64,000 bases of DNA, from assembly GCA_938002255.1 (NCBI GenBank), contig CALLAL010000016.1, positions 75,038 to 139,037 on the forward strand. Reading direction: 5' to 3'. Shown piece by piece: positions 1 through 64,000 of the stretch. This DNA comes from an uncultured bacterium. GTDB lineage: Bacteria; Desulfobacterota; BSN033; UBA1163. A program made the position numbers and the translations under genes. The notes beneath the pieces were generated by a model. That model did not search any database. It was not told the origin of the DNA and saw only the letters and a list, made by a program, of their open reading frames with translations. How positions within the stretch are numbered: the first letter of the stretch is position 1; every line of letters starts with the position of its first letter.

Positions 1-105
1 AAGAAGATTAAATTTTTTTAATTCTATAGCACTCCCTTAAATCGTTGTCAAGAATTTTTTTAATTTTTTCAAAAAAGATTGTTCGCTGAAATGAGAATGT
101 ATTAT

Positions 106-1704
106 TTATTGAGATAAGTTAAAGAAAAGAATTGAACTTGTTCCTTTTTGACCGATAGCCCCTTCAGATTGAGAATCAACGACACCTACCACAAGATCAT
201 CATTTCCGTCATGATCTGCATCTTTTACCTGAAAATCCGAAAGATACCCTGTAATTTCTCTTGTTTTCCAGGATGGGGTAAGGAGACCCTGATCCCAGAC
301 CAGGGAGTAGATTTCCCCACTCTCATATCTCTTCGCTTTTTCAAACAATCCCATAGAGGAATAATTTCTATTAATGATAATCTCATTTAACCCATCTCCA
401 TCGAGATCTCTCACAAGGATTCTTTTAGGAATGAAGACTCGAAACGGTGGTGCATCCTGAGGCCTATATCCATCGGGTATCTTTTTGCGGGTATCGTAGA
501 AATTAGCCGTTCCTCCAAAACGTTCTCTTCCAGACCAAACCGGTTTGCCGTCAGGGGAGAGAAGGATGATTTTGTCCAAACGGTCTAACGTTACTACTTC
601 TAACTTTCCTTCTCCACGAATATCGGCGAGGGCGAAGCCAAATATCTTCATATCTTTTGGCAAACTGAGTTTGGGACCTCTTTCAAACGTATTCTTTTTC
701 CAAAGAAATCTATAGATAGGGCCGGAAAAGACTCCATCGGCTCCCATCTGCTGTCCTATTAACACAGGGCCCTCTTTGGGATGCTCAAGCACTCTGAAGA
801 ACCAGCCTGCCTTTCGGGTAATGGTCCTGAATTGACCCTGTTCAAATTCAATGATTAAGGATTGAAGATTATCTTCAATGACCGATGTCACAATGATCTC
901 TGCGAATCCGTTACGGTTCACATCCGACACGTCAAGCGTGAGAAAGTTATGCTGGTACCCAGCCTCGATCTTCCGAAAGAGACTCAATTTATCTCCATCA
1001 TATTTAAAAACGTAGATATTGTGGTGATCAATCACTACCACTTCATTCTTCTTGTCTCCATCCACATCACCTATGTCGATTCCTTTAATTTTGAAATTAA
1101 AGGTCTGGCTTTTTTTGAATCCAAAATCGCCCTGACCGATTCGCCCGAACTCCCTCTCGGGTCTTATCAGATAGGGATGCCGCGTATCCGTAGGGCGGCC
1201 GGTTGGAATGCGACGGCCCAGAATCCTGAATCCAATATCCTGGGCAAAATCTCCGATTTTTGTCATCACATCGTCGATGCCTTTATGCTGGGTGTAGGCG
1301 GCAAGGGGAGGCTTGTCGTCCGTAATAGGAATGAGTCTGGCATCAAGACTGATGTAGTTGCCGATCTTCGTGATGCTCCCGAGGACAACATAGTCGGCGC
1401 CGGCTCTCTCCCCGACCTGTTTTGCCACGGCTTCATCAAGGCGCATGGGTCTTATTTCCCAGAGAATTCTCTCGACGATCGTACGTTCAATGACGATGAT
1501 TCTTCCTTCCACCGTGATTCTGGAGGTCAAAATGTCGTTTATGCCTTCTCTTAGGTAGTCAAGATTTTCTTGACTGTGGATGATGAAAGGGAGAATAGCC
1601 ACTTTATAGACTTTAGAAGCGTCTTGGGGCTGGCCAAAAGAGTGGGAGGAAAGAATGAGGAGGGAGAGTAAAAAGAAAATAATGAAGATCGATTTAAATT
1701 TCAT
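106..1704 (-). CDS. Secreted FG-GAP/VCBS-repeat protein with an N-terminal signal peptide
   Basis: Hydrophobic N-terminus (MKFKSIFIIFFLLSLLILSS). Repeated DxDGDxxxE(I/V)(I/V) motifs (DVDGDKKNEVVVID, DLDGDGLNEIIIN) typical of FG-GAP / integrin-alpha-like beta-propeller repeats. Confidence 0.5.
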   Translation of the reverse strand: MKFKSIFIIFFLLSLLILSSHSFGQPQDASKVYKVAILPFIIHSQENLDYLREGINDILTSRITVEGRIIVIERTIVERILWEIRPMRLDEAVAKQVGERAGADYVVLGSITKIGNYISLDARLIPITDDKPPLAAYTQHKGIDDVMTKIGDFAQDIGFRILGRRIPTGRPTDTRHPYLIRPEREFGRIGQGDFGFKKSQTFNFKIKGIDIGDVDGDKKNEVVVIDHHNIYVFKYDGDKLSLFRKIEAGYQHNFLTLDVSDVNRNGFAEIIVTSVIEDNLQSLIIEFEQGQFRTITRKAGWFFRVLEHPKEGPVLIGQQMGADGVFSGPIYRFLWKKNTFERGPKLSLPKDMKIFGFALADIRGEGKLEVVTLDRLDKIILLSPDGKPVWSGRERFGGTANFYDTRKKIPDGYRPQDAPPFRVFIPKRILVRDLDGDGLNEIIINRNYSSMGLFEKAKRYESGEIYSLVWDQGLLTPSWKTREITGYLSDFQVKDADHDGNDDLVVGVVDSQSEGAIGQKGTSSILFFNLSQ

Positions 1705-2190
1705 TGAAGTTCCTTTCCTTAATATCTATTAAAAACCTGAAATGGTAAACATCGTCTACTCACTTTGAGTATTTGGCCAATGCTATATCCCTTTGCCAAT
1801 TTAAAGTCGTCTTTGCAAAAGATTTTAAGTGGATTTAAAGGGTTTGTCAAATGAGATTTTTATAAATAAACAAGGATTTAGGTTAGTGCTTTTAGGGTAG
1901 AGAAATTGGATTGGACATTAGATCTGAAGTCTTGACTGGATCTGTTTTCTCCATTCCTGTAATTCTTTAACCTGTGATTCGAGGTCTGAAAGGCGTTTGT
2001 CCAAGCTCGGAGAATGACAGTTTGATCAAAGCGCGGGTCTCAAGGTGCTGACGTTCGTTTTCCTTTTCTATATGGTCAAGTCTTGATTCCATATGGTCAA
2101 GTTTGGTTTCAACTCGATCCAACCTTGTCTCCACGTGCTCCTTGACAAAAATGGCTTCGTCAAGACCTTTTAAGGAATGGTGCCCTTGTA

Positions 2191-3576
2191 TTATTTGTTA
2201 ATTTTAGAATGAGAGACGATGAGCTGAATTTCGGTAAGACGGTTGAGCAACGATCCATTGGGACCCTCTTTGCCGAGGTCTAAATCGGTAACAACGACCT
2301 TTCCGATTTTCTGATACTTAGAGCCTGATTGCCCACCTGTTTGAATGCCCCAGATGCCGTGGATCGCATAGTGTTTTCCTTCATGTTTACCAAGATAAAG
2401 CATGATGTGGCCGGGCATCCGGAGAAGAGTAGCTAATGGGGGGGCCTTATCGAGAATTTTCTTCTTTTCCTCCATGGTCTTTCCTTCGAGTGGTCCCAAA
2501 GAAACCCCCATTTTAGCCTGGAGGTTTGAATTCCGGGGCATCAGAATGCCAAAGGAATTAAAAATATCCATAATAAAGCGTGAACAATCTCTTCCCCCGG
2601 TTTTTTCTCCCCAGCTATAAGGTTCATGAAGCATCTTAAATGCTTGAAGAGCCAAGTTTTTCTGGGTGTAAGGGAGATAATCCAGATGGGTATCCGCATG
2701 AACCGGGATGTACCCATTTCGAAAGATCAGATGGCCATCAGCTTCTTTGAATGGCAATCGAACTGTGTAGCATGGGTTGGCTATTTGTACCAGTCCAGGA
2801 TCACGAAGCTTTTGAAAAACAGTTCCCATCTGTGCCGAGAAGGCAGGCTGGGTGCATTGAGAATCATCGAAAACGTTTACAAAACTGCCGGTGACGACCA
2901 ATGGTTCTTTTGTTTCGCTTCGGTCAAACAACTGATTTTTGTCTTTCCCGATCGCCAGATCTCGCATCCGAATCCAACCCCGAATAAAGGGCGTTTGCAC
3001 ATAAGCCCAGTGCGTATCTCGGCTGAAATAATAAATTCCTACGGGGGAAGCTGGAGCAATAGCGGAGTGCTGAAAGAGGTCCATGTCAGCACTGGCAGGA
3101 GTGGGCATGGAGGGTTCGTCCGTGGGAAAGACTCGAATGTCTGTCCTCTTTACAGTCATCCCGAAAAGAAGCCGATTTTTCTCTTTTAATCCATCATGAT
3201 GAATTTTTTCATTGATTAGACTCCAGAAAGAATCCTTTAGAGGTGTCCCATGTCTTCCATATTGAGGCTGGCGTGAGTTTCCAAAATTTTTCCAATCCTC
3301 TATTAAGAAAGAACGTATTTCTTCTCTGCTCCATTCTTCCTTCATCTCTTTCATATTATAAAGTTGGAGTTCTTGCCTTTTTAGGCTTGTTTCATTCAGG
3401 ATATTAATTTCAGAGGGGGTTAAAAGAAGGAGGTTTGGGTTTTGGATTTTATTGATCCAGAACAGAGGGTCTTCCATCCCATTGGAAAAGGCATGGTTTG
3501 GAAAATGGATTTGAATCAAAATGGTTACCAAAAGGTGAAAAAAAATTTTTATAAGACTCATCGATTCCCTTGACAA
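2191..3576 (-). CDS. NlpC/P60 (C40) family peptidase with N-terminal SH3b-like region, secreted
   Basis: C-terminal catalytic block GGRDCSRFIMDIFNSFGI ... HIMLYLG ... H matches the NlpC/P60 Cys-His core (YkfC-like). N-terminal hydrophobic segment. Confidence 0.55.
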   Translation of the reverse strand: MSRESMSLIKIFFHLLVTILIQIHFPNHAFSNGMEDPLFWINKIQNPNLLLLTPSEINILNETSLKRQELQLYNMKEMKEEWSREEIRSFLIEDWKNFGNSRQPQYGRHGTPLKDSFWSLINEKIHHDGLKEKNRLLFGMTVKRTDIRVFPTDEPSMPTPASADMDLFQHSAIAPASPVGIYYFSRDTHWAYVQTPFIRGWIRMRDLAIGKDKNQLFDRSETKEPLVVTGSFVNVFDDSQCTQPAFSAQMGTVFQKLRDPGLVQIANPCYTVRLPFKEADGHLIFRNGYIPVHADTHLDYLPYTQKNLALQAFKMLHEPYSWGEKTGGRDCSRFIMDIFNSFGILMPRNSNLQAKMGVSLGPLEGKTMEEKKKILDKAPPLATLLRMPGHIMLYLGKHEGKHYAIHGIWGIQTGGQSGSKYQKIGKVVVTDLDLGKEGPNGSLLNRLTEIQLIVSHSKINK

Positions 3577-3629
3577 ATTTTATTTTACATTTTAAATTTT
3601 TATTATCTCGATTGGTTTTGTACCAAAGC

Positions 3630-3660
3630 GAGTTACCCCCAAGTGGTAACTCTTTTTTTT
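3630..3660 (+). terminator. Intrinsic-terminator-like hairpin (8-bp stem GAGTTACC/GGTAACTC, 7-nt loop, T8 tail)
   Basis: Sequence gagttacc-cccaagt-ggtaactc followed by tttttttt. A TTGACA box lies at 3570-3575 upstream and the RBS and ATG of the next gene lie downstream. Confidence 0.4.
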
Positions 3661-3742
3661 GTGTTTTACGAGGGATTTAAAAAAGTTTTTGATTTCAATA
3701 AGTTTAAAACTTAATGCCATAAGGAAAGGAGGATTGGTTGTC

Positions 3743-4030
3743 ATGCTTTGTCAAACCATCAAGCCGGGAACAGAATGCATCTTCATGAAGAAGAGCGGCT
3801 GTTCCTACAACGGTGGGAGATGTTATCCCATCGTGGAGTCCTGCAAAGGATGCGACCGGGTGGTGACTTATGAGACAGGTTCTTATTGCAAAACTTATTG
3901 CGAACCCAGTCTCAAATGGACCAAGGGATCCTGCAATTTCGCCACCCACATCAAGAAAGAGGTCAAGGAAGACACTTTCAAACTGAATCCTTTAAAGGCC
4001 TCCAAACGAAACGTCAGCCAGAGGATTTAG
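3743..4030 (+). CDS. Small Cys-rich protein (9 Cys in about 95 aa), function unknown
   Basis: ORF 3659..4030, with start placed at ATG 3743 preceded by GGAAAGGAGG RBS (3723-3732). Cys pattern includes CxxC (CKGCD). No recognisable family. Confidence 0.45.
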   Translation: MLCQTIKPGTECIFMKKSGCSYNGGRCYPIVESCKGCDRVVTYETGSYCKTYCEPSLKWTKGSCNFATHIKKEVKEDTFKLNPLKASKRNVSQRI

Positions 4031-4069
4031 AATCTTTCTCTGATGTCTTTTAGTTAGAGCCCTCCATAT

Positions 4070-5059
4070 TTAAGATGGAGGGCTTTTCTTTTTCTTTCTC
4101 TCCTTGAATGAATTTAGAGAGGCCCAACAAAAAAGAGCCGTTAAGCCACAGACTAAAAAGATCACCATGTGAACCCCAAAACCACTGGAGATGGCCTCCT
4201 CTTTTGAAAGTCCAACGATTAGGAATCCAGCAGCCCATCCCGCTTCAAGGGTTCCCCAATTCCCAAGACCGCTGATCGGCAAAGCGTTGGCAATGATTGC
4301 AATCGTTGACCCGAACACAAGCTTTACCAATGAGACCTCGAGCCCAAATCCCCTCATCAACGCATAAAAAACAAAAAAGATAGCTACCCATGATCCCAGG
4401 CTGACCAGACTTACAGAACAATAGGTTTTTCTCGCTTGAATCGCATAAAAATCTTCTGCAATTTGGTGAATCTTTCTTTGAATCCACTGGATCGCCTTTC
4501 TATTTCTTAATCCGGCCCACTCCCCTATTTTTCCGATCAGAAAGGAACCCGCTGTGAGAATATTCGTGATATAAAAAAAGGCAACCAGGACGAAGAAAAG
4601 GAGAAGAACGGAGAAGAAGATGGTTAGGAGAAGATTCATTTGGAAAAACCCCTTGAATCCAACGAGGGTAAAAATAAAGATCATCAAAACAATCAAGAAG
4701 TCATAAACCCTCGATGCGATCAAAGAAGCCAGACCTTCGGTTAATCCCATTCCACTCCGTCTGTTTAAAAAATAGGGATAAGAAAGTTCTCCTAATTTAG
4801 AGGGGAGAACCATTAAGGATAAATGGTAAAGGACAGTGATTCTGAACAGTTCTGAAAGAAGAATGTTACTTGAGTGAATCAGCCATTTGAATCTCAAGGC
4901 ACGCAGGAAAAGAGCAAGTAGGTAAGATGCTGACCCCAGGACGACCCAGATTGGATCCATCTCAACAAGAAGTCGATATAGATCTCTGAAGGAGATTTGG
5001 GTAAAAAGAGTAATGAGAATGACAAGGGTTATCAAAAGAGAGAGAAGAAATCTTTTCAA
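4070..5059 (-). CDS. Flippase-like / lysylphosphatidylglycerol-synthase TM-domain (UPF0104) membrane protein
   Basis: Multi-TM protein. The N-terminal pattern MKRFLLSLLITLVILIT...FRDLYRLL...WVVLGSASYLLALFLRALRFKWLI is characteristic of the LPG_synthase_TM / flippase-like domain. Confidence 0.5.
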   Translation of the reverse strand: MKRFLLSLLITLVILITLFTQISFRDLYRLLVEMDPIWVVLGSASYLLALFLRALRFKWLIHSSNILLSELFRITVLYHLSLMVLPSKLGELSYPYFLNRRSGMGLTEGLASLIASRVYDFLIVLMIFIFTLVGFKGFFQMNLLLTIFFSVLLLFFVLVAFFYITNILTAGSFLIGKIGEWAGLRNRKAIQWIQRKIHQIAEDFYAIQARKTYCSVSLVSLGSWVAIFFVFYALMRGFGLEVSLVKLVFGSTIAIIANALPISGLGNWGTLEAGWAAGFLIVGLSKEEAISSGFGVHMVIFLVCGLTALFCWASLNSFKERKKKKSPPS

Positions 5060-5078
5060 AGGGGAGGATTCAACCTAT

Positions 5079-5546
5079 TCAAGAAAGGATTTTAATGCGA
5101 TTTTCTAATTCTTCAATTCGATTCTGAAGGAGCGAAGCTCTTTGTTTGAGGTCCGCTACTTCCTTTTGAAGATGTTCTTTGAGATCTATTTCTTTGTCCA
5201 GTTTCCCTTCGATTCTTTCGAGGTGTTTCTCAACTCCATCGAGGCGACCCTCGACCTTATCAAGGCGTTTATCAACCCCATCAAGACGAATTTCCACATG
5301 ACCAAGCCTTTTCTCAACTCCATCAAGGTGTTCCTCAATCCTCTGGATGGAAAAAGTAATGGTGTGGTATTCAGTCTCAAGCCGATCCAGTCGGTGATAA
5401 ATTTGGTCAAAGTGATTAAGAAGGTCAGCGAACTTCCTGTCGTGCTCTTCGAGTTTTTCGTTGATTTTATTGAATTGAGGTTCGATGACCTTTCCATAAA
5501 ATTCAATAAGGGTATCGGCCAAATCTTTCTTCGTAAGGAGGTCCAT
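5079..5546 (-). CDS. Coiled-coil protein with heptad repeats VExRLDx
   Basis: ORF 5079..5726 trimmed to internal ATG (MDLLTKKD, RBS AAGGA upstream) because the upstream 60 codons lie inside the repeat element at 5621-5845. Repeats VEKRLGH/VEIRLDG/VDKRLDK/VEGRLDG/VEKHLER/IEGKLDK. Confidence 0.5.
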   Translation of the reverse strand: MDLLTKKDLADTLIEFYGKVIEPQFNKINEKLEEHDRKFADLLNHFDQIYHRLDRLETEYHTITFSIQRIEEHLDGVEKRLGHVEIRLDGVDKRLDKVEGRLDGVEKHLERIEGKLDKEIDLKEHLQKEVADLKQRASLLQNRIEELENRIKILS

Positions 5547-5620
5547 CACGCATCCTTCATTTTCTTGTAGACAAACCTTATCACAATTTTTATTTTTGGT
5601 CAATCCTTTATGAAAACATT

Positions 5621-5845
5621 GTAACCCGTCAGTGATGGGGTGTGTTCGGTTTAAAAGGGTTGGAACGTTCCCCCTCCAAAACCTTGAATAGCGGTTATAA
5701 AAGGTTATCCTCATCGAAGGCCTCATGCCCTTTGAATCGGATTTTTTTAAATCAGATTGGGTCGTTTGACGAACAGAGGTTTCGCTTCAAGGTTTTTCCG
5801 AAGCAACCTCCCAACCCTTTTTTATTTCTTTAACTGAGGGGTTAC
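5621..5845 (+). mobile_element. MITE-like non-coding repeat, copy 1 (225 bp, 13-bp TIRs, 8-bp TSD AAAACATT)
   Basis: Left end GTAACCCGTCAGT and right end ACTGAGGGGTTAC are inverted repeats. Identical 8-mers AAAACATT flank it at 5613-5620 and 5846-5853. About 90% identical to copies at 14282-14507 and 29867-30091. Confidence 0.7.
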
Positions 5846-5963
5846 AAAACATTAAAAACTACTTCTCATCCTCTCATATCTATGTCATTCATCTTGATTC
5901 GATCTAATCATTGATCGGAGATTGACGGTTGTTTTAAAAAATGATACATAAGAATCAAACAAG

Positions 5964-6016
<53 letters not shown>

Positions 6017-6038
<22 letters not shown>

Positions 6039-7600
6039 ATTCCACTTGATCTTCCATAGGTTTCAGTCATTTCCAATAACATCTCTCCGTGGGAGGAAGT
6101 TAACTGCTCAGGTAAACATCTCCACTCCCAATTTCCTAATGGGGTGGCTGGACGGTTCATCCTGCCCTCTTGTCCCAACCTTAATATATCTTGAAGAGGA
6201 ATAATCATCAGGTCAGCCACAGACATCATTCCGAGACGAATGAGTTCAGTTGGAAATTGTTCTGAGGTTATTTCTCTTCCAAGATATCGAAAGACTCTTT
6301 TTTTATCTTCGGAAGATGCTTCTTGTTCGAACCATCCTCTCGCTGTATTGTTGTCGTGCGTTCCGGTATAGACGATGGTATGGGATATATAATTATGAGG
6401 GAGATAGGGGTGGGTTGGAGAGTCTTCCCCGAAGGCGAATTGAAGGACTCGCATGCCAGGGAAACCAAACCGATTCATGACCTCTTTCACATCCGGAGTG
6501 ATGATTCCAAGATCCTCTGCGATGAAGGAAGAGACCGGAAATTTTTTAAGGAGAGCAGTGAAAAAATCGTTTGCGGGTGCTTCGACCCATTTTCCGTTGA
6601 TGGCCGTTTTCTCTTCAGGAGCGATTTCCCAGAAACCGACGAACCCCCTGAAATGATCGAGACGTAAGACATCAAACAGACAGAGATTATGGGCAATACG
6701 ATCAAACCACCACTGGTAACCGGTCTGCTGCAGACAGTCCCATCGGAAGGTGGGATTTCCCCAAAGCTGGCCGGTTTTGCTAAAATAGTCCGGAGGGACA
6801 CCTGCTACTCCCAGAGGTTTTTTTTCACCATCCAGATTAAAGATTTCAGGGTGTGCCCACACATCAGCACTGTCATAGTTGACATAAATGGGGATATCGC
6901 CGATGAGTCGGACCCCTCGTTGATGGCAATCCTTTTTTAATGAGTACCACTGGATGAAGAAAAGATACTGGTAGAACTTTTCACGCTCGATATCCTCCTC
7001 CAGGCTTTTCTGAATCTCTTTGAGATAGCCAGAATTCCTGTCCCTCAGTTCTTTTTCCCATGTTCTCCAGGGCTTCCCTTTCAGGTGTTTCTTTAACGTC
7101 ACAAAAAGGGCAAAATCATCCAGCCATTTTATATTCTCCTGGCAGAATCTTTCGAAGTCGCCTGTTGCATTTGGGTGGTTTTTGAATGAATCGTAGGCGA
7201 GACGAAGCAGTCGAGATTTATATGGAATGACCACGTCAAAGTCACAACGTCCTTCTGGAAATGGAGGGATGGAGTCTATCTGCTGTTTGTTAAGAAACCC
7301 GGATTGGAATAAGAGTTCCGGACTGATGAGCAGGGGGTTGCCGGCAAAGGCAGAAGGAGTGCTATACGGAGAGTTCCCGTATGCTGGATCCGTTGGGTTA
7401 AGAGGCAGAACCTGCCAGTAGCTCTGTTTTGTCTGAGATAGAAAATCGATAAATCGTTGGGCTGAAGCACCCAAATCGCCAATGCCGAAAGGGGAGGGTA
7501 AGGAGGTAATATGAAGGAGGATGCCACTCGATCTTCTTAACATACATTTAATCTCAGGATGACCTTCGATGGCATTGATGATGGAGTTCATTATATCCAA
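6017..7600 (-). CDS. malQ: 4-alpha-glucanotransferase (amylomaltase, GH77)
   Basis: GH77 signatures GILLHITSLPSPFGIGDLG, LPLNPTDPAYGNSPYS, GDIPIYV and WGNPTFRWD. The 3' end overlaps tRNA-Thr on the opposite strand by about 22 nt. Confidence 0.8.
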
Positions 7601-7676
7601 ATTGAAAGAAGTTTACCAGATAGAGTAGAATATCCTATAATAGAGGCATGAAAAAACTCCGAAAGGAGGAGCATCT

Positions 7677-9119
7677 ATGAAATGGATCATCTTGTCACTT
7701 TATTCCCTCGCAGTGTTCACTTTCATTTCCTCATGTGCCGTCAATCCAGTCACCGGAAAACAGGAACTGATGCTTTTAAGCGAAAGGGATGAAATGAATC
7801 TGGGAAAAGAGACCGACGGAGACATTATCAGGCAATACGGGCTTTACGAGGACCCGAAATTAGCAGCCTATGTACAAGAGATGGCAAACCGAATGGGTCG
7901 CGTCTCCCATCGACCCCACCTGGCCTATGAGTGTAAAATCCTCGACGTTTCAGTCGTCAACGCCTTTGCTGTTCCTGGAGGGTTTGTTTACTTTACTCGA
8001 GGGATTTTAGCTGTTCTCAATAGCGAAGCAGAATTGGCTGGGGTGATGGGGCATGAAATAGGACATATCACTGCCCGTCATTCTGCCAGGCAATATAGCC
8101 GAGCCCAATTAGCCCAGTTAGGCTTAGGGTTAGGTTCGATATTTGTTGATTCCTCCATCGTAACAGGTTTAGCCCAGTTGGGAGTGGGCATGCTTTTTTT
8201 GAGATTCAGCAGAGACCATGAGAGAGAGGCGGATGATTTGGGGGTGGAGTATGCGAGCAAAGCCGGTTACGATGGTGCGGCGCTAGCTCGTTTCTTTGAG
8301 TCTCTCGAAAAACTGCACCCAGAATCGGACCGGAGTGGATTGCCGGGTTGGTTTTCAACTCACCCCAGTCCAGAAAACCGTATACCTGCTGTCCGGAACA
8401 AGGCTACAGAGTGGCAACAAAAATTGAACCAGAGAGAGTACCGAATCAATCGAGAGGGTTATCTGAAAATGATCGATGGTTTAATTTATGGGGACGATCC
8501 AAGACAGGGGTATGTGGCAGAGGGAGTTTTTTATCATCCCATCCTCCGATTTCAATTCCCGGTCCCCCCGAAATGGAAAGTGAACAACAAACCTTCCCAG
8601 GTCCAGATCGTCCATGAAAGTGGAGAGGCGTTGATCCTGTTTCTTATTGCTTCTGAAACGTCATCCAGAGACGCGGTTAGAGCTTTTGTATCAAAAAATA
8701 ATGCGAGCGTGATCAGGACGGAGACGGTTCAGGTCCACAGTCTTCCCGCCCAGCGACTTCTCGCCGACCTCCGAGCCCAGACAGATGTTTATCGGGTCCT
8801 TTCCTATTTTATCGAAAAGGATCGAAAGGTTTATGTATTCCATGGAATCAGTCCAATGAATCGGTTTCAGAATTATGGTAGAATTTTTGAGTCAACGATG
8901 GAGCGATTCAGAGAGCTGACCGATCCAAAACGGATTGACGTGAGACCCGACCGGATCAGGATCCAGATGGTCAGGATACCCGATACTCTGGAAAACAGTC
9001 TTCTGTCTTTAGGGATTTCAAAAGAAAGAATCAAAGAGATGGTTTTTTTGAACGGAGGAGATCCCAACCAATGGTTGACGGCCAACAGTCTGGTGAAGGT
9101 CGTGGAGAAGGGGCGATGA
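7677..9119 (+). CDS. M48 family zinc metallopeptidase, lipoprotein (BepA/Ste24-like)
   Basis: HEIGHITARH (HExxH) zinc motif. Signal peptide with lipobox FISSC. Confidence 0.7.
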   Translation: MKWIILSLYSLAVFTFISSCAVNPVTGKQELMLLSERDEMNLGKETDGDIIRQYGLYEDPKLAAYVQEMANRMGRVSHRPHLAYECKILDVSVVNAFAVPGGFVYFTRGILAVLNSEAELAGVMGHEIGHITARHSARQYSRAQLAQLGLGLGSIFVDSSIVTGLAQLGVGMLFLRFSRDHEREADDLGVEYASKAGYDGAALARFFESLEKLHPESDRSGLPGWFSTHPSPENRIPAVRNKATEWQQKLNQREYRINREGYLKMIDGLIYGDDPRQGYVAEGVFYHPILRFQFPVPPKWKVNNKPSQVQIVHESGEALILFLIASETSSRDAVRAFVSKNNASVIRTETVQVHSLPAQRLLADLRAQTDVYRVLSYFIEKDRKVYVFHGISPMNRFQNYGRIFESTMERFRELTDPKRIDVRPDRIRIQMVRIPDTLENSLLSLGISKERIKEMVFLNGGDPNQWLTANSLVKVVEKGR

Positions 9120-9589
9120 AGATTCGGCCATTAATGCCCAAAGATAGAGAAAGACTTCGAAAGATCATCGTCGAAACAGGCGTTTTTACCGAAGAAGAGG
9201 TCGGAGTTGCAATGGAGTTGATAGACATTGTCCTTAACAATGGCCGCCAAAGGGATTATCAAATCGTATGTGCGGTTGATACACAAGACCAAGCGATGGG
9301 ATATATCTGTTTTGGTCCTGTGCCCATGACTGAGGGATCATTTGATTTATACTGGATTGTGGTTGATCCAACCGCTCAGGGTCGGGAGATCGGATCAGGG
9401 CTAATCGACTATCTGGAAAAAGAGGTCAGGGAACGGGGCGGAAGGATGATTCTTGCAGATACCTCTTCCATTCCTTCTTATAAAAAGGCACAGAGGTTCT
9501 ATCAAAAAAAAGGATTTCAGGAAGTAGCAAGAATTACCGATTATTACTGGACGGGGAATGACCGGATTACGTATTGTAAAAAGTTATAG
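9116..9589 (+). CDS. GNAT family N-acetyltransferase
   Basis: Start moved to ATG 9116, overlapping the upstream stop (ATGA). GNAT acetyl-CoA motif region QGREIGSGLIDYLEKEVRERGGRMILADT. Confidence 0.6.
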   Translation: MKIRPLMPKDRERLRKIIVETGVFTEEEVGVAMELIDIVLNNGRQRDYQIVCAVDTQDQAMGYICFGPVPMTEGSFDLYWIVVDPTAQGREIGSGLIDYLEKEVRERGGRMILADTSSIPSYKKAQRFYQKKGFQEVARITDYYWTGNDRITYCKKL

Positions 9590-9675
9590 GTTTGAGGAGA
9601 TTCCATGGAGGGAGAAAAGGGCTTCAGAGCTCATGGGAAACCTTAACACTTTGTATCACAGAATAGGAGGAAAGC

Positions 9676-10782
9676 ATGGACAAAAAGAGAATCGGTGTGT
9701 TGACAGGTGGGGGGGATTGTGCGGGGTTGAATCCAGCCATTAAATGGGTGGTGAAAACAGCGCTCGATGATAGACTGCGTAAATCCCGAAAGGTCGAACA
9801 CGAGGTAATTGGTATCCGGGATGGATGGAAAGGTCTGGTGGAGCCTGAGGTGGAGGGAGAACCTTCTGCCTCGAGGTTGTTCACCTTGACCGAAGAGATG
9901 GTCAGAACTTGGGACCGCTATGGCGGGACGAATCTTGGAACCTCAAGGACAAATCCCTACGACCCCAAAAAAGACCGTTCCCAGACCGTCCTTGAAAACC
10001 TAAAGCGTTTCAAAATTGATTACTTGATTGCCATTGGAGGCGAAGATACCCTTGGTGTGGCGAATAAACTTTATCGCGAAGGGGTCAAGATCGTCGGTAT
10101 ACCCAAAACCATTGATAAGGATCTTTCAGGGACCGATTATACACTTGGGTTTGAGACGGCTCTCAATGTGATCACCGAAGAGATTGACCGCCTTCGGACC
10201 ACTGCAGGGTCTCATCGTAGAATTTTTGTTGTGGAAACCATGGGGAGGCATGCCGGGTGGCTGGCACTTGAAGGAGGAGAGTCAAGCGGCGCTTACATCA
10301 TCCTCATTCCGGAATACGATTTTGATTTGAACAGGGTCAATGAATTGCTCATGGAAGGACGCCGGAAAGGGACACGTTACGAAATCATCGTTGTTGCCGA
10401 AGGAGCGAAACCATTGGGCGGGAGCGAGATTTTCAAAGAAAATGGCGTAGACAGTTTTGGGCATAAAGCCCTTGGAGGGGTGGGAGAGTTTTTAGCCAAT
10501 CAGATCACGGCATTGACGAAGATCGAGACACGAAGCATTGTTCTCAGTCATCTCCAGAGAGGAGGGGCTCCCTGCGCCTATGACCGCAGGATGGGGAGAT
10601 ATTTCGGAATCGCAGCCATTGATCTCATTGTCAAAGAGGATTTTGGAAAGATGGTGAGCTATCGAAATGGAACGATCACAGCAGTCCCCCTCGAAGAAGC
10701 GGTTGGCAAATTGAACCTTGTGGATGTCAAGACTCAGTATGACACAGAACGCTATAATGGCAGACGATGTATTTTATGCTAA
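9676..10782 (+). CDS. pfp: 6-phosphofructokinase, probably PPi-dependent
   Basis: PFK motifs GVLTGGGDCAGLN, GGEDTLGVA, IPKTIDKDL and MGRHAGW. The two specificity positions carry Asp/Glu (GGED) and Lys (PKTIDKD) as in PPi-PFKs, rather than the Gly/Gly of ATP-PFKs. Confidence 0.75.
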   Translation: MDKKRIGVLTGGGDCAGLNPAIKWVVKTALDDRLRKSRKVEHEVIGIRDGWKGLVEPEVEGEPSASRLFTLTEEMVRTWDRYGGTNLGTSRTNPYDPKKDRSQTVLENLKRFKIDYLIAIGGEDTLGVANKLYREGVKIVGIPKTIDKDLSGTDYTLGFETALNVITEEIDRLRTTAGSHRRIFVVETMGRHAGWLALEGGESSGAYIILIPEYDFDLNRVNELLMEGRRKGTRYEIIVVAEGAKPLGGSEIFKENGVDSFGHKALGGVGEFLANQITALTKIETRSIVLSHLQRGGAPCAYDRRMGRYFGIAAIDLIVKEDFGKMVSYRNGTITAVPLEEAVGKLNLVDVKTQYDTERYNGRRCILC

Positions 10783-10906
10783 CCCGTAATCTCCAGAAAC
10801 GGGAATCAAGGGTCTTTTGGCCAAGGCTCAAAAGGCGTTTTTATCTGTGAAGGGTTGCGGTCAAACGAACACGTTCCTCTGAGGGAGTTTGTAACATGCT
10901 CGGCGA

Positions 10907-11311
10907 TTAGGAAAGCTTTTGATGTTCCTTCTTGATGCAAAGGTCCATGAACACCTTAAGCCCTGCTTTTTGAGCTTTTTCACCTGCCTCGGGATGGATG
11001 ACTCCCTCTTGCATCCAGATGACCTTGGCTCCTCTCCGAATGGCTTCCTCCACCACCGGAGGGACTTCCTCAGATTTTCGGAAGATATCGACCACATCGA
11101 TCTGGATGGTATCGGGAATATCCATCAGACTGTGATAAACTTTTTCACCCAAGATCTCCTCCCCATCAGGGCGGACGGGGATGATCCGATATCCTTTGGA
11201 TTGGAGATAGGCAGCCACGATGTAACTGGGGCGGTCTTCTTTGGGGGAAAGGCCTACCACGGCAATGGTCTTACAACGCTTTAGTGTTTCCTTCAAGTCC
11301 TCGTCTTTCAT
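10907..11311 (-). CDS. CoA-binding domain protein (YccU/YneT family)
   Basis: TIAVVGLSPKEDRPSYIVAAYL...GYRIIPV...IDVVDIFRKSEEVPPVVEEAIRRGAKVIWMQ is typical of small CoA-binding (succinyl-CoA synthetase-like) proteins. Confidence 0.65.
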   Translation of the reverse strand: MKDEDLKETLKRCKTIAVVGLSPKEDRPSYIVAAYLQSKGYRIIPVRPDGEEILGEKVYHSLMDIPDTIQIDVVDIFRKSEEVPPVVEEAIRRGAKVIWMQEGVIHPEAGEKAQKAGLKVFMDLCIKKEHQKLS

Positions 11312-11344
11312 GTTTTCTCCTTTCTCTCTTGCTTCTTCCCTAAA

Positions 11345-13828
11345 TTAGAAACTGGGTGTTGGAGATTGGAAGGAGTCAATTAGTGTCCCTCCCCGCATTG
11401 AGGATCGATATGTCCCGTGATCCACTTCTTTAGGCGCTGTTCCCTCTACGAAAGCTTCCAGGATGGTATGAGGAGAACTACCATCAGCCGGTGTCCCTGT
11501 TTCGAGGTTCACCCTTATAAGCGTAATTCCCTCAGGCACCCTGAAGGGCTGAACGGGCGTATCTCGTAAAGCCTGTTCCATAAAGTAGATCCAGATGGGA
11601 AGGGCGGCTCTTGATCCTGTTTCGTTCTTACCCAGGGAGGTCTTATCATCGAAACCCACCCAAACACTCGCCAAAAGGGAAGGCGTGTACCCAATAAACC
11701 AGGCATCGACATAGTCGCTTGAAGTTCCAGTTTTTCCAGCGACCGGTCTTCCCAAAATCCTGGCTTTCTGTCCAGTGCCATGCTGAACCACCCCTTCCAG
11801 AAGATGGGTCATAATAAAGGCGTGCTGGGGAGAAAGGACTCTCTCTGGGGAGATAGAGAGTGAAGGAGAAGGCGCTTGAGCGATGGGTTCCACGTCTTCA
11901 TCTTCTTCAGGTTCCTCTTCCCATTCCAGATAAGGGGTATTCTCCTCAAGAACTTCGCCTCCCATCGTTACAATTTTTTTAATAAAGATCGGTTTGATCA
12001 ATTCTCCGCCATTGGCAAAGATTCCAAAGGAGGAGACCAATTCCAACATAGAAACGCCAGAGGTCCCGAGAGCGATCGATAGGTCTCTCTTAATCGGTGA
12101 TTCAATTCCCATTCTTTTTATGAATTTTAGAGCATATCCCACACCAATCTCTTCAAGGATCTTAACGGTGACGACATTTCTGGAATGAGCGAGGGCATTC
12201 CGAAAGGTAATCGGTCCCATGAAATTCTTATCGTAATTTTTAGGCGCCCAGTAATGTCCTCCATCGTAATCCGCATATTCCACAGGGGAGTCCATCAGAA
12301 GAGTTGACGGGGTAAATCCTTTTTCGAGGGCAGCAGCGTAGATGAGCGGTTTAAAAGCCGACCCCGGTTGCCTCCGTGAGTAAACAGCACGATTAAATTG
12401 GCTTTCAGAGAAATCAAGTCCACCCACCATGGCTTTAATATATCCTGTGGTTGGATCGGAGCAGACCAGAGCACCCTGAACCAAAGGTTGCTGTTCCAGG
12501 GAGAAGACGAAGGGCTGGTCTTTTTTGGCTAACTCCCTGACCTTTACCTGAACCACATCTCCTGGCTTGAGAAGGTCGGAGGGCGATTTGATTGGCCCGG
12601 GCTTGAAGTGAGAGGTGGGTTTAATATGGAGGGCCCAAGTCATTTCCTGGTAAGGAAGTATTCCCCTGCGATCTTCCACCCAAATCGTGTAGAATTTCTT
12701 GGAATCATCTTTTGAAAGAATGACTCCTTCCACAATCTCGTTTAGGGATAGGGTCCGGAGTTGGCTCCTTTTGGTCCGGATCAGATCTTTAACTTCTTCA
12801 GGAGATAAGGTTTGAATCGGGCCTCGAAACCCTTGCCTTTTATCCAATTCCCTCAAGCCCATCTCAATGGCTCTCTGAGCTGCCTTTTGGAGGTTGAGGT
12901 CGAGGGTGGTGTAGATTCTCAACCCTTCTTTATAGAGTCTTTCCTTTCCATACTTTTTCTCAACATATTGACGAATGAACTCCGTAAAATAAGGGGCTTT
13001 ACTGAAAAAGGCATATTCCTTGGGTTGAATCTTTAGGGGGGTCTGCAGAGCTTTTTCTTTCTGACTCTGTGTAATAAATCCCAATTCTACCATTCGGGTC
13101 AGAACATAGTTCTGACGTTCTTTGGCTCGAGGAAGATTATGGACAGGGGAATAACGACTGGGGGCTTTGGTTAAGCCAGCCAGCAGAGCCATTTCCGAAA
13201 GGTTCAGCTGTTCCACTCGTTTGTTGAAATAGCTCTCCGCCGCGGCTTCGATGCCATAAGCACCATTTCCAAGATAGATATGGTTAAGGTAGAGGGTGAG
13301 GATTTCCTCTTTCGTGAAGTTTCTTTCAAGAGCAAAGGCATAGGCCACTTCTCGTAATTTTCTAAGGAAACTTCGCTTTGGAGTGAGGAAGAACGTTTTG
13401 GTCACCTGTTGGGTGATCGTACTTCCTCCCTGGACAATCTTACCAGCAATCAAATTTTTAAGCATGGCACGGACGATTCCCTTATAATCGACCCCGCTGT
13501 GCTGAAAGAAATCTGCATCCTCTGCCGCAAGAAAGGCCTCAATGAGTTTTTGGGGGATTTTTTCATAGGCGATAGGAATTCGATTCTCCAGCAGATATTT
13601 CCCTACCACCTCATCTTCTTCAGAATAGACGATCGAATAAGCATTAGCGCCCCTTTCCTTCAGGGAGGTAAAATCTGGGAGCTGTCTGGAGTAATAGAAA
13701 AAGAGAAGAGTTCCCAATAAGGCAAGAAGGAAGGCGGACGAGATAAAAGCAAGGATGAGATAAAAAGTGAGTCCCCTTCGGACCTTCTTCTTTCTCGGAC
13801 GTTTCGATTTCTGTCTTCTCTTATCCAT
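11345..13828 (-). CDS. mrcA: Class A penicillin-binding protein 1A (transglycosylase/transpeptidase)
   Basis: N-terminal TM, GT51 motifs (EDADFFQH, GGSTITQQVTK) and transpeptidase SxxK (GSAFKP). 827 aa. Confidence 0.85.
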   Translation of the reverse strand: MDKRRQKSKRPRKKKVRRGLTFYLILAFISSAFLLALLGTLLFFYYSRQLPDFTSLKERGANAYSIVYSEEDEVVGKYLLENRIPIAYEKIPQKLIEAFLAAEDADFFQHSGVDYKGIVRAMLKNLIAGKIVQGGSTITQQVTKTFFLTPKRSFLRKLREVAYAFALERNFTKEEILTLYLNHIYLGNGAYGIEAAAESYFNKRVEQLNLSEMALLAGLTKAPSRYSPVHNLPRAKERQNYVLTRMVELGFITQSQKEKALQTPLKIQPKEYAFFSKAPYFTEFIRQYVEKKYGKERLYKEGLRIYTTLDLNLQKAAQRAIEMGLRELDKRQGFRGPIQTLSPEEVKDLIRTKRSQLRTLSLNEIVEGVILSKDDSKKFYTIWVEDRRGILPYQEMTWALHIKPTSHFKPGPIKSPSDLLKPGDVVQVKVRELAKKDQPFVFSLEQQPLVQGALVCSDPTTGYIKAMVGGLDFSESQFNRAVYSRRQPGSAFKPLIYAAALEKGFTPSTLLMDSPVEYADYDGGHYWAPKNYDKNFMGPITFRNALAHSRNVVTVKILEEIGVGYALKFIKRMGIESPIKRDLSIALGTSGVSMLELVSSFGIFANGGELIKPIFIKKIVTMGGEVLEENTPYLEWEEEPEEDEDVEPIAQAPSPSLSISPERVLSPQHAFIMTHLLEGVVQHGTGQKARILGRPVAGKTGTSSDYVDAWFIGYTPSLLASVWVGFDDKTSLGKNETGSRAALPIWIYFMEQALRDTPVQPFRVPEGITLIRVNLETGTPADGSSPHTILEAFVEGTAPKEVDHGTYRSSMRGGTLIDSFQSPTPSF

Positions 13829-13905
13829 AAGGAATGCTGGAGGGAATCAAAAAGGGAAAATCCCTTTCCCACAGGATTTTCCCTTTTTGGAAGAAGGTTG
13901 GATGA

Positions 13906-14196
13906 CTATTTCTTCTTTTTTGCCATTTGTGCCTTCAGATCTTCAACCTGTTTTTTTAAAGCCTCGTTTTCCGCAGTCAGAGAAGTGATCGTGGCTTCTT
14001 TTTCGGCGGCTTTCTGAATCTCTTCTTTCAATTTTTGGACCTCAAGTTTCAGTTTATCATTATCTGATTTGAGGTTAGCGTTTTCTGCTTTCAATTTTTC
14101 ATTTTCGGCTTTGATGTCCGCTCCGCATCCAGTAAGGGCTGAGACAAGGATACCGATTAGAAATAGCGAAAGCATGACAGAGAGAGCCCTCTTCAT
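13906..14196 (-). CDS. Small coiled-coil lipoprotein
   Basis: Signal peptide with lipobox LTGC followed by a Lys/Glu-rich coiled coil (ENEKLKAENANLKSDNDKLKLEVQKLKEEIQ) and a poly-K C-terminus. Confidence 0.5.
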   Translation of the reverse strand: MKRALSVMLSLFLIGILVSALTGCGADIKAENEKLKAENANLKSDNDKLKLEVQKLKEEIQKAAEKEATITSLTAENEALKKQVEDLKAQMAKKKK

Positions 14197-14281
14197 TGTT
14201 GAATCACCTCCTTTTCGATAGTTTCTTATTGCCGATTATAATTCCCTCCCACTTAAAAATCAAATCTAATTCAATAGGCCA

Positions 14282-14507
14282 GTAACCCCTCAGTGATGGG
14301 GTGTTTTCGGTTTAAAAGGGTTGGAACGTTCCCCCTCCAAAACCTTGAATAGCGGTTATAAAAGGTTACCCCCATCGGGGCCCTCATGCCCTTTGAATCG
14401 GATTTTTTTGAATCAGATGTGGTCGTTTTGACGAACAGAGGTTTCGCTTCAAGGTTTTTCCGAAGCAACCTCCCAACCCTTTTTCATTTCTTTAATTGAG
14501 GGGTTAG
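14282..14507 (+). mobile_element. MITE-like non-coding repeat, copy 2 (degenerate right TIR, no clear TSD)
   Basis: GTAACCCCTCAGT ... AATTGAGGGGTTAG. Collinear with copies 1 and 3 over about 225 bp. ORF-track ORF 14271..14468 lies inside it and is judged spurious. Confidence 0.65.
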
Positions 14508-14570
14508 ACGTAAAATCATTTCTTCCTTGACGAAAACCCTCTTTTTTTATAGAGTCGGACAGGGAAAGAG

Positions 14571-16112
14571 GTGAAGGAAATGGATGTCGGGAAAATTCTC
14601 ACCTTAACCGCTCGCAAGTTTCCCAATCGAGTCGCCCTCATCTGCGAAGATAAACGAATGACCTATCGAGAATACGAGGATCGGGTCAATCGACTGGCCA
14701 ATGGGCTTCTCCAGCTCGGTCTGAAAAAGGGGGACAGGGTGGCTGCTCTCCTTTTCAATTCCATCCCCATGGTTGAGATGTTCTTCGCCTGTGCGAAGAC
14801 CGGCGGCGTCTTTACGCCCATCAATTTCCGGTTTACCGCGGAGGAGGTTTTTTATATTCTCGACCATTCCGACGCACGGTTTTTTGTCTATGGAGAGGAG
14901 TTCTCAGGGCTTGTTGAGAAAGTCCGGCCGAAACTGACCAAAGTGGAATTCTCTATTTCCTTTAATAATGAAACCGCTCCTCCAATCTTACACTACGAAA
15001 CCTTTCTGGAAGAATCTCCAGCTCAGGAACCCGAGATCTTTCTATCGGAAAATGATGAATGCCAGTTGATGTATACCTCCGGAACCACTGGAAAACCAAA
15101 AGGGGCGATTCTCACGCATGAGAACCTCCTCTGGAATCTTTTTAATACCCTTCTGGGGAGGGAGGAGCAAGAGGGCGAGATCTCCATTGTCATCGGCCCC
15201 CTTTATCACACAGCCGCACTCAATAACCATTTCCTCACCCGCGTGGCCATGGCAGGAACGAGCATCCTCGTCAAACAATTCGACCCGATAAAGGTGATGG
15301 AAATCATCGAAAAGGAGAGAGCCACCGTCATTTCGGGTGCACCTGCTGCCTACCACCTCCTGTTCTCCCTTCCTGAAGGACAATATGATACCCGGTCCAT
15401 CACCAAATGCACGACAGGCGCTTCGATCCTCCCGAACGAGACAAAATTGCGGTTGGCTAAACTCTTCCCCAATCTCAAGGGCATTTATGATGTGTATGGT
15501 TGCACGGAGGCGACCCCTTCAATTGCCATCCTCAAAGCAAAGGACTCCCTGAAGAAGAAGGAATGTGTGGGAGCGGCAGTTCCATTCCTTGAAGTGAGGA
15601 TTGTGGATGATCAGGGTCAGGACCTTCCCGCCGGAGAGGTGGGAGAGGTGATCTGCCGGGGGCCCAATGTGATGAAGGGATACTATAAGGATGAGGAAGC
15701 CACCCGGGAGGCACTCCAGGGCGGATGGCTTCACACAGGAGATCTGGCCAGGATGGATGAGGAGGGGTTTATTTACATCGTTGACCGGAAGAAGGATATG
15801 ATTGTCAGCGGTGGAGAGAATATCTATCCCCGCGAGATTGAAGAGATCCTTTACTGCCATCCCAAGATCGAGGATGCCGCTATCATTGGCGTTCCGGATC
15901 CCCTCTGGGGAGAGTCGGTCAGGGCTGTCATCGTCCTTAAAAAAGGGGAGTCGATGACCGAGGAGGAGGTGATCGAATACTGCAAAAGTCATCTTGCCAG
16001 TTACAAAAAGCCAAAGTCAGTTGAATTTGTGGAGAGCCTTCCGAGAAATCCCTCAGGAAAGGTTCTAAAGACCTTATTAAGACAAAGATATCTAAAATTG
16101 ATTCCATCTTAG
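14571..16112 (+). CDS. Acyl-CoA synthetase / AMP-dependent ligase
   Basis: AMP-binding motif YTSGTTGKPKGAILTHENL, GEVGEVICRGPNVMKGY, and C-terminal PSGKVLK lysine motif. Confidence 0.8.
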   Translation: MKEMDVGKILTLTARKFPNRVALICEDKRMTYREYEDRVNRLANGLLQLGLKKGDRVAALLFNSIPMVEMFFACAKTGGVFTPINFRFTAEEVFYILDHSDARFFVYGEEFSGLVEKVRPKLTKVEFSISFNNETAPPILHYETFLEESPAQEPEIFLSENDECQLMYTSGTTGKPKGAILTHENLLWNLFNTLLGREEQEGEISIVIGPLYHTAALNNHFLTRVAMAGTSILVKQFDPIKVMEIIEKERATVISGAPAAYHLLFSLPEGQYDTRSITKCTTGASILPNETKLRLAKLFPNLKGIYDVYGCTEATPSIAILKAKDSLKKKECVGAAVPFLEVRIVDDQGQDLPAGEVGEVICRGPNVMKGYYKDEEATREALQGGWLHTGDLARMDEEGFIYIVDRKKDMIVSGGENIYPREIEEILYCHPKIEDAAIIGVPDPLWGESVRAVIVLKKGESMTEEEVIEYCKSHLASYKKPKSVEFVESLPRNPSGKVLKTLLRQRYLKLIPS

Positions 16113-16200
16113 GCAAACTTGGATATGCCGCAAGTTTCGTCGAGGTTCTGAAAGTTACGGAACGTTTTTTAAGACCTTTCATTTTAAAGGATAAGAACAG

Positions 16201-17295
16201 ATGGAAACATCTCGAGCAATGGTTCTTGAAGCGCCAGGAAGAATGGTTTTGAAGGAGTTTCCAATCCCAAAGATCGGGCCGGAGGAAGGACTCCTCAAAG
16301 TCGACATGGTCGGAGTCTGTGGATCGGATATAGGCATGTATCGAGGAAAGGCGACTCGGGCTCCCCGACCCTATCCCATCATTATGGGCCATGAGATCTT
16401 CGGGACGATTATTAAAGTTGGAGGAGCGGCAGCGAAGAGATGGAACGTTAAAGAGGGGGACCGGACGATCGTTGAATATGCCTTCGGATGTGGAGAGTGT
16501 TGTTATTGTAAGGAAGGGGATTACATTCACTGTGAAAAGATGTTGACCTATGGGTCGATGATCTCTTGTAAAGATCCGCCCCACCTCTGGGGGGCTTATA
16601 GCGAATATCTCTACCTCCCTCCGAGAGCGAGGATTCATCAGGTCTCTCGGAGCCTCAAGCCTGAAGTTGGAATTCTGATCTGTGCTGTGCTTGGGAATGC
16701 AATCCGCTGGCTTCAGATAGTGGGTGGATTAAAAAAGGGGGATATAGTTGTCATTGAAGGACCGGGTCAGCAGGGGCTTGCCGGCATCGTGGTAGCGAAA
16801 GAAGCCGGGGCGGAAAAAGTAATTGTCACAGGAACGTCTAAAGACAAGGTCCGATTCGAAATGGCAAAGATCTTAGGAGCGGATGAGGTGATTGATGTGG
16901 AGAAAGCCGATCCCATCAGAAGGATCAAGGAAATGACCAGAGGGAGGATGGCTGACATGGTGATGGATGTAACCGGTAGTGTGAAAGGGGCAATTCACGC
17001 CATCGAACTGGTTAAGAAGAAGGGCACAGTGATTCTTCCCGGACTTTACGGTATGGATAGAGAAGTTCCCCTCATCCTCGACAAGATCGTGTACAAGGAG
17101 GTGAGAATACAGGGAGTCTTTAGCCATGATTCCCAATCTGTCCTTCCTGCAATCCGACTGGCAGAAACGGCAACTTATCCTCTTGAAAAGATGGTCACAC
17201 ACCGGTTTTCTCTCGAGGAAGCAGAGAAAGCGATCCAAGTAGCGGGTGGGGAGATGGAGGGAGAGGACCCGATTAAAGTGGTGATTGTTCCATAG
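16201..17295 (+). CDS. Zinc-dependent alcohol/polyol dehydrogenase (MDR family)
   Basis: GVCGSDIGMY, GHEIFG, structural-zinc motif GCGECCYCKEGDYIHC, and GxGxxG Rossmann motif. Confidence 0.75.
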   Translation: METSRAMVLEAPGRMVLKEFPIPKIGPEEGLLKVDMVGVCGSDIGMYRGKATRAPRPYPIIMGHEIFGTIIKVGGAAAKRWNVKEGDRTIVEYAFGCGECCYCKEGDYIHCEKMLTYGSMISCKDPPHLWGAYSEYLYLPPRARIHQVSRSLKPEVGILICAVLGNAIRWLQIVGGLKKGDIVVIEGPGQQGLAGIVVAKEAGAEKVIVTGTSKDKVRFEMAKILGADEVIDVEKADPIRRIKEMTRGRMADMVMDVTGSVKGAIHAIELVKKKGTVILPGLYGMDREVPLILDKIVYKEVRIQGVFSHDSQSVLPAIRLAETATYPLEKMVTHRFSLEEAEKAIQVAGGEMEGEDPIKVVIVP

Positions 17296-17367
17296 GGGTC
17301 CCCAAAAACTTCTTGACTTGTATGACGATTTATTGCTATTGAGAAACCACTCATTCCATTTAGGAGG

Positions 17368-18341
17368 GTGACTATGAAATCGAAAAAATTAATTGGGCTG
17401 GGGTTTGGATTCATCCTTTTTTTTATGTTTCCTTTTATTGCTGCTGGTCAGGAGAAAGTGGATCTTAAGATGATGACCGGACCTGCAGGAGGCTCATGGA
17501 TACCCTTAGGGGGTGCCATTGCTGAACTCATCCAGAAGAATATACCCGGAACGACGGTTTCCGTTTCACCAGGAGGAGGAATTGCCAATGTGGTTGGTGT
17601 GGAAGAGGGCAAAGCGGATATTGGCTTTGGGAACTCCTCATCGAGCGTCGATGGAGTGGCAGGAAGAGCTCCGTTTAAGGCTCCCACCAAAAATGTAATG
17701 CAATTAGCCAACCTCTATCCCCAATATTTTCAGATGGTTGTGCTGGAGGACTCAGGGATCAAATCGCCTGCAGATCTTAAGGGGAAAGGGATCTGCCCAG
17801 GCCCTAAAGGCCATACAGGTGAACTTCTGGCTCAACAGGTTATTCAGATCTATGGTCTTTCTTATTTTCTTATAAGGATATGAGCAAGGTCAACCATGTG
17901 AGTTATTCGGATGCTGTCTCTTTGATGAAAGATGGCCATGCCCAGGGGTACCTCCTGGGAACGACCATCCCTGCCTCTTCCATCCTCGATCTGGCAACAA
18001 CCAAGAAGATCCGACTTCTCTCTCTTCCTGAAGATAAGATCCAGGAACTCCAGAAGATGAATGCAGGATATTTGAGACGGGTCATTCCTGCCGGTACCTA
18101 TCCGGGAGTCAATTATGATGTCGTTGGAGTAGGCTATTTCACTCACCTGGTCATCAGCGCTAAGCTCCCAGAGCCACTTGTTTACAAAATTACAAAAGTT
18201 CTTTCAGAGAATGTGGACAGGCTGGGAGATGTGGTGAAGGATATGAAAGGGGTGACAGTAAAAGATCTTGCTCTCGACATCGGTGTTCCTTTTCATCCAG
18301 GTGCACTCAAATATTATAAAGAAAAGGGCGTTGCCAAATAA
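17368..18341 (+). pseudogene. TRAP transporter solute receptor, TAXI family, disrupted by an 8-bp tandem duplication (frameshift)
   Basis: ORFs 17368..17883 and 17880..18341 are the N- and C-terminal halves of one TAXI receptor. A perfect duplication TTTCTTAT/TTTCTTAT at 17858-17873 shifts the frame, and removing one copy restores ...IYGLSYKDMSKVNHVSY.... Confidence 0.6.
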
Positions 18342-18384
18342 AGGCTTTTCAATTCTTTCTTCTTATCCCATCAGAGGTGTGCGA

Positions 18385-18414
18385 GGCGGGAAGGGCTACA
18401 TTCCCGCCTTTTCT
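18385..18414 (+). terminator. Intergenic hairpin plus T-tract (attenuator/terminator-like) between TAXI receptor and TRAP permease
   Basis: GGCGGGAA-gggctaca-TTCCCGCC followed by TTTTCT. Confidence 0.35.
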
Positions 18415-18420
18415 GTATAG

Positions 18421-20286
18421 GTGGAATCTATGAATCATTTTCTTTTCATTGCGAAAAAGGGAGTGTGGATTATTGCCGTTCTCATGTCAGCCTACCACCT
18501 TTATGCTGGAGCCTTTGGTGTCCCTGAGGCAATGATGCACCGTTCCATTCATCTCATCTTCACCCTCGTCTTGATCTTTTTGGTGGGGATGACAAGCGGA
18601 GAGAAACAGTCCAAAGGAAAGATTGGCCTCCATCTTCTTCTCCTTCTCCTCACCCTCTTATCTCTTGGCTATGTCTTTCTCAATTATGACTATATTGTCA
18701 CTCGCTATCCGTATGTTCATCCTGTAAGCACCTGGGACTTTACCATGGGAATGATCCTTACCCTGATTCTTTTAGAGGCTTCGAGAAGAATGCTCGGGTG
18801 GGCCTTGCCTCTGACTGCCATCGGGTTTCTCCTCTATGCCATTTTTGGAAATTACCTTCCAGGGCTCCTGAGGCATACCGGATTCAGCCTGGATACGATC
18901 ATCGATCAGCTCTACTTAACCACTGAGGGAATTTTCGGAATTCCCATGGGTGTCTCAGCCACCTATGTCATCCTCTTTGTCATCTTTGGCGCCTTTTTAG
19001 AACAGTCCGGCACAGGCCAGTTCTTCATGGATTTTGCAACCTCTCTGGTGGGAGGAGCGAAGGGTGGTCCAGGGAAAATCTCCTGTGTCTCTTCGAGCCT
19101 CTTCGGAACGATTTCAGGAAGTGCAGTGGCCAATGTGATGGTAGACGGCTGGTTGACCATCCCTCTGATGAAGAGAACCGGATTTAAACATGATTTTGCT
19201 GCAGCAGTAGAAGCGACGGCTTCCACCGGAGGACAGATTATGCCTCCGGTCATGGGTGCAGCTGCATTTGTGATTGCGGAGTACACCGGAATTTCATACA
19301 TCAATATCTGTAAACATGCCTTAATCCCAGCTTTTCTCTATTATGTGGCTCTCTTCATGGCCATCCATTTTGAGGCTTTGAGGACAGGATTGCTTGGAGT
19401 TCCGAAAAATGAAAGACCCCGGTTGAAATCGGTCGTTGTGACGAGAGGACACCTCTTTATTCCACTGGTCGTGATCATCTACTTCATGTTAGCAGGATAT
19501 ACGCCAATGTATGCCTGTATCTTTGCCACCATTTCAGTGGTCCTTGTTGCCCTGGTCCGGTCGGAAACCCGTATGGGATTGATTAAAATTCTTGAGGCTC
19601 TTGAGTTCGGAGCAAAAAACATGCTGCCGGTAGCTGCAGCCTGTGCCTGCGCAGGCATTGTGGTCGGGGTAATCAATCTGACCGGACTGGGACTGAAGTT
19701 TACCAGCCTCATCCTTTTCATTGCGGGCGATTCCCTTGCCCCTGCTCTTGTCTTTACGATGATTGCCGGGATTATTCTCGGAATGGGGCTTCCCACGACA
19801 GCAGCCTATATCGTCCAGGCTGCACTGTTGATTCCCGCCCTGATCAAATTAGGGGTACCGGTCATTGCAGCCCATCTCTTCGTCTTCTATTTTGCCATCA
19901 TCTCAGCGATTACCCCCCCGGTCGCCATGGCGGTCTATGCGGCCGCGGGCATTAGCGGCTCAAATCTCTGGAAGACAGGCATGGCTGCGATGAAGATTGG
20001 AGCGACCGGTTTTGTCGTCCCCTTTATGTTCGTTTACGGCCCTTCACTTCTGCTCATCGGTTCTCCTGCAAGCATTATCACGACCATTCTCTCCGCATCG
20101 GTTGGAGTCATTCTTCTTTCAGCCGGACTGATGGGATGGTTATTCAAAGAGGCAACCTTGCTGGAGAGGGGGATGCTCATTGCCGGAGCCATCTGCCTTA
20201 TCAAACCAGACCTTTACACAGATGCAGTGGGAGTCATGTTACTGGTCATTGTGATCATCCTCCAGAAGTATTGGCATCGTTCATGA
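18421..20286 (+). CDS. TRAP transporter fused permease subunit (TAXI-associated)
   Basis: 621-aa polytopic membrane protein with DctM-like 12-TM core plus N-terminal small-subunit-like helices. Immediately downstream of the TAXI receptor. Confidence 0.75.
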   Translation: MESMNHFLFIAKKGVWIIAVLMSAYHLYAGAFGVPEAMMHRSIHLIFTLVLIFLVGMTSGEKQSKGKIGLHLLLLLLTLLSLGYVFLNYDYIVTRYPYVHPVSTWDFTMGMILTLILLEASRRMLGWALPLTAIGFLLYAIFGNYLPGLLRHTGFSLDTIIDQLYLTTEGIFGIPMGVSATYVILFVIFGAFLEQSGTGQFFMDFATSLVGGAKGGPGKISCVSSSLFGTISGSAVANVMVDGWLTIPLMKRTGFKHDFAAAVEATASTGGQIMPPVMGAAAFVIAEYTGISYINICKHALIPAFLYYVALFMAIHFEALRTGLLGVPKNERPRLKSVVVTRGHLFIPLVVIIYFMLAGYTPMYACIFATISVVLVALVRSETRMGLIKILEALEFGAKNMLPVAAACACAGIVVGVINLTGLGLKFTSLILFIAGDSLAPALVFTMIAGIILGMGLPTTAAYIVQAALLIPALIKLGVPVIAAHLFVFYFAIISAITPPVAMAVYAAAGISGSNLWKTGMAAMKIGATGFVVPFMFVYGPSLLLIGSPASIITTILSASVGVILLSAGLMGWLFKEATLLERGMLIAGAICLIKPDLYTDAVGVMLLVIVIILQKYWHRS

Positions 20287-21551
20287 ACGGAAAGGAGACT
20301 CTTTTGAAAAAGGCAGTGATTGTGAGTGCGGTTCGGACACCGATCGGAAGGTATATGGGAATGTTGAGGGACATTCCTGCCTACGACCTTGGCGCTCTCG
20401 TTTTAAATGAAGTGGTTAAGAGAGCAGGATTGAATCCTGATCAGATTGATGAGGTCATTTTGGGGCAGGCTTACCAAAACGGAGAATATGTAAATATTGC
20501 CCGGATGTCGCTCCTTAAAGCCGGATGGCCAGAGTCGATTCCAGGCATCACTCTGGATCGGCGCTGTTGCACCGGTCTGGATGTGATCTGCCATGCCGCT
20601 ATGGCAATCCAGTCAGGCCATGCGGAGATTGTGGTGGCAGGCGGCGTGGAGAGTATGAGCAGTGCGGAGTTCTACCTCCCAGGGGAGATCAAATGGGGAA
20701 TCGGAGGCAGAAAGGGGATGCCGAAAGGTCACGGTGATCTCTCTTTATGGGGAATTCCATTTTATGACCGGATACAACGTGCGAGGGTAATGTCCCAGCC
20801 CTCAGAGAGATACGGAATTTTGCCGACGATGATGTCGTGGGCAGAGACCGCAGCCCGCGAGGAGGACATCACAAGAGAGGATTGCGACCGGTGGGCCTTA
20901 AGAAGTCATCAGAGAGCCTGCGAAGCGATGGCTCTGGGGAAATTCAAAGAAGAGATCGTTCCTGTTCCGATGACTCAATCCAAAGGGGGGATAACACTCT
21001 TAGATCAAGATGAGACTCCAAGACAGGACACCACTTTTGAACAATTATCAAAGCTTTCCCCTATTTTGGGAGGCGTCTGTACGGCTGGAAATTCCTCATC
21101 AGAGAATGATGGTGCAGCCGCCTGTGTGATCATGGCCGAAGAAAAGGCTAAGGCATCGGGGATAGAGCCTCTGGCTTCAATCGTTGGGTTCGCAGTGGCA
21201 GGCGTAGATCCAAGATACACCTACAAGGCAGTGGACCTTGCAGTTAAAAAAGTTTTAGAGAAGACAGGGATGAAGATTGACCAGATGGATTTGATTGAGA
21301 TTCAGGAGGCCTTTGCTGCCCAGGTGTTAGCAGACATGAAGCTGTTGGGAATGAGTGATAAGGACGATTCCAGAATCAACGTCAATGGCTCTGGCATTTC
21401 ACTGGGGCATCCCATTGCCTGCACCGGGACAAGGGTGTTGGTCACTTTGCTTCATGAAATGAAACGCCGGGGTGGCCGTTTGGGGCTGGAATCGATCTGC
21501 GGAGGTGGAGGCCTGGGTATCGCTGCGATCTTTGAGAAACAACCAAGGTAG
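20283..21551 (+). CDS. Thiolase family acetyl-CoA C-acyltransferase
   Basis: Start set at ATG 20283 overlapping the permease stop (ATGA). The ORF-track start 20136 lies inside the permease. Thiolase N-terminus AVIVSAVRTPIGR, C-terminal GHPIACTGTRV and CGGGGLGIA. Confidence 0.75.
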   Translation: MNGKETLLKKAVIVSAVRTPIGRYMGMLRDIPAYDLGALVLNEVVKRAGLNPDQIDEVILGQAYQNGEYVNIARMSLLKAGWPESIPGITLDRRCCTGLDVICHAAMAIQSGHAEIVVAGGVESMSSAEFYLPGEIKWGIGGRKGMPKGHGDLSLWGIPFYDRIQRARVMSQPSERYGILPTMMSWAETAAREEDITREDCDRWALRSHQRACEAMALGKFKEEIVPVPMTQSKGGITLLDQDETPRQDTTFEQLSKLSPILGGVCTAGNSSSENDGAAACVIMAEEKAKASGIEPLASIVGFAVAGVDPRYTYKAVDLAVKKVLEKTGMKIDQMDLIEIQEAFAAQVLADMKLLGMSDKDDSRINVNGSGISLGHPIACTGTRVLVTLLHEMKRRGGRLGLESICGGGGLGIAAIFEKQPR

Positions 21552-21583
21552 CATTCCATTTCATACCTTGAAGGAGGCGCTTT

Positions 21584-22144
21584 ATGTCTTCCGATTCCAA
21601 GGACTTCAGACACATCACTCCCTTTGAGGGGAAATCTCCCCGGTTTGATGAGACCGTTTTCATTGACCCATCGGCCAGGCTGATCGGGGATATCCTCCTT
21701 GGGCCTCATGTAAGCATTTTCCCTTTTGCACTTCTGAGAGCAGATAGTAATTGCATTGTTGTGGGGGAGCATTCCGTTATCCTTGATCAGGTGCTAATCG
21801 AATCGCCGGAGAATTATCCTGTGGTCATTGAAGAGAGGGTTCTCATCAGCCATGGAGCCATGCTTCATGGCTCTGTGGTCAGGCAGGGGGCTATTGTTGG
21901 AATCGGAGCCATTGTCCTTGACGGAGCAGAGGTGGGAAGGAACTCTATAGTGGGAAGCGGATGTGTTGTGCCACCAGGAATGAGGATTGAGGAGAACTCA
22001 CTGGTCTTTGGCATTCCGGCAAAAGTGATTAGAAAGTTGACCGATGATGAACGAAAAAGATCAGCAGATCAGTTAACCGAGGCCTACGAGAAGTCGAGAA
22101 AATATATGAAAATATTTAACATTTCAGGGGAGTCAAATGGTTGA
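21584..22144 (+). CDS. Gamma-carbonic-anhydrase-like / PaaY-CaiE family hexapeptide-repeat protein
   Basis: Left-handed beta-helix hexapeptide repeats (IGDILLGPHVSI...GAIVGIGAIVLDGAEVGRNSIVGSGCVV). Confidence 0.65.
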   Translation: MSSDSKDFRHITPFEGKSPRFDETVFIDPSARLIGDILLGPHVSIFPFALLRADSNCIVVGEHSVILDQVLIESPENYPVVIEERVLISHGAMLHGSVVRQGAIVGIGAIVLDGAEVGRNSIVGSGCVVPPGMRIEENSLVFGIPAKVIRKLTDDERKRSADQLTEAYEKSRKYMKIFNISGESNG

Positions 22145-23084
22145 TAACTGGGTCAAAAGAGTATTGATCGTCGGTGCGGGGACGATGGGCCATTCAATCG
22201 CCATGGTCTTTGCACAGGGCGGGTACGAGGTCGATCTGATAGACCTTAACCAGGATATTCTTGAAAAAAGCCTCGCATTGATTCAGGCCAATCTCCAGAC
22301 TCTGAAAGAGGCGGGGATGATTGGTGGGAAATCGATTCCAAACATTTTAAATCGAATCCATCCCTCCACTTCTCTCGAGGTAGCGAAGAAGGCAGATCTG
22401 GTTATTGAAGCGATATCCGAACATCCTAAAGCCAAGAGAGAGGTTTTCCAAACTCTGGATGGGCTTTGCCCTGATCGGACGATCTTAACCAGCAATACCT
22501 CCTATCTCAATCTCTTTCAGCTAACAAAGGGAATCCGTCCAGAAAAAATGTTGATCTGCCACTGGTATGCTCCACCTCATCTCATTCCTCTGGTCGATCT
22601 GGTTCAAGGACCCAGGAGTTCTGAGGCCACTGTAAAGACATTGAGGCAGATTCTCTTAGAATTGGGAAAAACACCGGTCCTGATGAAGAAGTTCATTCCA
22701 GGGTATATTGTCAACCGTCTCCAGAGAGCCATGGCAAGGGAGATCTTTTTTCTTCTCGATAGAGGATATGCCACCGCAGAAGAGATAGACCGGGCAGTAA
22801 AAAACAGTCTCGGGATCCGAATCCCTGTTGTTGGAGTGGTTCAGCGCTATGATTATACAGGATTGGATTTAGCCCTTACCTTTGAGAGAAATCCTGCTAT
22901 TCATTTGGTCTCCAAGGATAGGACACCAAAAACTTTGAGTCGATTGGTCAAGAAGGGATATCTGGGGGTTAAGTCAGGAAAAGGATTTTACGATTACTCC
23001 TCCAAGAGGCTTGAAGAAGTGCTGAAGGAAAGAGACAGAAAATTGATTGAGATGATGAAGTGTTTGAGAAAGATAGAAAGGTAA
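22137..23084 (+). CDS. hbd: 3-hydroxyacyl-CoA (3-hydroxybutyryl-CoA) dehydrogenase
   Basis: N-terminal Rossmann motif VLIVGAGTMGHSIAMVFAQGGYEVDLIDL. 3HCDH N and C domains. Confidence 0.8.
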   Translation: MVDNWVKRVLIVGAGTMGHSIAMVFAQGGYEVDLIDLNQDILEKSLALIQANLQTLKEAGMIGGKSIPNILNRIHPSTSLEVAKKADLVIEAISEHPKAKREVFQTLDGLCPDRTILTSNTSYLNLFQLTKGIRPEKMLICHWYAPPHLIPLVDLVQGPRSSEATVKTLRQILLELGKTPVLMKKFIPGYIVNRLQRAMAREIFFLLDRGYATAEEIDRAVKNSLGIRIPVVGVVQRYDYTGLDLALTFERNPAIHLVSKDRTPKTLSRLVKKGYLGVKSGKGFYDYSSKRLEEVLKERDRKLIEMMKCLRKIER

Positions 23085-23225
23085 ATGGGGCTCTATAGAT
23101 GGATCCCTGGAGAGAAAAAAGTTTCATAAAAGCTACTTCAGGAAAAGGCTGGAGATGAAACTGCTCCCAAAAAGATCGTAGGCCACTCCTGGAAGGATCG
23201 GATCCCTCTCGTTGCTGTTCATCAG

Positions 23226-23254
23226 TTGACTTCTCCAAAGAATCCTTGTATAAA
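23226..23254 (+). promoter_or_regulatory. Sigma70-like promoter (TTGACT-17 bp-TATAAA) upstream of LysM-P60 gene
   Basis: TTGACT at 23226-23231, 17-bp spacer, TATAAA at 23249-23254. About 90 bp upstream of ATG 23348. Confidence 0.4.
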
Positions 23255-23347
23255 TGAAACCATTGACTCATCCGATCTGATCCTTTTCAACTCTTCCTAT
23301 TTCACAACAGGGAAGAAAAAAAACACATAGAGGAAAGGGGGAGATTC

Positions 23348-24262
23348 ATGATGGGACGGTTAAGCTTGATGGGGGTGATGCTGGTCGTCCTTTTTGTCTT
23401 TGTCTGCCCGAATGGACTCATCGCCCAAGAACATTATACGGTGAAACCTGGTGATTCCCTTTATTCGATTGCGAAATCCTATGGCATCTCCATTGGAGCG
23501 TTGAAGGCAGCCAATCGTCTTGAGGGAAATCACCTCAAACCCAAACAGGTCCTCCTCATCCCGAATTCCCAGCAAAAACCGAAGGACACACTGGCTAAAA
23601 GGGTTGAACTTGAAACCAAGACCTACAGGGTCAAACAGGGGGAGAGTCTTTATTCGATTTCAAAAAAGACTGGGATGTCTATGGACGAAATCAAAAGGAT
23701 CAACCAACTCCAAACGGATCGACTAAAAGTGGGACAGACACTCCTTCTTAAAATGAAATCGGATGAGAGTCCCCATGAGGTGCTCGAAGAGATAGGCGAT
23801 GCAGAAGAGATCAGCGAATTCTTACAAGGGGAAAATCAACCGATTCCTGAACCCTTAAGAAAATGGAAGGACCCGGAAGAAAGGGATCTTTTTGTGAGAG
23901 TGGTCAAAACCTTTTTAGGGGTTCCCTATAAACTGGGAGGAGCTACTCTGAAGGGGATGGATTGTTCCGCTTTTGTGAAAAAGATATTTGGAATTTTTAA
24001 TGTCGAGCTTCCCCGAACCGTGCGAGAACAGCTTGGGTTTGGCAAGAAAGTGGAACGTGAGGAATTGGAAGAAGGCGATCTGGTCTTTTTTAAGACTCAT
24101 CGAGCCAATGGACTCCATGTAGGCATCTATATCGGGGAAAGTCAATTTATACATGCCTCTTATCGAAGCAAGGAGGTGAGGGTGGATACCCTTGAAACCC
24201 CTTATTTTAATCAACGGTTCATCAAGGGGGTACGCCTCATCGAGCTGGAAAAGGAGAGTTAA
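23348..24262 (+). CDS. Secreted peptidoglycan hydrolase with two LysM domains and an NlpC/P60 domain
   Basis: Signal peptide. LysM repeats YTVKPGDSLYSIAKSYGISIGALKAANRL and YRVKQGESLYSISKKTGMSMDEIKRINQL. C-terminal P60 catalytic region GMDCSAFVKKIF...GLHVGIYIG...HAS. Confidence 0.75.
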   Translation: MMGRLSLMGVMLVVLFVFVCPNGLIAQEHYTVKPGDSLYSIAKSYGISIGALKAANRLEGNHLKPKQVLLIPNSQQKPKDTLAKRVELETKTYRVKQGESLYSISKKTGMSMDEIKRINQLQTDRLKVGQTLLLKMKSDESPHEVLEEIGDAEEISEFLQGENQPIPEPLRKWKDPEERDLFVRVVKTFLGVPYKLGGATLKGMDCSAFVKKIFGIFNVELPRTVREQLGFGKKVEREELEEGDLVFFKTHRANGLHVGIYIGESQFIHASYRSKEVRVDTLETPYFNQRFIKGVRLIELEKES

Positions 24263-24266
24263 TCGA

Positions 24267-24875
24267 ATGGGTCTTGTCATCAATCCAAAAAATCCTCAGT
24301 TGAGGTTGATTCGAAAAGTCATTGAGGTACTCGAAAACGGGGGGATCATCGCTTACCCCACAGATACTGTGTATGGGCTTGGATGTGATCTCTTTCATCC
24401 GGATGCCATTCGAAAAATTTACCGTTTAAAGAAGATGGAAGGGAAAAAACCTCTCAGTTTTATCTGCGCTGATTTGAAAGATATCAGCCGGTATGCTTTT
24501 GTTTCCAATTATGCCTATAAGATGATGAAAAAACTCTTGCCTGGACCCTATACCTTTATCCTGAAGGCGACCAAACTCGTTCCAAAGATTGCCATGACCA
24601 AACAGAATACCGTAGGGATCCGCATCCCTGATAATAAAATCTGTCTCGCTCTGGTTAAAGAATTAGGGCATCCGATTATCAGCACAAGTGTCTATAAACC
24701 TGACGAGACCCTCTATAGTGATCCCGCCGAGATTGAGGACCGCTTCGGCAAGCAGCTCGATCTGGTGATCGATGGGGGCGTCATTGTTGCTGAGCATTCA
24801 AGTGTCATTGACCTCACGGATGAATTTCCCAAAGTGATCCGTAAGGGAAAAGGAGACGTCAGTCTCTTTCAATAA
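24267..24875 (+). CDS. tsaC: L-threonylcarbamoyladenylate synthase (YrdC/TsaC family)
   Basis: Start at ATG 24267 with AAGGAGAG RBS. YrdC motif IAYPTDTVYGLGCD and KxR...SxN pattern. Confidence 0.7.
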   Translation: MGLVINPKNPQLRLIRKVIEVLENGGIIAYPTDTVYGLGCDLFHPDAIRKIYRLKKMEGKKPLSFICADLKDISRYAFVSNYAYKMMKKLLPGPYTFILKATKLVPKIAMTKQNTVGIRIPDNKICLALVKELGHPIISTSVYKPDETLYSDPAEIEDRFGKQLDLVIDGGVIVAEHSSVIDLTDEFPKVIRKGKGDVSLFQ

Positions 24876-24902
24876 GAAGTCCCCTTTCCTCAGGGAGAAG
24901 CG

Positions 24903-25472
24903 TTGGCACGAAAAAGTCTATCCCCAAGCCCCTTACTCTATCCCACGCCGGTTGTCCTTGTTACCTGCGTGGATGGAAAGGGCCAACCTAACATGATTAC
25001 CCTTGCCTGGGTAGGGGTTGTCAATTCAGATCCCCCCCTCATTGGGATCTCGATTAGACCAGAGCGATATTCTCATCACTGTATCGAGGAGACCAAAGAG
25101 TTTGTGGTGAACCTCCCTTCCGTAGAGATGGTCAGGGGGGTTGACGCATGTGGAGTGGTTTCAGGGAAAGAAATCAACAAATTTGATTTGACGGGGTGGG
25201 CAACAGCTCCTGCGGAGAAAGTCACCCCGCCTTTAATTGAAGCCTGCCCAGTCCATCTGGAATGCGTCGTCAAACAAACTCTCTTTTTAGGAAGTCATGA
25301 TCTCTTCCTTGGAGAGGTTATTGCCCTCCATGTGAAGGAAGAAGTGCTGACGGAGAAGGGACGCATCGATATGTTGAAAGCCCTTCCCATTGCATTCTCA
25401 CCAGGTTCCAGAGAGTACTGGAGTCTCGGAAGCGTCCTCGGCCATTATGGGTTCACCAAGGGAAAACCCTAA
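24903..25472 (+). CDS. Flavin reductase-like FMN-binding domain protein
   Basis: LLYPTPVVLVTCVDGKGQPNMITLAWVGVVNSDPPLIGISIR is characteristic of the Flavin_Reduct domain. Confidence 0.65.
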   Translation: MARKSLSPSPLLYPTPVVLVTCVDGKGQPNMITLAWVGVVNSDPPLIGISIRPERYSHHCIEETKEFVVNLPSVEMVRGVDACGVVSGKEINKFDLTGWATAPAEKVTPPLIEACPVHLECVVKQTLFLGSHDLFLGEVIALHVKEEVLTEKGRIDMLKALPIAFSPGSREYWSLGSVLGHYGFTKGKP

Positions 25473-25493
25473 TTTCAACACAAGAAAGCGGTC

Positions 25494-26336
25494 ATGATCA
25501 TCGATTGCCACACCCATATCTTCCCGGACGAAGTCAGGAAGAAGAGGGAAGTTTTTTGCCAGAAGGACAAAGGGTTTTGCTCCCTCTATCAAGATCCCAG
25601 AGCAAAAATGGTCGGGGCTGAGGATCTGATTCTCTCCATGGATGAAACGAACATTTCAAAATCGGTTGTTTGTGGTTTTCCCTGGGAGGATCCGGAACTC
25701 TGCTCTCTCCATAATCAATATCTTTTGGGATCGGCTACTCGTTATCCTAACCGGATCATCGTCTTTATTCTTCTACCCTTAACAGATCTGAAACGCTCTG
25801 AGAGGGAACTCGATTGGGGAATGGAGCATGGAGCAAAAGGAGTGGGAGAGATTGCTTTCTATGACCGAGCCATGACCGATCAGGATCTCGAAACGATGGC
25901 GCCGATTTTTAGGAAGATGGAGCAACAGAACATTCCTATCCTTCTCCATACGAATGAACCACTGGGTCATTTCTATCCCGGCAAAGGCAAGACCTCCCTG
26001 GAGATCTTTTATCAGTTCGCCCTCCTCTTTCCGTCTCTTAAGATCCTGCTGGCACACTGGGGGGGAGGGCTCCCCTTTTATGAGCTGATGCCTGAAGTGT
26101 CGACAGCCTTCAAGAATGTTTATTATGATACTGCAGCCTCTCCTTTTCTTTATTCAAAGAAGATCTATGGTATTGCCAAAGAGATAGTCGGCGTTGAGAA
26201 GATTATTTTTGGTTCTGATTTTCCTTTGATAGGTCCCCGAAGATATTTTCGGGAATTGGAAGAATCAGGTCTTTCCCTTGAAGACCGTGAAAAGATTTTA
26301 GGACTAAACTTTTTGAAGGTTCTTGAATCAAGTTAG
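25494..26336 (+). CDS. Amidohydrolase-2 family metal-dependent hydrolase (TIM barrel)
   Basis: N-terminal MIIDCHTHIFP metal-binding motif. About 280 aa TIM-barrel hydrolase. Confidence 0.65.
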   Translation: MIIDCHTHIFPDEVRKKREVFCQKDKGFCSLYQDPRAKMVGAEDLILSMDETNISKSVVCGFPWEDPELCSLHNQYLLGSATRYPNRIIVFILLPLTDLKRSERELDWGMEHGAKGVGEIAFYDRAMTDQDLETMAPIFRKMEQQNIPILLHTNEPLGHFYPGKGKTSLEIFYQFALLFPSLKILLAHWGGGLPFYELMPEVSTAFKNVYYDTAASPFLYSKKIYGIAKEIVGVEKIIFGSDFPLIGPRRYFRELEESGLSLEDREKILGLNFLKVLESS

Positions 26337-26340
26337 AGTC

Positions 26341-26742
26341 CTACGATCCCTGCCGGACAAAGGTGGCCATTCCAGTTGCCAAGACCGTTCCGTCCTCTTT
26401 TGAAATGGAAGACTTTGCTTTCACCAATTTCTTATGCACTTCTATAATCTCTCCAAAGATCCTGAGGGGTTGAAGGATGGGGGCTGGCTTTTTGAATCGA
26501 ACCTCGAGAGAGGCTGCAATCCCATTTAATCCCAGTTCATAGACCAGATTGGCCATAGCCTCATCGAGAAGCGTGGCAAGGATTCCCCCATGCACAATCC
26601 CGTCCCAGCCCTGATAGATTGACTCTACAGTAAAAAGGGTTTGAATGGTCTGTTTTTGTCGGTCAACCTGGAATCTGATCTTCAGTCCTTGTGGGTTGTT
26701 TTCCCCGCAAACAAAACAATGTCCATTGGAAACGAATTTCAT
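26341..26742 (-). CDS. PaaI-family hotdog-fold thioesterase
   Basis: HGGILATLLDEAMANL core motif of PaaI/4HBT thioesterases. Confidence 0.7.
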   Translation of the reverse strand: MKFVSNGHCFVCGENNPQGLKIRFQVDRQKQTIQTLFTVESIYQGWDGIVHGGILATLLDEAMANLVYELGLNGIAASLEVRFKKPAPILQPLRIFGEIIEVHKKLVKAKSSISKEDGTVLATGMATFVRQGS

Positions 26743-26772
26743 CTGGTTCTCCTATGATCTTGAAAGGTATCA

Positions 26773-26801
26773 TTGACTTGCTCTTTATGGTATCATATAG
26801 T
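26773..26801 (+). promoter_or_regulatory. Sigma70-like promoter (TTGACT-17 bp-TATAGT) upstream of IMPase gene
   Basis: TTGACT 26773-26778, 17-bp spacer, TATAGT 26796-26801. About 40 bp upstream of ATG 26843. Confidence 0.45.
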
Positions 26802-26842
26802 CTGAACCTAAAGGTTGTCAAATTGGACGAAGCAAGAGGTTT

Positions 26843-27640
26843 TTGATGAGCGAGAAAAACCGATATCTCCACATAGCGATCCGAGCGGCAAAAGAAGCAG
26901 GGAAAATTCAGATGGATCATTTTGGTCAGCACCAATCGGTAACTTACAAGGGGGCTTTTGATCCTGTGACCGAAGTCGATCGAGTCTGTGATCAAACGAT
27001 CCAACGACTTATTGGCCATGCCTTTCCAGAACATGAGATCCTCACTGAGGAGAGTCCCTTTGCCGAAAAAGGAAGTCCATGGCGGTGGATCGTGGACCCT
27101 CTGGATGGGACGACAAACTACTCCAGAGGCTTCCCCTTTTTTTCCGTGTCGATTGGACTGGAGAAAGAAGGGGAGATGATCTTAGGGGTTGTTTACATTC
27201 CTCTCCTGGATGAACTTTTCATCTCTCAAAAAGGAGAAGGAGCGTTTTTGAACGGAAAGAGAATTTCTGTTTCTCAAACCGATCAGTTGGGGAGAAGTTT
27301 TATGGCTACGGGCTTCCCTTACGATGTCCAGGCTCATCCGGATGAGTACCTTCGTTATTTTCGCCAATTCCTCCGACAAACCCTGGCGATTCGGAGACCT
27401 GGCTCCGCAGCCATTGACCTCTGTTATGTGGCGGCAGGTCGGTTTGATGGGTTCTGGGAGTTAAAGCTTGCGCCCTGGGATATGGCGGCTGGGGTCCTCC
27501 TCATTACCGAAGCAGGTGGAAGGGTAACCGATTCAGAAGGAGGACCTTTCGATATCTATTCCAGAGGGTTCCTCGTTGCCTCCAATGGACGAATCCATGA
27601 CCAGATGCTTCAGGCGATATGGGACATCAATAACGCTTAG
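26843..27640 (+). CDS. suhB: Inositol monophosphatase family protein
   Basis: IMPase motifs EILTEES...WIVDPLDGTTNYSRGFPFFSVSIGL and AAGRFDGFWE. Confidence 0.8.
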   Translation: MMSEKNRYLHIAIRAAKEAGKIQMDHFGQHQSVTYKGAFDPVTEVDRVCDQTIQRLIGHAFPEHEILTEESPFAEKGSPWRWIVDPLDGTTNYSRGFPFFSVSIGLEKEGEMILGVVYIPLLDELFISQKGEGAFLNGKRISVSQTDQLGRSFMATGFPYDVQAHPDEYLRYFRQFLRQTLAIRRPGSAAIDLCYVAAGRFDGFWELKLAPWDMAAGVLLITEAGGRVTDSEGGPFDIYSRGFLVASNGRIHDQMLQAIWDINNA

Positions 27641-27649
27641 CAGAGTCCT

Positions 27650-29008
27650 ATGAAGAAGCAAAGCGACCTTTTTGAGAAAAAAGGAGAGACATCGTTCCGG
27701 AAGGAAGCTCCGCTGGCTGAACGGTTGAGACCGAAAACCTTGGAGGAGTTCGTAGGTCAGGATCATCTTTTGGGACAAGGCAAGGTTCTTCGCCAAGCCA
27801 TTGAGTCAGATCATATCCCCTCGATGATCCTCTGGGGGCCGCCTGGGTCTGGGAAAACGACCCTGGCCATGCTCATCGCTTCAGTGACCCGCGCGAAATT
27901 CATTGCCTTCAGTGCAGTCCTTTCAGGTGTTAAAGAGATTAAGGAAGTGATCCATGAGGCGGAAGAGGAGTGGAAGTACCAGAAGAGAAGGACGATTCTC
28001 TTCGTGGATGAGATTCACCGGTTCAACAAGGCCCAGCAGGATGCCTTTCTTCCCCATGTGGAAAGAGGTACGATCATCCTGATCGGAGCGACCACAGAAA
28101 ACCCTTCCTTTGAGGTGATCTCTCCTCTGCTTTCGAGAGCAAAGGTTTTCACCCTCCGTCCCTTAACCGAAGGGGAGATCGAAGTCCTTTTAAGGAGGGC
28201 CTTGAATGATCCAGAAAGAGGATTGGGACGGTTTTTCGCCGATATGGATGAAGAGGTCATCAAAAGGGTATGTCGCCTCGCCAACGGGGATGCCCGGATG
28301 GGGTTGAATACACTGGAAATGATGGTGCTAACAACGCCCCCTGATCAGGAAGGAATCCGCCATATCACCCTCCAGAACCTTGAAGAGGTTCTCCAGAGAA
28401 AGACTTTTCTCTATGATAAATCCGGAGAGGAACATTACAATCTGATCTCCGCTTTCCATAAGAGTCTCAGGGGGAGCGATCCGGATGCCGCTCTCTACTG
28501 GCTGGGAAGAATGTTGGAGGCGGGAGAGGATCCACTTTACATCGCCAGGAGGATGATTCGTTTTGCGTCCGAGGATGTGGGAAATGCCGATCCTCAAGCC
28601 TTACAGGTTTCAGTGGCTGCCATGGAGGCGTTTCATTTCATTGGCCTTCCGGAAGGGAATCTGGCCCTTGCCCAAACCGCTGTTTATCTGGCAACAGCTC
28701 CTAAGTCCAATGCCATCTACAAGGCTTTTCAGGCAGTTCAGCAAGATGTCCGGGAACTTGAGAACCAGCCTGTTCCTCTTCACCTTCGAAATCCGGTGAC
28801 CTCCTTGATGAAGAACCTGGGCTACGGAAAAGATTATAAGTATCCCCATGATTATCCAGATCATTTTGTCGAAGAGGCATACCTACCCGAAAACCTGAAA
28901 GGGCGGACCTATTATCAACCAACCGAACAGGGATTCGAAAAGGAGATCAAAAAGAGATTGGAATTCTGGAGAAGCAAGAAAGGCAAAAGTCATAGAATAG
29001 AGCCTTAA
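27650..29008 (+). CDS. rarA: Replication-associated recombination protein A (AAA+ ATPase)
   Basis: Walker A GPPGSGKTTLA, Walker B ILFVDEIHRFNK, MgsA C-terminal domain. Confidence 0.85.
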   Translation: MKKQSDLFEKKGETSFRKEAPLAERLRPKTLEEFVGQDHLLGQGKVLRQAIESDHIPSMILWGPPGSGKTTLAMLIASVTRAKFIAFSAVLSGVKEIKEVIHEAEEEWKYQKRRTILFVDEIHRFNKAQQDAFLPHVERGTIILIGATTENPSFEVISPLLSRAKVFTLRPLTEGEIEVLLRRALNDPERGLGRFFADMDEEVIKRVCRLANGDARMGLNTLEMMVLTTPPDQEGIRHITLQNLEEVLQRKTFLYDKSGEEHYNLISAFHKSLRGSDPDAALYWLGRMLEAGEDPLYIARRMIRFASEDVGNADPQALQVSVAAMEAFHFIGLPEGNLALAQTAVYLATAPKSNAIYKAFQAVQQDVRELENQPVPLHLRNPVTSLMKNLGYGKDYKYPHDYPDHFVEEAYLPENLKGRTYYQPTEQGFEKEIKKRLEFWRSKKGKSHRIEP

Positions 29009-29067
29009 AAGGCTCAGTCATACTTTTTTTTATTCACCCTATCTCCCATACTCTCCCCCTCCCTCCA

Positions 29068-29835
29068 TCATTTTTTCCCTTTCACGCCTTCGCCAGTCAT
29101 GGGGACGAAGAGGACCGGGATGACATCCGTCGTCTCTATCTTCCCCGATCGTTTAACAATCTTTTTCAATTCCTGGGAGTATGTTCCTACGGGAACGACG
29201 AGCCGCCCGCCTTCTTTGAGTTGATCGAGGAGGGGCTCGGGAATGTGGTCGGGCGCACAGGTAACCATAATGGCATCAAAAGGAGCATGTTCAGGCCATC
29301 CTAAATACCCGTCGCCCGCCTTCACCTGAATGTTTTGGTAGCCCAGCTCCATGAGCAGGGTTTTAGCTGTGGAGGCGAGCGTTTCAATGATCTCGATGGT
29401 ATAAACCTCTTTGGCCAACTCTGCAAGAATGGCAGCCTGGTATCCTGACCCCGTGCCAATCTCCAACACCCTCTCTTTTCCTTTCAGGTCTAATAACTCC
29501 GTCATCAGGGCCACGATGTATGGCTGGGAGATGGTCTGCCCTTCTCCGATGGGAAGCGGTTGGTCCGAATAGGCTTGGGATTCGTAAGATTTGGGGACGA
29601 AGCGATGGCGTTCAACCTTCAGCATGGCGGAAAGGACCCGTTCATCCTTAATTCCCCGGCTTTTGATCTGCGTTTCGACCATCTTTTGGCGCATGGCTTG
29701 GAAGTCCTTTTCGGAATCCGATGAGGGATGCCATCTCACTCCATCACAGTTGGCTGTAAGAGCCAACAGGAGCATCCCGATAAGAATGATCAAGACTTTC
29801 CCCTTCATTAAAAAAAGGTTATCATAATTTTGCAA
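29068..29835 (-). CDS. pcm: Protein-L-isoaspartate O-methyltransferase with N-terminal signal peptide
   Basis: PIMT motifs VLEIGTGSGYQAAILAEL and GGRLVVPVG. N-terminal hydrophobic leader (KVLIILIGMLLLALTANC) absent from cytoplasmic Pcm. Confidence 0.8.
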   Translation of the reverse strand: MQNYDNLFLMKGKVLIILIGMLLLALTANCDGVRWHPSSDSEKDFQAMRQKMVETQIKSRGIKDERVLSAMLKVERHRFVPKSYESQAYSDQPLPIGEGQTISQPYIVALMTELLDLKGKERVLEIGTGSGYQAAILAELAKEVYTIEIIETLASTAKTLLMELGYQNIQVKAGDGYLGWPEHAPFDAIMVTCAPDHIPEPLLDQLKEGGRLVVPVGTYSQELKKIVKRSGKIETTDVIPVLFVPMTGEGVKGKK

Positions 29836-29866
29836 GACCTGTCAATTTTTGAACTTGAGTTGACAG

Positions 29867-30091
29867 TAATCCCTCAGTTATGGGGTGTTTTCGGTTTTAA
29901 AGGGTTGGAACGTTACCCCTCCAAAACCTTGAATAGCGGTTATAAAAGGTTACCCTCATCGGGGTCCTCAGGCCCTTTGAATCGGATTTTTTTGAATCAG
30001 ATTGGGTCGTTTTGACAAACAGAGGTTTCGCTTCAAGGTTTTTCCGAGGCAACCTCCCAACCCTTTTTTATTTCTTTAACTGAGGGGTTAC
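29867..30091 (+). mobile_element. MITE-like non-coding repeat, copy 3 (9-bp TSD AGTTGACAG)
   Basis: TAATCCCTCAGT ... ACTGAGGGGTTAC with AGTTGACAG direct repeats at 29858-29866 and 30092-30100. Lies between divergent pcm and TPR genes. ORF-track ORF 29830..30015 inside it is judged spurious. Confidence 0.7.
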
Positions 30092-30137
30092 AGTTGACAG
30101 GGCTTTAATCTTTCTGATAATTTTTTATAAAGACAGG

Positions 30138-33100
30138 ATGGTTATGTTCAAGAGATTAGCGAAACTGATCAGCCTCTTTCTCCTTCTTTCGGTCGCTCTC
30201 TCTTTGACGACCCTTGAAAGCCAGGATCAACCCCGAGGCCGAATGCGATCGCAGGAAATTATTTTTTTAGGAAGAGACGAGACCAAATGGATCGAAGGGC
30301 GTGACATTCCCCTTCCCCTTATCGTCGCTCAAGGAGTCAAACAGGAAGCCACGTTAGAGATGTTTGACCTTAGGGAAGATCAGATCGGTCCCATGAGGAA
30401 AATGAGTCCTTCAACCACCCAACCCGGTTGTGCTTATACCAGTCGCCTCACAGGGGGGATGACGAGCAGTGATAAAGCTTTTTATGAGAGAGGAAGATAC
30501 TCCTACTTACAGGGAGAGTACGAGAAAGCCATTCAACTCTTTCGGCGTTTGATAGAGGAACACCCCGAGAGCCTCATGAAAGGTTCAACTCTCTATTGGA
30601 TGGGAGAGGCAAAGTACCAGCTGGGAAAAATCGAGGAGGCTTTTACCGATTTTAAAAGAGTGATAGATGAATTTCCCGAAAATGAATTTATTTCCTACGC
30701 TCTCTATTCTTGCGGTTGGATCCAGCTCAGACGGGGATTGTTTGAGGAAGGAAGCCGATTTTTTCGAAGGGCGTACGATAAAAATCCTGCCCTTTCTATT
30801 GCCCAGTCTTCCCTCTTCTGGTCAGGGTATTGTCTTTATCACCTGGGACGATATGCAGAAGCGATGAGGGAGATCGAGACTCACCTCCAACACTATCCAG
30901 AAGGCATCTGGAGGCCCGAAGCAGAATATCTCTTAGGAGTGACCACCTTTAGACTCCAGAAATACGAAGAGGCGGCGGCACTTTTTAGAAACTTCTTAAG
31001 ACGCTATCCTCGCCATCCTCTGGAAGAGAGTGGCCGTTATGCTCTGGCATGGTGCCAGGTCTCCCTTGGACACTATGCAGAGGGGCGGAAAACATTCGAA
31101 GAGATCCTTCTCCATTTCCCCGCCACCCCTTTGTCCGATCCTATCTTCTGGGGAGTGGTGAAGACGTATCTTGGGGAGAACGAGGTAGAAAAGGCAACCC
31201 AGTTCTACCAGAGATTTCTTTCCCAATTTCTCATTTCCCCATGGGCGGAGCGATGTCTTTTCGATATTGGACGATACTATTTTGACCAAAAGGAGTATTC
31301 CCTTGCTGTCGTCACGTTCAGGCAATTTCTAAAAACGTATCCAGAAAATGATCTTCAAGAATGGGTCTATTTTATGTTGGGGGAATCCCTGTTCAATCAG
31401 AAGAATTATGCCGATGCGATTGGTGCCTACCGGCAAGTCTTATGGTTGAAAAGGATGGCGCAACTTGAGGATCGGGTTTATGGGAGGTTAGGATATTGCC
31501 ATTTTCTATTGAAACAATATGATGAGGCCATCGGGTATTGGGAAAGATTCCTCAGAGAATTTCCAGACCATCCCGAAAAGAATGAAATCCTTTACTGGTT
31601 GGCAGAAAGTCATCTGATTAAAGAAGATTATCGCCATGCCGTTCAATATGTGGACCGATTGAAGGACGTTCCTTCCCTTTATCCCAAAAGCCTAACGAGT
31701 TTAGGGTGGTACCATTTTCAAAAAGGAGAATGGAAGGAGGCCAATCAATATTTTCTCAAGATTTTATCTGAATTTCCAGAATACCGCTCCTCTCCTCCTC
31801 TCCCCCTTTTGATTGGTCAATGTTTTTTAAATCAGAATGATTACGGGCAGGCCAAAATTTATTTAGAACGTCTCATCCAATCCCCTGATGAAGAGGGAAA
31901 GGAAAAGGGTTTCTATCTGTTGGGATGGATTGCTTACCGGGAAGAACGGTTCGATGATGCTTTAAATTACTTCCAAACTCTACAGGCTTCTTTTCCCTCA
32001 AGTTCCTATCACGATGAAGCTCAGTATTGGATCGGCTGGTCCTATTTTCGGAAAAAGAATTTTATAAAAGCCGTTGAAGCCTTCCGTGTGGTCGTAAGGC
32101 AATTTCCCCAAAGTCCATTTGTTCCGTCTTCCCTATTGAAGATCGGTGACAGTTATTACAATGTAAAACAGTATGGGAATGCGATCCAATTCTATCAGCA
32201 GTTGATTCGAGAATACGGTAAGTCGAAGGAAGCGCCTGAAGCGGAGTATGGCATCCTCCTCTCCTATCTTCAGGAGAAGAGATACGACCTCTTTGTTAGC
32301 CGAGTGGAGGCCTTCGTCAAACGTTACCCTCAGCACTCCCTCTCGGGTCAAGCGCTCATGCAATTGGGAGATTATTTCCAGCAGTCGCGGGCTCTTGATA
32401 AAGCTCTCAAAACGTATCAAGAGGTCATCCGACTTCATCCTCATAGCCAAGGGGCAGAAGAGGCTCAATTTCGACTCGCTCTCCTTCTGAAGATGGAGAG
32501 GCGTTGGTCCGAAGCCTTAGAGGAGATGGAGCGATTTATCAAACATTACCCAAAAAGCCACCTCCTGATGGATGCCTGTTTAGAGGCAGGGGATCTCCAT
32601 CTGTTGCTTAAAGCTTATCCGAAAGCATTGGACTATTTTGATGGCGTGAGGCGAAATTCGGGAAAGCCGTTGTTCATACAGAAAAGTCTTTTAGGGATGG
32701 AAGAGGCCTATCGGGGCCTTGGCAAGTTAGAAGAGGCTGAGAAGGTGTTAAAGGAGTTGATAGACAAATTTCCTCATGATGAGTTGCGGTTCGAAGCACA
32801 TTTCAGGATCGGTCTCCTTGCTCTTTCTCAGAAGCGATTTTCCGATGCCATCCCTTCTTTTTTTGCAGCCTCGAAAAGTCCTGAAGAAAGAATCGCCAGT
32901 CAGACCCAATTTAAACTTGGAGAGGCCTATATGGGTTTAGGTCATCGAGAGACCGCGATCCTCCAGTTTTCGAAAGTTCTTTATCTCTATCCCCACCTTA
33001 CTGAATTGGGTGAAGAATCTCTTTTAAGATTAGGGACCCTCTACATGGAAACAAAAAGGTTTTCCGAAGCCAAACAGGTTTATCAAAAACTCTTAGACCG

Positions 33101-33176
33101 GACAAGCCGTGAAGATCGGAAAAGGATGGCTAAACAGATGCTCCATCAGATTCAGCAGGAGGCCACTCGTCCATGA
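30138..33176 (+). CDS. Large secreted tetratricopeptide-repeat (TPR) protein
   Basis: Signal peptide, 1012 aa. More than 15 TPR-like 34-aa repeats (recurrent W/Y-x-x-G-x-x-Y/F-x-x-x-x-Y-x-x-A patterns). Confidence 0.7.
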   Translation: MVMFKRLAKLISLFLLLSVALSLTTLESQDQPRGRMRSQEIIFLGRDETKWIEGRDIPLPLIVAQGVKQEATLEMFDLREDQIGPMRKMSPSTTQPGCAYTSRLTGGMTSSDKAFYERGRYSYLQGEYEKAIQLFRRLIEEHPESLMKGSTLYWMGEAKYQLGKIEEAFTDFKRVIDEFPENEFISYALYSCGWIQLRRGLFEEGSRFFRRAYDKNPALSIAQSSLFWSGYCLYHLGRYAEAMREIETHLQHYPEGIWRPEAEYLLGVTTFRLQKYEEAAALFRNFLRRYPRHPLEESGRYALAWCQVSLGHYAEGRKTFEEILLHFPATPLSDPIFWGVVKTYLGENEVEKATQFYQRFLSQFLISPWAERCLFDIGRYYFDQKEYSLAVVTFRQFLKTYPENDLQEWVYFMLGESLFNQKNYADAIGAYRQVLWLKRMAQLEDRVYGRLGYCHFLLKQYDEAIGYWERFLREFPDHPEKNEILYWLAESHLIKEDYRHAVQYVDRLKDVPSLYPKSLTSLGWYHFQKGEWKEANQYFLKILSEFPEYRSSPPLPLLIGQCFLNQNDYGQAKIYLERLIQSPDEEGKEKGFYLLGWIAYREERFDDALNYFQTLQASFPSSSYHDEAQYWIGWSYFRKKNFIKAVEAFRVVVRQFPQSPFVPSSLLKIGDSYYNVKQYGNAIQFYQQLIREYGKSKEAPEAEYGILLSYLQEKRYDLFVSRVEAFVKRYPQHSLSGQALMQLGDYFQQSRALDKALKTYQEVIRLHPHSQGAEEAQFRLALLLKMERRWSEALEEMERFIKHYPKSHLLMDACLEAGDLHLLLKAYPKALDYFDGVRRNSGKPLFIQKSLLGMEEAYRGLGKLEEAEKVLKELIDKFPHDELRFEAHFRIGLLALSQKRFSDAIPSFFAASKSPEERIASQTQFKLGEAYMGLGHRETAILQFSKVLYLYPHLTELGEESLLRLGTLYMETKRFSEAKQVYQKLLDRTSREDRKRMAKQMLHQIQQEATRP

Positions 33177-34000
33177 AGAATAGAAAAAATGGGGCTCGTA
33201 AAAAATGGGTCATCCCTTTGATCAGTTTCTTGATTCTTGGAATCCTGGTCTTAATGGGGGTCCTCTTTTCCTCCCCTCAACGATGGTTCTATGAACGGGA
33301 ATGGCGCATCCTGACTCGGGAAGTCAGAAAAATTATGGGCCTTAAGCCGAAGGATGAGGTTCCGGCAGAGGAAAAGAGAATCCGCGAAGAACTCATCCTC
33401 CGGAAGATGGATGAAGCCGGAGCCCACCAAGATTGGAGATCCCTTGCTCCAGAATATCCTAAGCCTAAACGGGTGGAAGGAGAAACGGAGGAGGAAAGGA
33501 TCAAAGCCTTCCGAAAGACACCAGAGTTTCAAACCCTTGAAAGAGAGCTGAAGGACTATTTGAAAAAGAAAGAGGATGCGTTACTGCCCACTCCTCCTGT
33601 TCCATCCCTGAAAGACGGTTTAAAAGTTCCTAAGATGAAAGATGGAGGGGAGGAAAAGATCCTTGAGAAATTGATGGCGATAAAAGAGAAGCCTTTGCCT
33701 GAAAAACCCTTAGAAGAAAATCTTCAATTAGGCATCAAAGGGGCTCTGGTTTATCGAAAAATTTTGGAGAGACCACCACCTCCCCAAGTCAAGATGAAGG
33801 TGGAAGCAGAAATTGAGATGACCCTCTGGGTGTTGCCTAATGGAATGGTAGATAGGGTGATTCCAACAATCAAAGGGGATGCAGAACTGGAAAGAATTGC
33901 GAGTCAATATCTCCGACAATGGCGATTCGCTCCCCTTCCGAGGGATCAACCTCAGGTAGAGCAATCCGGGACAATCCCCATTAAATTCAAACTGCAATAG
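33173..34000 (+). CDS. TonB-family energy-transducer-like protein
   Basis: N-terminal TM anchor, Pro/Glu/Lys-rich spacer, C-terminal TonB-like domain (VEAEIEMTLWVLPNGMVDRVIP...RQWRFAPLP). ATG overlaps the TPR gene stop. Confidence 0.6.
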   Translation: MKNRKNGARKKWVIPLISFLILGILVLMGVLFSSPQRWFYEREWRILTREVRKIMGLKPKDEVPAEEKRIREELILRKMDEAGAHQDWRSLAPEYPKPKRVEGETEEERIKAFRKTPEFQTLERELKDYLKKKEDALLPTPPVPSLKDGLKVPKMKDGGEEKILEKLMAIKEKPLPEKPLEENLQLGIKGALVYRKILERPPPPQVKMKVEAEIEMTLWVLPNGMVDRVIPTIKGDAELERIASQYLRQWRFAPLPRDQPQVEQSGTIPIKFKLQ

Positions 34001-34004
34001 AACC

Positions 34005-34328
34005 ATGGTAATCCACCTCAGGAAAAAGACTCTCTTCTTTTTCATCCTCGTGATCTTTCTCCTGTTTGGAGTTTTTACCTTTTTCGGCGATAAAGGGATC
34101 TTTCACCTTTTGAAGCTCAAGAAGGAGTTAGCCAGACTCCAAGAGATCAACGCAAAAATCGAGGAGGAAAATCGGAAATTAAAAGAAGAAGTTCGGCGAT
34201 TACAATATGAAAAGCAATACATCGAGGAAATTGCCAGAAAAGAGTTGGGATTGGTTAAAGAAGGGGAGATGATTTATCAATTCGACCTTCCACAGGATAA
34301 AACGAATCAGAAGAAAGAGAACCGATAA
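34005..34328 (+). CDS. ftsB: Cell division protein FtsB/DivIC-like (septum formation initiator)
   Basis: Single N-terminal TM followed by a coiled coil (LKKELARLQEINAKIEEENRKLKEEVRRLQYEKQYIEEIARKELGLVKEGE). Confidence 0.6.
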   Translation: MVIHLRKKTLFFFILVIFLLFGVFTFFGDKGIFHLLKLKKELARLQEINAKIEEENRKLKEEVRRLQYEKQYIEEIARKELGLVKEGEMIYQFDLPQDKTNQKKENR

Positions 34329-34410
34329 CACGAATCGTCTCGTCTGAGAGGGTTTCATTCATGGCATTCGTTTTACTTTGAGTCATTCGTGCATGCCGGA
34401 GGGATAGGAA

Positions 34411-35280
34411 GTGAAATACGAGGGAATGATTTTTAGACCTCCCAGTGAAGCAGAAAGCTTGATTCTTCAAGTCACGGTAGGCTGTTCTTACAATCGATGC
34501 ACGTTCTGCGGAGCCTATCGTGGAAAAAACTTTCGAATCAAAACGTTCGAGGAAATTAAGGAGGATATTGATGAGGCGAGGGCTTATCCGATTCGGAGGG
34601 TTTTCCTGGCGGATGGAGATGCGTTGATTATTCCACAAAAGGAACTGATTCAGATTCTGTCCTATCTTCAGAGGTCGCTCAGGCGACTCGAACGAGTTGG
34701 GATTTATGCCAATGCCAGAGATATCCTTCGAAAAAGTACGGAAGAATTAAAGGCGCTTCAAAAGCTTGGACTGGGAATCATCTATCTGGGGTTGGAATCA
34801 GGGGATCCAGAAGTGTTGAAGCGGATTAAGAAGAATGCTACAGTGGATCAGATGGTCCAGGCTGCCCGCAGGGTGAAGGAATCCGGGATTCTTCTTTCGG
34901 TGACCGTCATTTTGGGTCTTGGTGGCGTTGAGGGCAGTCAGACCCATGCTCGGAAAACAGGCGAGGTTCTTTCAGAGATGGATCCAGACTTTGTTGGAGC
35001 CCTTTCACTGATGATTGTTCCAGGAACGCCGATTGAAAAAGAGATTGATGAGGGACGGTTGGTACTCCCTACGCCTTTTGGCTTGATCCAGGAACTCGAG
35101 ACAATGATTGAACAGAGTCACATGACCCATTGCTTCTTTGCATCCAACCACGCTTCCAATTACCTTCCCCTTCGTTTCTGGATCCCAGAAAAGAAGGAAG
35201 AAGCATTACAGCGAATTCGAGACGTCCTTAGGCGGAAAGACCCGGCTTTGCTTAGACCCGAATACCTAAGAGGCCTCTAA
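34411..35280 (+). CDS. Radical SAM domain protein
   Basis: Cys cluster GCSYNRCTFCG (CX4CX2C spacing rather than the canonical CX3CX2C), GLESG motif and TIM-barrel-like length. Confidence 0.65.
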   Translation: MKYEGMIFRPPSEAESLILQVTVGCSYNRCTFCGAYRGKNFRIKTFEEIKEDIDEARAYPIRRVFLADGDALIIPQKELIQILSYLQRSLRRLERVGIYANARDILRKSTEELKALQKLGLGIIYLGLESGDPEVLKRIKKNATVDQMVQAARRVKESGILLSVTVILGLGGVEGSQTHARKTGEVLSEMDPDFVGALSLMIVPGTPIEKEIDEGRLVLPTPFGLIQELETMIEQSHMTHCFFASNHASNYLPLRFWIPEKKEEALQRIRDVLRRKDPALLRPEYLRGL

Positions 35281-35345
35281 ATGGAGGCATGAAGCGAACG
35301 GGAAGGATTGACATAAAGGATGAAGAACCAATCGAATGAGGTGAG

Positions 35346-35750
35346 GTGATGAAGGATTTTGTGGATGTAAACATTCGCGTCAGATATGCCGAGACCGATC
35401 AGATGGGGGTGGCTTATTATGCCAATTACCTCATCTGGTTTGAAGTGGGAAGGTCGGAATTCTGCCGTAAAAAGGAATTTCGTTATGCTGACCTTGAAGC
35501 AATGGGGTATCGGCTCGTCGTTACCGAGGTCCATTGTCGTTATCGAGGATCGGCTAAATATGATGAACTTATTATCATTCGAACACAATTGAAACACCTG
35601 AATAAACGAAAAATCACTTTTGGATATCACATATTACGGGAGGAGAGTAAGGAAGTTATCGCTGAGGGAGAAACCCAGCACATCTGTGTCGATTCTAACG
35701 GAAAGACGAAGAGCCTTCCAGAGAAATTCCTTCATTGCCTTGCTCAATAA
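35346..35750 (+). CDS. Acyl-CoA thioesterase, YbgC/FadM (4HBT) family
   Basis: VRYAETDQMGVAYYANYLIWFEVGR is the canonical YbgC N-terminal motif. Confidence 0.7.
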   Translation: MMKDFVDVNIRVRYAETDQMGVAYYANYLIWFEVGRSEFCRKKEFRYADLEAMGYRLVVTEVHCRYRGSAKYDELIIIRTQLKHLNKRKITFGYHILREESKEVIAEGETQHICVDSNGKTKSLPEKFLHCLAQ

Positions 35751-35774
35751 CACACGGATCAGCCTGCCAATTTC

Positions 35775-36881
35775 TTGAAAATTGGAGGACAATGGGATAA
35801 TCTCATCTTATATCGTATGATGTTTGAGAAAAAGATTCTCATTGTGAGGCTGAGTGCCGTGGGTGACGTGATTCGGACACTTCCTGCGGTAAAGGCTATT
35901 AAATCTTATTATCCCTCTGCTTCCCTTACCTGGATGGTTGAAGAACCCTCCAGGGCTTTTCTGGAAAGCCAACCCGAGATTGATGAGGTCATTCTCTTTC
36001 CAAGGCAGAAATGGTCAGCAGGGATGAAGTCTCCAAAGGGATGGTATAAAACCATCAGAGACGTTCAGACGTTTATTCAAACCCTTCGGCAAAAGAAGTT
36101 TGACCTTGTCCTGGATTTTCATGGAATTCTCAAAAGTGGTCTCCTCTCATTCCTTTCCGGTGCTCCCGGGAGGATCGGGTTTGAACGGACATCAAGTAAA
36201 GAAGGCAATTTTCTCTTTTCCAATATCAAAGTTAAACTCCCAGAAAGGAGGGTTAGTCGTTTTGTTAGAAATTTTAGCCTCCTGAATGGGTTGGGTTTGG
36301 AGGTTCCTCCTCAAAACTATCCGCTCTTTATCCCGGAAAAGGACAAGGAATACGTTAAGTATTTTTTTGACCAATTAGGTCCTTTACCTTTCCCGACCAT
36401 TGCCATTCATCCAGGAACAAGCCCTAAAACCCATTATAAACGGTGGTTTCCAGAGAGATACGCTCAATTAGCGGACCGATTAGTTCGCGAATTAAAGGCT
36501 TCGATCCTTTTTACCTGGGGGCCTGGTGAATTGGATTGGGTTAAACAAATCCAGATGAGGATGCAAGAACCTTCGTTTATTGGACTTCAGACCCATTCTC
36601 TCACCCAATTGGGAGAAATTTATCGGAATTGCGATCTTTTTATTGGTGGGGACACGGGTCCCATGCATATTGCTTCACTCATGGGAATCCCTGTCGTGGT
36701 GATTTACGGTCCCACAGACCCGGTTCTAAACGAGCCTTTTGGGGTTCATCAAAAGGTTATTAAAAATGTTGGATGTAATCCATGTAGAAATCGCTCATGC
36801 CAAAGGCTTAAATGTTTGGAGACTATATCCGTTGACGATGTTTTTAAGGCAACAAGAGAAGTATTACGCATAACTGCTTGA
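35775..36881 (+). CDS. GT9 family ADP-heptose:LPS heptosyltransferase
   Basis: ILIVRLSAVGDVIRTLPAVKAIK N-terminal GT9 motif. C-terminal GGDTGPMHIAS. Start may be ATG 35817. Confidence 0.75.
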   Translation: MKIGGQWDNLILYRMMFEKKILIVRLSAVGDVIRTLPAVKAIKSYYPSASLTWMVEEPSRAFLESQPEIDEVILFPRQKWSAGMKSPKGWYKTIRDVQTFIQTLRQKKFDLVLDFHGILKSGLLSFLSGAPGRIGFERTSSKEGNFLFSNIKVKLPERRVSRFVRNFSLLNGLGLEVPPQNYPLFIPEKDKEYVKYFFDQLGPLPFPTIAIHPGTSPKTHYKRWFPERYAQLADRLVRELKASILFTWGPGELDWVKQIQMRMQEPSFIGLQTHSLTQLGEIYRNCDLFIGGDTGPMHIASLMGIPVVVIYGPTDPVLNEPFGVHQKVIKNVGCNPCRNRSCQRLKCLETISVDDVFKATREVLRITA

Positions 36882-36939
36882 AAATATTTTGGTATTGACT
36901 TTAACGATATTATAGAATAATCTATGATGGATGTTAAAA

Positions 36940-36969
36940 GGGGGCAGAAATCCTCATCTGTCCCCTTTT
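36940..36969 (+). terminator. Stem-loop with T-tract downstream of first heptosyltransferase
   Basis: GGGGGCAGA-aatcctca-TCTGTCCCC followed by TTTT. Confidence 0.35.
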
Positions 36970-36989
36970 GAACAGGTTAGGAACGCCCT

Positions 36990-38036
36990 TTGAACTTTGA
37001 TTTTATTAAGATGAATCGCATTCTGGTGAGAGGGGTCAACTGGGTGGGAGATACGATTCTTACCTATCCCACTGTTGAAGCCTTAAAGCGCCGTTTTCCA
37101 GATTCGGAGATCTCAATCCTTGTTCCAAGCCATTTGGCTGATTTATGGAAAACTTTTCCCTATATTGAAAACATCATCCCTTTTGAGAATAGAAAGGGGA
37201 TAGCATCCTTTTTTGAAGATTTCAGAATCAGTCGTTTATTAAGAAAGGAAAGGTTTGATCTCGGTTTAATCTTACCGAGGTCTTTTCACTCCGCCTTCCA
37301 ACTCTTTTTGGCCAAAATCCCAATTCGGATAGGATACCAGGATGAAGGTCGATCTTTGTTGCTTACCCATAGGGTTCGTCGGAAAAAAGAGTTTCTCCGT
37401 GTCCATCGGGTTTACTATTATCAGGAACTCTTGAAACCGTTTGGGGCAAAGCATCCTCTTTCTTCTCCCCGCCTCCATCTCAGAGAAGAAGATAGAAGAT
37501 GGGCCGAGGAGATTTTAAAAGGTAGAGGACTCCCAAATGGAAAACCCATGATTGGGTTGAATCCAGGAGCCGCTTATGGTTTGGCCAAATGCTGGTTTCC
37601 AGACCGCTTTGGTGAACTTGGAAGAAGACTTTCACAAACCTGGAAGGCAAAGATTCTGGTGTTTGGAAGAGTGGAGGAACGGAAGATAGCCAATCGGATC
37701 TTAAGTTATTTAGGGGGTGAGGGGATCGATTTGACAGGTCAGACCAATCTCCTTCAATTGGCTGCTCTTCTCGAAAAATGTTCTCTTTTGGTTACGAACG
37801 ATACTGGGACAATGCATATCGCTTCAGCCACTGGAACGCCTGTCATCGCTCTTTTTGGCCCAACAGATCCCAAGGCAACAGGTCCCTGGGGAGAAAGACA
37901 TGTGGTCATCAAGAAAGAAGTTTCCTGTAGTCCATGTTTTAAAAGAGTCTGCCCAACGGACCACCGATGTATGGAACAGATCACCGTGGAGGAAGTGCAA
38001 GAGGCGGTTAACGGGAAGTTAAGAGGACTTAAATGA
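36990..38036 (+). CDS. GT9 family heptosyltransferase (WaaF-like)
   Basis: ILVRGVNWVGDTILTYPTVEALKRRFP and VTNDTGTMHIASATG GT9 motifs. Confidence 0.75.
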   Translation: MNFDFIKMNRILVRGVNWVGDTILTYPTVEALKRRFPDSEISILVPSHLADLWKTFPYIENIIPFENRKGIASFFEDFRISRLLRKERFDLGLILPRSFHSAFQLFLAKIPIRIGYQDEGRSLLLTHRVRRKKEFLRVHRVYYYQELLKPFGAKHPLSSPRLHLREEDRRWAEEILKGRGLPNGKPMIGLNPGAAYGLAKCWFPDRFGELGRRLSQTWKAKILVFGRVEERKIANRILSYLGGEGIDLTGQTNLLQLAALLEKCSLLVTNDTGTMHIASATGTPVIALFGPTDPKATGPWGERHVVIKKEVSCSPCFKRVCPTDHRCMEQITVEEVQEAVNGKLRGLK

Positions 38037-38866
38037 GACATGAGGGGCAAAAGACGATGAAGGGTCCAGTCATGACCAATCCAACAGACAACAAACTTCC
38101 CGTTTCCGTCTATGTTCTCACCTTTAACAATCACCGCACGATCGAGCGATGTCTCAACAGTCTTCATTGGGCAGAGGAGTTGGTGGTTGTTGATTCCGGA
38201 AGTACGGATGGGACCTATGAGATCTGTAAGCGATATACGGAAAAGCTCTATTGCAAAGAATTCCAGGGACATCGCGATCAATACCAATTTGCGGCAGATC
38301 TCACCACACGGGACTGGATTATGTTTGTGGACGCCGATGAAGAAGTTCCCCCGGAATTGGTAGAGGAAATTAGAAAAGTGTTAAGGGAGGAGGCTGAAGA
38401 CATAGATGGGTTTTTCGTCTATCGACAAACCTTTTATCTCGGGAAATGGATTCGATATGGTGGATGGTATCCGGACGGAGAGATTCGACTTTACCGAAGA
38501 GATAAAGGAAGATGGGAAGGTGGGCTCCATGCTAAGATCCAAGTGAAGGGCAGGGTCTCTGTTTTAAAGAATAAATACCTCCACTACACCTATCGGGATA
38601 TCTCAGACCAAATTCAAACCATTGATAAATACTCGAAGATCGCCGCTGAGGATATGGCGGAAAGCGGAGAGAAATTCAGTGTCTTCAAGCTTCTTTTTCA
38701 TCCTCCTTTCCGCTTTGTCAAGGAATACCTTTTGAAGATGGGATTCAGGGATGGGTTGCCCGGATTGATCATCATCGTTTCCACCATGTTTTATGTGTTT
38801 ATCAAATACGCTAAACTCTGGGAGATCCAGAAGTTGAAAAGGGAGCGAAAAGATGACTCCATATGA
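38033..38866 (+). CDS. GT2 family glycosyltransferase (LPS core-type)
   Basis: VSVYVLTFNNHRTIERCLNSL...VVVDSGSTDGT and DADE motif. Confidence 0.7.
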   Translation: MRHEGQKTMKGPVMTNPTDNKLPVSVYVLTFNNHRTIERCLNSLHWAEELVVVDSGSTDGTYEICKRYTEKLYCKEFQGHRDQYQFAADLTTRDWIMFVDADEEVPPELVEEIRKVLREEAEDIDGFFVYRQTFYLGKWIRYGGWYPDGEIRLYRRDKGRWEGGLHAKIQVKGRVSVLKNKYLHYTYRDISDQIQTIDKYSKIAAEDMAESGEKFSVFKLLFHPPFRFVKEYLLKMGFRDGLPGLIIIVSTMFYVFIKYAKLWEIQKLKRERKDDSI

Positions 38867-39845
38867 GAAAGCCTTTCGAGGAAAGAACGTGCTGATTACA
38901 GGAGGGCTGGGTTTCATCGGATCGAATCTTTCCATCCGGCTGGTTGATGTGGGGGCCAATGTCCTATTGGTGGATAGCCTGATCCCCGAGTATGGAGGCC
39001 ATCTGTTCAATATTGAGAATATTAAAAACAAAGTTCGAGTGAATATCTCGGACGTCAGGGATGAGCATAGCATGCGATATCTGGTCCAAGGTCAGGATTA
39101 CCTGTTTAACTTGGCAGGCCAAACAAGCCACCTCGATTCGATGGAAGATCCCTACACGGACCTCGAAATCAATGCCAAAGCGCAACTTTATATCCTCGAA
39201 GCCTGTCGCCGATATAATCCCAGCATCAAGTTGGTTTTTGCGAGTACCCGTCAAATTTATGGGAAACCAGAATACCTCCCCGTTGATGAAAAACATCCTT
39301 TGAGACCGGTTGATGTTAATGGGATCAATAAGATGGCAGGTGAGCGATACCATTTACTCTATAACGATGTTTATGGTATCCGATCATGTGTCCTTCGTCT
39401 CACAAATACGTATGGTCCCCGAATGAGAGTCAAGGATGCTCGGCAAACCTTTTTAGGGATCTGGATACGACTCCTTGTAGAGGGGAAACCCTTCGAGGTA
39501 TGGGAAGGGGACCAACTTCGCGATTTTACATATGTGGATGATGTGGTTGATGCGCTCATGATGACAGCGACGAGTCCGGACGCAGACGGCCAAATTTTTA
39601 ATCTCGGTGGGGAAGCCTCTATCCGTTTGAAGGATCTGGCGGCGTTGCTGGTTGAACTTAACGGAGGAGGCCACTATCAGGTCCGCTCCTTTCCACCGGA
39701 AAGGAAGCGAATTGACATTGGCGATTACTATGCGGACTTTGGTCAGATTCGGTCCGTTTTAGGCTGGCATCCGAAGGTTTCTTTACGCCAGGGGTTAGCC
39801 CAGACCCTCTCATTTTATCGTGAACATCTGGAGCACTATCAATGA
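38853..39845 (+). CDS. NAD-dependent sugar-nucleotide epimerase/dehydratase (extended SDR)
   Basis: [14 protein letters not shown] Rossmann motif. The position of the SDR YxxxK Tyr appears to be Asn (NGINK). Confidence 0.7.
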
Positions 39846-40978
39846 TGACTCCTGCATCCCGATTCATCGTTCACAATGACCTCAGAGCAGGATATCTTTC
39901 GGTTAAAGAGGAGATCGATTCAGCAATCTTACGCGTTTTGGATAGCGGGTGGTACATCCTTGGAAAAGAAGTCCGTGCCTTTGAAGAAGAGTTTGCGGCT
40001 TATATTGGCGTTCGATTTGGAATTGGTGTTGGGAGCGGTACCGAAGCGTTGCATTTGGCAATGAGGGCCTGTGGCATTATTCCCGGCGATGAAGTCATCA
40101 CGGTTTCTCATACAGCCGTGGCGACCGTAGCTGCCATTGAACTGTGCGGTGCTAAACCGGTTTTGGTGGACATTTTACCCGATACCTTTTTGATAGATCC
40201 GGAAAAAATTGAACGGGCGATTACCCCCCAAACCAAAGCGATTATTCCAGTCCACCTTTATGGGCAAGTTGCGGATATGGAGGCGGTCCGGTCTATTGCA
40301 AAACGGTATGGGTTGCGCTTCATTGAAGATTGTGCCCAGTCTCACGGTGCTCTTTTGAAGGGGCGGCGGAGTGGTTCCTGGGGGGATCTTGGAGCCTTCA
40401 GCTTTTATCCAACGAAAAACTTGGGAGCCATGGGAGATGGTGGAATGGTGGTGACCGATGACCCGGAACTCGCAGAGAGGGTTAGAGGCTTACGCCAATA
40501 TGGATGGCACCAGCGTTATGTGAGTGAATTTCCGGGAGTTAATTCCAGGCTGGATGAATTGCAGGCGGCGATTTTGAGGGTCAAATTAAGATATTTGGAT
40601 CGATGGAATGAATTGAGAAGGGAGAAAGCCAATCGCTACACCACCCTGTTGGAGGGGCTAGGCATATATTGCCCCATTGCCAAAGAACCTCAGCAACACG
40701 TTTATCATCTTTATGTGATCCGAGTGAAGCACAGGGATCGTCTTAAAACCTTTTTAAAAGAAAGGGGTATCGAAACACTCATTCACTACCCCATTCCGAT
40801 ACACCTCCAGAAAGGTTATCAACATTTAGGCTATCGAATTGGGAGTCTTCCTGTCACTGAATCGTGTTCAGATGAGATTCTTTCTCTTCCCCTGTATCCA
40901 GAGATATCTGAATCAGATATTGAAGAAGTAGCGACACAGATCGCCCATTTTATGAAGGCCAGCCACGGGTCTATTTGA
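39842..40978 (+). CDS. DegT/DnrJ/EryC1/StrS family PLP-dependent sugar aminotransferase
   Basis: [23 protein letters not shown] and [15 protein letters not shown] (PLP-lysine region). Confidence 0.8.
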
Positions 40979-40998
40979 TGTAGGCAACACCTTTCAAC

Positions 40999-42168
40999 AT
41001 GAAGATTCTTCATCTTTTCAGTGATTGGAAATGGACGGGTCCCTCTGAGCCCATCGTTAACTTATGCAAGGAATTGGAAAGAAGGGGGCATGAGGTAATG
41101 CTTGCCTATCGAAAGCCCCCATTTTTTGTTGAAGACAGTTTGGATAAAAGGGTTAAAGAGAGAGGAATTCATACGACCGACCAGTTTCATCTGAACCGAC
41201 CCCTGAGATTGTACTCTCTTTCTTCGCTTCGAGACAATCTCTCTGATATTTTCAGTCTGACGAATTACCTCCGGAAAGAAAAGGTGGATATCCTCAATGT
41301 CCACCAATCCCACGACCATATTCTGGGTGGGATTGCCGCCAGAAGGTCCGGCACCCCTGTCGTCGTCATTAGGACCGATCATAAACGGGATTCGATCAGT
41401 CCCCATCCGGGGAATCGTCTCCTGATGAGTAGGCTAACCGATGGCATGATTACCTTCTCGGAAAGAGCCAGAGGCGAGGATTCAAAGCATTTTGGGTTTC
41501 CCCTTGAACGAGTCTGCAAGGTGAATCCAGCTTTAGATCTTGACCGATATCGTCCCGAAAGGACTTTTAAAGATATGAGGTCGTTGTTTGGAATTGAGAA
41601 GGATGAAATTGTGATCGGAATGATTGCACGATTTCAGAAATACCGTAGGACTGAGGTGTTCCTTGAGGCCGTTAAAGGGGTGGTTCAAGAATTTTCGAAA
41701 ATTAGAGTGCTTTTGGTGGGTCGGTCAAGTCAGATGGAGGAGAGCGTTGTTAAACCGATGAAGAGGCTCGGCATAGAGCCGTGGGTGGTTCTTGGAGGAT
41801 ATCAGACAGAAAACTATCTCGATACGTTAGCCTGTATGGATATCTTTGTCTTCTTGATGCCTGGCTCTGATGGGACGGCAAGGGCTTTAAGAGAGGCCAT
41901 GGCTATGGGAAAACCTTCGATCGTTGCCAATCGGGGGATCTTGCCCGAGTTGGTGGAAGATGGGGTTTCAGGCTTTGTGGTTAAGGATTCACCTGAGGCG
42001 TTGACCCATGCGACCCTTCAACTTCTCCGAGACCTGGCGTTAAGAAAAAAGATGGGAGCGGCAGCTTACGAAAAGGCCCATCGGGAATTCCGACTCGATA
42101 AACAGGCTGAAGACATTGAAAGATTCTATCAGGAGATGATGAGTTTAGGGAAGTGGAGAGGAAAATAA
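40999..42168 (+). CDS. GT4 family glycosyltransferase
   Basis: GT-B fold. C-terminal EAMAMGKPSIVANRGILPELVEDGVSGF. Confidence 0.7.
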   Translation: MKILHLFSDWKWTGPSEPIVNLCKELERRGHEVMLAYRKPPFFVEDSLDKRVKERGIHTTDQFHLNRPLRLYSLSSLRDNLSDIFSLTNYLRKEKVDILNVHQSHDHILGGIAARRSGTPVVVIRTDHKRDSISPHPGNRLLMSRLTDGMITFSERARGEDSKHFGFPLERVCKVNPALDLDRYRPERTFKDMRSLFGIEKDEIVIGMIARFQKYRRTEVFLEAVKGVVQEFSKIRVLLVGRSSQMEESVVKPMKRLGIEPWVVLGGYQTENYLDTLACMDIFVFLMPGSDGTARALREAMAMGKPSIVANRGILPELVEDGVSGFVVKDSPEALTHATLQLLRDLALRKKMGAAAYEKAHREFRLDKQAEDIERFYQEMMSLGKWRGK

Positions 42169-43328
42169 GGTTTGCCACAGCCATTCATGACTTCTCCAGA
42201 AGCAAAGGAGGGGCAGAAAGATATCTCGTAAACCTCTGTACCCGGATGGCTCAAGAGGGCCATGAAATCCATGTCTATGCAGAGAAATGGGAGGAAGAAT
42301 TTCCCGGGATTTTTCTCCACAGGGTGAAGCCCTTTCCATTTCCGAAAAGCCTTCGCCTTCTCTCTTTTGCCGTCAAGGCAACAAAAGAGATGAAAAATGG
42401 AAATTATGATGTCACGCTCGGAGTTGGAAATACTCTGGAGGCAGACGTGCTTCAACCCCATGGAGGAGTTCACTGGGCTTGGTTCTGGAGAAGTTTGAAA
42501 GCTTATGATTGTCCCCTCTTATGGTTGACCAAATTCTTAGGCAGAGTGTTAAGCCCGAAGCAATGGGTTCAGGGGTATATTGAACGAACACCGTATAGAA
42601 AAGGGACATATAAAAAGATCATTGCCATTTCAGATATGGTTAAAGAAGATTTAATCAAATGGTATCATATCCCAGAAGACCGAATTGTTGTGGTCTATAA
42701 TGGCGTGGATGTCGAGCGCTTTAACCCCAACAATCAACACTATCGAGACGACATTAGAAAAAGACATGGCATTGGAGAAGAATTCGTCATCCTATTTGTT
42801 TCGAATAATTTCAGAATGAAAGGGTTGCGCCATTTGATGAAAGCTTTAGCCGAGGTAAAAAAAGAGGGCTGTCCCCCATTTAAGCTCCTGATTCTGGGTA
42901 GGGACCAGCAGACTCCTTATCTCCGGATGGCCGAAAAGATTGGAATTGCAGAAGAGATCATCTTTGCCGGTTCAACCCCTGAACCTGAGAAATATTATGG
43001 AGCGGCCGATCTACTGGCCCATCCGACTTTTTATGATGCCTGTTCGCTTACGGTGTTAGAAGCCCTTGCAAGTGGATTGCCCGTGATCACGACCACCTTT
43101 AATGGGGCAAGCGGGGTGATCCCTCCAAACCATCATGGTTTTATTCTCTCTGACCCCGCAGATAGCCGTTCTCTTGCAGACCATCTTCTTTTTCTTTTAA
43201 AAAAGAAAAATTGGCAGAAACGAACCGACGCTGAGGAATTCGGCCTTAACTATTCAGATAAAAAAAATTGGGAAGCAATGGCGTTTATTTTTCAGAAAGC
43301 TATTCGTGGAGAGGAAAACGCCCAATGA
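42153..43328 (+). CDS. GT4 family glycosyltransferase
   Basis: N-terminal GGAERY motif and C-terminal EALASGLPVITT. Probably starts with GTG at 42153. Confidence 0.7.
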   Translation: MERKIRFATAIHDFSRSKGGAERYLVNLCTRMAQEGHEIHVYAEKWEEEFPGIFLHRVKPFPFPKSLRLLSFAVKATKEMKNGNYDVTLGVGNTLEADVLQPHGGVHWAWFWRSLKAYDCPLLWLTKFLGRVLSPKQWVQGYIERTPYRKGTYKKIIAISDMVKEDLIKWYHIPEDRIVVVYNGVDVERFNPNNQHYRDDIRKRHGIGEEFVILFVSNNFRMKGLRHLMKALAEVKKEGCPPFKLLILGRDQQTPYLRMAEKIGIAEEIIFAGSTPEPEKYYGAADLLAHPTFYDACSLTVLEALASGLPVITTTFNGASGVIPPNHHGFILSDPADSRSLADHLLFLLKKKNWQKRTDAEEFGLNYSDKKNWEAMAFIFQKAIRGEENAQ

Positions 43329-43918
43329 AGAAAAAACGATTCTGGTATCCCCTGATCAATCTTAAAAATCGTTTTTTATTTGGATCCTACGGGAAGGATG
43401 TTTACATTGAGCCTGGGGTGGTGATCAACCGGCCAAGGTTTGTTCATGTGGGGAATCATGTGCGGATCAAACGAAATACCAGTATCAATCTCCACCCCCA
43501 AGACAAACACTCAATCCAGGGCCTTCTTTTTATCGGGGACCACGTGATCATCTCAGAGGGATGCTTTATCAGTGCCTGCAACCATCTCGTCATCGAAGAA
43601 AATGTAGGGATCTCACCCCATGTCATGATCATCGATAATTCCAGAAAACCGGGGGATATCCGTCGTCCCAGCAAGGAACAGGAGGTTCAGGTTGGTTATG
43701 TTCATATAGGAGCGGATTCCTGGATTGCTTATGGGGCTTGTATCCTTCCCAATGTGACCATCGGCAAACATTGTATTATTGGGGCCCTCTCAGTGGTCAC
43801 TCGAGATATTCCAGACTATTCGGTTGCCATGGGAGCACCCGCGAAAGTGATCAAACGATTCGATTTTGAGAAACAACTATGGGTAAAGGTGAAGGATGAG
43901 GAAAATCTCGTGGAGTGA
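43325..43918 (+). CDS. Hexapeptide-repeat (LbH) sugar O-acetyltransferase
   Basis: Start at ATG 43325 overlapping the upstream stop. Hexapeptide repeats IGADSWIAYGACILPNVTIGKHCIIGALSVV. Confidence 0.65.
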   Translation: MKKKRFWYPLINLKNRFLFGSYGKDVYIEPGVVINRPRFVHVGNHVRIKRNTSINLHPQDKHSIQGLLFIGDHVIISEGCFISACNHLVIEENVGISPHVMIIDNSRKPGDIRRPSKEQEVQVGYVHIGADSWIAYGACILPNVTIGKHCIIGALSVVTRDIPDYSVAMGAPAKVIKRFDFEKQLWVKVKDEENLVE

Positions 43919-44537
43919 TCTTTTTAAGCATCGGAATGAGATCCATCATCGTTATCCTGATATCTGGCACCTTAAGATTCTCAGGAAGCGATTTCCTTTG
44001 ATGCTTCAAAACCTCAGGGATGGAGCAAGAGTGCTTGACGTCGGGGCTTCCAACCGAGATCTCGAAGGCCGTTTAAAGAAATATTATCCGAATCTTATCT
44101 ATCGAAGCATGGACATCGATCAAACACAATTTCACGATTATTATCGGTTTGAGGACATTCAAGAAAGATACGACGTCGTGTTTCTTTTTGAAGTGATCGA
44201 GCACCTCCCTTTAGAAGAAGGACTGGAGATGGTGGAGAAAATCTATGCACTTCTTAAAGAGGGAGGGAGGCTCCTTTTGACGACTCCCAACATTTTTAAT
44301 CCTGGTCGGTACTGGCGGGATGCGACACACAGACAGGCTTATTGTTATGATGAGTTAGGTGGAATCCTGATGGCCCAAGGATTTTCAATCAAGGAGATGT
44401 ATCGAACCTACAGCGATGCTTTCCACCGCTATCTGTTCCGAGTCTATGTGATGGCTCCTCTCCACCGTTATCTGGGAATTGATTTTGCGAAATCGATTTT
44501 AATTGTGGCCATCAAGGGGGAAGAGAAGCAACGATGA
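43896..44537 (+). CDS. Class I SAM-dependent methyltransferase
   Basis: VLDVGASNRDLEG (motif I), VVFLFEVIEHLP, LKEGGRLLLTTPN. Confidence 0.65.
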   Translation: MRKISWSDLFKHRNEIHHRYPDIWHLKILRKRFPLMLQNLRDGARVLDVGASNRDLEGRLKKYYPNLIYRSMDIDQTQFHDYYRFEDIQERYDVVFLFEVIEHLPLEEGLEMVEKIYALLKEGGRLLLTTPNIFNPGRYWRDATHRQAYCYDELGGILMAQGFSIKEMYRTYSDAFHRYLFRVYVMAPLHRYLGIDFAKSILIVAIKGEEKQR

Positions 44538-45523
44538 ACCTCATTTTTCTCACCCATTCTAGTGACCAAGGACACCGATTCCGGGTCGAGCAATATTTTC
44601 CCCTTCTCCGACACCATCAGGTGAACCCCGTATGGCAGCCCCTTCCTCCCTCCATAAAGAATCGGATATCGATTTATCAAAAGCTTCGGGAGTTTGATAT
44701 CGTCTGTATTCAGAGGCGATTACTCTCTCCTCTGGAATTTTTGTGGGTCCGAAAGAAATCGAAAAAGATTCTCTTTGATCTCGACGATGCCATCATGTAT
44801 CGTTCCCCCAGTTCCCCTTATCCCCATTCTTTTTCAAGATGGATCAAATTTAAATGGATGGTGAGGGGAAGTGACGCCGTGATTGCAGGAAATCATTTTC
44901 TTCGCGAAGAAGTCTTCAAAGCCGATCCTCATAAAAGGGTTTTTATTATTCCAACTCCAGTTGACCTCAAGGCTTATCCTCTTAAAAAAGAGGTTACCCC
45001 CTCTGCCGAAATGAACATCGGCTGGATTGGAACCAAAGGAAATTTAAGATATCTTCAAGCTCTGGAACCTGTTTTCAAAATCCTTGCCCCTCGATTCCCA
45101 AACGTAAAATTGAAAGTGGTCAGTAATGGTCTATTCGAATCCCAGTTTATTCCGACGGTGAACAAGCCCTGGGTTTTGGAGGAAGAAAACCAGGATTTAA
45201 TTTCTTTTGACATCGGTCTGATGCCTCTGGAGGATCATCTGTGGTCAAGGGGAAAATGTGGGTTGAAAATTATCCAATATCTAAGCGTGGGCCTTCCGGT
45301 GGTCTGTTCCCCTGTGGGAATGAATCGGGATATCATCAAGCATGGCGTCAATGGATTCTGGGCGGGTACCCCAACGGAATGGATGAAATATATCCAAACG
45401 CTTTTGCAGGATACTGGCTTAAGAAAAGAGATGGGACTTCGGGGGATTGAAACCGTTCAAGAAGGGTACAGTCTCGAGGTAAACTTCCATAAACTTCTGC
45501 AGGTTCTGGAGTCACTGGCTTAG
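44534..45523 (+). CDS. Glycosyltransferase (GT-B, GT4-like), paralog A
   Basis: C-terminal GLKIIQYLSVGLPVVCSPVGMNRDIIKHGVNGF. About 35-40% identical to the next gene. Confidence 0.6.
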   Translation: MNLIFLTHSSDQGHRFRVEQYFPLLRHHQVNPVWQPLPPSIKNRISIYQKLREFDIVCIQRRLLSPLEFLWVRKKSKKILFDLDDAIMYRSPSSPYPHSFSRWIKFKWMVRGSDAVIAGNHFLREEVFKADPHKRVFIIPTPVDLKAYPLKKEVTPSAEMNIGWIGTKGNLRYLQALEPVFKILAPRFPNVKLKVVSNGLFESQFIPTVNKPWVLEEENQDLISFDIGLMPLEDHLWSRGKCGLKIIQYLSVGLPVVCSPVGMNRDIIKHGVNGFWAGTPTEWMKYIQTLLQDTGLRKEMGLRGIETVQEGYSLEVNFHKLLQVLESLA

Positions 45524-45537
45524 AGGGTGTTGGTTCT

Positions 45538-46551
45538 ATGAAAGTCCTTTTTTTCATTCAGGGATTTTCCGTTGCGGCCAGCCGTTATCGAGTGCTTCAA
45601 TATCTACCCTATCTTAAATCCCGAGGCGTGGAGCCCACGGTTCAGGTTTATCCAAAAACCCTCAAGGACCATCTTCAATGGTTCAAATTGCTTCCTCAAT
45701 ATGATATTGTTTTTTTACAGAGAAAGCGGTTCAATCAACCCAGACTCGGACTTTTGCGCAGAAGGGCAAAAAAAATCATTTATGACTTCGACGATGCCGT
45801 GATGTATCGAAACTCCAAATCTGGCCAACCCATCTCTTCCTCACGCAGGAGGCGATTTGTTCAAATGATCCGGGCCTCCGATTTTGTCATTGCCGGGAAT
45901 GAATTTTTAAAGTATGAAGTTCAAGCCCTTCATCCTCGTGTGGAAGTCATTCCAACACCTATTGATATCAGCCGGTATCGGCCTAAAGCCTACCTCATCC
46001 AACCGGAACGAGTCACCTTAGGGTGGATCGGGGATCATGGATCCATTCACTATCTTGAAAAAATGAAGCCAGTCTTTAATCGGCTTGGCAAGAAATATCC
46101 CCACGTCGATCTCAAGATCGTCTGCGATATCTTTTTCGATTGCGATTCCATCAGGGTGATTAAAAAGGATTGGAAAGCAGAGGAAGAAGTCTTAGACCTT
46201 CAGAGTTTTGATATTGGGGTGATGCCTCTGGTCGATGATCCTTGGTCCTGGGGAAAATGTGGATTAAAAATTATCCAATATCAGGGGGTTGGTGTTCCGG
46301 TGGTTTGCACACCGGTCGGAATCAATAGGGATTTGGTGGAGGATGGGGTAAATGGATTTTATGCAATGACTCCGGAAGAGTGGGAGGAAAAACTTTCCTT
46401 GTTGATTGAAGATGCCTCCCTGAGGGAAAGAATGGGTCAGGAAGGGCGAAAGCGGGTCTTAAAGGGCTATACCCTTCAAGCCTGTGCCCCTAAATTGTTT
46501 TCTATTCTTCAGCGAGTTTCTGAAATGTCCGAAATGGAGAGTGTTCCTTGA
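45538..46551 (+). CDS. Glycosyltransferase (GT-B, GT4-like), paralog B
   Basis: Collinear with 44534..45523 (YRVLQYLPYL versus FRVEQYFPLL, GLKIIQYQGVGVPVVCTPVGINRDLVEDGVNGF). Confidence 0.6.
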   Translation: MKVLFFIQGFSVAASRYRVLQYLPYLKSRGVEPTVQVYPKTLKDHLQWFKLLPQYDIVFLQRKRFNQPRLGLLRRRAKKIIYDFDDAVMYRNSKSGQPISSSRRRRFVQMIRASDFVIAGNEFLKYEVQALHPRVEVIPTPIDISRYRPKAYLIQPERVTLGWIGDHGSIHYLEKMKPVFNRLGKKYPHVDLKIVCDIFFDCDSIRVIKKDWKAEEEVLDLQSFDIGVMPLVDDPWSWGKCGLKIIQYQGVGVPVVCTPVGINRDLVEDGVNGFYAMTPEEWEEKLSLLIEDASLRERMGQEGRKRVLKGYTLQACAPKLFSILQRVSEMSEMESVP

Positions 46552-47171
46552 GAGAAGCCATCGTCAATTATGTGAAATGGGCTATTGAGCGTTTTCCCTT
46601 TGAGGAACCCATTCTGGATACCTGTGCTGGATGGGAACCGAATTATTACCAACCCCTTTTTCCAGGGAAGCGTTATCTTAAACAAGACATGCAGGATTTT
46701 GACCCACCCTGTATTGATATCCTTTGTGATATCACCGATATGGAACCGATTCCTGATGAAAGCATTGGGTTGGTGCTTAATCTTGAATCCCTGGAGCATA
46801 TTGCTCATCCACAGAAAGCCATCGATGAGATCCACCGTGTCCTCAAGCCCGAGGGGCTTTTGATCTTAACCACCGTCATGCATTTTAAAATCCATCACGC
46901 TCCAAAGGATTACTGGCGGTTTACACCGGAAGGGATTGAACTATTGTTGGGTAAATTCAAAATCTTAGATTGCACGCTGGAAGGGGACCTTAAGAGGCCT
47001 AAAGGCATCTGGACGACTGCTCGTAAAACTTCGGAGAAAGAGGAGTGGGGAAAACTGCCTCCCTTAAGAATAGCGAAGAGTGACGATCGATTGTGGGCCA
47101 AACTGAAACGGAAAGTCACAAAAGGGGCTTCTTTCCTTCAAGAGAGGAGTTGGGTTAGGGGAAATGGCTAA
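46548..47171 (+). CDS. Class I SAM-dependent methyltransferase
   Basis: Methyltransf_11-like region LVLNLESLEHIAHPQKAIDEIHRVLKPEGLLILTT. Confidence 0.6.
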   Translation: MREAIVNYVKWAIERFPFEEPILDTCAGWEPNYYQPLFPGKRYLKQDMQDFDPPCIDILCDITDMEPIPDESIGLVLNLESLEHIAHPQKAIDEIHRVLKPEGLLILTTVMHFKIHHAPKDYWRFTPEGIELLLGKFKILDCTLEGDLKRPKGIWTTARKTSEKEEWGKLPPLRIAKSDDRLWAKLKRKVTKGASFLQERSWVRGNG

Positions 47172-48798
47172 GTCACCCTACCAGAAAATCACCATGGGAG
47201 AGATGAAGGGCTGGATCAGGGAGGAACTGGTTCATCTCCTTCCTCCCATCTTTTTCAAAGATCCCATAGAATTCGCAAGAGAAGATGGAGGGAAATGCGT
47301 CAGGGAATCGAAATGGCGTTGGGCAGGGTTTTTAGATTTACCAGAAGGGAAAAGGGTTTTCTTAAAGAGGGATCTTACCAAAGACTGGATGGAGTCATTG
47401 AAATATTTGGTTTTTCCGTCGAAAGGGAGAAAAGAATGGTTTATTGCCTATCAATCAGGGAAACGGCATCTCAATGTTCCAACCCCTCTGGGTTGGTTGG
47501 AGCGGAGCCAACAGGGCTTTGTGAAAGAGAGTTATTATCTTGCAGAAGCTATTTCATCCAGGGGATCATTGGCAGAGACAATGGATCTTTTGAGGAATGA
47601 GAAGATTGTAGCAGAATTGGTTCGGATGCTCATCCGTATGCACAATTCGGGGTTATTTCATCAAGACCTTCACGCAGGTAATTTCTTGTGGGATGGAGAA
47701 AGTTTGTATCTCATTGATTTGCACAGGGCGAAGTTCGTCCGTTCTCTCGCGTTGAACCAAAGATTATGGAACCTTGCCCAACTCTTTCACTCCTTAAGGT
47801 TCGCCTGGGATACAAAGGAACATGAAAAGTTTCTCGATCAATATTTTGAAGGGGATCCCATTGATTCGAGAAAAAAGAAACTCTACCTCCAAAAAATCTA
47901 TAGCTGGACGGATCGGCTACAGAAAAAGCAGTGGAGGAGTAGGACCAAACGCTGTTTAAAGGAAAGCACAGAATTTGCGATTCAAAAAGAGGATGGGGGA
48001 ATGTTTTATTACCGGCGGGATTTTCCCTTAGATCATCTGAAAAGAGTTTTAGAGAGGCACCTTGCCTTCGTCCAGCAAACCCCATCCTTGTTGGTCAAGC
48101 AGAGCTCGGCAATCAAGGTTTCCGTTCTTCAGGATGGAAAGGACAGGATTTGTGTCAAGCAATTTTGTTATCCTCACTGGCGGGATCGCATCAGAAATGG
48201 ATTTCGTCGCTCCAAAGGTCTTCAAGCGTGGATCGGAGGCCACGGATTAAAGGTGAGAGGGGTATCCTCCCTCAAGCTGTTTGCCCTGGTGGAGCAGAAA
48301 CGATGGTTTGGGAAGACAGAAAGTGTTTTAATCATGGAAGCTCCTGAGGCTGCAGAGGAAATGGATCGTTTTTTATGTAAAGGGCTCGATGGGGTTGAGG
48401 AGAAAAGAAGCTATATTGAAGCCTTCGCCTTATGGCTTGCTCAACTCCATCAACGAAACATCTACCACCTGGATATGAAAACATGCAATGTCCTCGTTTC
48501 AAAGAGGAACAACGGCTGGAATTTTCAATTGCTTGACCTGGAAGATGTCCGGTTCGATACAAAAGTGAATGAAAGGAGATTGTTTAAGAATCTCCTTCAG
48601 CTCAATACCTCTGTTCCTCGTTTCATCCCCCTGAGAGATCGAACGAGATTTTTAAAGGCCTATTTAAAACATCATCCCATTCTCAGAAAGGAAAAGAGAT
48701 TTCTCTCCCGGCTCATCGAGAAGAGTAGAGAAAGAGGAATTGTCTATGTTTCCCCCTGTGGAGTTGTGGAGGAGAAATTCAATGGAGGGAAAGGATGA
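47164..48798 (+). CDS. Tandem-domain lipopolysaccharide kinase (Kdo/WaaP/RIO-like) family protein
   Basis: Two kinase-like catalytic loops: LFHQDLHAGNFLWDGESLYLIDLHRAKF and IYHLDMKTCNVLVSKRNNGWNFQLLDLEDVRF. Both retain the HxD...N and downstream D motifs. Confidence 0.6.
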   Translation: MAKSPYQKITMGEMKGWIREELVHLLPPIFFKDPIEFAREDGGKCVRESKWRWAGFLDLPEGKRVFLKRDLTKDWMESLKYLVFPSKGRKEWFIAYQSGKRHLNVPTPLGWLERSQQGFVKESYYLAEAISSRGSLAETMDLLRNEKIVAELVRMLIRMHNSGLFHQDLHAGNFLWDGESLYLIDLHRAKFVRSLALNQRLWNLAQLFHSLRFAWDTKEHEKFLDQYFEGDPIDSRKKKLYLQKIYSWTDRLQKKQWRSRTKRCLKESTEFAIQKEDGGMFYYRRDFPLDHLKRVLERHLAFVQQTPSLLVKQSSAIKVSVLQDGKDRICVKQFCYPHWRDRIRNGFRRSKGLQAWIGGHGLKVRGVSSLKLFALVEQKRWFGKTESVLIMEAPEAAEEMDRFLCKGLDGVEEKRSYIEAFALWLAQLHQRNIYHLDMKTCNVLVSKRNNGWNFQLLDLEDVRFDTKVNERRLFKNLLQLNTSVPRFIPLRDRTRFLKAYLKHHPILRKEKRFLSRLIEKSRERGIVYVSPCGVVEEKFNGGKG

Positions 48799-49532
48799 CC
48801 TCTTCCCAACCGTGGTCCTATGGAATGGTTGCGCTTTCAAGGAATGAGATTCACGGGAAAGTGATCGAGTTGGCTGCCCGGCTTCCTCGGGGGAAAGCCC
48901 TGGATGTCCCGACCGGAAGCGGGGTCCTCGGAGATCGCCTCCGTATGATTGGATTTGAGGTCTCATGCTGTGACATCGATTCGTCTTATTTCTCCGCACC
49001 AGACCTCACTCTTGATATCGGAGATCTCAACCAGTCCCTTCCCTATCCGACCGGTTCTTTTGATTTGATTACCTGTGTTGAGGGGATTGAGCATCTGGAA
49101 AACCCTTTTCATGCCATTCGGGAGTTTTCTCGAATTCTCAAACCCGGAGGGAAATTAATCTTGACGCTTCCCAATTATCTCAACCTGGAGAGAAGGTTGA
49201 GATTTCTTGTTACCGGACTTTTTTCTAAAATCCCTTCTCCCAAGAAACTTGGGAAAGACCGGTTTGACCATCTCTACATGCTTCACCTTATCCCTCTGAC
49301 CTACCCGATCCTGAAGGTGATGATGGAGCATTCGGATTTCAAGATTCTTCAGGTCGAGAAAGATAAAGAGAAGAAACGGATGAAATGGCTCCTTCCCCTT
49401 GCATGGATGATTCGAGGGTACTGCTTCTTCTGGTCGAAAGAAAAAAAGGAAGACTACCATTTGAAGGATACGCTTTCAGATTCCCTCATCATGGGCGGCA
49501 ATACCCTTATTGTTGTGAGCCAGAGGGAATGA
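48795..49532 (+). CDS. Class I SAM-dependent methyltransferase (paralog 1)
   Basis: ALDVPTGSGVLG, ITCVEGIEHLENPFHAIREFSRILKPGGKLILTLPN. Confidence 0.65.
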   Translation: MTSSQPWSYGMVALSRNEIHGKVIELAARLPRGKALDVPTGSGVLGDRLRMIGFEVSCCDIDSSYFSAPDLTLDIGDLNQSLPYPTGSFDLITCVEGIEHLENPFHAIREFSRILKPGGKLILTLPNYLNLERRLRFLVTGLFSKIPSPKKLGKDRFDHLYMLHLIPLTYPILKVMMEHSDFKILQVEKDKEKKRMKWLLPLAWMIRGYCFFWSKEKKEDYHLKDTLSDSLIMGGNTLIVVSQRE

Positions 49533-50659
49533 TGCGCATCGGTTACTATATTCGAAATTATGTGTTGAAAGGCCAGGATGGAAAACCAGCCATGTCTGGG
49601 GGAGTCAAGGTGATTTCCCAGCATGTTAAAATGCTTAACCAGGCAGGCATAGAAGCATTGCTATGCACAAGAAAGGTTCAAACGGATATCCCTCTATCCG
49701 AGTTACACATGTACGATCACCCTGTTGTTTTAAGGGAGAATGAGGATTTGCCTGACTGTGATCTGTATGTTGGATCCATTTTTAGTGATGTTAAAATGCT
49801 TTTTCAAAGGGGCAGAGGGAAAATCATTCATCTCTGTCAGGGGTATGAACCCATTGACTTTACCGAAAGGTTCGTTGAAGGGAGGGTCTCCGAGAAATAT
49901 TTAAGAAAGGGTCTCATGTCTTTATGGCAGTGGGCAGACCGATGGAAATTTAGAAAGAGGGTTAGGGAGATTGAGTCGATTTATGCTTTACCGACCGTGA
50001 AAGTGGCGGTATCGAAACATCTCGTCACATTGATTGAACGATATTATCAACAGCCCTGTTTTCTTATTCCTAACGGCATTGATCCGAATATCTTCTTTCC
50101 AAACCAGGATAGAGTTTGGGGTAAAGATGGGAAGATTAGCATTCTATCCGTTGGGCCTCTCCAGGTTGGCTTTAAAGGCATACCGGATACCCTGCAAGCA
50201 ATCAAAATTCTGAGAGAGAAAGGGGTTCCGATCCGATTCATCAGGGTCTCTCCTCATCCACCTTCCCCGACCGAAGAGTTGGGGAAGGTGGTTGATGAAT
50301 ATTATATGAATTTGAAAGAGCAAGAAATGGGGGAATTGTATCGGAATGTGGACATTTTTATTTCTTCCTCTCTCGAAGGAGAAGGGTTTGGTTTACCCGC
50401 GATGGAGGCCCTTGCCTCCGGCGTTCCTTCCATTCTTACAGAAATATCAAGTTATTTAAATTTTGACGAAAAAAAGGATTTTGGTTTTTTCGTTCCAGTT
50501 CACCGGCCAGACCTGATTGCCGAAGGAGTCATTCGGATCATAGAGAGTTCAACATTCAGGGAGGGGATTCGGCAGAGAGGAATGAAGGTTGCCGAGAATT
50601 ACACGATAGATCACACCCGGGAGAAGCTCCTCTCCTTTATCAGGAGCTTCATGCCATGA
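49529..50659 (+). CDS. GT4 family glycosyltransferase
   Basis: Start ATG 49529 overlapping upstream stop. EGEGFGLPAMEALASGVPSI is the GT4 EX7E region. Confidence 0.7.
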   Translation: MMRIGYYIRNYVLKGQDGKPAMSGGVKVISQHVKMLNQAGIEALLCTRKVQTDIPLSELHMYDHPVVLRENEDLPDCDLYVGSIFSDVKMLFQRGRGKIIHLCQGYEPIDFTERFVEGRVSEKYLRKGLMSLWQWADRWKFRKRVREIESIYALPTVKVAVSKHLVTLIERYYQQPCFLIPNGIDPNIFFPNQDRVWGKDGKISILSVGPLQVGFKGIPDTLQAIKILREKGVPIRFIRVSPHPPSPTEELGKVVDEYYMNLKEQEMGELYRNVDIFISSSLEGEGFGLPAMEALASGVPSILTEISSYLNFDEKKDFGFFVPVHRPDLIAEGVIRIIESSTFREGIRQRGMKVAENYTIDHTREKLLSFIRSFMP

Positions 50660-51378
50660 CAGACCTCTTGCGATTTGCGACGGACGACGTTCACTCCAAG
50701 GTGTTGTTAGCTTTGGAACATATGCCGAGAGGTTGGCTTCTCGATGCCCCTGCAGGGCAGGGAGCTCTTTCCCGTCAGCTTGAAGAAATGGGGTTTAAAG
50801 CTTTTTTAGCAGATATCGAGAAGGATAATCTTGTTTATCGAAATGGTCGAAGCCTTCAAATCGATTTAAACCAACCTCTCCCTTTCAAGAACCAATCCTT
50901 TGACTATATTATCTGTGTCGAGGGCATTGAACATTTAGAAAATCCCCATCACTTAATTCATGAATTTTCAAGAATTTTAAAAAAGAATGGTTATCTCCTT
51001 CTTTCTACACCCAATGTCATGACCCTTAAATCACGGTGGAGGTTTCTCTTTTATAGTTATCTTGATTACTTCAGATACTTCGGGCCTGTTCCCGCGAAGG
51101 AGCGACATCAAATTGATGTCTATGACCACCAGCACATCAACCCTCTTTTTTATGGAGAAATCAAATGGATATTGGAGAAAGAAGGATTGAGAATTAAGGA
51201 TCTTAAAACGAATCGATTCGTTCGTACGAAGGGAATCCTGTATCCTCTTCTCAAATGGCTGGTGAAATATAAGACGAAAGAAAAATATCCAGAGGACCCG
51301 GCTTATGTTTCGGATATTTTACTGGAGGGAGAAATTCTAATCTTATTAGCCGAGAAAGTGAAACGTTTTCCAACATGA
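50656..51378 (+). CDS. Class I SAM-dependent methyltransferase (paralog 2)
   Basis: LLDAPAGQGAL, IICVEGIEHLENPHHLIHEFSRILKKNGYLLLSTPN. Clear paralog of 48795..49532. Confidence 0.65.
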   Translation: MTDLLRFATDDVHSKVLLALEHMPRGWLLDAPAGQGALSRQLEEMGFKAFLADIEKDNLVYRNGRSLQIDLNQPLPFKNQSFDYIICVEGIEHLENPHHLIHEFSRILKKNGYLLLSTPNVMTLKSRWRFLFYSYLDYFRYFGPVPAKERHQIDVYDHQHINPLFYGEIKWILEKEGLRIKDLKTNRFVRTKGILYPLLKWLVKYKTKEKYPEDPAYVSDILLEGEILILLAEKVKRFPT

Positions 51379-52355
51379 ACGACGTATCCATTGCCATTGT
51401 CAATTGGAATACAAAAAATTACTTGATTCAATGCCTGAAGTCCCTTGAACAGACCGTGAAGCATTTGAAGATGGAAATTATTGTGGTCGACAATGGATCA
51501 GCAGATGGGAGTGTGGAGTGGATCAGAGAGGAATTTACCAAAGCCATCCTTATTATGAACCCGGTAAATCTTGGATTTGCTAAAGCCAATAATCAGGCGG
51601 TGACGCTATCGAAGGGGAGATATATTCTTCTCCTCAACCCAGACACGGAGGTAAAGGAAGGAGCGATTGAAAACTTGGTGGCTTTTATGGAGGGCCATCA
51701 GGAGGTAGGTGTGGCAGGAGCCCAGCTCCTTCATTCAGATGGTTCCAAACAGAATTCGATTGCCAGTTTTCCATCCCTGGCCACCGAATTGCTGAACAAG
51801 GGTTTCCTTCGCTGGCTTTTCCCAAGCCGGTATCCGGGTAAAGAGAACACCTATTCTGGACCTATTGAGGTTGACTCGGTGATTGGCGCCTGTATGATGG
51901 TCAGGAGAGAGGCCATTGACCAAGTGGGGGGGTTGGACGAAGACTATTTTCTGTTTCTCGAAGAAACGGATTGGTGTTATCGGATGAAGCAAGAGGGCTG
52001 GAAGATTTATCACGTTCCCCAGGCGGAGGTGATCCATTTCCAGGGAAAGAGTGTTGAAAAAGATAAAAAGAGGGCGAAGGTCGAGTACTATCGCTCCCGT
52101 TATCTTTTTTTTAAAAAGCATCGAGGAACCTGGCAAGGGGTGGTTTTGCTTGCCGGGGTATTGATCAAGTTGGGGATGGAGTTGTTTTCCATGGCTCTGG
52201 CTTGTCTCCTAACATGCTTTTCTATAAAAAGTTGGAGAAAGAAATTTTTTACCTATACCTATTTGCTTTGGTGGCATCTTAAAGGATGTCCTGAAGGAAT
52301 GGGGCTCAACCCACAAGCAAAGAGCTTGGAGCATGGGGCCAAGAGGGTTTGTTGA
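51375..52355 (+). CDS. GT2 family glycosyltransferase
   Basis: VSIAIVNWNTKNYLIQCL...VVDNGSADGS, DxD region LEETDWCY. Confidence 0.75.
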   Translation: MNDVSIAIVNWNTKNYLIQCLKSLEQTVKHLKMEIIVVDNGSADGSVEWIREEFTKAILIMNPVNLGFAKANNQAVTLSKGRYILLLNPDTEVKEGAIENLVAFMEGHQEVGVAGAQLLHSDGSKQNSIASFPSLATELLNKGFLRWLFPSRYPGKENTYSGPIEVDSVIGACMMVRREAIDQVGGLDEDYFLFLEETDWCYRMKQEGWKIYHVPQAEVIHFQGKSVEKDKKRAKVEYYRSRYLFFKKHRGTWQGVVLLAGVLIKLGMELFSMALACLLTCFSIKSWRKKFFTYTYLLWWHLKGCPEGMGLNPQAKSLEHGAKRVC

Positions 52356-52422
52356 AAACGAATTTATACTTAACGCGATGCACTTTGCTCTATGGCCTTT
52401 GCTTTTTGCAGGAGGAGGTTAA

Positions 52423-53424
52423 ATGATTGGCATTGCGGTGGTAGGCGCCGGGGCTTGGGGAAAGAATCACATACGGGTATTTTCCGAGATTCCAAAAGTC
52501 CGATTAAAGTATATCTGTGACGCGGATTCTTCTAAATTATTGGCGATTCAGAAATCCTATCCCCAATCGATTCCTGTGGAAGAAATTGGTGCCATCCTCC
52601 AGGACCCCGAAGTGAGTGGTGTGGTGATTGCTTCTTCTGCAGTGACGCATTTCCCTTTGGCCAGAGATGCATTGAGCGCAGGCAAAGATGTTTTGGTAGA
52701 AAAGCCGATGGCCCTCACGGTCACAGATGCCAAAACATTATTAGAGATGGCTGAAGATAGAAAATGTGTTCTGATGGTTGGGCATCTTTTAATTTATCAC
52801 CCAGTGTTTGGACGATTGAAGGAGATGGTGGGGTCAGGCGAGTTGGGAAAAGTTCATTATATCTATACCCAACGTGTTAATCTGGGCATTATCCGTCAGG
52901 ATGAAAATGCCCTCTGGTCTTTTGCTCCCCATGATCTGTCCGTCATCCTGAAACTTTTTGGGGAAACGCCTGTCGTGGTTTCTGCCAACGGAGAGAGCTA
53001 TATTCAAAAAGACATTGAAGATGTGGTTTTCCTTAGCCTTCACTTTGCAGATAGGAAAATGGCCAATATCCATTTGAGTTGGCTTGATCCCCACAAGATC
53101 AGGAAGATCACCATCGTCGGATCAAAGAAAATGGTTGTCTTCGATGATATGGAAACCTCCGAGAAGTTGAAAGTCTATGATAAAGGGGTTAGAAGTCCCT
53201 CTTATGACACCTATGGCGAGTATCTTAGCTTACGGTTTGGAGATATTACGATTCCGAATATCAAGATGGTGGAACCCCTTCGTGCTGAAGCCGAACATTT
53301 TATTCACTGCATCGAAACGAGGGAGAAGCCAAAAACAGATGGAAGGGATGGCCTGGAGGTCGTCAAGATTCTTGTGGCCGCTCAAGAATCTTTAAAACAG
53401 AAGGGGGTTCCCATTAGTCTTTAG
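52423..53424 (+). CDS. Gfo/Idh/MocA family sugar-nucleotide oxidoreductase (WbpB-like)
   Basis: IGIAVVGAGAWGKNHIRVF Rossmann motif. Gfo/Idh/MocA C-terminal domain. Confidence 0.8.
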   Translation: MIGIAVVGAGAWGKNHIRVFSEIPKVRLKYICDADSSKLLAIQKSYPQSIPVEEIGAILQDPEVSGVVIASSAVTHFPLARDALSAGKDVLVEKPMALTVTDAKTLLEMAEDRKCVLMVGHLLIYHPVFGRLKEMVGSGELGKVHYIYTQRVNLGIIRQDENALWSFAPHDLSVILKLFGETPVVVSANGESYIQKDIEDVVFLSLHFADRKMANIHLSWLDPHKIRKITIVGSKKMVVFDDMETSEKLKVYDKGVRSPSYDTYGEYLSLRFGDITIPNIKMVEPLRAEAEHFIHCIETREKPKTDGRDGLEVVKILVAAQESLKQKGVPISL

Positions 53425-53435
53425 GGGAAAGAAAT

Positions 53436-54008
53436 ATGGAGAAAAATTATTTTGTTCATCCTACGGCTGTCATCGATGAGCCTTCTGATATTGGAGAAGG
53501 ATCTCAAATCTGGCACTTCTCCCATGTCATGTCAGGGGCAAAAATTGGGAAGAATTGTATCATTGGCCAGAATGTGTTTGTTGCTTCTGGTGCTCTTCTT
53601 GGAGATAACATTAAAATCCAGAATAATGTATCCATTTTTAAGGGGGTCGTGCTTGAAGACGATGTCTTCTGCGGTCCCTCTATGGTTTTTACCAATGTCT
53701 TTAACCCGCGAAGTTTCATTTCGAGGAAGAAAGAGTTTCGGCAGACCCTCGTCAAAAAGGGGGCAACGATTGGAGCTAATGCAACGATCATTTGTGGGAA
53801 TGTCATAGGAGCCTATGCCTTTATCGGAGCCGGTTCTGTCGTCACTCGAGATGTTCCGGATTATGCCCTCGTTTACGGAAATCCGGGGAAGGTCAAAGGC
53901 TGGGTATGCCAGTGTGCAGTGGAGATCGTTTTTCGATCGGGAAAAACCATCTGCAAAGCCTGTGGGAAACGCTACCAAAAGGATAGAACAGGAGTGACGT
54001 TGATATAA
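53436..54008 (+). CDS. Hexapeptide-repeat N-acetyltransferase (WbpD/PglD-like)
   Basis: LbH repeats throughout (IGKNCIIGQNVFVASGALLGDNIKIQNNVSI...). Adjacent to Gfo/Idh/MocA oxidoreductase and 2-epimerase. Confidence 0.7.
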   Translation: MEKNYFVHPTAVIDEPSDIGEGSQIWHFSHVMSGAKIGKNCIIGQNVFVASGALLGDNIKIQNNVSIFKGVVLEDDVFCGPSMVFTNVFNPRSFISRKKEFRQTLVKKGATIGANATIICGNVIGAYAFIGAGSVVTRDVPDYALVYGNPGKVKGWVCQCAVEIVFRSGKTICKACGKRYQKDRTGVTLI

Positions 54009-54011
54009 GCT

Positions 54012-55124
54012 ATGAAGATTGTGACAGTGGTCGGGGCGAGACCCCAATTTATAAAAGCGGCAGCAATCACTCGGGCTGTTCAAACCAACTACCAACAGAT
54101 TCAAGAAATCTTAGTCCATACGGGCCAACACTACGATTACCTCATGGACCGGATCTTCTTCGAAGAGCTGGAGATTCCTAAACCGAATTATCATCTTGGA
54201 GTTGGATCGGGTTCCCATGGAAAGCAGACGGGGGTTATGCTTGAAAGGATTGAGGCTATCCTTCAGAAGGAGAAGCCCGATAGGGTTCTTGTTTTTGGGG
54301 ATACCAATTCGACCCTGGCGGGGGCCTTGGCGGCCGGAAAGATGCATATTCCGATCGCCCATGTGGAGGCAGGGTTAAGAAGTTATAACCGCAGGATGCC
54401 AGAAGAGATCAACCGTCTCCTCACAGACCATCTTTCAACCTATCTCTTCTGTCCCACGGATCAAGCGGTTCAAAATTTATCCAAAGAGGGAATCCGGAAC
54501 GGAAAAGGAAAGATCGTCAAAAACGTTGGCGATGTCATGTATGATTCTATCCTTTACTATTCTACAATAGCCGAGAAAAAATCAGCGATTTTGGAAGAGT
54601 TAGGTCTCCTGATCCCTGATTCCTCACACCTCACGGATTACTATCTGGCGACTCTCCACCGTGCTGAAAACACCGATGATCCCCAAAAACTGAGATCTAT
54701 CTTAAAAGCACTCAATGTGATTGGAGAGGAAGTGCCTGTGATCCTTCCTCTTCACCCAAGAACGAAAAAGATGATCGACTTTCACCGTCTTTCTGGAGAG
54801 ACTCAACATATTAAAATGATTGATCCGATCTCTTACCTCAATATGCTTGTGCTGGAAAAGAATGCCAGAGCGGTGTTGACAGACTCCGGAGGCGTCCAGA
54901 AAGAGGCTTACTGGTTCAGAGTTCCCTGTATCACTTTGCGGGAGGAGACCGAATGGGTGGAAACCGTTCGATGGGGTTGGAATGTGCTGGCGGGGACAGA
55001 AACCGAAAGGATTATTGAGGGGGTCAATCAAGCAGTGAAAAAACAACATGCATCGAAAACAACCCATCCCTTTGGCAACGGTAAAGCCAGTTGGAAGATT
55101 CTCAATTTATTAACAAAACATTAA
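54012..55124 (+). CDS. wecB: UDP-N-acetylglucosamine 2-epimerase (non-hydrolysing)
   Basis: MKIVTVVGARPQFIKAAAI, HVEAGLRS, and the DSGGVQKEA motif. Confidence 0.85.
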   Translation: MKIVTVVGARPQFIKAAAITRAVQTNYQQIQEILVHTGQHYDYLMDRIFFEELEIPKPNYHLGVGSGSHGKQTGVMLERIEAILQKEKPDRVLVFGDTNSTLAGALAAGKMHIPIAHVEAGLRSYNRRMPEEINRLLTDHLSTYLFCPTDQAVQNLSKEGIRNGKGKIVKNVGDVMYDSILYYSTIAEKKSAILEELGLLIPDSSHLTDYYLATLHRAENTDDPQKLRSILKALNVIGEEVPVILPLHPRTKKMIDFHRLSGETQHIKMIDPISYLNMLVLEKNARAVLTDSGGVQKEAYWFRVPCITLREETEWVETVRWGWNVLAGTETERIIEGVNQAVKKQHASKTTHPFGNGKASWKILNLLTKH

Positions 55125-55178
55125 TGACATTCAATAAGCGATGTAAAGGGAAGTAGAAGGACAAATAGAGGTAGAAAT

Positions 55179-55631
55179 ATGCATCAGAGGTTAAGGGAAG
55201 AGGTCATTAACATGTTGGCAAACTTTTTTTCAGAGCATCATAAAACATACGGGATTGAAATGGTTTTTCTATACGGTTCTTGGGCGGCGGGGGTTCCTAA
55301 AGAGGAGTCAGATGTGGATATTGCCATTGTGTTTAAAAAAGAGTGTCCTACAGAGGAAGAGCTGTTCCAGAGTCTAAATCATTTAACACTCTCCTTAACC
55401 AAAGAGACGGGGTTGGAAGTGAACGCCATCCCAATCCTGCCGGATTTTCCTAAACCGATGCTTTACTACAATGCGATTGTTTCAGGGATACCGATTTTCA
55501 TCAGGGATCTTTTTCGATATGCAGGGATTAAGAATGAAGCCATCCATCAAATGGAAGATTTTAGCATTTTCGGCACAAAATGGCAGCTTCAGTGTGCCCG
55601 AAGGACCCTGGAGGGGTTAAAACATGGCTGA
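55179..55631 (+). CDS. MNT-type nucleotidyltransferase antitoxin
   Basis: Minimal NTase motif FLYGSWAAGVPKEESDVDIAIVF (GS-x(n)-DxD). Confidence 0.7.
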   Translation: MHQRLREEVINMLANFFSEHHKTYGIEMVFLYGSWAAGVPKEESDVDIAIVFKKECPTEEELFQSLNHLTLSLTKETGLEVNAIPILPDFPKPMLYYNAIVSGIPIFIRDLFRYAGIKNEAIHQMEDFSIFGTKWQLQCARRTLEGLKHG

Positions 55632-56055
55632 ATATCGATACGCAAAAGGAAGAATTGCAGAATCGATCCAATTTATAACACAGGAGTTAAAGGAGTTTGA
55701 AGAGGAGTATGCAAACCGAAAGTGGACAGAATATCAAAATGACCGGAAACTCCAAAAATTAACCGATCGAACAGTTGAAAATATCTTAACCGCCCTCATT
55801 GAGGTTTGTGGAACGGTGTTAACCGAAGAGGGAATATCAGCAGATAGCTACAGTGAGATATTAAGAAAATGTGGCAGGTATTTTCATTTCAAAGAGGAAG
55901 AGCAGGATGATTTGGCTAAGCTTGCCCTTCAACGAAACCGGCTTGCCCACCGCTATCTCAATTTTCGCTGGCAAGCCATTAAAATGTTTAATGACCAAAA
56001 AGAGTTGGTCAAAAAACTTCTTGAAATGATTTTAGAAAGAGAGGAAGCGAAATAA
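55624..56055 (+). CDS. HepT (DUF86) toxin of HepT/MNT toxin-antitoxin pair
   Basis: R-x4-HxY motif RNRLAHRY near the C-terminus. Gene overlaps the MNT gene by 8 nt. Confidence 0.7.
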   Translation: MAEYRYAKGRIAESIQFITQELKEFEEEYANRKWTEYQNDRKLQKLTDRTVENILTALIEVCGTVLTEEGISADSYSEILRKCGRYFHFKEEEQDDLAKLALQRNRLAHRYLNFRWQAIKMFNDQKELVKKLLEMILEREEAK

Positions 56056-56121
56056 TAGAATGACCTTTCCCTTAATCCAAAACTCAATCACCTGTTGCAC
56101 ATAAAGAGAGGGCAAAAATAA

Positions 56122-57654
56122 GTGATCAAAAAAATTATTTCTTTTTTGAATACCCTTCATGAGAAGCAGGCACTGTTCTGGCTCATCGGCATTGCTTTCA
56201 TCCTGAGGCTCACTACTGTCTTGATGGCACAAGGAATCGCTTATGACAGCGCAGCCTACGGCTTCATGGCAAGGGATTGGATGAGGGGAAATGTTAATAA
56301 GGCTTTAGCGATCCCTGGCCATCCCCTTTACCCTCTGCTTATCTCTTTGTTCTCCACGGATACGACCCATGTTGAGGTCATCGGGAGGCTGATTTCACTT
56401 TTTTTCGGGACCTTCACTGTCATTCCCGTTTATTTTTTAGTTAAAGAAGCGGTTGGCAAAAGAGAGGCTATGTTTTCAACGCTTTTTTATACTTTTCATC
56501 CTTATCTCGTAACTTATTCCGGGATGATGCTCACGGAGGCGACCTATTGGGGAATGCTGGTCCTTTCTGTTTATTGCTTTTGGACAGGACTAAAAAAGAG
56601 TCAGATTTTGAGAATGGGGTTGTCAGGGGTTTTTCTTGGGCTGGCCTACCTCACGAGGCCGGAGGGGATTGGATACCTGGTCGTATATCTCGCCTGGACC
56701 ATTATTCAGGGTTTTAGAAGAAAAATATGGTTTAAAAGTTTAGTGATTACAGGAATACTCATCTCAACTACCCTCCTCACAAGTTTTCCTTATCTCTTGC
56801 ATATTCGCCGGGAGACAGGCCAGTGGCTCATCAGTAAGAAAGCGGCAAATATTCAATCCAATCTTTTACAAAAAAACGTTGAGCAGGTCTATCCCCATGA
56901 AAGCATAGCGGGCGCTCCCCGTCCTCGTCCAAAGGATTCTGGTTTTCTCTTAATCTTTCAGAATATGATTCACCGCCTCCCCTTCTTAACGTACCATTAT
57001 CTCCGGGCTTTCCATTTTTCCCTTTGGATCTTTCTCCTATTAGGACTGTTCACCATGACTCGGAAAAGGTTTACCTATGAATGGTTTGTTGGCTCTTTCG
57101 TTCTGTTCCATCTGTTTTCACTATCCATTTTCCCCTTTGATTCTTCTATTCGTTTCTCGATCCCTGTTGTTTCCCTTTCCCTATGTTGGGCTGGCTCAGG
57201 GGTGTTGGAACTGAATCGATTTTTAACAAGTCGTAAGGTTCTTCATCCCGAAAAGGTGATCTTTTTCTTCATCCTTGCAAGCCTGCTCATTCAGTTGCCT
57301 CAAAGTTTAAAACCTGAGAGGAGCCATCGTGCGGTCCAGAAGGAAGTTGGTCTCTGGTTAAAACAAAATACCCCTTCCGATGCCATCATCATGTCAAACA
57401 GCTCCCAGGAAACTTTTTATGCCGATCGGGAGTTTATCATGTTACCAGGGGAGGTCAACAAATCCGGGGCTTCCAAGGATGCTTACCATGAGGTCATGAA
57501 ATTTGCCAGAGCCAAAGGCGTTCGGTACATCCTCATTGATAAACATACTTCCATAAGGAACCGCAGGTTTGTGGAAGGCATCCACCCTGAAGATCTAAGA
57601 GAAGTATTCAGAAAGCCGGACCGGGGATTGATTATCTATGAGGTGGTCTATTGA
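56122..57654 (+). CDS. Polytopic membrane glycosyltransferase, ArnT/PMT-like (GT39/GT83 superfamily)
   Basis: GTG start. At least 10 TM helices. N-terminal loop YDSAAYGFMARDW resembles the DE/Y-acidic loop of GT-C transferases. Confidence 0.55.
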   Translation: MIKKIISFLNTLHEKQALFWLIGIAFILRLTTVLMAQGIAYDSAAYGFMARDWMRGNVNKALAIPGHPLYPLLISLFSTDTTHVEVIGRLISLFFGTFTVIPVYFLVKEAVGKREAMFSTLFYTFHPYLVTYSGMMLTEATYWGMLVLSVYCFWTGLKKSQILRMGLSGVFLGLAYLTRPEGIGYLVVYLAWTIIQGFRRKIWFKSLVITGILISTTLLTSFPYLLHIRRETGQWLISKKAANIQSNLLQKNVEQVYPHESIAGAPRPRPKDSGFLLIFQNMIHRLPFLTYHYLRAFHFSLWIFLLLGLFTMTRKRFTYEWFVGSFVLFHLFSLSIFPFDSSIRFSIPVVSLSLCWAGSGVLELNRFLTSRKVLHPEKVIFFFILASLLIQLPQSLKPERSHRAVQKEVGLWLKQNTPSDAIIMSNSSQETFYADREFIMLPGEVNKSGASKDAYHEVMKFARAKGVRYILIDKHTSIRNRRFVEGIHPEDLREVFRKPDRGLIIYEVVY

Positions 57655-58943
57655 AGTGGAAAGACGAGTTTTTCCAAAGCACGATGCTCATGTTCATCGG
57701 CATCAGTCTCTTCAATCTTTTCAATCTTCTCTACCATTTTTTTATGGTCAGAAATCTTAACCCACCCGATTATGGTCAACTCAATACCTTATTAGCCTTA
57801 TTTATGCTTATCACGGTGCCTGCCAACACAGTTCAGACCACAATTACCCGGTTCGTTTCTGTCTTTCAAGCCAACTTCCAGCAAGAGCAAACCCGAGCAT
57901 TTCTCAATCATTTTTTGCGGATCATGGCAGGCATAGCCTTCCTCTTTTTGTTGGGTCTCACTCTGGGGAGCCGGGCGCTTGCAACCTTTCTTCAGATTCC
58001 GGTCATTGGATTAATTTTTCTTCTTGGGGTCATCCTTTTTTTTGCTATGGTCACTCCCATTCCATGGGGAGGCTTGCAGGGACTCCAACGATTTGGGCTC
58101 CTGACGATGAATCTCATCCTCAACGGAGGGCTGAAACTTGGTTTGGGCATTCTTTTAGTGATAGGGGGATGGGGAGTGCTTGGCGCTATGGGCGCCATTG
58201 CTATCGCCTATTTTGTGACGACCTTTCTTTCTCTTTTTCAGGTTGCATGGTTAATGAAAAAAGATCACTGTAAGAAGGGCGAACCATTAGACCTCAATCA
58301 AACCCAAGCCTCTACCTTTTCCGAAGCGTATCGCTATTTTTTACCTGTGGGCATCATGCTTCTCTGTTTTATGACATTAACGCAGATTGACCTTCTTGTC
58401 GTTAAACATCTTTTCACTCCTGTGGAGGCAGGATATTATTCCATTGCACAAATGGTGGGGAAGATGATATTGTTTCTTCCCCTTCCGGTGGTTATGGTTA
58501 TGTTTCCAAAGGTGACGCTGCTGGAGGCCCAAAAAAAGGAGACGTTACCGATCCTGATTTGGAGTTTGATGATCACCGGAGCTTTGTGTGGGGTGGGAAT
58601 CCTTTGTTCTCAACTTTTCCCTCATCAAGTGACTCAGATCCTCACCGGAAAGGTCTACCCAGAGTGTCATCCTTTAATCAGGCTTTTTTCGATTAATATG
58701 ACATTCTTTTCTCTGGTCTTTATTCTCCTCTATTACCATCTTGCTAAAAGTCAGCATCTTTTTCTATTTCCCTTAGCCCTTCTAACGATCCTTCAGATCG
58801 TGGGTATCGCCTTGTTCAATCGGACGATGATTGAAGTTCTCACGGTGGTCGGTGTGGTTGCTTTCTGTTTGTTAGTCCTTACAGGTTATCTGACCTTTCG
58901 ACTATTTTCTCGGGTTCTGGAAAGAGGCAGCGATGGAGCATAA
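57651..58943 (+). CDS. Polysaccharide biosynthesis protein, Wzx-like flippase (MOP superfamily)
   Basis: 430 aa, about 12 predicted TM helices. Located in the glycan cluster. Confidence 0.6.
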   Translation: MKWKDEFFQSTMLMFIGISLFNLFNLLYHFFMVRNLNPPDYGQLNTLLALFMLITVPANTVQTTITRFVSVFQANFQQEQTRAFLNHFLRIMAGIAFLFLLGLTLGSRALATFLQIPVIGLIFLLGVILFFAMVTPIPWGGLQGLQRFGLLTMNLILNGGLKLGLGILLVIGGWGVLGAMGAIAIAYFVTTFLSLFQVAWLMKKDHCKKGEPLDLNQTQASTFSEAYRYFLPVGIMLLCFMTLTQIDLLVVKHLFTPVEAGYYSIAQMVGKMILFLPLPVVMVMFPKVTLLEAQKKETLPILIWSLMITGALCGVGILCSQLFPHQVTQILTGKVYPECHPLIRLFSINMTFFSLVFILLYYHLAKSQHLFLFPLALLTILQIVGIALFNRTMIEVLTVVGVVAFCLLVLTGYLTFRLFSRVLERGSDGA

Positions 58944-60006
58944 GGGAGTTTCCTGGATCATTCGAGACGGAAGCGATAAGGATGTCGATCGAATCCTAAA
59001 GCTCAGACATCTCGTTTTCGGGAAGGTCGAGGAAGATAAATTAACGCCAGCCTTCTGGGAATGGGAGTATTTAAACGGTCCGGATGGAAGGGGTCTCATC
59101 TACCTCGTCGAGGATCAAAAAGAGATTGTTGGCCATTTCGCGGACCTTCCCAGAAGATTTTTCATTCATGGTGAATCGTCTCTGGGGACTCTTTCGCTGG
59201 ATTTAATGGTCCACCCCGACTACCGGAGGAAAGGAATGTTTCTTCAACTCGGGCGGTATGCTGCCCAACGAGTTCAGGAGATGGGGGGGCAATTGATGAC
59301 CGCTTACCCGATTCGCAAGGAAACCATCAGAGGGTTAAAAAAGGTAGGATGGGTTGAGGTCAACCGTCTGCCCGTGTTGGTTTATCCTTTACGATTTCGG
59401 GGTATTCTCCAGCGATATCTCCGTTTTTTACCCGTCAGCCTTTTGATGGGAGGAGGGGCGAGAGTTTTTTATAATCTTTTTTGGGGGAAAAGAAAAAAGG
59501 GGCCTTGGGGGAATGGGCTTGAGGTTCAAGAAGTGATGGATATAGATCATCTGTTTGAAGATTTTTTTGAAAAAACCAAAGCCCTCTTTAATTGTTTCGG
59601 CATCCGGGATCGAACCTATATGATCTGGCGTTATTTTAAACACCCGACGCGAACCTACAAAATGTATCGGGCACTTCGAAAAGGAGAAATGAGGGGTTTT
59701 ATTGTCCTAAGAAAGGTGGAGCTTCTGGGGTTTAATAGTGCGGTCATTGTGGACGTGATGGCGTTGGACGAGACTACTTTCGTTGCTCTGATCGATCAGG
59801 GGATTGCCTATAGCCAAAAGGAACGCGTGGACCTTTTAGGTTTTATGGTTCCTGAATCGCATCCCTATTTTATTCTTCTCAAGAGGCAGGGTTTTCTCAG
59901 GAGTCCTAAAACCTTTCGGTTCATGATCTATTCTCATCAAACCGATAATAGGCTACTCGCCCCTCAACAATGGTATGTTACATGGGGGGACACAGACGTA
60001 ATATGA
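58933..60006 (+). CDS. GNAT/FemAB-like acyltransferase (polysaccharide-locus associated)
   Basis: GNAT-like core HPDYRRKGMFLQLGRYAAQRV. Two-lobed about 350 aa architecture. Sits next to the PEP-CTERM-type deacetylase. Confidence 0.45.
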   Translation: MEHKGVSWIIRDGSDKDVDRILKLRHLVFGKVEEDKLTPAFWEWEYLNGPDGRGLIYLVEDQKEIVGHFADLPRRFFIHGESSLGTLSLDLMVHPDYRRKGMFLQLGRYAAQRVQEMGGQLMTAYPIRKETIRGLKKVGWVEVNRLPVLVYPLRFRGILQRYLRFLPVSLLMGGGARVFYNLFWGKRKKGPWGNGLEVQEVMDIDHLFEDFFEKTKALFNCFGIRDRTYMIWRYFKHPTRTYKMYRALRKGEMRGFIVLRKVELLGFNSAVIVDVMALDETTFVALIDQGIAYSQKERVDLLGFMVPESHPYFILLKRQGFLRSPKTFRFMIYSHQTDNRLLAPQQWYVTWGDTDVI

Positions 60007-60836
60007 TCAATGCCTTGGCCATTGATACAGAGGAGTGGTTTCACTCTGAATTGCTGGGCGGACAGAGGCCTCCCATCTTTCAGGTGTGTGAAGCAACTCA
60101 ACAGGTCCTTGACCTGTTAGATCGACAGCAGGTCAAAGCCTCCTTTTTTATTGTGGGGGAAGTGGCCGAGCGGTACCCTGATTTAGTCCGAAAAATCATT
60201 GAGAGGGGGCATGAGATTGGATGCCATGGTTTTTCGCACCACCCCCTGTGGAAGTTGGATGAGGATCTTTTCCGGGAAGAAATGAAACGTTTTCATAAGG
60301 TCATGAAGGACATCCTTGCAAGAGATCGGATCAAAGGATTTAGGGCTCCCTGTTTTTCCATTGATCATCGGACAACATGGGCCCTCAAGGTTCTTGTGGA
60401 TTTTGGCTACCGATATGATGCCAGCGTCTTTCCTGTCAAGTTAAACCCTCATTATGGAGTCCGAGGGGCTCCCCTTCGACCCTATCGGATTTCTTTAAAA
60501 GATGTTCGCAAAGAAGACCCTGCCAGTCCCCTCATCGAATTTCCAACCGTTCCGTTGAGATTGTGGAAGTTGAAAATTCCTCTCGCAGGTGGGTTCTATT
60601 TAAGACTGTTTCCCGTATCGTTTCTCGAATGGGGGCTACGACGAATCAATCGGGATCAACCTTTTTTGCTTTACTTTCATCCCTGGGAAGGGTTTTCAGA
60701 AACACCGAGGTTAAACCTTCCAAGGATCAATCGTTTCATCTCGTATTATGGGATCGGCACCGCGTTAAAAAAATTGGAATATCTCTTAAGTTATTTTAAT
60801 TTCTCAAGAGTGGATCACGTTCTTGGCCTCATATGA
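60003..60836 (+). CDS. Polysaccharide deacetylase (CE4), PEP-CTERM-locus/DUF3473 type
   Basis: Start ATG 60003. N-terminal ALAIDTEEWFH motif, HGFSH zinc-binding motif, DUF3473-like C-terminus. Confidence 0.7.
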   Translation: MINALAIDTEEWFHSELLGGQRPPIFQVCEATQQVLDLLDRQQVKASFFIVGEVAERYPDLVRKIIERGHEIGCHGFSHHPLWKLDEDLFREEMKRFHKVMKDILARDRIKGFRAPCFSIDHRTTWALKVLVDFGYRYDASVFPVKLNPHYGVRGAPLRPYRISLKDVRKEDPASPLIEFPTVPLRLWKLKIPLAGGFYLRLFPVSFLEWGLRRINRDQPFLLYFHPWEGFSETPRLNLPRINRFISYYGIGTALKKLEYLLSYFNFSRVDHVLGLI

Positions 60837-61867
60837 AGGTGAGGATGAATCCAGAGTTATCGGTTATCATCCCTAATTGGAATGGAAAACATTTTCTTCA
60901 GGAATGTCTCGATTCTTTGAAGGAACAAACCTATCCCCATTTTGAAACCCTTCTTGTTGACAATGGCTCGACGGATGGGTCTGTGGCATATGTTCGTCAA
61001 AGATATGGAGAGTTTGTCAGAATCATCCAGAACGAAATCAACCTCGGTTTTGCAGGAGGTACGAACGCCGGCATTCGAAACGCCAAAGGGACCTATATCG
61101 TTCTTTTAAACAATGATACATGGGCAGATCCTTTTTGGTTGGAAGAGTTAGCGAAAGCGACGGAGGGTCCTCCTTCGGTTGGCATGTGGGGATCGAAAAT
61201 TTATTCCTATTACCATCGGGATCGCATCGAGGCTGTGGGAGAACTCATTTATTGGGATGGGTTGTGTCGTGCCAAAGGGCAGTTTGAATTCGATCGAGGT
61301 CAATATAATCAAATAGAGGAGATTTTTTTCCCTCCCGGTTGTGGAGCAATGTTTCGGCGAGAGGTGTTTGATCAGATCGGGCTCTTTGATGAAGATTTTT
61401 TTGCCTATGCGGATGATGCCGAGATAGGCATTCGAGCAAGACTTGCGGGCTGGAAAGCCTTATTGGTGCCTAAAGCCATTCTCTATCATAAGAATTCCGG
61501 GACTGGGGGACAACATTCCCCTTTTAAGGCTTTTTATGTCGAGAGGAATCGATTCTGGATTACCGTTAAATATTTTCCTTTGCCCCTTCTTCTTTTGGCC
61601 CCTTTTTTTACTTTATGGCGTTTTTTGTTCCAGGCCTACGGCGCGCTGACCCATCAAGGAGCTGCCGGAAAATTTACTCAAACCTATTCCTCATGGCATT
61701 TGATCGGGGTTTTATTCAGAGCCTATGGGTCTGGGTTATGGGGTTTTCCAAACATGTGGAAGAAGAGGAGAGAGCTAAAAAAGTTTAGAAAGGTTTCATT
61801 TGAAGAAATAGTCGGCTGGTTTTATCGGTTTGGCATCAGTGCAAAAGAGATTTCTTTGAGAGAATGA
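60833..61867 (+). CDS. GT2 family glycosyltransferase
   Basis: LSVIIPNWNGKHFLQECL...LVDNGSTDGS, DDAE DxD-like motif. Confidence 0.75.
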   Translation: MKVRMNPELSVIIPNWNGKHFLQECLDSLKEQTYPHFETLLVDNGSTDGSVAYVRQRYGEFVRIIQNEINLGFAGGTNAGIRNAKGTYIVLLNNDTWADPFWLEELAKATEGPPSVGMWGSKIYSYYHRDRIEAVGELIYWDGLCRAKGQFEFDRGQYNQIEEIFFPPGCGAMFRREVFDQIGLFDEDFFAYADDAEIGIRARLAGWKALLVPKAILYHKNSGTGGQHSPFKAFYVERNRFWITVKYFPLPLLLLAPFFTLWRFLFQAYGALTHQGAAGKFTQTYSSWHLIGVLFRAYGSGLWGFPNMWKKRRELKKFRKVSFEEIVGWFYRFGISAKEISLRE

Positions 61868-62319
61868 AAAGATTTAAGAAAATTGGACTCATCTGTTCCG
61901 CAGGAGGGCATTATACAGAGATGCTTCAATTATGGGAAGCCTTTGAAGGCTACCCGAAATTTCTCTTGACTTATAAAGAAGTGGCCACAAAAGATCATAA
62001 GGATGCGTATTATCTGGAAAATCTTTTTAGAAGTCCGCTGGCCTTTATCAAAGGGATCATGAAAACTTTTATGATCCTACTGAAGGAGAAACCGGATATC
62101 CTCTTTTCAACGGGGTCCGAGATTGCTGCCCCTGCTTTCTACCTTGGGAAACTCTTCTTTAAAACCAAATTAATCTACTTGGAATGCAGTGCGCAGGTCT
62201 ATCAGCCCTCTTTAACAGGAAGAGTTGTTTATCCCATCACTGATCTATTTTTGGTCCAGTGGGAGCCCCTTCTCGAACATTATGGCCCAAAGGCCCAGTA
62301 TGTGGGAGGGCTGATATGA
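61864..62319 (+). CDS. Alg14-like glycosyltransferase membrane-anchor subunit (PssD/Cps14F-like)
   Basis: IGLICSAGGHYTEMLQL is characteristic of Alg14-family proteins. Confidence 0.65.
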   Translation: MKRFKKIGLICSAGGHYTEMLQLWEAFEGYPKFLLTYKEVATKDHKDAYYLENLFRSPLAFIKGIMKTFMILLKEKPDILFSTGSEIAAPAFYLGKLFFKTKLIYLECSAQVYQPSLTGRVVYPITDLFLVQWEPLLEHYGPKAQYVGGLI

Positions 62320-62801
62320 TCTTTGTCACTGTGGGCAATCATTTTCAGGGGTTTGATCGTTTGTTGAAGAAAGTCGATGAAATTGCATCCAAAATTCCCC
62401 ATGAAATTTTTGTCCAGAAAGGTTATACGAACTATATTCCCCGGAATACAAAATATTTTGACTTTGTGCCAATTCAGGAGGCGATGCAATACATTCGAAC
62501 GTCCCGACTTGTCATTTCTCATGCCGGAATCGGAACGATCATTCTCTGTAAAGAATATGGAATCCCCCTTATTCTCTTCCCCAGAAGAAAAAAATATGGT
62601 GAACATGGAACGGATCATCAACTGGAGATCGCCCAAGCCATCGAGACAAGGGGAGACCCCCATATTTATATTGTTTATGAAGAAGACAAGCTTGAGGCTA
62701 AGATCTTTGAGATCTTGAGCAGACAGGAAAAACCCCTTCCCGAAACGAATGTGGGGAGGGCCAATCTGATCAGAACGATTAAAACCTTCATTGAAAATTA
62801 A
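62316..62801 (+). CDS. Alg13-like glycosyltransferase catalytic subunit (Glyco_tran_28_C, PssE/Cps14G-like)
   Basis: Start ATG 62316 overlapping the Alg14 stop. MIFVTVGNHFQGFDRL N-terminus. HAGIGTI motif. Confidence 0.65.
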   Translation: MIFVTVGNHFQGFDRLLKKVDEIASKIPHEIFVQKGYTNYIPRNTKYFDFVPIQEAMQYIRTSRLVISHAGIGTIILCKEYGIPLILFPRRKKYGEHGTDHQLEIAQAIETRGDPHIYIVYEEDKLEAKIFEILSRQEKPLPETNVGRANLIRTIKTFIEN

Positions 62802-62860
62802 AATAAGTTTGTCCTTTCGCCCTAACCATTTGCACTGTCTGGGTAAGAAAAAATTGATGG

Positions 62861-63553
62861 ATGAGGATGATGGAAAAGCAGAAGGCCATTCAAAAACAAT
62901 GGTACGAAAATAAATCAAACCGAAAAGAAGGAGAGATCGTTGAGATTAGCCATCTGGCCCATATCCATAGACTCAGAAATTTGATCCCCGTCCAAAAGGT
63001 AACGCTAAGCCTTAACTGTGGTTGTGGGAAAGGTGAGCAGCAGGATATTTTTGGCCCTTCGATTGGGATTGATCTTTCTTTAGAAAACATCCGGTCGCTT
63101 CAACATCGAGGAGGACGGGGGGTTGTCGCCGACATGGAATTTCTTCCTTTCAAAGACAATACCTTTGACCTGGTATATGGATTTGGGGTCCTTCACCATT
63201 TAAGCAATATTAGGAAAGGTGTTTCAGAGGCAACTCGAGTTCTTAAAAAAGGGGGATATATTGGTTTTGGGGGAGAGAATAACGGATGGTGTCCTTTCGT
63301 CTATATCATGAGCCTTCTTTATCGAAACTGGAAGATAGAAAAGGGATCCTATCGCATCCGTGAGAAAAACCTTCGGAAGATCTTTAGGGAATCAGGAAAC
63401 CAGGAGTTCAAGATTGAAAGGCATGGAATGGCCATTTACGGAATGGGGAAAACTGTCTTCAAATTGACTTCTCTTATAGAGAGGGTCCTTTCCAAAATCA
63501 AATTTCTCAATCTCTTTTCAAGCCATTGTTATTTCGGTGGAAGAAAGGGGTGA
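62861..63553 (+). CDS. Class I SAM-dependent methyltransferase
   Basis: LVYGFGVLHHLSNIRKGVSEATRVLKKGGYIGF (Methyltransf_11/23-like). Confidence 0.6.
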   Translation: MRMMEKQKAIQKQWYENKSNRKEGEIVEISHLAHIHRLRNLIPVQKVTLSLNCGCGKGEQQDIFGPSIGIDLSLENIRSLQHRGGRGVVADMEFLPFKDNTFDLVYGFGVLHHLSNIRKGVSEATRVLKKGGYIGFGGENNGWCPFVYIMSLLYRNWKIEKGSYRIREKNLRKIFRESGNQEFKIERHGMAIYGMGKTVFKLTSLIERVLSKIKFLNLFSSHCYFGGRKG

Positions 63554-63707
63554 ATAGAAGCAACGATTCATGATGAGATTGACCCAACAAAGTGTTAAGG
63601 AGATCATTTAAAAGTAGCCCGTCCCTTTTTGTGGGCAACATTTTGGAATGTTGACGTAATTCAATTGAAATGTCATAATGACATAAAAACACATTGTGAG
63701 GTGATTT

Positions 63708-64000
63708 CATGCCCAAGACAATAGGGGTTGCAGAAGTGAAAAAACAATTTTCAGAGGTGATCAGCAAGGTCTCCTTAAAGGGAGAACATTTTATTATTGA
63801 GAAAAAAGGCAAGCCAATGGCCGCCATAGTTAGCTTAAAAGACCTCGACATGATTGAATCGCCGAAGAAAAAAGGGGAGAAGAAGGGCTTGTTATCAGCG
63901 ATCGGTGCGTGGGAAGACTTTGAAAACCTCGAAGAGATGGTTGCGATGATTTATGAACGACGAGGAAGGGCAAAAGAACGGAGGATAGGGAGGCTTGTCT
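63708..64000 (+). CDS. Phd/YefM-family antitoxin (partial, runs off window end)
   Basis: MPKTIGVAEVKKQFSEVISKV...GEHFIIEKKGKPMAAIVSLKDLDMIE is typical of the Phd/YefM N-terminal fold. GTGAGG RBS upstream. Confidence 0.5.

Follow-up and report, generated by a model that had tools for sequence, protein, structure and literature searches.

A sequence of about 225 bp that recurs three times between genes in the DNA of an uncultured bacterium related to sulfate reducers raises the question of whether it arrived there by transposition or is kept in place for what its DNA or RNA does. The window, by which we mean the whole analyzed stretch of 64,000 nucleotides, has a G+C content of 45.8%. A protein search with PBP1A leads, at 70-80% amino-acid identity, to MAGs assigned by label to Deltaproteobacteria, Thermodesulfobacteriota, Syntrophaceae or Syntrophorhabdus, the nearest carrying the labels 'Deltaproteobacteria RBG_16_49_23', 'Syntrophaceae' and 'Syntrophorhabdus sp.'. 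Related MAGs include CAYZFX01 (locus L007), VGSS01 (L005), MGQQ01 and JAGXTA01, and near-identical contigs (99.8-100%) are present in the ENA assemblies ERZ6863697 and ERZ6864144 and in the Logan run ERR9287890. The initial annotation took the repeats for a MITE, a proposal now supported by extra copies, 8-bp duplications, empty sites in relatives and the absence of an Rfam match. In our view, the repeats are very probably a ~226-bp non-coding MITE family of an uncultured Thermodesulfobacteriota lineage that has transposed between genes. This reading is based on the terminal repeats, the 8-bp duplications, the multiple copies and their star-like divergence, the empty sites, the lack of coding capacity and the lack of a transposase in the window.

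The three copies lie in the same orientation, as originally described, and their pairwise identity of 93-94% (alignment, repeat search and self-BLAST) is above the "roughly 90%" first given. The boundaries of copies 1 and 2 stand, and copy 3 begins at 29866 rather than at 29867. No fourth copy was detected in the window (blastn, word 7, E<=10). Intergenic placement holds for all three, and each copy sits between divergently transcribed genes. The copies, with the ends, flanking repeats and internal arms that bear on their interpretation, are as follows.

5621..5845, + strand: putative MITE, copy 1, 225 bp, between a coiled-coil protein gene (5079-5546, -) and tRNA-Thr(CGT) (5964-6038, +)
14282..14507, + strand: putative MITE, copy 2, 226 bp, between a lipoprotein gene (13906-14196, -) and an acyl-CoA synthetase gene (about 14571-16112, +)
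29866..30091, + strand: putative MITE, copy 3, 226 bp, between a PCMT methyltransferase gene (29068-29808, -) and a TPR protein gene (30138-33176, +)
5613..5620, no strand: left target-site duplication of copy 1, AAAACATT, exact (8/8) with 5846-5853
5846..5853, no strand: right target-site duplication of copy 1, AAAACATT
5621..5633, + strand: left terminal inverted repeat of copy 1, GTAACCCGTCAGT, one mismatch against the consensus GTAACCCCTCAGT
5833..5845, - strand: right terminal inverted repeat of copy 1, ACTGAGGGGTTAC
29858..29865, no strand: left target-site duplication of copy 3, AGTTGACA, exact (8/8) with 30092-30099, including a TTGACA -35-like hexamer
30092..30099, no strand: right target-site duplication of copy 3, AGTTGACA, its TTGACA being the first hexamer of a promoter-like site (30094-30121) upstream of the TPR gene
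5653..5688, + strand: left conserved internal arm of copy 1, AAAAGGGTTGGAAnnTTCCCCCTCCAAAACCTTGAA, pairing with 5786-5821 and nearly invariant in diverged copies of other genomes
5786..5821, + strand: right conserved internal arm of copy 1, TTCAAGGTTTTTCCGnnnnAACCTCCCAACCCTTTT

The copies start with GTAA(C/T)CC(C/G)TCAGT and end with A(C/T)TGAGGGGTTA(C/G). The 13-bp terminal inverted repeats reported at the outset are borne out, since both consensus ends carry them and they are perfect there (left, GTAACCCCTCAGT; right, ACTGAGGGGTTAC), as in MITEs, with mismatches in copies 1 and 2. The right terminus of copy 2 is mutated at two positions (ATTGAGGGGTTAG; ..GGTTAG), its last base being changed. 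The perfect 8-bp direct repeat that had been noticed around copy 1 is indeed exact, and copy 3 has an exact duplication of its own, AGTTGACA, that the initial annotation had passed over. Copy 2 is without one, its flanks reading ATAGGCCA and ACGTAAAA. The chance of an 8/8 flank match is 1.5e-5 per copy, and that of a match at 7/8 or better is 3.8e-4. Duplication length is fixed at 8 bp, as MITEs require, with 8/8 matches in three population copies (two of them in the window) and in an element of the related locus L005 described below, and with 7/8 matches in three copies (in loci L081, L083 and L007).

With a length of 225-226 bp and no coding capacity, the element is also of MITE size. Internal reading frames differ among the copies through indels and no ORF is conserved, so the ORFs within the copies (5642..5833, 14271..14468 and 29830..30015), like the N-terminal extension of 5079..5726, are artefacts, as first proposed, and a coding element is ruled out. 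The true start of ORF 5079..5726 is the ATG at 5546 (MDLLTKKDL...), which matches the L007 orthologue. For annotation, the family is therefore of practical value, as it creates these spurious ORFs and the false extension. The genes around copy 1 have peculiarities of their own. The coiled-coil gene (5079-5546) contains three 42-bp (14-codon) tandem units with LDGVEKRL-type heptads at 5226-5336, and its orthologues in the related loci L002 and L003 have three ~60-bp tandem units near their 5' ends instead, indicating that the repeat content of this gene varies between species. On the other side, at 6017-6038, the 3' end of tRNA-Thr(CGT) (5964-6038, +) overlaps the stop-proximal end of a 4-alpha-glucanotransferase ORF (6017-7600, -) by about 20 bases.

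Further copies, for which a search had been proposed, were found elsewhere in the population and in related genomes. An exact core 23-mer (CCTTGAATAGCGGTTATAAAAGG) has no match in genome or metagenome contig collections, which omit the window genome. An nhmmer search of related loci returned one full-length copy, L007:17874-18096, that is 75-76% identical and is flanked by AAAGTATT and AAAATATT (7/8). A 19-mer common to the window and L007 copies led to ten metagenome contigs with real copies. Three extra loci (L081, L082 and L083) were reached through a protein-collection search with the 65-aa ORF artefact of copy 2; they come from the same ENA samples, have 45-47% G+C and hold three full copies and one half copy, which are placed in the same genome by shared sample, G+C content and sequence similarity only.

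L081:1966-2190: full copy, flanked by ATGAATCC and ACGAATCC (7/8)
L082:9881-10106: full copy, flanked by CTCTAAAG (8/8)
L083:9882-10106: full copy, flanked by CAATTCAG and CATTTCAG (7/8)
L083:14400-14524: 3' half copy, with TTTTGAC on both sides (7-bp repeat)

At least four contigs of one metagenomic population thus carry six full copies and a half copy, a multi-copy distribution such as defines MITEs. Among these seven, three of which lie in the window, the duplications match at 8/8 in three, at 7/8 in two and over 7 bp in the half copy. Identity among the six full copies is 91-96%, and every one departs from the consensus by 6-12 mostly private changes, a star-like pattern as after one amplification burst. 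The family has left its mark on assemblies as well. One contig of this population (L074) starts within copy 1 and breaks off in copy 2, and another (L075) breaks off in copy 1, showing that assemblers treat the element as a repeat; in five of the ten metagenome contigs carrying the family, the contig end cuts the element. The family breaks metagenome assemblies of this lineage, and recognizing it improves both gene calls and MAG contiguity. An 88.7-kb contig of ERZ6864144 ends, at L073:1-32, in 32 bases upstream of tRNA-Thr that are unlike the window. These bases probably come from a different tRNA locus, joined on in assembly where copy 1 breaks the graph.

The initial annotation had also suggested that related genomes be compared for empty sites, and each of the three window insertions has one in a relative with the same flanking genes, so that presence and absence at orthologous sites, as in MITEs, are seen for every window copy. 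The site of copy 1 is empty in L002, L003 and L017, where the tRNA-Thr and coiled-coil genes are kept and the place of the element is taken by some 30 bp containing one AAAAAATT-like sequence. The site of copy 2 is empty in L007 and L019, with both promoters kept, that of the lipoprotein gene (TTGATT-N17-TATAAT) and that of the acyl-CoA synthetase gene. The site of copy 3 is empty in L012, in which the PCMT and TPR genes diverge from back-to-back -35 boxes, TGTCAA-TCC-TTGACA; in the window, the duplicated AGTTGACA includes the L012-type TTGACA, and a promoter-like TTGACA-N16-GATAAT remains to the right of the element.

The tRNA-Thr site is occupied in L007 too, by an element that uses the same 8-bp target and is inverted relative to the same flanking genes. 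Its identity is 76% forward versus 56% reverse, the latter to be read against the 55% that a copy shows with its own reverse complement. Position 5 of the duplication is C in both window repeats and T in both L007 repeats, which makes two separate insertions at one hot spot appear somewhat likelier than an insertion followed by a flip in place. Apart from the element, the DNA of the coiled-coil gene 5' end is near-identical by eye between the window (5079-5546) and L007 (18180-18300), the PBP1A proteins are 76% identical and the whole 1.1-kb region is 71% identical. The near-identity of the coiled-coil 5' end suggests strong local constraint or recent exchange.

Other small elements have entered the same spots. 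L005 (VGSS01000001) holds at 9385-9548, orthologous to copy 2, a 164-bp MITE-like element flanked by a perfect 8-bp duplication, TTTAAAAA. Its interior, with two G+C-rich hairpins, is unrelated to the window family, and its ends, GTAATGCGTCAGTTATGGAAGGT and GTAATCCCTCAGTCATGGAGGT, match the window-family left end over about 22 bp. Common ends around an unrelated interior point to the ends, not the interior, as the shared mobilization signal. A lone terminal repeat, GTAACCCCTCAGA, is found at the copy 2 spot in L017 together with a synteny break. Terminal-repeat variants change on both ends together (CTCAAT in L007, CTCCGT in L065), and these paired variants and the shared ends would fit elements that share a transposase. 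The lipoprotein-promoter spot of L003 carries yet another insert, of ~150 bp. The relatives also have a ~80-bp repeat family (ATTTATCAATGGATTTCTAATCTGTGTAATCGG...AGATTTCTGGACTTTTTCAGAAATCTC), absent from the window, whose copies are 79-88% identical to one another and are located at L002:7953-8036, 1478-1561 and 20083-20153, L005:2922-2998, L017:17978-18047 and L018:3561-3623; an L002 copy occupies the lipoprotein-promoter hot spot of window copy 2.

The insertions are concentrated between divergent promoters. Divergent regions make up 25% of the native intergenic DNA of the window and hold three of the three window copies (p = 0.016). Eight of 11 independent copies are so placed (p about 1e-3), or 9 of 12 with the L007 copy (p about 4e-4), values that become 0.03 and 0.015, respectively, if the divergent share is set at 40%. 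In the window, the insertion points lie 0-20 bp from -35-like hexamers, as judged from flank reading and promoter scans. Among the copies in and beyond the window, three duplications overlap TTGACA. The family marks intergenic hot spots between divergent promoters that small elements have hit repeatedly. Such clustering just upstream of -35 hexamers could arise from a target preference or from the survival of harmless insertions.

The imperfect palindrome described for the interior is real. The arm pairs named at first, AAAAGGGTTGG/CCAACCCTTTT and AAAACCTTGAA/TTCAAGGTTTT, were recovered in a repeat search, in which 36-nt arms about 97 nt apart are 78-81% complementary, and folding beats dinucleotide shuffles, with z scores of -3.6 as DNA and of -3.0 and -5.0 as RNA for the two strands. 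Across genomes, two ~40-nt arms are almost invariant, compared to 60-75% conservation of the termini and center, and the conservation of the left arm is in part ascertainment, as the scan used a 19-mer from that arm. This observation speaks against the MITE reading, since arms so much better conserved than termini would be unusual if the tips alone mattered for transposition. It invites the idea that the MITE has been domesticated, the host keeping the copies for a function borne by the arms, as a protein-binding or insulating module between divergent promoters or as a bidirectional terminator of hairpin and T-run. The excess of copies between divergent genes (9 of 12, p about 4e-4 to 1e-3, the divergent share of native intergenic DNA being 25%) and the TTTTTTATTT that follows the right arm would suit such a role. 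However, the arms hold 11 of 49 private differences within one population, versus 37% expected by length, and this deficit is mild and close to the neutral share; it makes conservation of the arms more likely to reflect what the source element needed for moving than a host function. Close relatives, moreover, have empty sites with intact promoters, and two species carry the element in opposite orientations at the tRNA-Thr site. Promoter scans found no promoter-like site within the copies, for which reason we dropped an internal promoter from consideration, and terminator-like matches within the element are weak hairpins only, mostly in the left terminal repeat. Taken with the part that the scan 19-mer has in left-arm conservation, these observations lead us to regard domestication as improbable.

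The hairpin could instead be the product itself, with the repeats serving as structured non-coding RNA genes or cis-regulatory RNAs. The RNA folding scores given above speak for this, as do 6 of 56 consensus pairs in which RNAalifold finds pair-keeping changes on both sides. Those pairs, however, fall in the terminal repeats and arms, where transposon ends co-vary anyway, and the covariation energy term is only -0.32 kcal/mol; changes on both sides between the two ends would fit co-evolving transposon ends or a base-paired hairpin alike. The element has no Rfam match, either at the gathering score or at E<=1, has no promoter-like site inside it or at a fixed distance, and is found both ways round with respect to the same neighboring genes. 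Exact 8-bp direct repeats and empty sites are, furthermore, not something that RNA genes create, and we give the RNA reading very little credence. The pattern that had been put forward as contrary to a mobile insertion, namely no more than three copies without empty sites, or an RNA that covaries and keeps its synteny, is not the one observed.

Invertible segments such as fimS of Escherichia coli and the capsule promoters of Bacteroides offer a further comparison. Like them, the element is short, has inverted repeats at its boundaries, lies in a promoter region, here between divergent promoters, and is seen in both orientations at one orthologous site, that of tRNA-Thr in the window genome and L007. 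A site-specific recombinase flipping the segment could then switch the divergent neighbor genes. Unlike in those systems, though, the two orientations are split between species, and three independent population assemblies agree on a single one. The window encodes no recombinase domain, and an invertase is missing nearby, as is a promoter-like site within the element. The difference at duplication position 5 fits two insertions better than a flip. Target-site duplications and empty sites, a further difference from those systems, show arrival by transposition. An inverton is accordingly a highly unlikely account of the family. A REP/BIME-type reading was ruled out, as these repeats are without terminal inverted repeats and 8-bp duplications.

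The MITE reading, to which we return, places the family in a familiar context. The Correia elements of Neisseria and RUP of Streptococcus pneumoniae are bacterial MITEs. The class is a well-known one, as illustrated by MITEPsy1/2 of Pseudomonas syringae (PMC3189936). With such elements the present family shares a size within 100-300 bp, the absence of coding sequence, terminal inverted repeats, target-site duplications, many intergenic copies and a hairpin-forming interior. Bacterial MITEs are mobilized in trans by an IS transposase, as the present family would be. The duplication is 8 bp long, versus 2 bp (TA) in Correia and 4 bp in MITEPsy1, and, unlike known MITEs, the family has no similarity to the annotated records searched (Rfam and plasmids), resides in a Thermodesulfobacteriota host and has subterminal arms that are better conserved than its tips. 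All testable features that define a MITE are present, bar the partner element.

We infer for this family a DDE mechanism with mobilization in trans. A DDE-type transposase, encoded elsewhere or now lost, would recognize the ~13-22-bp terminal inverted repeats (GTAAYCCCTCAGTnATGGGG) and probably also the conserved subterminal arms. Staggered cuts 8 bp apart would then insert the element, and repair of the gaps would yield the 8-bp target-site duplication. As they now stand, the copies seem to be carried along passively rather than to act as genes.

The lack of a transposase in the window, stated at the start, is upheld: no transposase or recombinase domain occurs among Pfam annotations and scans that cover nearly all genes, and Pfam together with a direct scan of ten proteins (39.8-50.7 kb) returned housekeeping and polysaccharide-synthesis genes. 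No transposase-like ORF adjoins any metagenome copy. The terminal-repeat form expected at partner-element ends, in inverted orientation, is GTAAYCCCTCAGT. In the window and in about 1 Mb of related loci, no two terminal repeats (<=2 mismatches) lie at IS-like spacing, and the window, the ~1 Mb of loci, viral contigs and plasmids yielded no autonomous element with such ends; plasmid records likewise gave no match to the consensus in a distant-mode search. Terminal-repeat matches at window positions 9341 and 16045 are chance occurrences inside an acetyltransferase gene and an acyl-CoA synthetase gene, respectively. Four matches in viral contigs have no copy or matching second end, the one in L077 lying in long open sequence, and look like chance as well.

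The family to which the partner belonged may be sought from the ends. Members of the IS66 family have inverted repeats of 20-30 bp that start with GTAAGCG, and they give 8-bp direct repeats (PMC11946415); the repeat of ISPsk01, an IS66 example, is GTAAGCGTCCGG... (PMC12888890). The element resembles them in its 8-bp target duplication and in ends that start with GTAA, and one end of the L005 element reads GTAATGCGTCAG. However, where IS66 ends read GTAAGCG, those of the element read GTAAYCCCTC, or GTAA(C/T)(C/G)C(C/G)TC, and match in GTAA only; no tnpA, tnpB or tnpC gene or DDE_Tnp_IS66 protein was found linked to the element ends. As the GTAAGCG signature is missing, we do not file the element under IS66, which it resembles in duplication length only. 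From duplication length and GTAA ends, a transposase partner of IS66 type is tentatively suggested, at somewhat under even chances. On IS66-derived MITEs, the literature offered general background only. Elements of the IS256 type give duplications of 8-9 bp, and a partner of this type may be an alternative to IS66.

A bolder reading, which we think conceivable yet unlikely, is that the transposase targets DNA just upstream of -35 hexamers between divergent genes and that the arms, not the tips, are the recognition or structural signal. Such targeting would explain the recurrent hits at the same spots across lineages, the two orientations at the tRNA-Thr site and the variety of small elements at the lipoprotein promoter. 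Promoter-directed targeting is well known in eukaryotic retroelements and, to our knowledge, is barely documented for bacterial DDE elements. If the bias reflects targeting, not survivorship, the family would lend itself to studying how a bacterial transposase chooses its targets. As it stands, the family is an ordinary type of mobile DNA, well supported and of modest general interest unless the promoter bias is true targeting. It attests to recent transposon activity in an uncultured Thermodesulfobacteriota group and provides dated insertions with empty-site controls.

Beyond the family, the window has a polysaccharide-synthesis operon on the + strand, from about 38 kb to 63.5 kb. A 153-nt direct repeat with 76% identity (45205-45357 and 46206-46358) reflects two adjacent paralogous group-1 glycosyltransferase genes of this operon, at 44534-45523 and 45538-46551. 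The operon region also contains toxin-antitoxin pairs, at 55179-56055 and 63709-64000, the types being nucleotidyltransferase/HepT (MNT-HEPN) and PhdYeFM antitoxin with PIN toxin, the toxin coming after the antitoxin just beyond the end of the window. Farther along, at L076:13901-14909, is a second Polbeta/HepT pair.

Follow-up and report, generated by a model that had tools for sequence, protein, structure and literature searches.

The DNA analysed here is a window of 64,000 nucleotides, and the region of interest within it is a gene cluster that includes a gene for a solute receptor of the TAXI family of TRAP transporters and a gene for a fused TRAP permease. The receptor gene in the window lacks an uninterrupted reading frame, and a perfect tandem duplication of 8 bp lies at the point where it is broken. 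The features on which the following account relies are listed below.

14571-16112, + strand: acyl-CoA synthetase (AMP-binding), the upstream member of the cluster, in a gene order common to three loci from related taxa
17374-17883, + strand: N-terminal TAXI receptor fragment, 169 aa from the ATG at 17374 or 171 aa from an alternative GTG at 17368
17858-17865, + strand: first copy of TTTCTTAT (either copy could be the extra one)
17866-17873, + strand: second copy of TTTCTTAT
17880-18341, + strand: C-terminal TAXI receptor fragment, 153 aa from the native internal Met167
18383-18410, + strand: G+C-rich stem-loop with TTTTCT after it, in the receptor-permease intergenic region, resembling a terminator or attenuator
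18430-20286 (ATG, 618 aa) or 18421-20286 (GTG, 621 aa), + strand: intact fused TRAP permease (TIGR02123, PF06808)
20283-21551, + strand: thiolase (from gene calls and Pfam matches on syntenic and conspecific contigs, as for the next two genes)
21584-22144, + strand: hexapeptide-repeat protein
22137-23084, + strand: 3-hydroxyacyl-CoA dehydrogenase

The sequence TTTCTTAT occupies both 17858-17865 and 17866-17873 as a back-to-back pair. Neither flanking base (C at 17857, A at 17874) prolongs the repeat, and there are therefore exactly two copies whose phase is unambiguous. In alignments with two intact conspecific contigs (L010 and L012), the 8-bp gap is placed at 17858-17865. The reading frame shifts after codon 164 (Tyr164), and the N-terminal fragment consists of native residues 1-164 and five out-of-frame residues (FLIRI), followed by a TGA stop codon at 17881-17883. 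The ATG of the C-terminal fragment overlaps this premature stop (ATGA), and the fragment, judging from its sequence, has no signal peptide. The two halves of the receptor were located by tblastn in frames 1 and 3, with the junction at 17865. Removal of one copy restores an open frame of 966 nt that encodes a 319-aa protein from the ATG at 17374. The restored frame reads ...QIYGLSYKDMSKVNHVSYSDAVSLMKDGHA... and the protein is locally ...QIYGLSYKDMSKVNH...; both its length and its local sequence, GLSYKDMSK, are those of its many orthologues. Minus-strand ORFs that cross the site (e.g., 17862-18146) were rejected as shadows of the coding strand.

Direct reading of the sequence thus bears out the original prediction of a perfect 8-bp tandem duplication at 17858-17873. 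The list of ORFs likewise confirms that the receptor is split into ORFs at 17368-17883 and 17880-18341, and the two frames meet at the repeat, just as had been claimed. As a bare pattern, the repeat is within chance, and its significance comes from the comparison with other sequences. Perfect 8-bp tandem pairs number three in the 64-kb window compared with about 1.1 expected from first-order Markov simulations, and at least one such pair occurred in 70% of the windows simulated in this way. A second perfect 8-bp tandem pair, two copies of TTACAAAA at 18182-18197, is found within the same receptor gene. That pair is in frame (codons Y-K-I-T-K) and is missing from the orthologues, which indicates a coincidence of codon usage and illustrates that 8-bp tandem pairs do arise by chance.

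The protein encoded by the repaired frame matches the model for TAXI family TRAP solute-binding subunits (TIGR02122) with a score of 252.6 bits (cut-off of 84.35) over positions 14-320 of 320, and it matches PF16868 with 234.3 bits over positions 1-289 of 289. These full-length matches uphold the earlier claim that a single copy gives a continuous protein typical of the family. The N-terminal fragment covers positions 1-138 and the C-terminal fragment positions 143-289 of the 289 positions in PF16868, from which it follows that the fragments are two halves of one domain architecture. Residues 23-319 of the repaired protein also match the solved TAXI proteins 8U79, 1US4/1US5 (Thermus thermophilus GluBP), 8S4J and 9IBO with an E value of 1e-37. 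The protein begins with MKSKKLIGLGFGFILFFMFPFIAAGQ, in which basic residues at the start are joined by a hydrophobic core; residues 3-24 are modelled as a helix, and there is no lipobox cysteine. An AlphaFold model of the receptor, which was built from a shallow alignment of 24 sequences, is of moderate quality (pLDDT of 72.8) and was used solely to place the break. In this model, the break falls between predicted helices at residues 148-159 and 175-183, within a confidently modelled region of the fold where there is no domain boundary. With a match over the full length of the family model and a fused permease (TIGR02123) encoded next to it, the gene belongs with the TAXI-family solute-binding subunits, and the copy in the window is a disrupted member of that family.

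The permease matches TIGR02123 with 691.8 bits (cut-off of 320.65) over positions 5-610 of 615. The original prediction of a fused permease at 18421-20286 therefore stands except for its start, for which the ATG at 18430 is likelier given the public gene calls of 618 aa. The start of the thiolase gene also differs among sources: the ORF list gives 20136-21551 (471 aa), which overlaps the end of the permease gene, while public calls on identical DNA start at 20283 (422 aa). With the start at 20283, the thiolase and permease genes share 4 nt at the permease stop, an overlap suggestive of translational coupling. Between the genes for the acyl-CoA synthetase and the TAXI receptor lies a gene for a Zn-dependent alcohol dehydrogenase (16201/16219-17295, in forms of 364 and 358 aa), which is also present in the conspecific contigs. 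The otherwise syntenic contigs L001-L003, from related taxa, lack this gene, which marks it as a lineage-specific addition to the cluster. The stem GGCGGGAA/TTCCCGCC and the TTTTCT that follows it are kept in L001 and L002, while the loops differ. This stem-loop is probably an intra-operon terminator or attenuator, or an RNA-stability element, that sets the ratio of receptor to permease.

Homologues of the receptor are numerous, and the disruption is absent from those of other species that were compared. The protein search gave 4887 homologues. Identity to the receptor is 71-96% among the best 120 of the 4887; nearly all of these 120 are 312-323 aa in length and unsplit, and none is split at the position of the junction. 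The few source names among the homologues are those of metagenome-assembled genomes of Deltaproteobacteria, Thermodesulfobacteriota, Desulfobacterota and NC10. Residues G161, L162, S163, Y164, D166 and M167 are invariant in the alignment of 24 sequences, in which nothing is inserted at the junction. At the DNA level, eight other orthologous loci have a single copy (a gap of 0), and a search with a degenerate pattern that allowed 0-8 inserted bases gave only gap-0 matches, two in genome contigs and three in metagenome contigs, all from other taxa. Contigs L001-L003 share 78-87% DNA identity with the window within the receptor gene and carry a single copy at the site. Their gene order is acyl-CoA synthetase, TAXI receptor, fused permease, thiolase, hexapeptide protein and 3-hydroxyacyl-CoA dehydrogenase. 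Across 19 loci and the window, the copy number is only 1 or 2, and it is 1 in all of the other species. The comparison with orthologues that had been proposed in the original prediction thus gave one copy at the exact site in every orthologue.

Conspecific contigs carry one or the other of two alleles. The intact allele is present in the following contigs, which came from exact look-ups of three proteins: the permease (618 aa), the thiolase (422 aa) and the intact receptor.

ERZ6863697 c_000000391145 (ENA/NCBI), 48.7 kb: 319-aa receptor
ERR9287621_631556 (Logan), 9.7 kb: 319-aa receptor
ERR9287625_173100 (Logan), 2.2 kb: 319-aa receptor, one copy

Over about 7.8 kb, the first two of these show six mismatches to the window (~99.9% identity) and a single 8-bp gap, which corresponds to exactly one TTTCTTAT. 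The intact protein is also present in a protein collection with entries from NCBI, Logan and ENA, where the longest contig is 88.7 kb. The duplicated allele was found in a further contig, Logan ERR9287890_688 (13.6 kb), which contains the duplicated TTTCTTATTTTCTTAT. This contig was found by its exact match to the 153-aa C-terminal fragment, and the genes called on it are of 169 and 153 aa; the 169-aa N-terminal fragment is in the protein collection as well. Over 6462 bp (14880-21341 of the window), ERR9287890_688 is 99.92% identical to the window with five mismatches and no gaps, and four of the five differences change an amino acid. The window assembly and the ERR9287890 contig might come from the same or related libraries. 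The permease and thiolase proteins are identical between the window and the conspecific contigs, and the 8-bp duplication is the only indel across 15422-25551 of the window (~10 kb) when compared with the public conspecific contigs.

Both alleles therefore coexist, the duplicated one in the window and ERR9287890 and the intact one in near-identical genomes from sister runs (ERZ6863697, ERR9287621 and ERR9287625). As in a frameshift pseudogene, the gene in the window is disrupted relative to intact relatives of about 99.9% identity, without a compensating change. The presence of both alleles in near-identical contigs argues for a genuine allele that is still varying in the population, and against an isolated error of the assembly, a conserved site of recoding or a receptor gene that is conserved in split form. 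Of the alternatives offered in the original prediction, a genuine inactivating mutation is the one that gains support, since the same duplication occurs in a separately assembled contig five SNPs apart and an intact conspecific allele exists.

The SNPs around the duplication are unevenly distributed. Of the 10 SNP sites that separate the window and the three long contigs over about 9.9 kb, nine fall within 16690-18219, in the gene for the alcohol dehydrogenase and that for the receptor (binomial p ~4e-7). This cluster could reflect a recombination tract, relaxed selection or a consensus of mixed strains. Because four SNPs (16690, 16918, 17842 and 18219) are private to the window, the background of the duplication there is not the one seen in the ERR9287890 contig. 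The duplication is bracketed by a pair of these private SNPs, one 16 bp upstream (17842, A/C) and the other 346 bp downstream (18219). All four combinations of site 16907 and the duplication are present among the four haplotypes sampled. Given that the duplication occurs on two SNP backgrounds, a single origin is feasible only with recombination over a very short stretch, the alternative being recurrence or reversion. The four-gamete pattern could result from short-tract recombination, from recurrence or reversion, or from a mosaic metagenome consensus, the last of which appears the most likely.

Taken together, these observations make it likely that the window carries a real and very recent loss-of-function allele of the TAXI receptor gene that arose through an 8-bp tandem duplication, with slippage as the likely cause. 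The Leu-Ser-Tyr codons of this lineage, CTT TCT TAT, produce a T-rich quasi-repeat, TCTTTCTTAT, where other species have CTC TCC TAC or similar codons. Replication slippage or template realignment in this T-rich stretch (ancestral GGTCTTTCTTATAAGG) would have copied TTTCTTAT once more. Such a mechanism is read from its product and is thus put forward as a probable one. The borders of the duplication have no microhomology and there is just a TCTT TCTT quasi-repeat nearby, and a scan for repeats and inverted repeats around the site revealed no structure able to template the duplication. The eight extra bases would shift the frame after Tyr164, with addition of FLIRI and termination at the TGA at 17881-17883, and the product would be a half-protein with a putative signal peptide and an incomplete fold. 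For the C-terminal half, the most to be expected is re-initiation at the ATG within the ATGA overlap; since this half lacks an export signal, it would remain in the cytoplasm.

The membrane components of TAXI systems function together with a binding protein (PMC11574862). Since the cognate receptor is missing, uptake via this system should be lost in carriers of the duplicated allele. It is possible that low-level frame restoration or a paralogous receptor encoded elsewhere in the genome supplies the receptor; no paralogous receptor was found by tblastn in the 64-kb window. The original prediction that the permease is left without its receptor accordingly holds within the window, the rest of the genome having been outside that search. 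The permease is identical in the duplicated and intact haplotypes, which indicates that there has been no secondary decay and that the event is very recent. The two alleles coexist in one natural population of an uncultured bacterium that resembles Thermodesulfobacteriota/Deltaproteobacteria and sulfate reducers. The neighbouring genes suggest that what carriers would no longer take up is an organic acid bound for CoA activation and steps like those of beta-oxidation.

Other explanations for the arrangement differ in how well they fit these data. It is very unlikely that the organism truly has a single copy and that the second one was introduced by sequencing or assembly. An artefact would be in keeping with the source, an assembly of metagenome type, and with the absence of the exact haplotype of the window from the contigs searched by exact protein look-up, in which the 621-aa form of the permease, both forms of the alcohol dehydrogenase (364 and 358 aa) and the N-terminal fragment had no match. 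Against this stand the same duplication in ERR9287890_688, which was assembled separately and differs by five SNPs, and the fact that the duplication is the sole indel in about 10 kb relative to four public contigs. Tandem insertions of 8 bp outside homopolymers are not known as a typical error of common sequencing platforms. Five suspicious pairs of adjacent or overlapping ORFs in the window proved to be distinct genes, with no further split genes among them, and the idea that the window is generally ridden with frameshifts was rejected because the members of each pair (M48 peptidase/GNAT, hexapeptide transferase/methyltransferase, Alg14-like/GT28-C, Sua5/flavin reductase and ADH/acyl-CoA synthetase) are different genes. 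The lack of another indel, together with the distinctness of these five pairs, indicates that the assembly is not prone to indels. Alternatively, a full-length receptor could still be made from the duplicated allele by ribosomal frameshifting, in which tRNA-Phe would slip by -1 on T_TTT (17865-17868). The TTT codon re-pairs exactly one base back, and the result would be a 322-aa receptor that is native apart from an FSY insertion. This is highly improbable, as the site lacks a canonical X_XXY_YYZ heptamer and the three extra residues would adjoin invariant ones; the sole hit of an Rfam scan across both strands of 14000-22000 was a sub-threshold chance match. Moreover, the slip site is missing from the conspecific intact genes and from the orthologous genes, and so cannot be a conserved programmed signal. 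The frameshift itself, unlike a programmed one, is missing from all orthologues and from the conspecific intact alleles. Slippage on T_TTT, if there is any, would be an inefficient, theoretical background. Least credible of all, and implausible, is that the two halves are made separately and reassemble into a working receptor. The ATGA overlap of stop and start would permit translational coupling, but the C-terminal half, with no predicted signal peptide, would miss the periplasm to which the first half goes, and the break lies in a well-predicted part of the modelled fold rather than at a domain boundary. In addition, none of the listed homologues is split, and the only Shine-Dalgarno-like sequence (AAGGA) is 1 nt from the ATG, a poor spacing for independent initiation. 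A conserved programmed frameshift or a naturally split receptor is excluded, since the arrangement occurs in no conspecific intact allele and in no orthologue.

It is also conceivable, though unlikely, that the duplication is repeatedly gained and precisely lost, the site being either a hot spot of mutation or an on/off switch that can be reversed. A tandem duplication can be excised exactly by slippage, and both states occur in haplotypes of about 99.9% identity. The duplication occurs with SNP 16907 in every combination and on two backgrounds as defined by 17842 and 18219. Repeated gain and loss would account for the two backgrounds and for the persistence of the intact gene in otherwise identical genomes. 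Metagenome consensus contigs may, however, be strain chimeras, which alone would suffice to produce four-gamete patterns, and only four haplotypes are involved. The duplicated allele has only two copies and the ancestral state is one, with no longer repeat tract; alleles with three copies or any other copy number were not seen among the 19 loci and the window, and relatives from other species have no insertion at this position. A more specific form of the idea, that the duplication serves as a recurrent and precisely reversible population-level switch for organic-acid uptake in an uncultured anaerobe, is if anything slightly more doubtful. A recent loss-of-function duplication that is still polymorphic thus remains the preferred reading.

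Characterised TAXI systems include VcGluP-GluQM of Vibrio cholerae and an alpha-ketoglutarate TAXI system of Proteus mirabilis. The cluster in the window differs from known systems in that its receptor gene is interrupted by the 8-bp duplication, and in its neighbours: genes for an acyl-CoA synthetase, a Zn-alcohol dehydrogenase, a thiolase and a 3-hydroxyacyl-CoA dehydrogenase suggest that an organic acid, and not glutamate, is taken into CoA-dependent oxidation. It is similar to them in that the receptor gene is directly upstream of a gene for a single fused membrane component, the membrane part of TAXI systems always being one fused polypeptide (PMC11574862).

The lesion itself is an ordinary frameshift by short tandem duplication in a well-known gene family, and is of an already known kind. 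What is new, as read from the contigs compared here, is the reality of the duplicated allele and its polymorphism within a natural population, with the intact gene in near-identical genomes. Short tandem duplications that inactivate cap3A, cap8E and tts of Streptococcus pneumoniae and are reversible by precise loss of a copy were reportedly described by Waite et al. in 2001 and 2003, and an in-ORF tandem duplication in phcA of Ralstonia solanacearum that is reversible in the same way is said to have been described by Poussier et al. in 2003. The two Waite papers appear among the references of PMC8406281, and bioRxiv 10.1101/2023.04.27.538605 cites that of Poussier et al. The window shares with these cases a perfect in-ORF tandem duplication, a resulting frameshift and the coexistence of alleles in near-identical genomes. 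It differs from them in that the bacterium is environmental and uncultured and the gene belongs to a nutrient transporter rather than encoding a surface or virulence factor. In simple-sequence-repeat contingency loci, long tracts of many units or long homopolymers vary in copy number over several values. The TAXI receptor gene resembles such loci in that a change in repeat copy number within a coding region switches the frame, and in that ON and OFF alleles coexist as at a phase-variable locus. It differs in that the ancestral state is a single copy, only one and two copies were seen and there is no long variable tract that takes multiple values. If the duplication does recur or revert, the locus would be a modest case of duplication-based switching outside pathogens.

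For annotation, the two small ORFs should become one disrupted TAXI receptor gene. In metabolic reconstructions, the transporter should be treated as not functional in this genome and as present in sister genomes of the same population. The locus neatly captures, on a small scale, the inactivation of a gene at a stage when both alleles are still present in a natural population, with the permease gene and the rest of the cluster untouched. At 61864-62801, ORFs for an Alg14-like protein (PF08660) and a glycosyltransferase-28 C-terminal protein (PF04101, Alg13-like) overlap by about 60 nt within what is apparently a large polysaccharide-biosynthesis cluster at roughly 36-63 kb. This pair appears to be the usual two-gene split glycosyltransferase, with no frameshift.

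Follow-up and report, generated by a model that had tools for sequence, protein, structure and literature searches.

An element between pcm and a TPR gene

The spacer between pcm and a divergently oriented gene for a TPR-repeat protein, in the 64-kb stretch of DNA analysed here (hereafter the window), contains a short repeated element bordered by direct repeats that include a TTGACA hexamer. This raises the questions of what the element is, what fixed the point at which it landed, and how the promoters of the two genes fared. The features of the locus, with positions given in window coordinates, are as follows.

29068–29808, minus strand: pcm, encoding protein-L-isoaspartate O-methyltransferase (246 aa; PF01135, E 2e-70)
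29816–29845, minus strand: predicted pcm promoter, with TTGACA at 29845->29840, 15 nt, then TGATAACCT at 29824->29816 (hexamer TAACCT at 18 bp)
29858–29865, plus strand: left copy of the target-site duplication (TSD), AGTTGACA; its TTGACA points towards the element interior, with no -10 following
29866–30091, no strand assigned: MITE copy 3, 226 bp, non-coding, 93–94% identical to the other window copies and absent from the empty site of two relatives (L034 and L035)
29866–29880, plus strand: left terminal inverted repeat, GTAATCCCTCAGTTA; the first 22–23 nt match without difference the end of the transposase-carrying element in L030 and the contig ends of a binchicken MAG
30077–30091, minus strand: right terminal inverted repeat, GTAACCCCTCAGTTA, matching the left one at 14/15 positions
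30092–30099, plus strand: right copy of the TSD, AGTTGACA, holding the -35 hexamer of the TPR gene (30094–30099)
30094–30123, plus strand: predicted TPR promoter, with TTGACA at 30094–30099, 15 nt, then the extended -10 TGATAATTT at 30115–30123
30144–33176, plus strand: gene for the TPR-repeat protein (1010 aa); AGGA at 30135–30138 fits the start at 30144, with an alternative ATG at 30138

Relatives of this locus were obtained by searching for pcm homologues and fetching their contigs, which yielded L034, L035 and L036. The pcm genes of L034 and L035 are 92% identical to that of the window and lie in the same gene order (DivIC, TonB_C, 1010-aa TPR protein, pcm), and the pcm–TPR spacer in both is 101 bp long, carries a single CTGTCAACT and no element, and aligns base for base with the window spacer minus copy 3. 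With a single repeat and no element in these two relatives, copy 3 is a true insertion with target-site duplication. A first-pass annotation of this DNA had read the element as an inserted MITE with a real TSD and had proposed comparison with relatives lacking it as the test; the single repeat copy and missing element in L034 and L035 bear that reading out. An ENA metagenome contig that is 99.96% identical to the window likewise carries the element. Populations with the element are of the ERZ6863697 type, and the empty site is represented by SRR32929651 and ERR14790953.

The same annotation had given the duplication as 9 bp and the element as 29867–30091. The perfect repeat AGTTGACAG is indeed present at 29858–29866 and 30092–30100, but the ninth matching G (29866) doubles as the first base of the element's GTAA end, and copy 3 alone cannot separate 8 from 9 bp. 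Duplications of 8 bp are found in 5/7 complete MITEs, and they are unambiguous in copy 1 of the window (AAAACATT), L015 (TCAGATGG) and L010 (GGGTACGG), as well as in the full-length IS copies L037 (TATTTTTT), L048 (TTTATTGA) and L067 (AATTAATC). A 111-bp relative, L022, has a TSD matching at 7/8 positions, and one site split over two contigs (L050 on the left, L049 on the right) has the TSD AAAACTGC. Since the other copies give 8 bp, we take the TSD of copy 3 to be 8 bp and the element to span 29866–30091; the end at 30091 thus stands, the start moves by one base, and the ninth G belongs to the element end.

The third relative, L036 (FWPV01002417.1, 3641–4000; pcm 83% identical), has other extra DNA in the pcm–TPR spacer around the same two promoter cores. 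Between its two -35 boxes is a 31-bp hairpin piece (CACCCCTTTGCCGGGGTG) with GTCAAC repeats on either side, and its TPR promoter is followed, ahead of the TPR start, by about 250 bp that include a terminator-like hairpin. This spacer DNA matched no Rfam family. The pcm–TPR spacer seems to be a recurrent landing site.

A non-autonomous relative of IS66 elements

Copy 3 has the characteristics of a MITE: it is short (below about 600 bp) and non-coding, with terminal inverted repeats, a TSD and a matching empty site, it occurs as one of several dispersed copies, and its ends are common to transposase-carrying elements. Only open reading frames of 51 and 61 aa run through it, indicating no meaningful coding capacity, and a promoter scan found no sigma70-like promoter of its own.

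Genome and metagenome collections were scanned for the terminal 22-mer of copy 3, which sits on many elements with interiors that are unrelated between subtypes. These include MITEs of 81, 111 and about 225–230 bp, and full-length elements that share the end over 21–23 bp: a 2.3-kb element (L021, 218–2554) encoding a 518-aa DDE_Tnp_IS66 protein and a DruA-like protein, and L030 together with about 12 contig ends of one MAG, encoding a 456-aa transposase and a DUF6788 protein. The L021 and L030 transposases match PF03050 DDE_Tnp_IS66 (E 4e-34 and 1e-38) and score above the cut-off of the NCBIfam IS66 equivalog NF033517 (213 and 222 bits vs 180). An IS66-type DDE transposase is thus encoded by the full-length relatives, not by the MITE itself, and a tblastn search with IS66 transposases found no match in the 64-kb window. 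The L030 transposase likewise had no tblastn match at E 1e-30 among PLSDB plasmids.

Published IS66 inverted repeats begin GTAAGCGTCC... and GTAACCGTCC... (PMC12888890). All copies and relatives found here start with GTAA, giving GTAA...TTAC termini, as IS66 ends do. Target repeats of 8 bp, reportedly the norm of the IS66 family (Han et al. 2001), are present in copies 1 and 3 of the window, L015, L010, L022 (7/8), L037, L048, L067 and L049/L050. Because of the GTAA...TTAC ends, the 8-bp TSDs and the IS66 transposases in full-length relatives sharing the terminal 21–23 bp, copy 3 is, as judged from its sequence, an IS66-family MITE.

The canonical three-gene arrangement, with tnpA and tnpB upstream of tnpC, was not found in the relatives. 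The transposase reading frame stands alone in L037 and L048 (about 1.54 kb), is accompanied by DUF6788 in L030 and L038, and by a DruA-like reading frame in L021. As tnpA and tnpB are absent, the relatives fit the single-ORF ISBst12-like group better than the canonical three-gene group. With the single-ORF group and with IS-derived MITEs the elements share GTAA...TTAC termini, an 8-bp TSD and a DDE_Tnp_IS66/zf-IS66 transposase in full-length relatives, and like other IS-derived MITEs copy 3 is a non-coding unit reduced to the ends and present in several copies. They differ from the IS66 group in lacking tnpA and tnpB, in place of which some relatives have the DUF6788 or the DruA-like protein.

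Both accessory genes have features of their own. The 293-aa protein beside the L021 transposase matches Pfam DruA (Druantia) and weakly Mom; L021 itself lacks a TSD and has inserted next to an IS256-like transposase gene. The DUF6788 protein (L030, 2386–2775; L038, 1028–1381) is small, has a CxxC...CxxC-type motif and is encoded just upstream of the transposase; in several subtypes its reading frame overlaps the transposase start. The protein is a candidate for an accessory or targeting role, yet it is absent from the 1.54-kb L037 and L048, both of which obey the 19-nt spacing described below.

The terminal 22-mer was also found in MAGs labelled 'Chromatiaceae' and 'Deltaproteobacteria'. A lone end lies upstream of gcvH in a Nitrospira-labelled MAG (L006, 1432–1453), where TTGACA is at offset 35. 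The match in L010 (5607–5687), from a Phycisphaerae MAG, proved not to be a chance one, being a real 81-bp MITE with a perfect TSD. A further match, L013, falls within GC-rich coding sequence, probably arose by chance and was left out. The range of labels implies wide horizontal spread of the element group, or binning errors. In L042 (about 1000–1030), L045 (121–257) and L046 (1797–1964), family ends follow one another head to tail, or are nested, at distances of a few bases, for example ...CCCATTAC|atttcaat|GTAAGGGG...; insertion of one element beside another, or the formation of tandem arrays, may account for this.

Two predicted divergent promoters

The hexamers flanking copy 3 resemble sigma70-type promoters, with -35 and -10 elements spaced 16–18 bp apart, conservation in relatives and a gene downstream on each side; this is a consensus prediction, from which we infer that they are working promoters. 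The -10 element of the TPR gene could be GATAAT at 16 bp (found by the scanning tool, 11/12 consensus matches) or TAATTT at 18 bp, preceded by TG. The latter had been pointed out in the first-pass annotation and is present at the distance given there; the two appear equally plausible. L034, L035 and L036, representing three lineages, all have the same TPR promoter hexamers, and the pcm core promoter is invariant in all four sequences (window, L034, L035 and L036). The predicted pcm -10 is 7 nt from the ATG at 29808, and no Shine-Dalgarno sequence is present (TTTTTTTAATG, window 29806–29830), on which grounds the pcm mRNA is probably leaderless. pcm, the TPR gene and the gene to the left of copy 1 all have predicted promoters with an extended -10 that reads TGATAAnnT.

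Before the insertion, the pcm and TPR -35 boxes lay back to back on opposite strands, 14 bp apart. In the right TSD copy the TPR -35 is still correctly spaced from its -10, the left copy points into the element, and the DNA upstream of about -38 of the TPR promoter is element. On the pcm side the element begins at about -58 relative to the ATG, so that the promoter is unaltered from about -57 inward. The predicted TPR core promoter therefore appears intact by way of the right TSD copy, and expression of both genes would be expected to survive the insertion. The earlier suggestion that the duplicated target contains a TTGACA -35 hexamer is correct, the hexamer being that of the TPR gene. The further proposal, that the box was regenerated on both sides and promoters were so kept for both genes, holds for one side. 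The TPR box was rebuilt by the right copy, and its distance to the -10 is conserved in three lineages. Neither TSD copy can serve pcm, because both TTGACA hexamers lie on the plus strand and pcm on the minus strand; the left copy has no -10, and pcm has a minus-strand box of its own.

Two other ways of reading the flanking motifs were set aside. A promoter firing into the element would depend on TGTCAA on the plus strand, which is a poor hexamer with poor spacing to any -10, whereas the outward reading gives the consensus TTGACA followed by a -10. Nor is the promoter part of the element: the empty sites have it too, and in the window it is located beyond the TSD.

Two further copies in the window

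Three dispersed copies of the element, about 93–94% identical, occur in the 64 kb (5621–5845, 14282–14507 and 29866–30091), and all three end in the inverted repeats GTAAYCCCTCAGT.../...ACTGAGGGGTTAC and form a long hairpin when folded. The two copies other than copy 3 are:

5621–5845, no strand assigned: MITE copy 1, with the 8-bp TSD AAAACATT at 5613–5620 and 5846–5853
14282–14507, no strand assigned: MITE copy 2, with no recognisable TSD and a mutated right end (GTTAG)

To the left of copy 1, reading outward, TTGACC (5603->5598) follows after 17 nt, then TGATAAGGT and then a minus-strand gene. Copy 2 has promoter-like sites on both sides: on the left TTGATT (14263->14258), 17 nt and TATAAT, at offset 18; on the right TTGACG (14527–14532), 17 nt and TAGAGT, at offset 19, the right-hand site being conserved in L069 and L070. 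The two promoters flanking copy 2 may reflect symmetric targeting. With offsets counted outward from the element end, the window copies therefore have -35-like hexamers at 17 (copy 1), 19 (copy 2) and 20 (copy 3), and genes read outward from them. All three thus conform to the family spacing described below, although copies 1 and 3 are off its most frequent value.

A decayed element of about 95 bp (GTCATCCCTCA...TGAGGGATCC) occupies the copy 2 site in the relative L069 (2755–3000), by which copy 2 is, on comparison of the two sequences, an old insertion common to both lineages. A tRNA-Thr (CGT) gene (5964–6038) lies 118 bp to the right of copy 1. The window also contains a 153-nt direct repeat (45205–45357 and 46206–46358; 76% identity, spaced 1001 nt), which has no relation to the MITE and probably reflects duplication of part of a gene.

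A fixed distance between element ends and -35-like hexamers

More insertion sites were gathered through transposase homologues, which are very abundant in metagenomes (about 4000 matches), and the contigs that carry them, giving a set of 80 unique (de-duplicated) outward flanks from many samples and several element subtypes. One flank (L062, about 2120–2206) was excluded since a Nextera adapter (CTGTCTCTTATACACATCT) follows directly on the element end, an assembly artefact in the public record. Scored with a sigma70 weight matrix, 26 flanks reach at least 6 bits at offset 19, against 0–4 at each other offset from 0 to 39, and scores average +0.7 bits at this offset vs about -3 to -9 elsewhere. 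The trinucleotide TTG occurs at offset 19 in 25/80 flanks against a mean of about 1.9 elsewhere (p 4e-21), with counts of 2 each at offsets 17, 18 and 20, and 0 at 21. Beyond this TTG, TAnnnT follows at 16–18 nt in 15/25 cases vs 6% in the background (p 8e-13); in flanks without TTG, the -10 signal was not significant (5 vs 2.9 expected, p 0.22). Positions outside the site-selection criterion are informative as well, being T-rich at offsets 12–15 and C at 18.

All nine complete insertions with a TSD (9/9) have a -35-like site at 17–20 nt on one side. Further evidence comes from copies of an identical transposase (P0129) in unrelated flanks: downstream of the transposase gene, 7/8 readable flanks fit the 19-nt spacing, with a -35-like hexamer exactly 19 nt outside the end and a -10-like hexamer 16–17 nt later. 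The exception, L040, has its box at offset 11. Examples of P0129 flanks, and one of an element with a different transposase, are:

L038 (P0129): TTGACA-16-TACACT
L039 (P0129): TTGCCG-17-TATCAT
L041 (P0129): TTGCCA-17-TATCAT
L043 (P0129): ATGACT-17-TATACT
L045 (P0129): TTGTGT-17-TATTAT
L048 (P0227): TTGACT-18-TATATT

In 12 full-length elements this site is found outside the end that follows the transposase gene, and in 4 outside the opposite end; in 8 loci a co-directional gene begins about 100–200 nt past the transposase stop. About a third of insertions, and the majority of P0167-subtype flanks, have no motif at offset 19. A large number of the IS flanks were taken from short metagenome contigs, the two sides of which may stem from different copies (TSDs are missing in L060–L066); such mixing cannot create a positional signal. 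The possibility that the target mimics the element ends, through a TTGAC-like word inside the inverted repeats at that distance, was rejected, as inspection by eye found no such word common to the subtypes.

Searches of the open-access literature turned up no description of IS66 elements that prefer a fixed distance from -35 hexamers, and no comparable targeting by other bacterial DDE insertion sequences. To our knowledge, a fixed 19-nt spacing from -35 boxes has thus not been described before for IS66 elements. We infer that the elements acquire this spacing through the choice of target when they integrate, and not through selection afterwards.

Target choice and its alternatives

We propose, with good confidence in the combined reading, that an IS66-type MITE was placed by the 19-nt spacing next to the pcm -35 box and that the TPR box was rebuilt by the TSD. 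Copy 3 would be a non-autonomous MITE of the single-ORF IS66 subgroup, with a transposase acting in trans that recognises the GTAAYCCCTCAGTTATGGGG ends. Insertion into the 101-bp pcm–TPR spacer would proceed by cuts staggered by 8 bp, and repair of the gaps would duplicate AGTTGACA. The group as a whole would integrate at a fixed distance, such that a sigma70-type -35 hexamer starts 19 (+/-1–2) nt outside the element end; the hexamer would thus lie 11 nt beyond the TSD and the integration at roughly -55, counted from the transcription start. In the case of copy 3, the pcm -35 box would have guided integration; it starts 20 nt from the left end and so not at the modal 19. Because the TPR -35 box is only 14 bp from the pcm box, it would have fallen inside the 8-bp target, and the spacing suggests that the pcm box, not the TPR box, fixed the landing point. 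The transposition complex may measure about 11 bp from the staggered cuts to a TTGAC-like word, since a one-base peak cannot come from selection alone.

That last point bears directly on the explanation by survivorship, in which insertion is random and only harmless insertions just upstream of core promoters persist. In its favour, purging of intragenic insertions is to be expected, the motif is missing at about a third of sites, and the -10 enrichment appears only where a -35-like TTG is present, as it should if surviving TTGAC sites are mostly intergenic. Selection would nevertheless tolerate any position upstream of about -45 and so cannot produce a peak one base wide, and L015, with TTGACT at offset 19 at the 3' end of a converging gene and no convincing -10, looks sequence-guided and not functionally selected; we therefore consider survivorship as the whole explanation improbable. 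A transposase that targets the -35 hexamer itself, with the duplicated TTGACA preserving both divergent promoters, would account for the hexamer in the TSD of copy 3 and for the rebuilding of the TPR promoter by the right copy. When the flanks were scanned for the pentamer, however, TTGAC occurred within 8 bp of an element end in copy 3 only, and in the other copies the hexamer lies 11 nt outside the TSD. Both TSD copies moreover read on the plus strand, the left one has no -10 at 16–18 nt, and pcm's own minus-strand box is conserved in the empty sites, all of which makes targeting of the hexamer very improbable.

It might also be asked whether the 226-bp unit is a transposon at all, rather than a repeated structured RNA gene or a regulatory module of promoter regions. 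Copy 3 yields a long hairpin (DNA fold, -37 kcal/mol, z -3.6) with a terminator-like hairpin at its left end, and the unit always lies in intergenic promoter regions, as such a module might. Against this stand the perfect 8-bp TSDs, the empty site that is otherwise identical in sequence, and ends held in common with transposase-carrying elements while interiors are unrelated between subtypes. Rfam, searched with the whole window at the gathering threshold and with 29780–30180 at E up to 1, gave only tRNA-Thr and one noise match, and no family for copy 3; the unit also lies upstream of both flanking promoters and so is probably not transcribed. We regard an RNA gene or module as extremely improbable.

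Within the proposal of guided integration next to the pcm -35 box, the target may be recognised by direct readout of the DNA or by docking on promoter-bound RNA polymerase. The sequence evidence leans to direct readout, and the -10 association would then stem from the intergenic position of the surviving sites: flanks without TTG show no independent -10 enrichment, and L015 has TTGACT with no good -10. Selection against intragenic insertions surely contributes to the -10 enrichment. That the IS66 subgroup and its MITEs dock on the RNA polymerase holoenzyme, through sigma70 region 4 or the alpha C-terminal domain, and integrate at its upstream edge near -55, is a tentative idea that we think unlikely.

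Comparison with other systems and implications

Integration at fixed positions by promoters is known from the Ty3 and Tf1 retrotransposons, which are directed to Pol III or Pol II promoters by transcription-factor tethering. The elements described here would resemble them in inserting at a defined distance upstream of the transcription start and in sparing coding sequence, a safe haven. Ty3 and Tf1 are eukaryotic retroelements with an integrase and known tethering factors, whereas the present group is a bacterial DDE transposon. Tn7 at attTn7, and IS4321 and IS5075 in the inverted repeats of Tn21-type transposons, insert at a fixed distance from a recognised sequence, and with these the IS66 group here shares a motif that lies beside, not within, the duplicated target at fixed spacing. 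They use one unique or rare site, in contrast to the short degenerate motif of the IS66 group, which is offered by hundreds of promoters per genome. The Correia elements of Neisseria duplicate TA and can bring promoter boxes of their own. Copy 3 is like these and other promoter-associated MITEs in being short, hairpin-forming and intergenic next to genes, and in being able to alter promoter context, and unlike Correia elements in that the promoters lie in the target DNA and not in the MITE.

The copy 3 locus shows an element sitting between two predicted, divergent core promoters without destroying either: one, that of pcm, lies outside the target, and the other, that of the TPR gene, was rebuilt by target duplication. 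On a wider scale, a DDE transposon family with an apparent 19-nt rule is abundant in environmental metagenomes. The rule would explain the pile-up of MITEs in promoter regions and predicts a systematic rewiring upstream of promoters, affecting UP elements and activator sites. If docking on the holoenzyme were true, it would be a bacterial counterpart of the promoter tethering of Ty3 and Tf1, and the elements would be natural markers of active promoters in uncultured bacteria and possibly a tool for promoter-proximal insertion. If integration is guided, the 19-nt rule would constitute a safe-haven targeting mechanism in bacteria.

Follow-up and report, generated by a model that had tools for sequence, protein, structure and literature searches.

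Enterobacterial and Pseudomonas waa core operons (waaC-waaF-waaG-waaP...) carry the GT9 heptosyltransferases HepI and HepII, then GT4 glycosyltransferases and a heptose kinase of the WaaP family, and we know of no SAM methyltransferases in the classical examples. The M. smegmatis GPL locus (gtf3-rmlB-rmt2-rmt4-gtf1-atf-rmt3-gtf2-fmt) places four methyltransferases among three glycosyltransferases and an acetyltransferase, and each methyltransferase modifies a defined hydroxyl of the sugar contributed by a neighboring glycosyltransferase (PMC1885439). In E. coli O9a, WbdD couples a kinase to a class I methyltransferase and terminates the chain with a methyl phosphate, whereas the O8 WbdD is a methyltransferase only and methylates a sugar hydroxyl directly (PMC3482155).

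Similar to the waa operons, one tightly packed operon on the plus strand of the window (the whole 64,000-nucleotide stretch analyzed here) combines HepI/HepII GT9 genes with GT4s and a WaaP-family kinase. The two heptosyltransferase genes that open it (35775..38036; Pfam Glyco_transf_9) comprise a HepI-like gene (35775-36881; NCBIfam heptsyl_trn_I, 151 bits, under the cut-off of 185) and a HepII gene (36990-38036; heptsyl_trn_II, 235.7 bits, cut-off 134.6). They are followed by Pfam-assigned backbone genes (38033..43328) for a GT2 (38033), an NAD epimerase/dehydratase (38853), a DegT aminotransferase (39842) and two GT4s (40999 and 42153), in an order unchanged in L001, L003, L004, L006-L016 and other related loci. 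The kinase gene (47164..48798) encodes two WaaP/Kdo-family domains in tandem (Pfam Kdo, 89 bits, two stretches), and in both of them the motifs H.D....N and D.(H/E)D are invariant. Its best PDB match is P. aeruginosa WaaP (6dfl), and the named members of its 716 homolog clusters (E<=1e-5) come from uncultured Thermodesulfobacteriota or Deltaproteobacteria. Between 38033 and 52355, adjacent genes mostly overlap at their start and stop codons, by 4-23 nt, the pattern of one translationally coupled operon. Given the heptosyltransferases at its start and the tandem kinase inside, the operon appears to be an LPS core/outer-core locus; the HepII score and the kinase match speak against the plain O-antigen or EPS cluster of the original prediction. 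It differs from the waa operons in that two WaaP-like domains are fused in the kinase, and in that it runs on into amino-sugar and O-unit genes. The backbone continues downstream with GT2y (51375..52355; Glycos_transf_2, 101.7 bits), a GT2-family glycosyltransferase that most relatives have, whether or not MT4 is present (in most loci 61-74% identical), and with Pfam-assigned genes for a GFO/IDH/MocA oxidoreductase (UDP-GlcNAc 3-dehydrogenase-like in NCBIfam, under cut-off), a hexapeptide acetyltransferase and a UDP-GlcNAc 2-epimerase (52423..55124). The latter, also kept in relatives, are predicted to form a WbpB/D/I-like nucleotide-sugar pathway of the backbone. Distal genes (56122..62801; Pfam) encode a PMT_2 (GT-C) protein, a Wzx-like ORF (57651-58943, with PF01943 Polysacc_synt in its L001 ortholog), a GNAT protein, a polysaccharide deacetylase/DUF3473, a GT2 and an Alg14/Alg13-like split GT28.

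Set into this backbone is the block of methyltransferase (MT) and glycosyltransferase (GT) genes first described, and ORF calls and Pfam agree with the proposed order: the nine genes at 43896-52355 and a fifth methyltransferase gene at 62861 all have undisrupted reading frames and the domains noted earlier. The accessory genes start with Hex1 (43268..43918; Hexapep, 51.9 bits), a hexapeptide-repeat acetyltransferase with a WbbJ/WcaF-like NCBIfam match under cut-off, probably starting at the ATG at about 43325; it accompanies MT1-GTa-GTb in L001, L006, L026, L045, L052 and L053. MT1 (43896..44537; Methyltransf_23, 45.8 bits) always lies directly upstream of GTa/GTb-type genes (13 related loci). 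The GT4-like (GT-B) enzymes GTa (44534..45523) and GTb (45538..46551; both Glycos_transf_1 / Glyco_trans_1_4) precede the short MT2 (46548..47171; Methyltransf_11, 45.7 bits), whose first 4 nt are also the last 4 of GTb, an overlap kept in relatives. Behind the kinase lie MT3 (48795..49532; assigned by Pfam), GT4r (49529..50659; Glyco_trans_1_4 / Glycos_transf_1) and MT4 (50656..51378; Methyltransf_23, 61.6 bits); the ATG of GT4r at 49529, in frame inside ORF 49385-50659, overlaps the MT3 stop. MT5 (62861..63553; Methyltransf_11, 65.2 bits), at the distal end, begins 59 nt past the Alg13-like gene, and no ortholog was found among the related loci, most of which stop short of that region.

All five methyltransferases are class I SAM-dependent enzymes by domain content, and none has a transmembrane segment (maximum Kyte-Doolittle hydropathy over 19 residues <=1.17). 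Judged by their SAM-binding residues they look functional and not like pseudo-enzymes: each orthogroup shows little or no variation in motif I (LD.G/P.G.G), in the acidic residue that follows strand 2 or in the EH / TPN motifs. The MT1 orthogroup (n=15 including the window's copy) conserves L(D/E).GA...MDID...FEVIEHL...LTTPN, MT5 has the canonical GCGKG and MT2 has the variant ILDTCAGW. MT2 has 410 homolog clusters, the best 120 of which are all single-domain and 74-94% identical (plus an identical sequence), indicating purifying selection. None of the five reaches the cut-off of a curated NCBIfam family, and their PDB sequence and fold matches are generic class I methyltransferases, including N-, C- and small-molecule enzymes, so homology does not fix the substrate class. 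The AF2 model of MT3 (pLDDT 82) shows a confident Rossmann methyltransferase fold, and its best Foldseek neighbors include the indolocarbazole glucose 4'-O-methyltransferases RebM and AtmM (E about 1e-12). AtmM was also retrieved by sequence (6uv6, E 1e-4). With 14-18% identity and TM-scores of about 0.5, and with many non-sugar methyltransferases scoring equally, this modeled likeness is one of fold and not of family membership.

The paralogy reported earlier was confirmed by blastp. GTa and GTb align over their full length (43.7% identity, 327 aa, E 2e-97), and MT3 and MT4, which share the string CVEGIEHLENP(F/H)H, match at 36.2% identity across 207 aa (E 3e-39). MT1, MT2 and MT5 are related to the other methyltransferases only distantly (E 1e-5 to 1e-9), and MT1 gave no blastp match to MT2. 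The claim that modules of one methyltransferase plus one glycosyltransferase had recently been duplicated did not hold. At the DNA level GTa and GTb share a single stretch (153 nt, 76% identity) and MT3 and MT4 have no detectable similarity. The glycosyltransferases after MT3 and MT4 belong to the unrelated folds GT4 and GT2, so that the modules are no copies of one another. Both duplications are ancient, since third-codon identity is 0.39 for GTa/GTb and 0.32 for MT3/MT4, and both GT copies already exist as separate orthologs in eight relatives (L001, L006, L026, L035, L038, L045, L052 and L053) in which the kinase is missing or has 49-75% identity. GTa orthologs are 60-78% identical in these loci and L008. 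GTb is the conserved copy: nearly all relatives with a GT2y-type locus have it ahead of the kinase (45-88% identity in most loci).

Comparison with about 45 related MAG loci revealed a conserved backbone with variable inserts, the backbone being kept while methyltransferase content varies in L003-L051. The gene order of L001, including all four methyltransferases, is identical to that of the window (kinase 73% identical). In the 10 kb on each side of the kinase, the window has four methyltransferases; of 20 species-level relatives represented by 20 kb or more of sequence, 11 have none, one has one, five have two, two have three and one has four. The density singled out in the original prediction as unusual is accordingly high for this gene family, yet has a precedent in the GPL locus (PMC1885439). 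The orthogroups hold fixed positions relative to glycosyltransferases. Orthologs of MT4 occur in L001, L004 and L006 only, MT3 orthologs lie behind the kinase or behind the aminotransferase, and GT4r occurs without MT3 in L003, L004 and L053. Orthologs of methyltransferases other than MT2 are 50-88% identical across species. The cassette Hex1-MT1-(MT2')-GTa-GTb-MT2 is found without the kinase in L052 and L053. The methyltransferases travel with glycosyltransferases, and are at times fused to them: a 708-aa protein in L053 (1835-3961) joins an MT3-like domain to GT4q, and among 229 MT1 family representatives (E<=1e-10) the 616-aa protein P0357 is a single GT4::MT fusion, joining a GT4 to an MT1-like domain.

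The best explanation, which we regard as fairly probable, is that of an LPS core/outer-core (plus O-unit) operon with accessory sugar O-methyltransferases decorating the core. We infer that the methyltransferases target a sugar hydroxyl and not a phosphate, amine or carboxyl, that they act at the cytoplasmic face, and which of them is paired with which glycosyltransferase.

Two other targets can be considered, each of them improbable. A split system resembling WbdD would have the kinase phosphorylate a core sugar and an adjoining methyltransferase (MT3, possibly MT2 or MT4) methylate the phosphate, blocking further extension or masking charge. The window shares with WbdD a class I methyltransferase and a eukaryotic-like or WaaP-like kinase fold, which would likewise serve an LPS glycan at the cytoplasmic face, and its kinase gene overlaps MT2 by 8 nt and MT3 by 4 nt. 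A methyltransferase belonging to any of three orthogroups (MT3, MT4 or a 320-aa methyltransferase) lies immediately behind the kinase in roughly half of the related loci (about 14 of 25 with the same downstream backbone), which could point to phosphate methylation; in the kinase-less L052 and L053 that slot holds no methyltransferase. However, MT2 stays behind GTb in these same two loci, and some MT3-group genes lie at a distance from the kinase, the fusion partner being a GT4 and not a kinase. WbdD combines both activities and a coiled-coil ruler in one polypeptide and acts on a polymannan in an ABC-transporter pathway, whereas here the genes are separate, the context is core and not O-polysaccharide, and the Pfam domain listing of the operon contains no Wzm/Wzt ABC transporter. 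No kinase domain occurs in the best homologs of MT2 (120) and MT3 (120) or in the 150 top representatives of MT1, and WbdD is absent from the PDB sequence matches of the methyltransferases (E<=0.01) and from the top 50 Foldseek matches.

It is similarly unlikely that some of the enzymes modify other groups, by N-methylation of DegT-made amino sugars or phosphoethanolamine or by methyl esterification of a uronic acid (for instance the predicted diacetamido-uronic acid), in which case they may act on the nucleotide sugar instead of the lipid-linked glycan. The locus encodes amino-sugar pathways (DegT, GFO, Hexapep), and Foldseek retrieved the phosphoethanolamine N-methyltransferases 5wp5, 5wp4 and 4ine with E values similar to those of sugar O-methyltransferases. 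MT3-group genes directly follow the aminotransferase in six loci (L003, L006, L008, L011, L015 and L051), which would fit amino-sugar N-methylation, but the window's own MT3 does not, the L053 fusion to a glycosyltransferase suggests action at the transfer step, and the PDB matches include no sugar N,N-dimethyltransferase. That these are catalytically dead remnants or scaffolds, with an unmethylated glycan, is very unlikely: motif I of MT2 (DTCAGW against DxGxGxG) is non-canonical and the Pfam match of MT2 is confined to the C-terminal half of the profile, but no other protein of the block is as well conserved as MT2, and the intact ORFs, conserved SAM motifs and retained orthologs described above speak against decay.

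In the O-methylation model, 35.8-63.6 kb of the window would be a single biosynthetic operon, belonging to an uncultured member of the Thermodesulfobacteriota (Syntrophorhabdus/Syntrophaceae-like), with a backbone of heptosyltransferases, GT2, amino-sugar pathway, GT4s, a GTb-type glycosyltransferase, the tandem kinase, GT2 and a diacetamido-sugar pathway. Accessory decoration genes would be gained and lost between species on this backbone, with the greatest load in the window's lineage: Hex1 (as O-acetyltransferase)-MT1-GTa-GTb-MT2 ahead of the kinase, MT3-GT4r-MT4 inserted between it and the backbone GT2, and MT5 in the distal part. As soluble, catalytically competent enzymes, the methyltransferases would most likely O-methylate specific hydroxyls on sugars placed by neighboring glycosyltransferases, doing so before export, while the intermediate is lipid-linked on the cytoplasmic side of the inner membrane. 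The GPL locus is analogous in that its cluster intersperses several small class I O-methyltransferases among glycosyltransferases and an acetyltransferase, although its host is an actinobacterium, its acceptor a lipopeptide and not lipid A-core, and it lacks heptosyltransferases and a kinase; the likeness lies in the gene mix, with no specific sequence relationship to MT1-MT5 demonstrated. With comparable gene mixes already known, ancient duplications and what looks like a conserved LPS-core operon shared by uncultured bacteria resembling sulfate reducers, the glycan locus is neatly modular but otherwise ordinary. Of the heavily methylated polysaccharide originally proposed, the carrier is now read as LPS core. 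A methyl-decorated glycan remains the sensible prediction, as the methyltransferases look like real enzymes and travel with glycosyltransferases, and the product would be a core oligosaccharide bearing several O-methyl groups and an O-acetyl group.

The original prediction took this region for an O-antigen or EPS cluster dense in SAM-methyltransferase (MT) genes, and Pfam matched every one of its labels for the nine genes of the central block and for a fifth MT further downstream. The block (43896–52355) consists of nine adjacent + strand ORFs, most of which overlap the next one by 4–23 nt: MT1 (43896–44537), two GT4-like glycosyltransferases (GTa, 44534–45523; GTb, 45538–46551), MT2 (46548–47171), a 544-aa kinase of the Kdo/WaaP family with two kinase-like halves (47164–48798), MT3 (48795–49532), a GT4 (49385/49529–50659), MT4 (50656–51378) and a GT2 (51375–52355). 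MT1–MT4 carry class I SAM-methyltransferase domains, and MT5 (62861–63553), also on the + strand, a SAM-methyltransferase domain. Together these genes form the middle and one distal member of a long + strand operon running from ~35.8 kb to at least 63.6 kb. Its 5' part encodes, in order, GT9, GT9, GT2, an NAD-dependent epimerase/dehydratase, a DegT aminotransferase, GT4, GT4 and a hexapeptide acetyltransferase (Hex1, 43268–43918). After the GT2 that closes the block come a GFO oxidoreductase, a hexapeptide acetyltransferase, a UDP-GlcNAc 2-epimerase and an MNT/HEPN pair, and the distal part comprises a PMT_2 GT-C, a Wzx-like ORF, a GNAT, a deacetylase, GT2, Alg14/Alg13-like genes and MT5.

The type of locus is indicated by the two GT9 genes, which are of the ADP-heptose:LPS heptosyltransferase family (the second scores 235.7 bits against the NCBIfam heptosyltransferase II model, cut-off 134.6), and by the kinase, which belongs with the WaaP-family core kinases (Pfam Kdo, 89.2 bits). 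The best PDB match of the kinase profile is P. aeruginosa WaaP (6dfl, E 4e-12), and the score against the NCBIfam RfaP model is below the cut-off. Neither the Kdo transferase WaaA nor the O-antigen ligase WaaL is among the annotated operon genes. The heptosyltransferases and the WaaP-like kinase thus point to the LPS core instead of a stand-alone O-antigen or EPS cluster, and the locus joins an LPS core/outer-core region to nucleotide-sugar and O-unit genes. A promoter and terminator scan of 34–53.9 kb returned counts no higher than the shuffle expectation, and internal operon boundaries are therefore not callable. The GC content is 0.44–0.46 throughout 42–54 kb, equal to the flanks, and base composition gives no signal of horizontal acquisition.

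Several other parts of the operon resemble known pathways. Genes at 38033–40978, 56122–57654 and 58933–60836 (GT2, epimerase/dehydratase, DegT aminotransferase, PMT_2 GT-C, polysaccharide deacetylase/DUF3473 and GNAT) recall the ArnC/A/B/T/D set for aminoarabinose modification of lipid A, with matches to the NCBIfam ArnB and ArnA models falling below cut-off. The GFO oxidoreductase (UDP-GlcNAc 3-dehydrogenase-like), hexapeptide N-acetyltransferase and UDP-GlcNAc 2-epimerase at 52423–55124, taken with the DegT aminotransferase at 39842–40978, have the look of a WbpB/E/D/I-type pathway for a 2,3-diacetamido-2,3-dideoxy sugar, and this block is kept in nearly all related loci. The LPS operon also contains an MNT nucleotidyltransferase/HEPN (HepT-like) toxin-antitoxin pair (55179–56055), located between the 2-epimerase and PMT_2; one related locus (L015) has orthologs (60 and 75% identical) in the same position, and another (L004) carries a Y1 transposase just upstream of its 2-epimerase, between that gene and the hexapeptide acetyltransferase. 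The 430-aa ORF at 57651–58943 is very hydrophobic (maximum Kyte-Doolittle 2.92) and has no Pfam match at E<=0.01; for its ortholog in the related locus L001 (71% identical), the recorded domain is PF01943 (Polysacc_synt, Wzx-like flippase). Just upstream of MT5, a split Alg14-like/Alg13-like pair (GT28 N- and C-terminal halves, 61864–62801) overlaps by ~60 nt.

Each of the five MTs scores above the Pfam cut-off against one or more models of the Methyltransf_11/23/25 type, and none has a hydrophobic segment of transmembrane strength. Motif I reads VLDVGAS in MT1, ILDTCAGW (a variant) in MT2, LDVPTGSG in MT3, LDAPAGQG in MT4 and NCGCGKG in MT5, and the acidic residue after strand 2 lies in MDID, KQDMQD, CDID, ADIE and GIDL, respectively. 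In the orthogroup alignments of MT1–MT4, motif I, the acidic residue, (V/G)IEH and (T/L)(T/L)PN are invariant or nearly so. MT2, whose non-canonical motif I reads ILDTCAGWEPN in full, is the most conserved protein of the block; among the best 120 of 410 homolog clusters its identity is 74–94%, as against ~50–75% for the adjoining kinase across species. The confident AlphaFold2 model of MT3 (pLDDT 82.4, pTM 0.82) has a Rossmann MT fold with the seven-stranded alpha/beta arrangement and gave 1207 Foldseek matches in the PDB at E<=0.001. The top 50 all have the class I MT fold and are nearly all methyltransferases. RebM and AtmM, both sugar O-methyltransferases, rank in the top six. As N- and C-methyltransferases obtain similar scores, the search confirms the fold of MT3 without discriminating its substrate. 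No MT reaches the cut-off of any curated NCBIfam family (the best models, UbiG and DVU_1556, give 23–39 bits against cut-offs of 103–155), NCBIfam names none of the glycosyltransferases of the block above cut-off, and PDB sequence searches with MT1–MT4 and GTb yielded only generic weak matches, with neither WbdD nor sugar N-methyltransferases recovered. Homology does not reveal the substrate class of the MTs.

Paralogy within the block, as originally predicted, is borne out by pairwise blastp: GTa aligns with GTb from end to end at 43.7% identity (E 2e-97), and MT3 aligns with MT4 across 207 aa at 36.2% identity (E 3e-39), the latter two sharing the string CVEGIEHLENP. MT1, MT2 and MT5 are remote relatives of the other MTs, and MT1 and MT2 do not match each other. 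The further claim, that MT+GT modules were duplicated recently, was not borne out. DNA similarity between GTa and GTb is limited to one 153-nt stretch (45205–45357 against 46206–46358, 76% identity), none is detectable between MT3 and MT4, and third-codon-position identity (0.39 for GTa/GTb, 0.32 for MT3/MT4) is close to saturation. With the exception of the 153-nt stretch, these values also reject recent gene conversion. That stretch codes for the best-conserved portion of the C-terminal domain, and its similarity may be due either to extreme constraint acting on the catalytic core or to a partial gene conversion long ago. Orthologs of GTa (60–78% identical) and of GTb (70–88%) coexist in eight related loci (L001, L006, L026, L035, L038, L045, L052 and L053), each gene being far closer to its own ortholog than to its paralog, as are MT3 and MT4 in L001 and L006. 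Nor are the modules copies of each other; MT3 is followed by a GT4 (GT-B fold) and MT4 by a GT2 (GT-A fold), which have unrelated folds and are both found in relatives without the MT. Recent module duplication is therefore not supported, and the history is one of two old single-gene duplications plus gain and loss of cassettes.

A scan with one genome per species yielded 46 related loci, mostly from Syntrophaceae, Syntrophorhabdus or Thermodesulfobacteriota MAGs, the closest kinase being 75% identical. Their ORFs were labelled by blastp against the window proteins, and precomputed Pfam context was read for several loci. The conserved backbone is GT9-GT9-GT2-epimerase-aminotransferase-GT4-GT4-...-GTb-kinase, continuing after the kinase with ...-GT2-GFO-Hexapep-Epimerase_2-PMT_2-Wzx-GNAT-deacetylase-GT2. 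The number of MTs in this backbone varies. The gene order of L001 (kinase 73% identical) is exactly that of the window, including all four MTs; five MTs are found in L006, one in L004 and none in a partial stretch of L005. In the 20 loci represented by 20 kb of sequence or more, the MTs lying no further than 10 kb from the kinase on either side number zero in 11 loci, one in 1, two in 5, three in 2 and four in 1. These are minimum counts, since they take in only MTs that resemble the five of the window.

By position, the MTs sort into orthogroups. The 15 members of the MT1 orthogroup, including the window copy, are always immediately upstream of a GTa/GTb-type glycosyltransferase. MT2 overlaps the 3' end of GTb, an overlap that is conserved. 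MT3-group genes follow the kinase or the aminotransferase, MT4 precedes the backbone GT2, and six loci have a further, 320-aa MT after the kinase. Two long metagenomic contigs found via MT2 (L052 and L053) carry Hex1-MT1-(MT2')-GTa-GTb-MT2 in the same backbone without the kinase; since GTb-MT2 is kept there, MT2 belongs with GTb and not with the kinase. A second MT2-like paralog occurs in L035 and in L052. The coupling is also physical. L053 encodes a 708-aa natural fusion (1835–3961) in which the N-terminal third is MT3/MT4-like and the remainder is 65% identical to the window GT4 at 42153, and the 616-aa protein P0357 joins a GT4 to an MT1-like C-terminus. Fragments aside, the 229 representatives that MT1 retrieved at E<=1e-10 in an exhaustive HMMER search are ~200–240 aa long, except this 616-aa fusion and one 303-aa protein. 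The natural fusions and fixed adjacency provide the strongest evidence that the MTs act with glycosyltransferases on the same glycan.

These observations suggest a model in which the MTs are probably soluble O-methyltransferases, each specific for one hydroxyl of the sugar installed by the neighbouring glycosyltransferase. Methylation would take place at the cytoplasmic face, with the lipid-linked core as acceptor, and Hex1 would add an O-acetyl group. The closest functional precedent for such interleaving is the mycobacterial GPL locus, where rmt2, rmt4, rmt3 and fmt are interspersed among gtf1-3 and atf and the hydroxyl target of each MT has been proven (PMC1885439).

In the kinase, two kinase-like domains of the WaaP/Kdo family are fused, and the catalytic-loop residues are invariant in both halves (HQDLHAGN...IDLH and YHxDMKxCN...LDLED). 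A homology search at E<=1e-5 gave 716 clusters, and all that carry a name come from uncultured Thermodesulfobacteriota/Deltaproteobacteria MAGs; hundreds of clusters from uncultured Thermodesulfobacteriota share the tandem architecture at no less than 50% identity. The locus takes a second form in many Syntrophaceae-like MAGs (L017–L040, e.g. L018, L025 and L030), where the tandem kinase directly follows an ortholog of the GT4 labelled GT4p, and no MT, GTa/GTb or GT2y (the backbone GT2) genes are near it. An unlikely alternative to methylation of sugar hydroxyls is that the kinase and a separate MT together produce a methyl phosphate, a chemistry whose feasibility is demonstrated by WbdD (PMC3482155); a kinase directly followed by an MT from one of three orthogroups, seen in about half of the related loci, fits this route. 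However, no kinase domain is fused to an MT among the best 120 MT2 homologs, the best 120 MT3 homologs and the best 150 MT1 representatives, MT2 occurs independently of the kinase in L052 and L053, and MT3-group genes fuse to a glycosyltransferase. WbdD itself is a single polypeptide that unites MT, kinase and a C-terminal coiled coil, whereas the functions are encoded by separate genes here, and the two kinase-like halves of the 544-aa protein leave no room for a long coiled coil. The WbdD pathway also depends on an ABC transporter (Wzm/Wzt); the operon at 35.8–63.6 kb has no ABC transporter genes and has a Wzx-like flippase ortholog instead. It is more doubtful still that the kinase and the MT directly after it, a slot occupied by MT3 here and by MT4 or the 320-aa MT in relatives, form a split, core-directed WbdD analogue installing methyl phosphate on a core heptose or hexose. 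Such a modification and the remaining O-methyl and O-acetyl groups would together make the LPS core of these syntrophic anaerobes charge-masked and unusually hydrophobic, and the methyl phosphate would be the first described in an LPS core, made by separate enzymes.

N-methylation of amino sugars, or methyl-esterification, is suggested by the MT3-group genes directly following an aminotransferase in six loci, and is about as improbable as the general methyl phosphate route when set against O-methylation of sugar hydroxyls. A non-catalytic role is very unlikely, and the pseudo-enzymes lacking SAM-binding residues that were envisaged with the original prediction are not what is seen, the SAM motifs being conserved in the MT1–MT4 orthogroups.

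O-methylated sugars in LPS are well known, as are O-antigen clusters containing MTs (e.g. WbdD of E. coli O8/O9a), and MT-rich glycolipid loci have long been known. The locus is consistent with current understanding and changes no general concept. Specific to it are the location of the MTs within a waa-type core operon, beside a fused tandem WaaP-like kinase, and their membership of four uncharacterised families often encountered in environmental Thermodesulfobacteriota. The literature searched offered nothing directly usable on characterised LPS-core O-methyltransferases or on the O-antigen MTs of Rhizobium etli. If the prediction is true, the LPS core of an abundant but uncultured group of environmental Thermodesulfobacteriota bears four or more methyl groups, and species would differ in their number as small MT or MT-GT cassettes are gained and lost. 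The locus would also supply four MT families, well populated and uncharacterised, for which synteny and natural fusions already indicate the glycosyltransferase partners, and the diversity of surface glycans in these organisms would be simple to read from the genome, which bears on phage receptors and on contact between cells in syntrophy.
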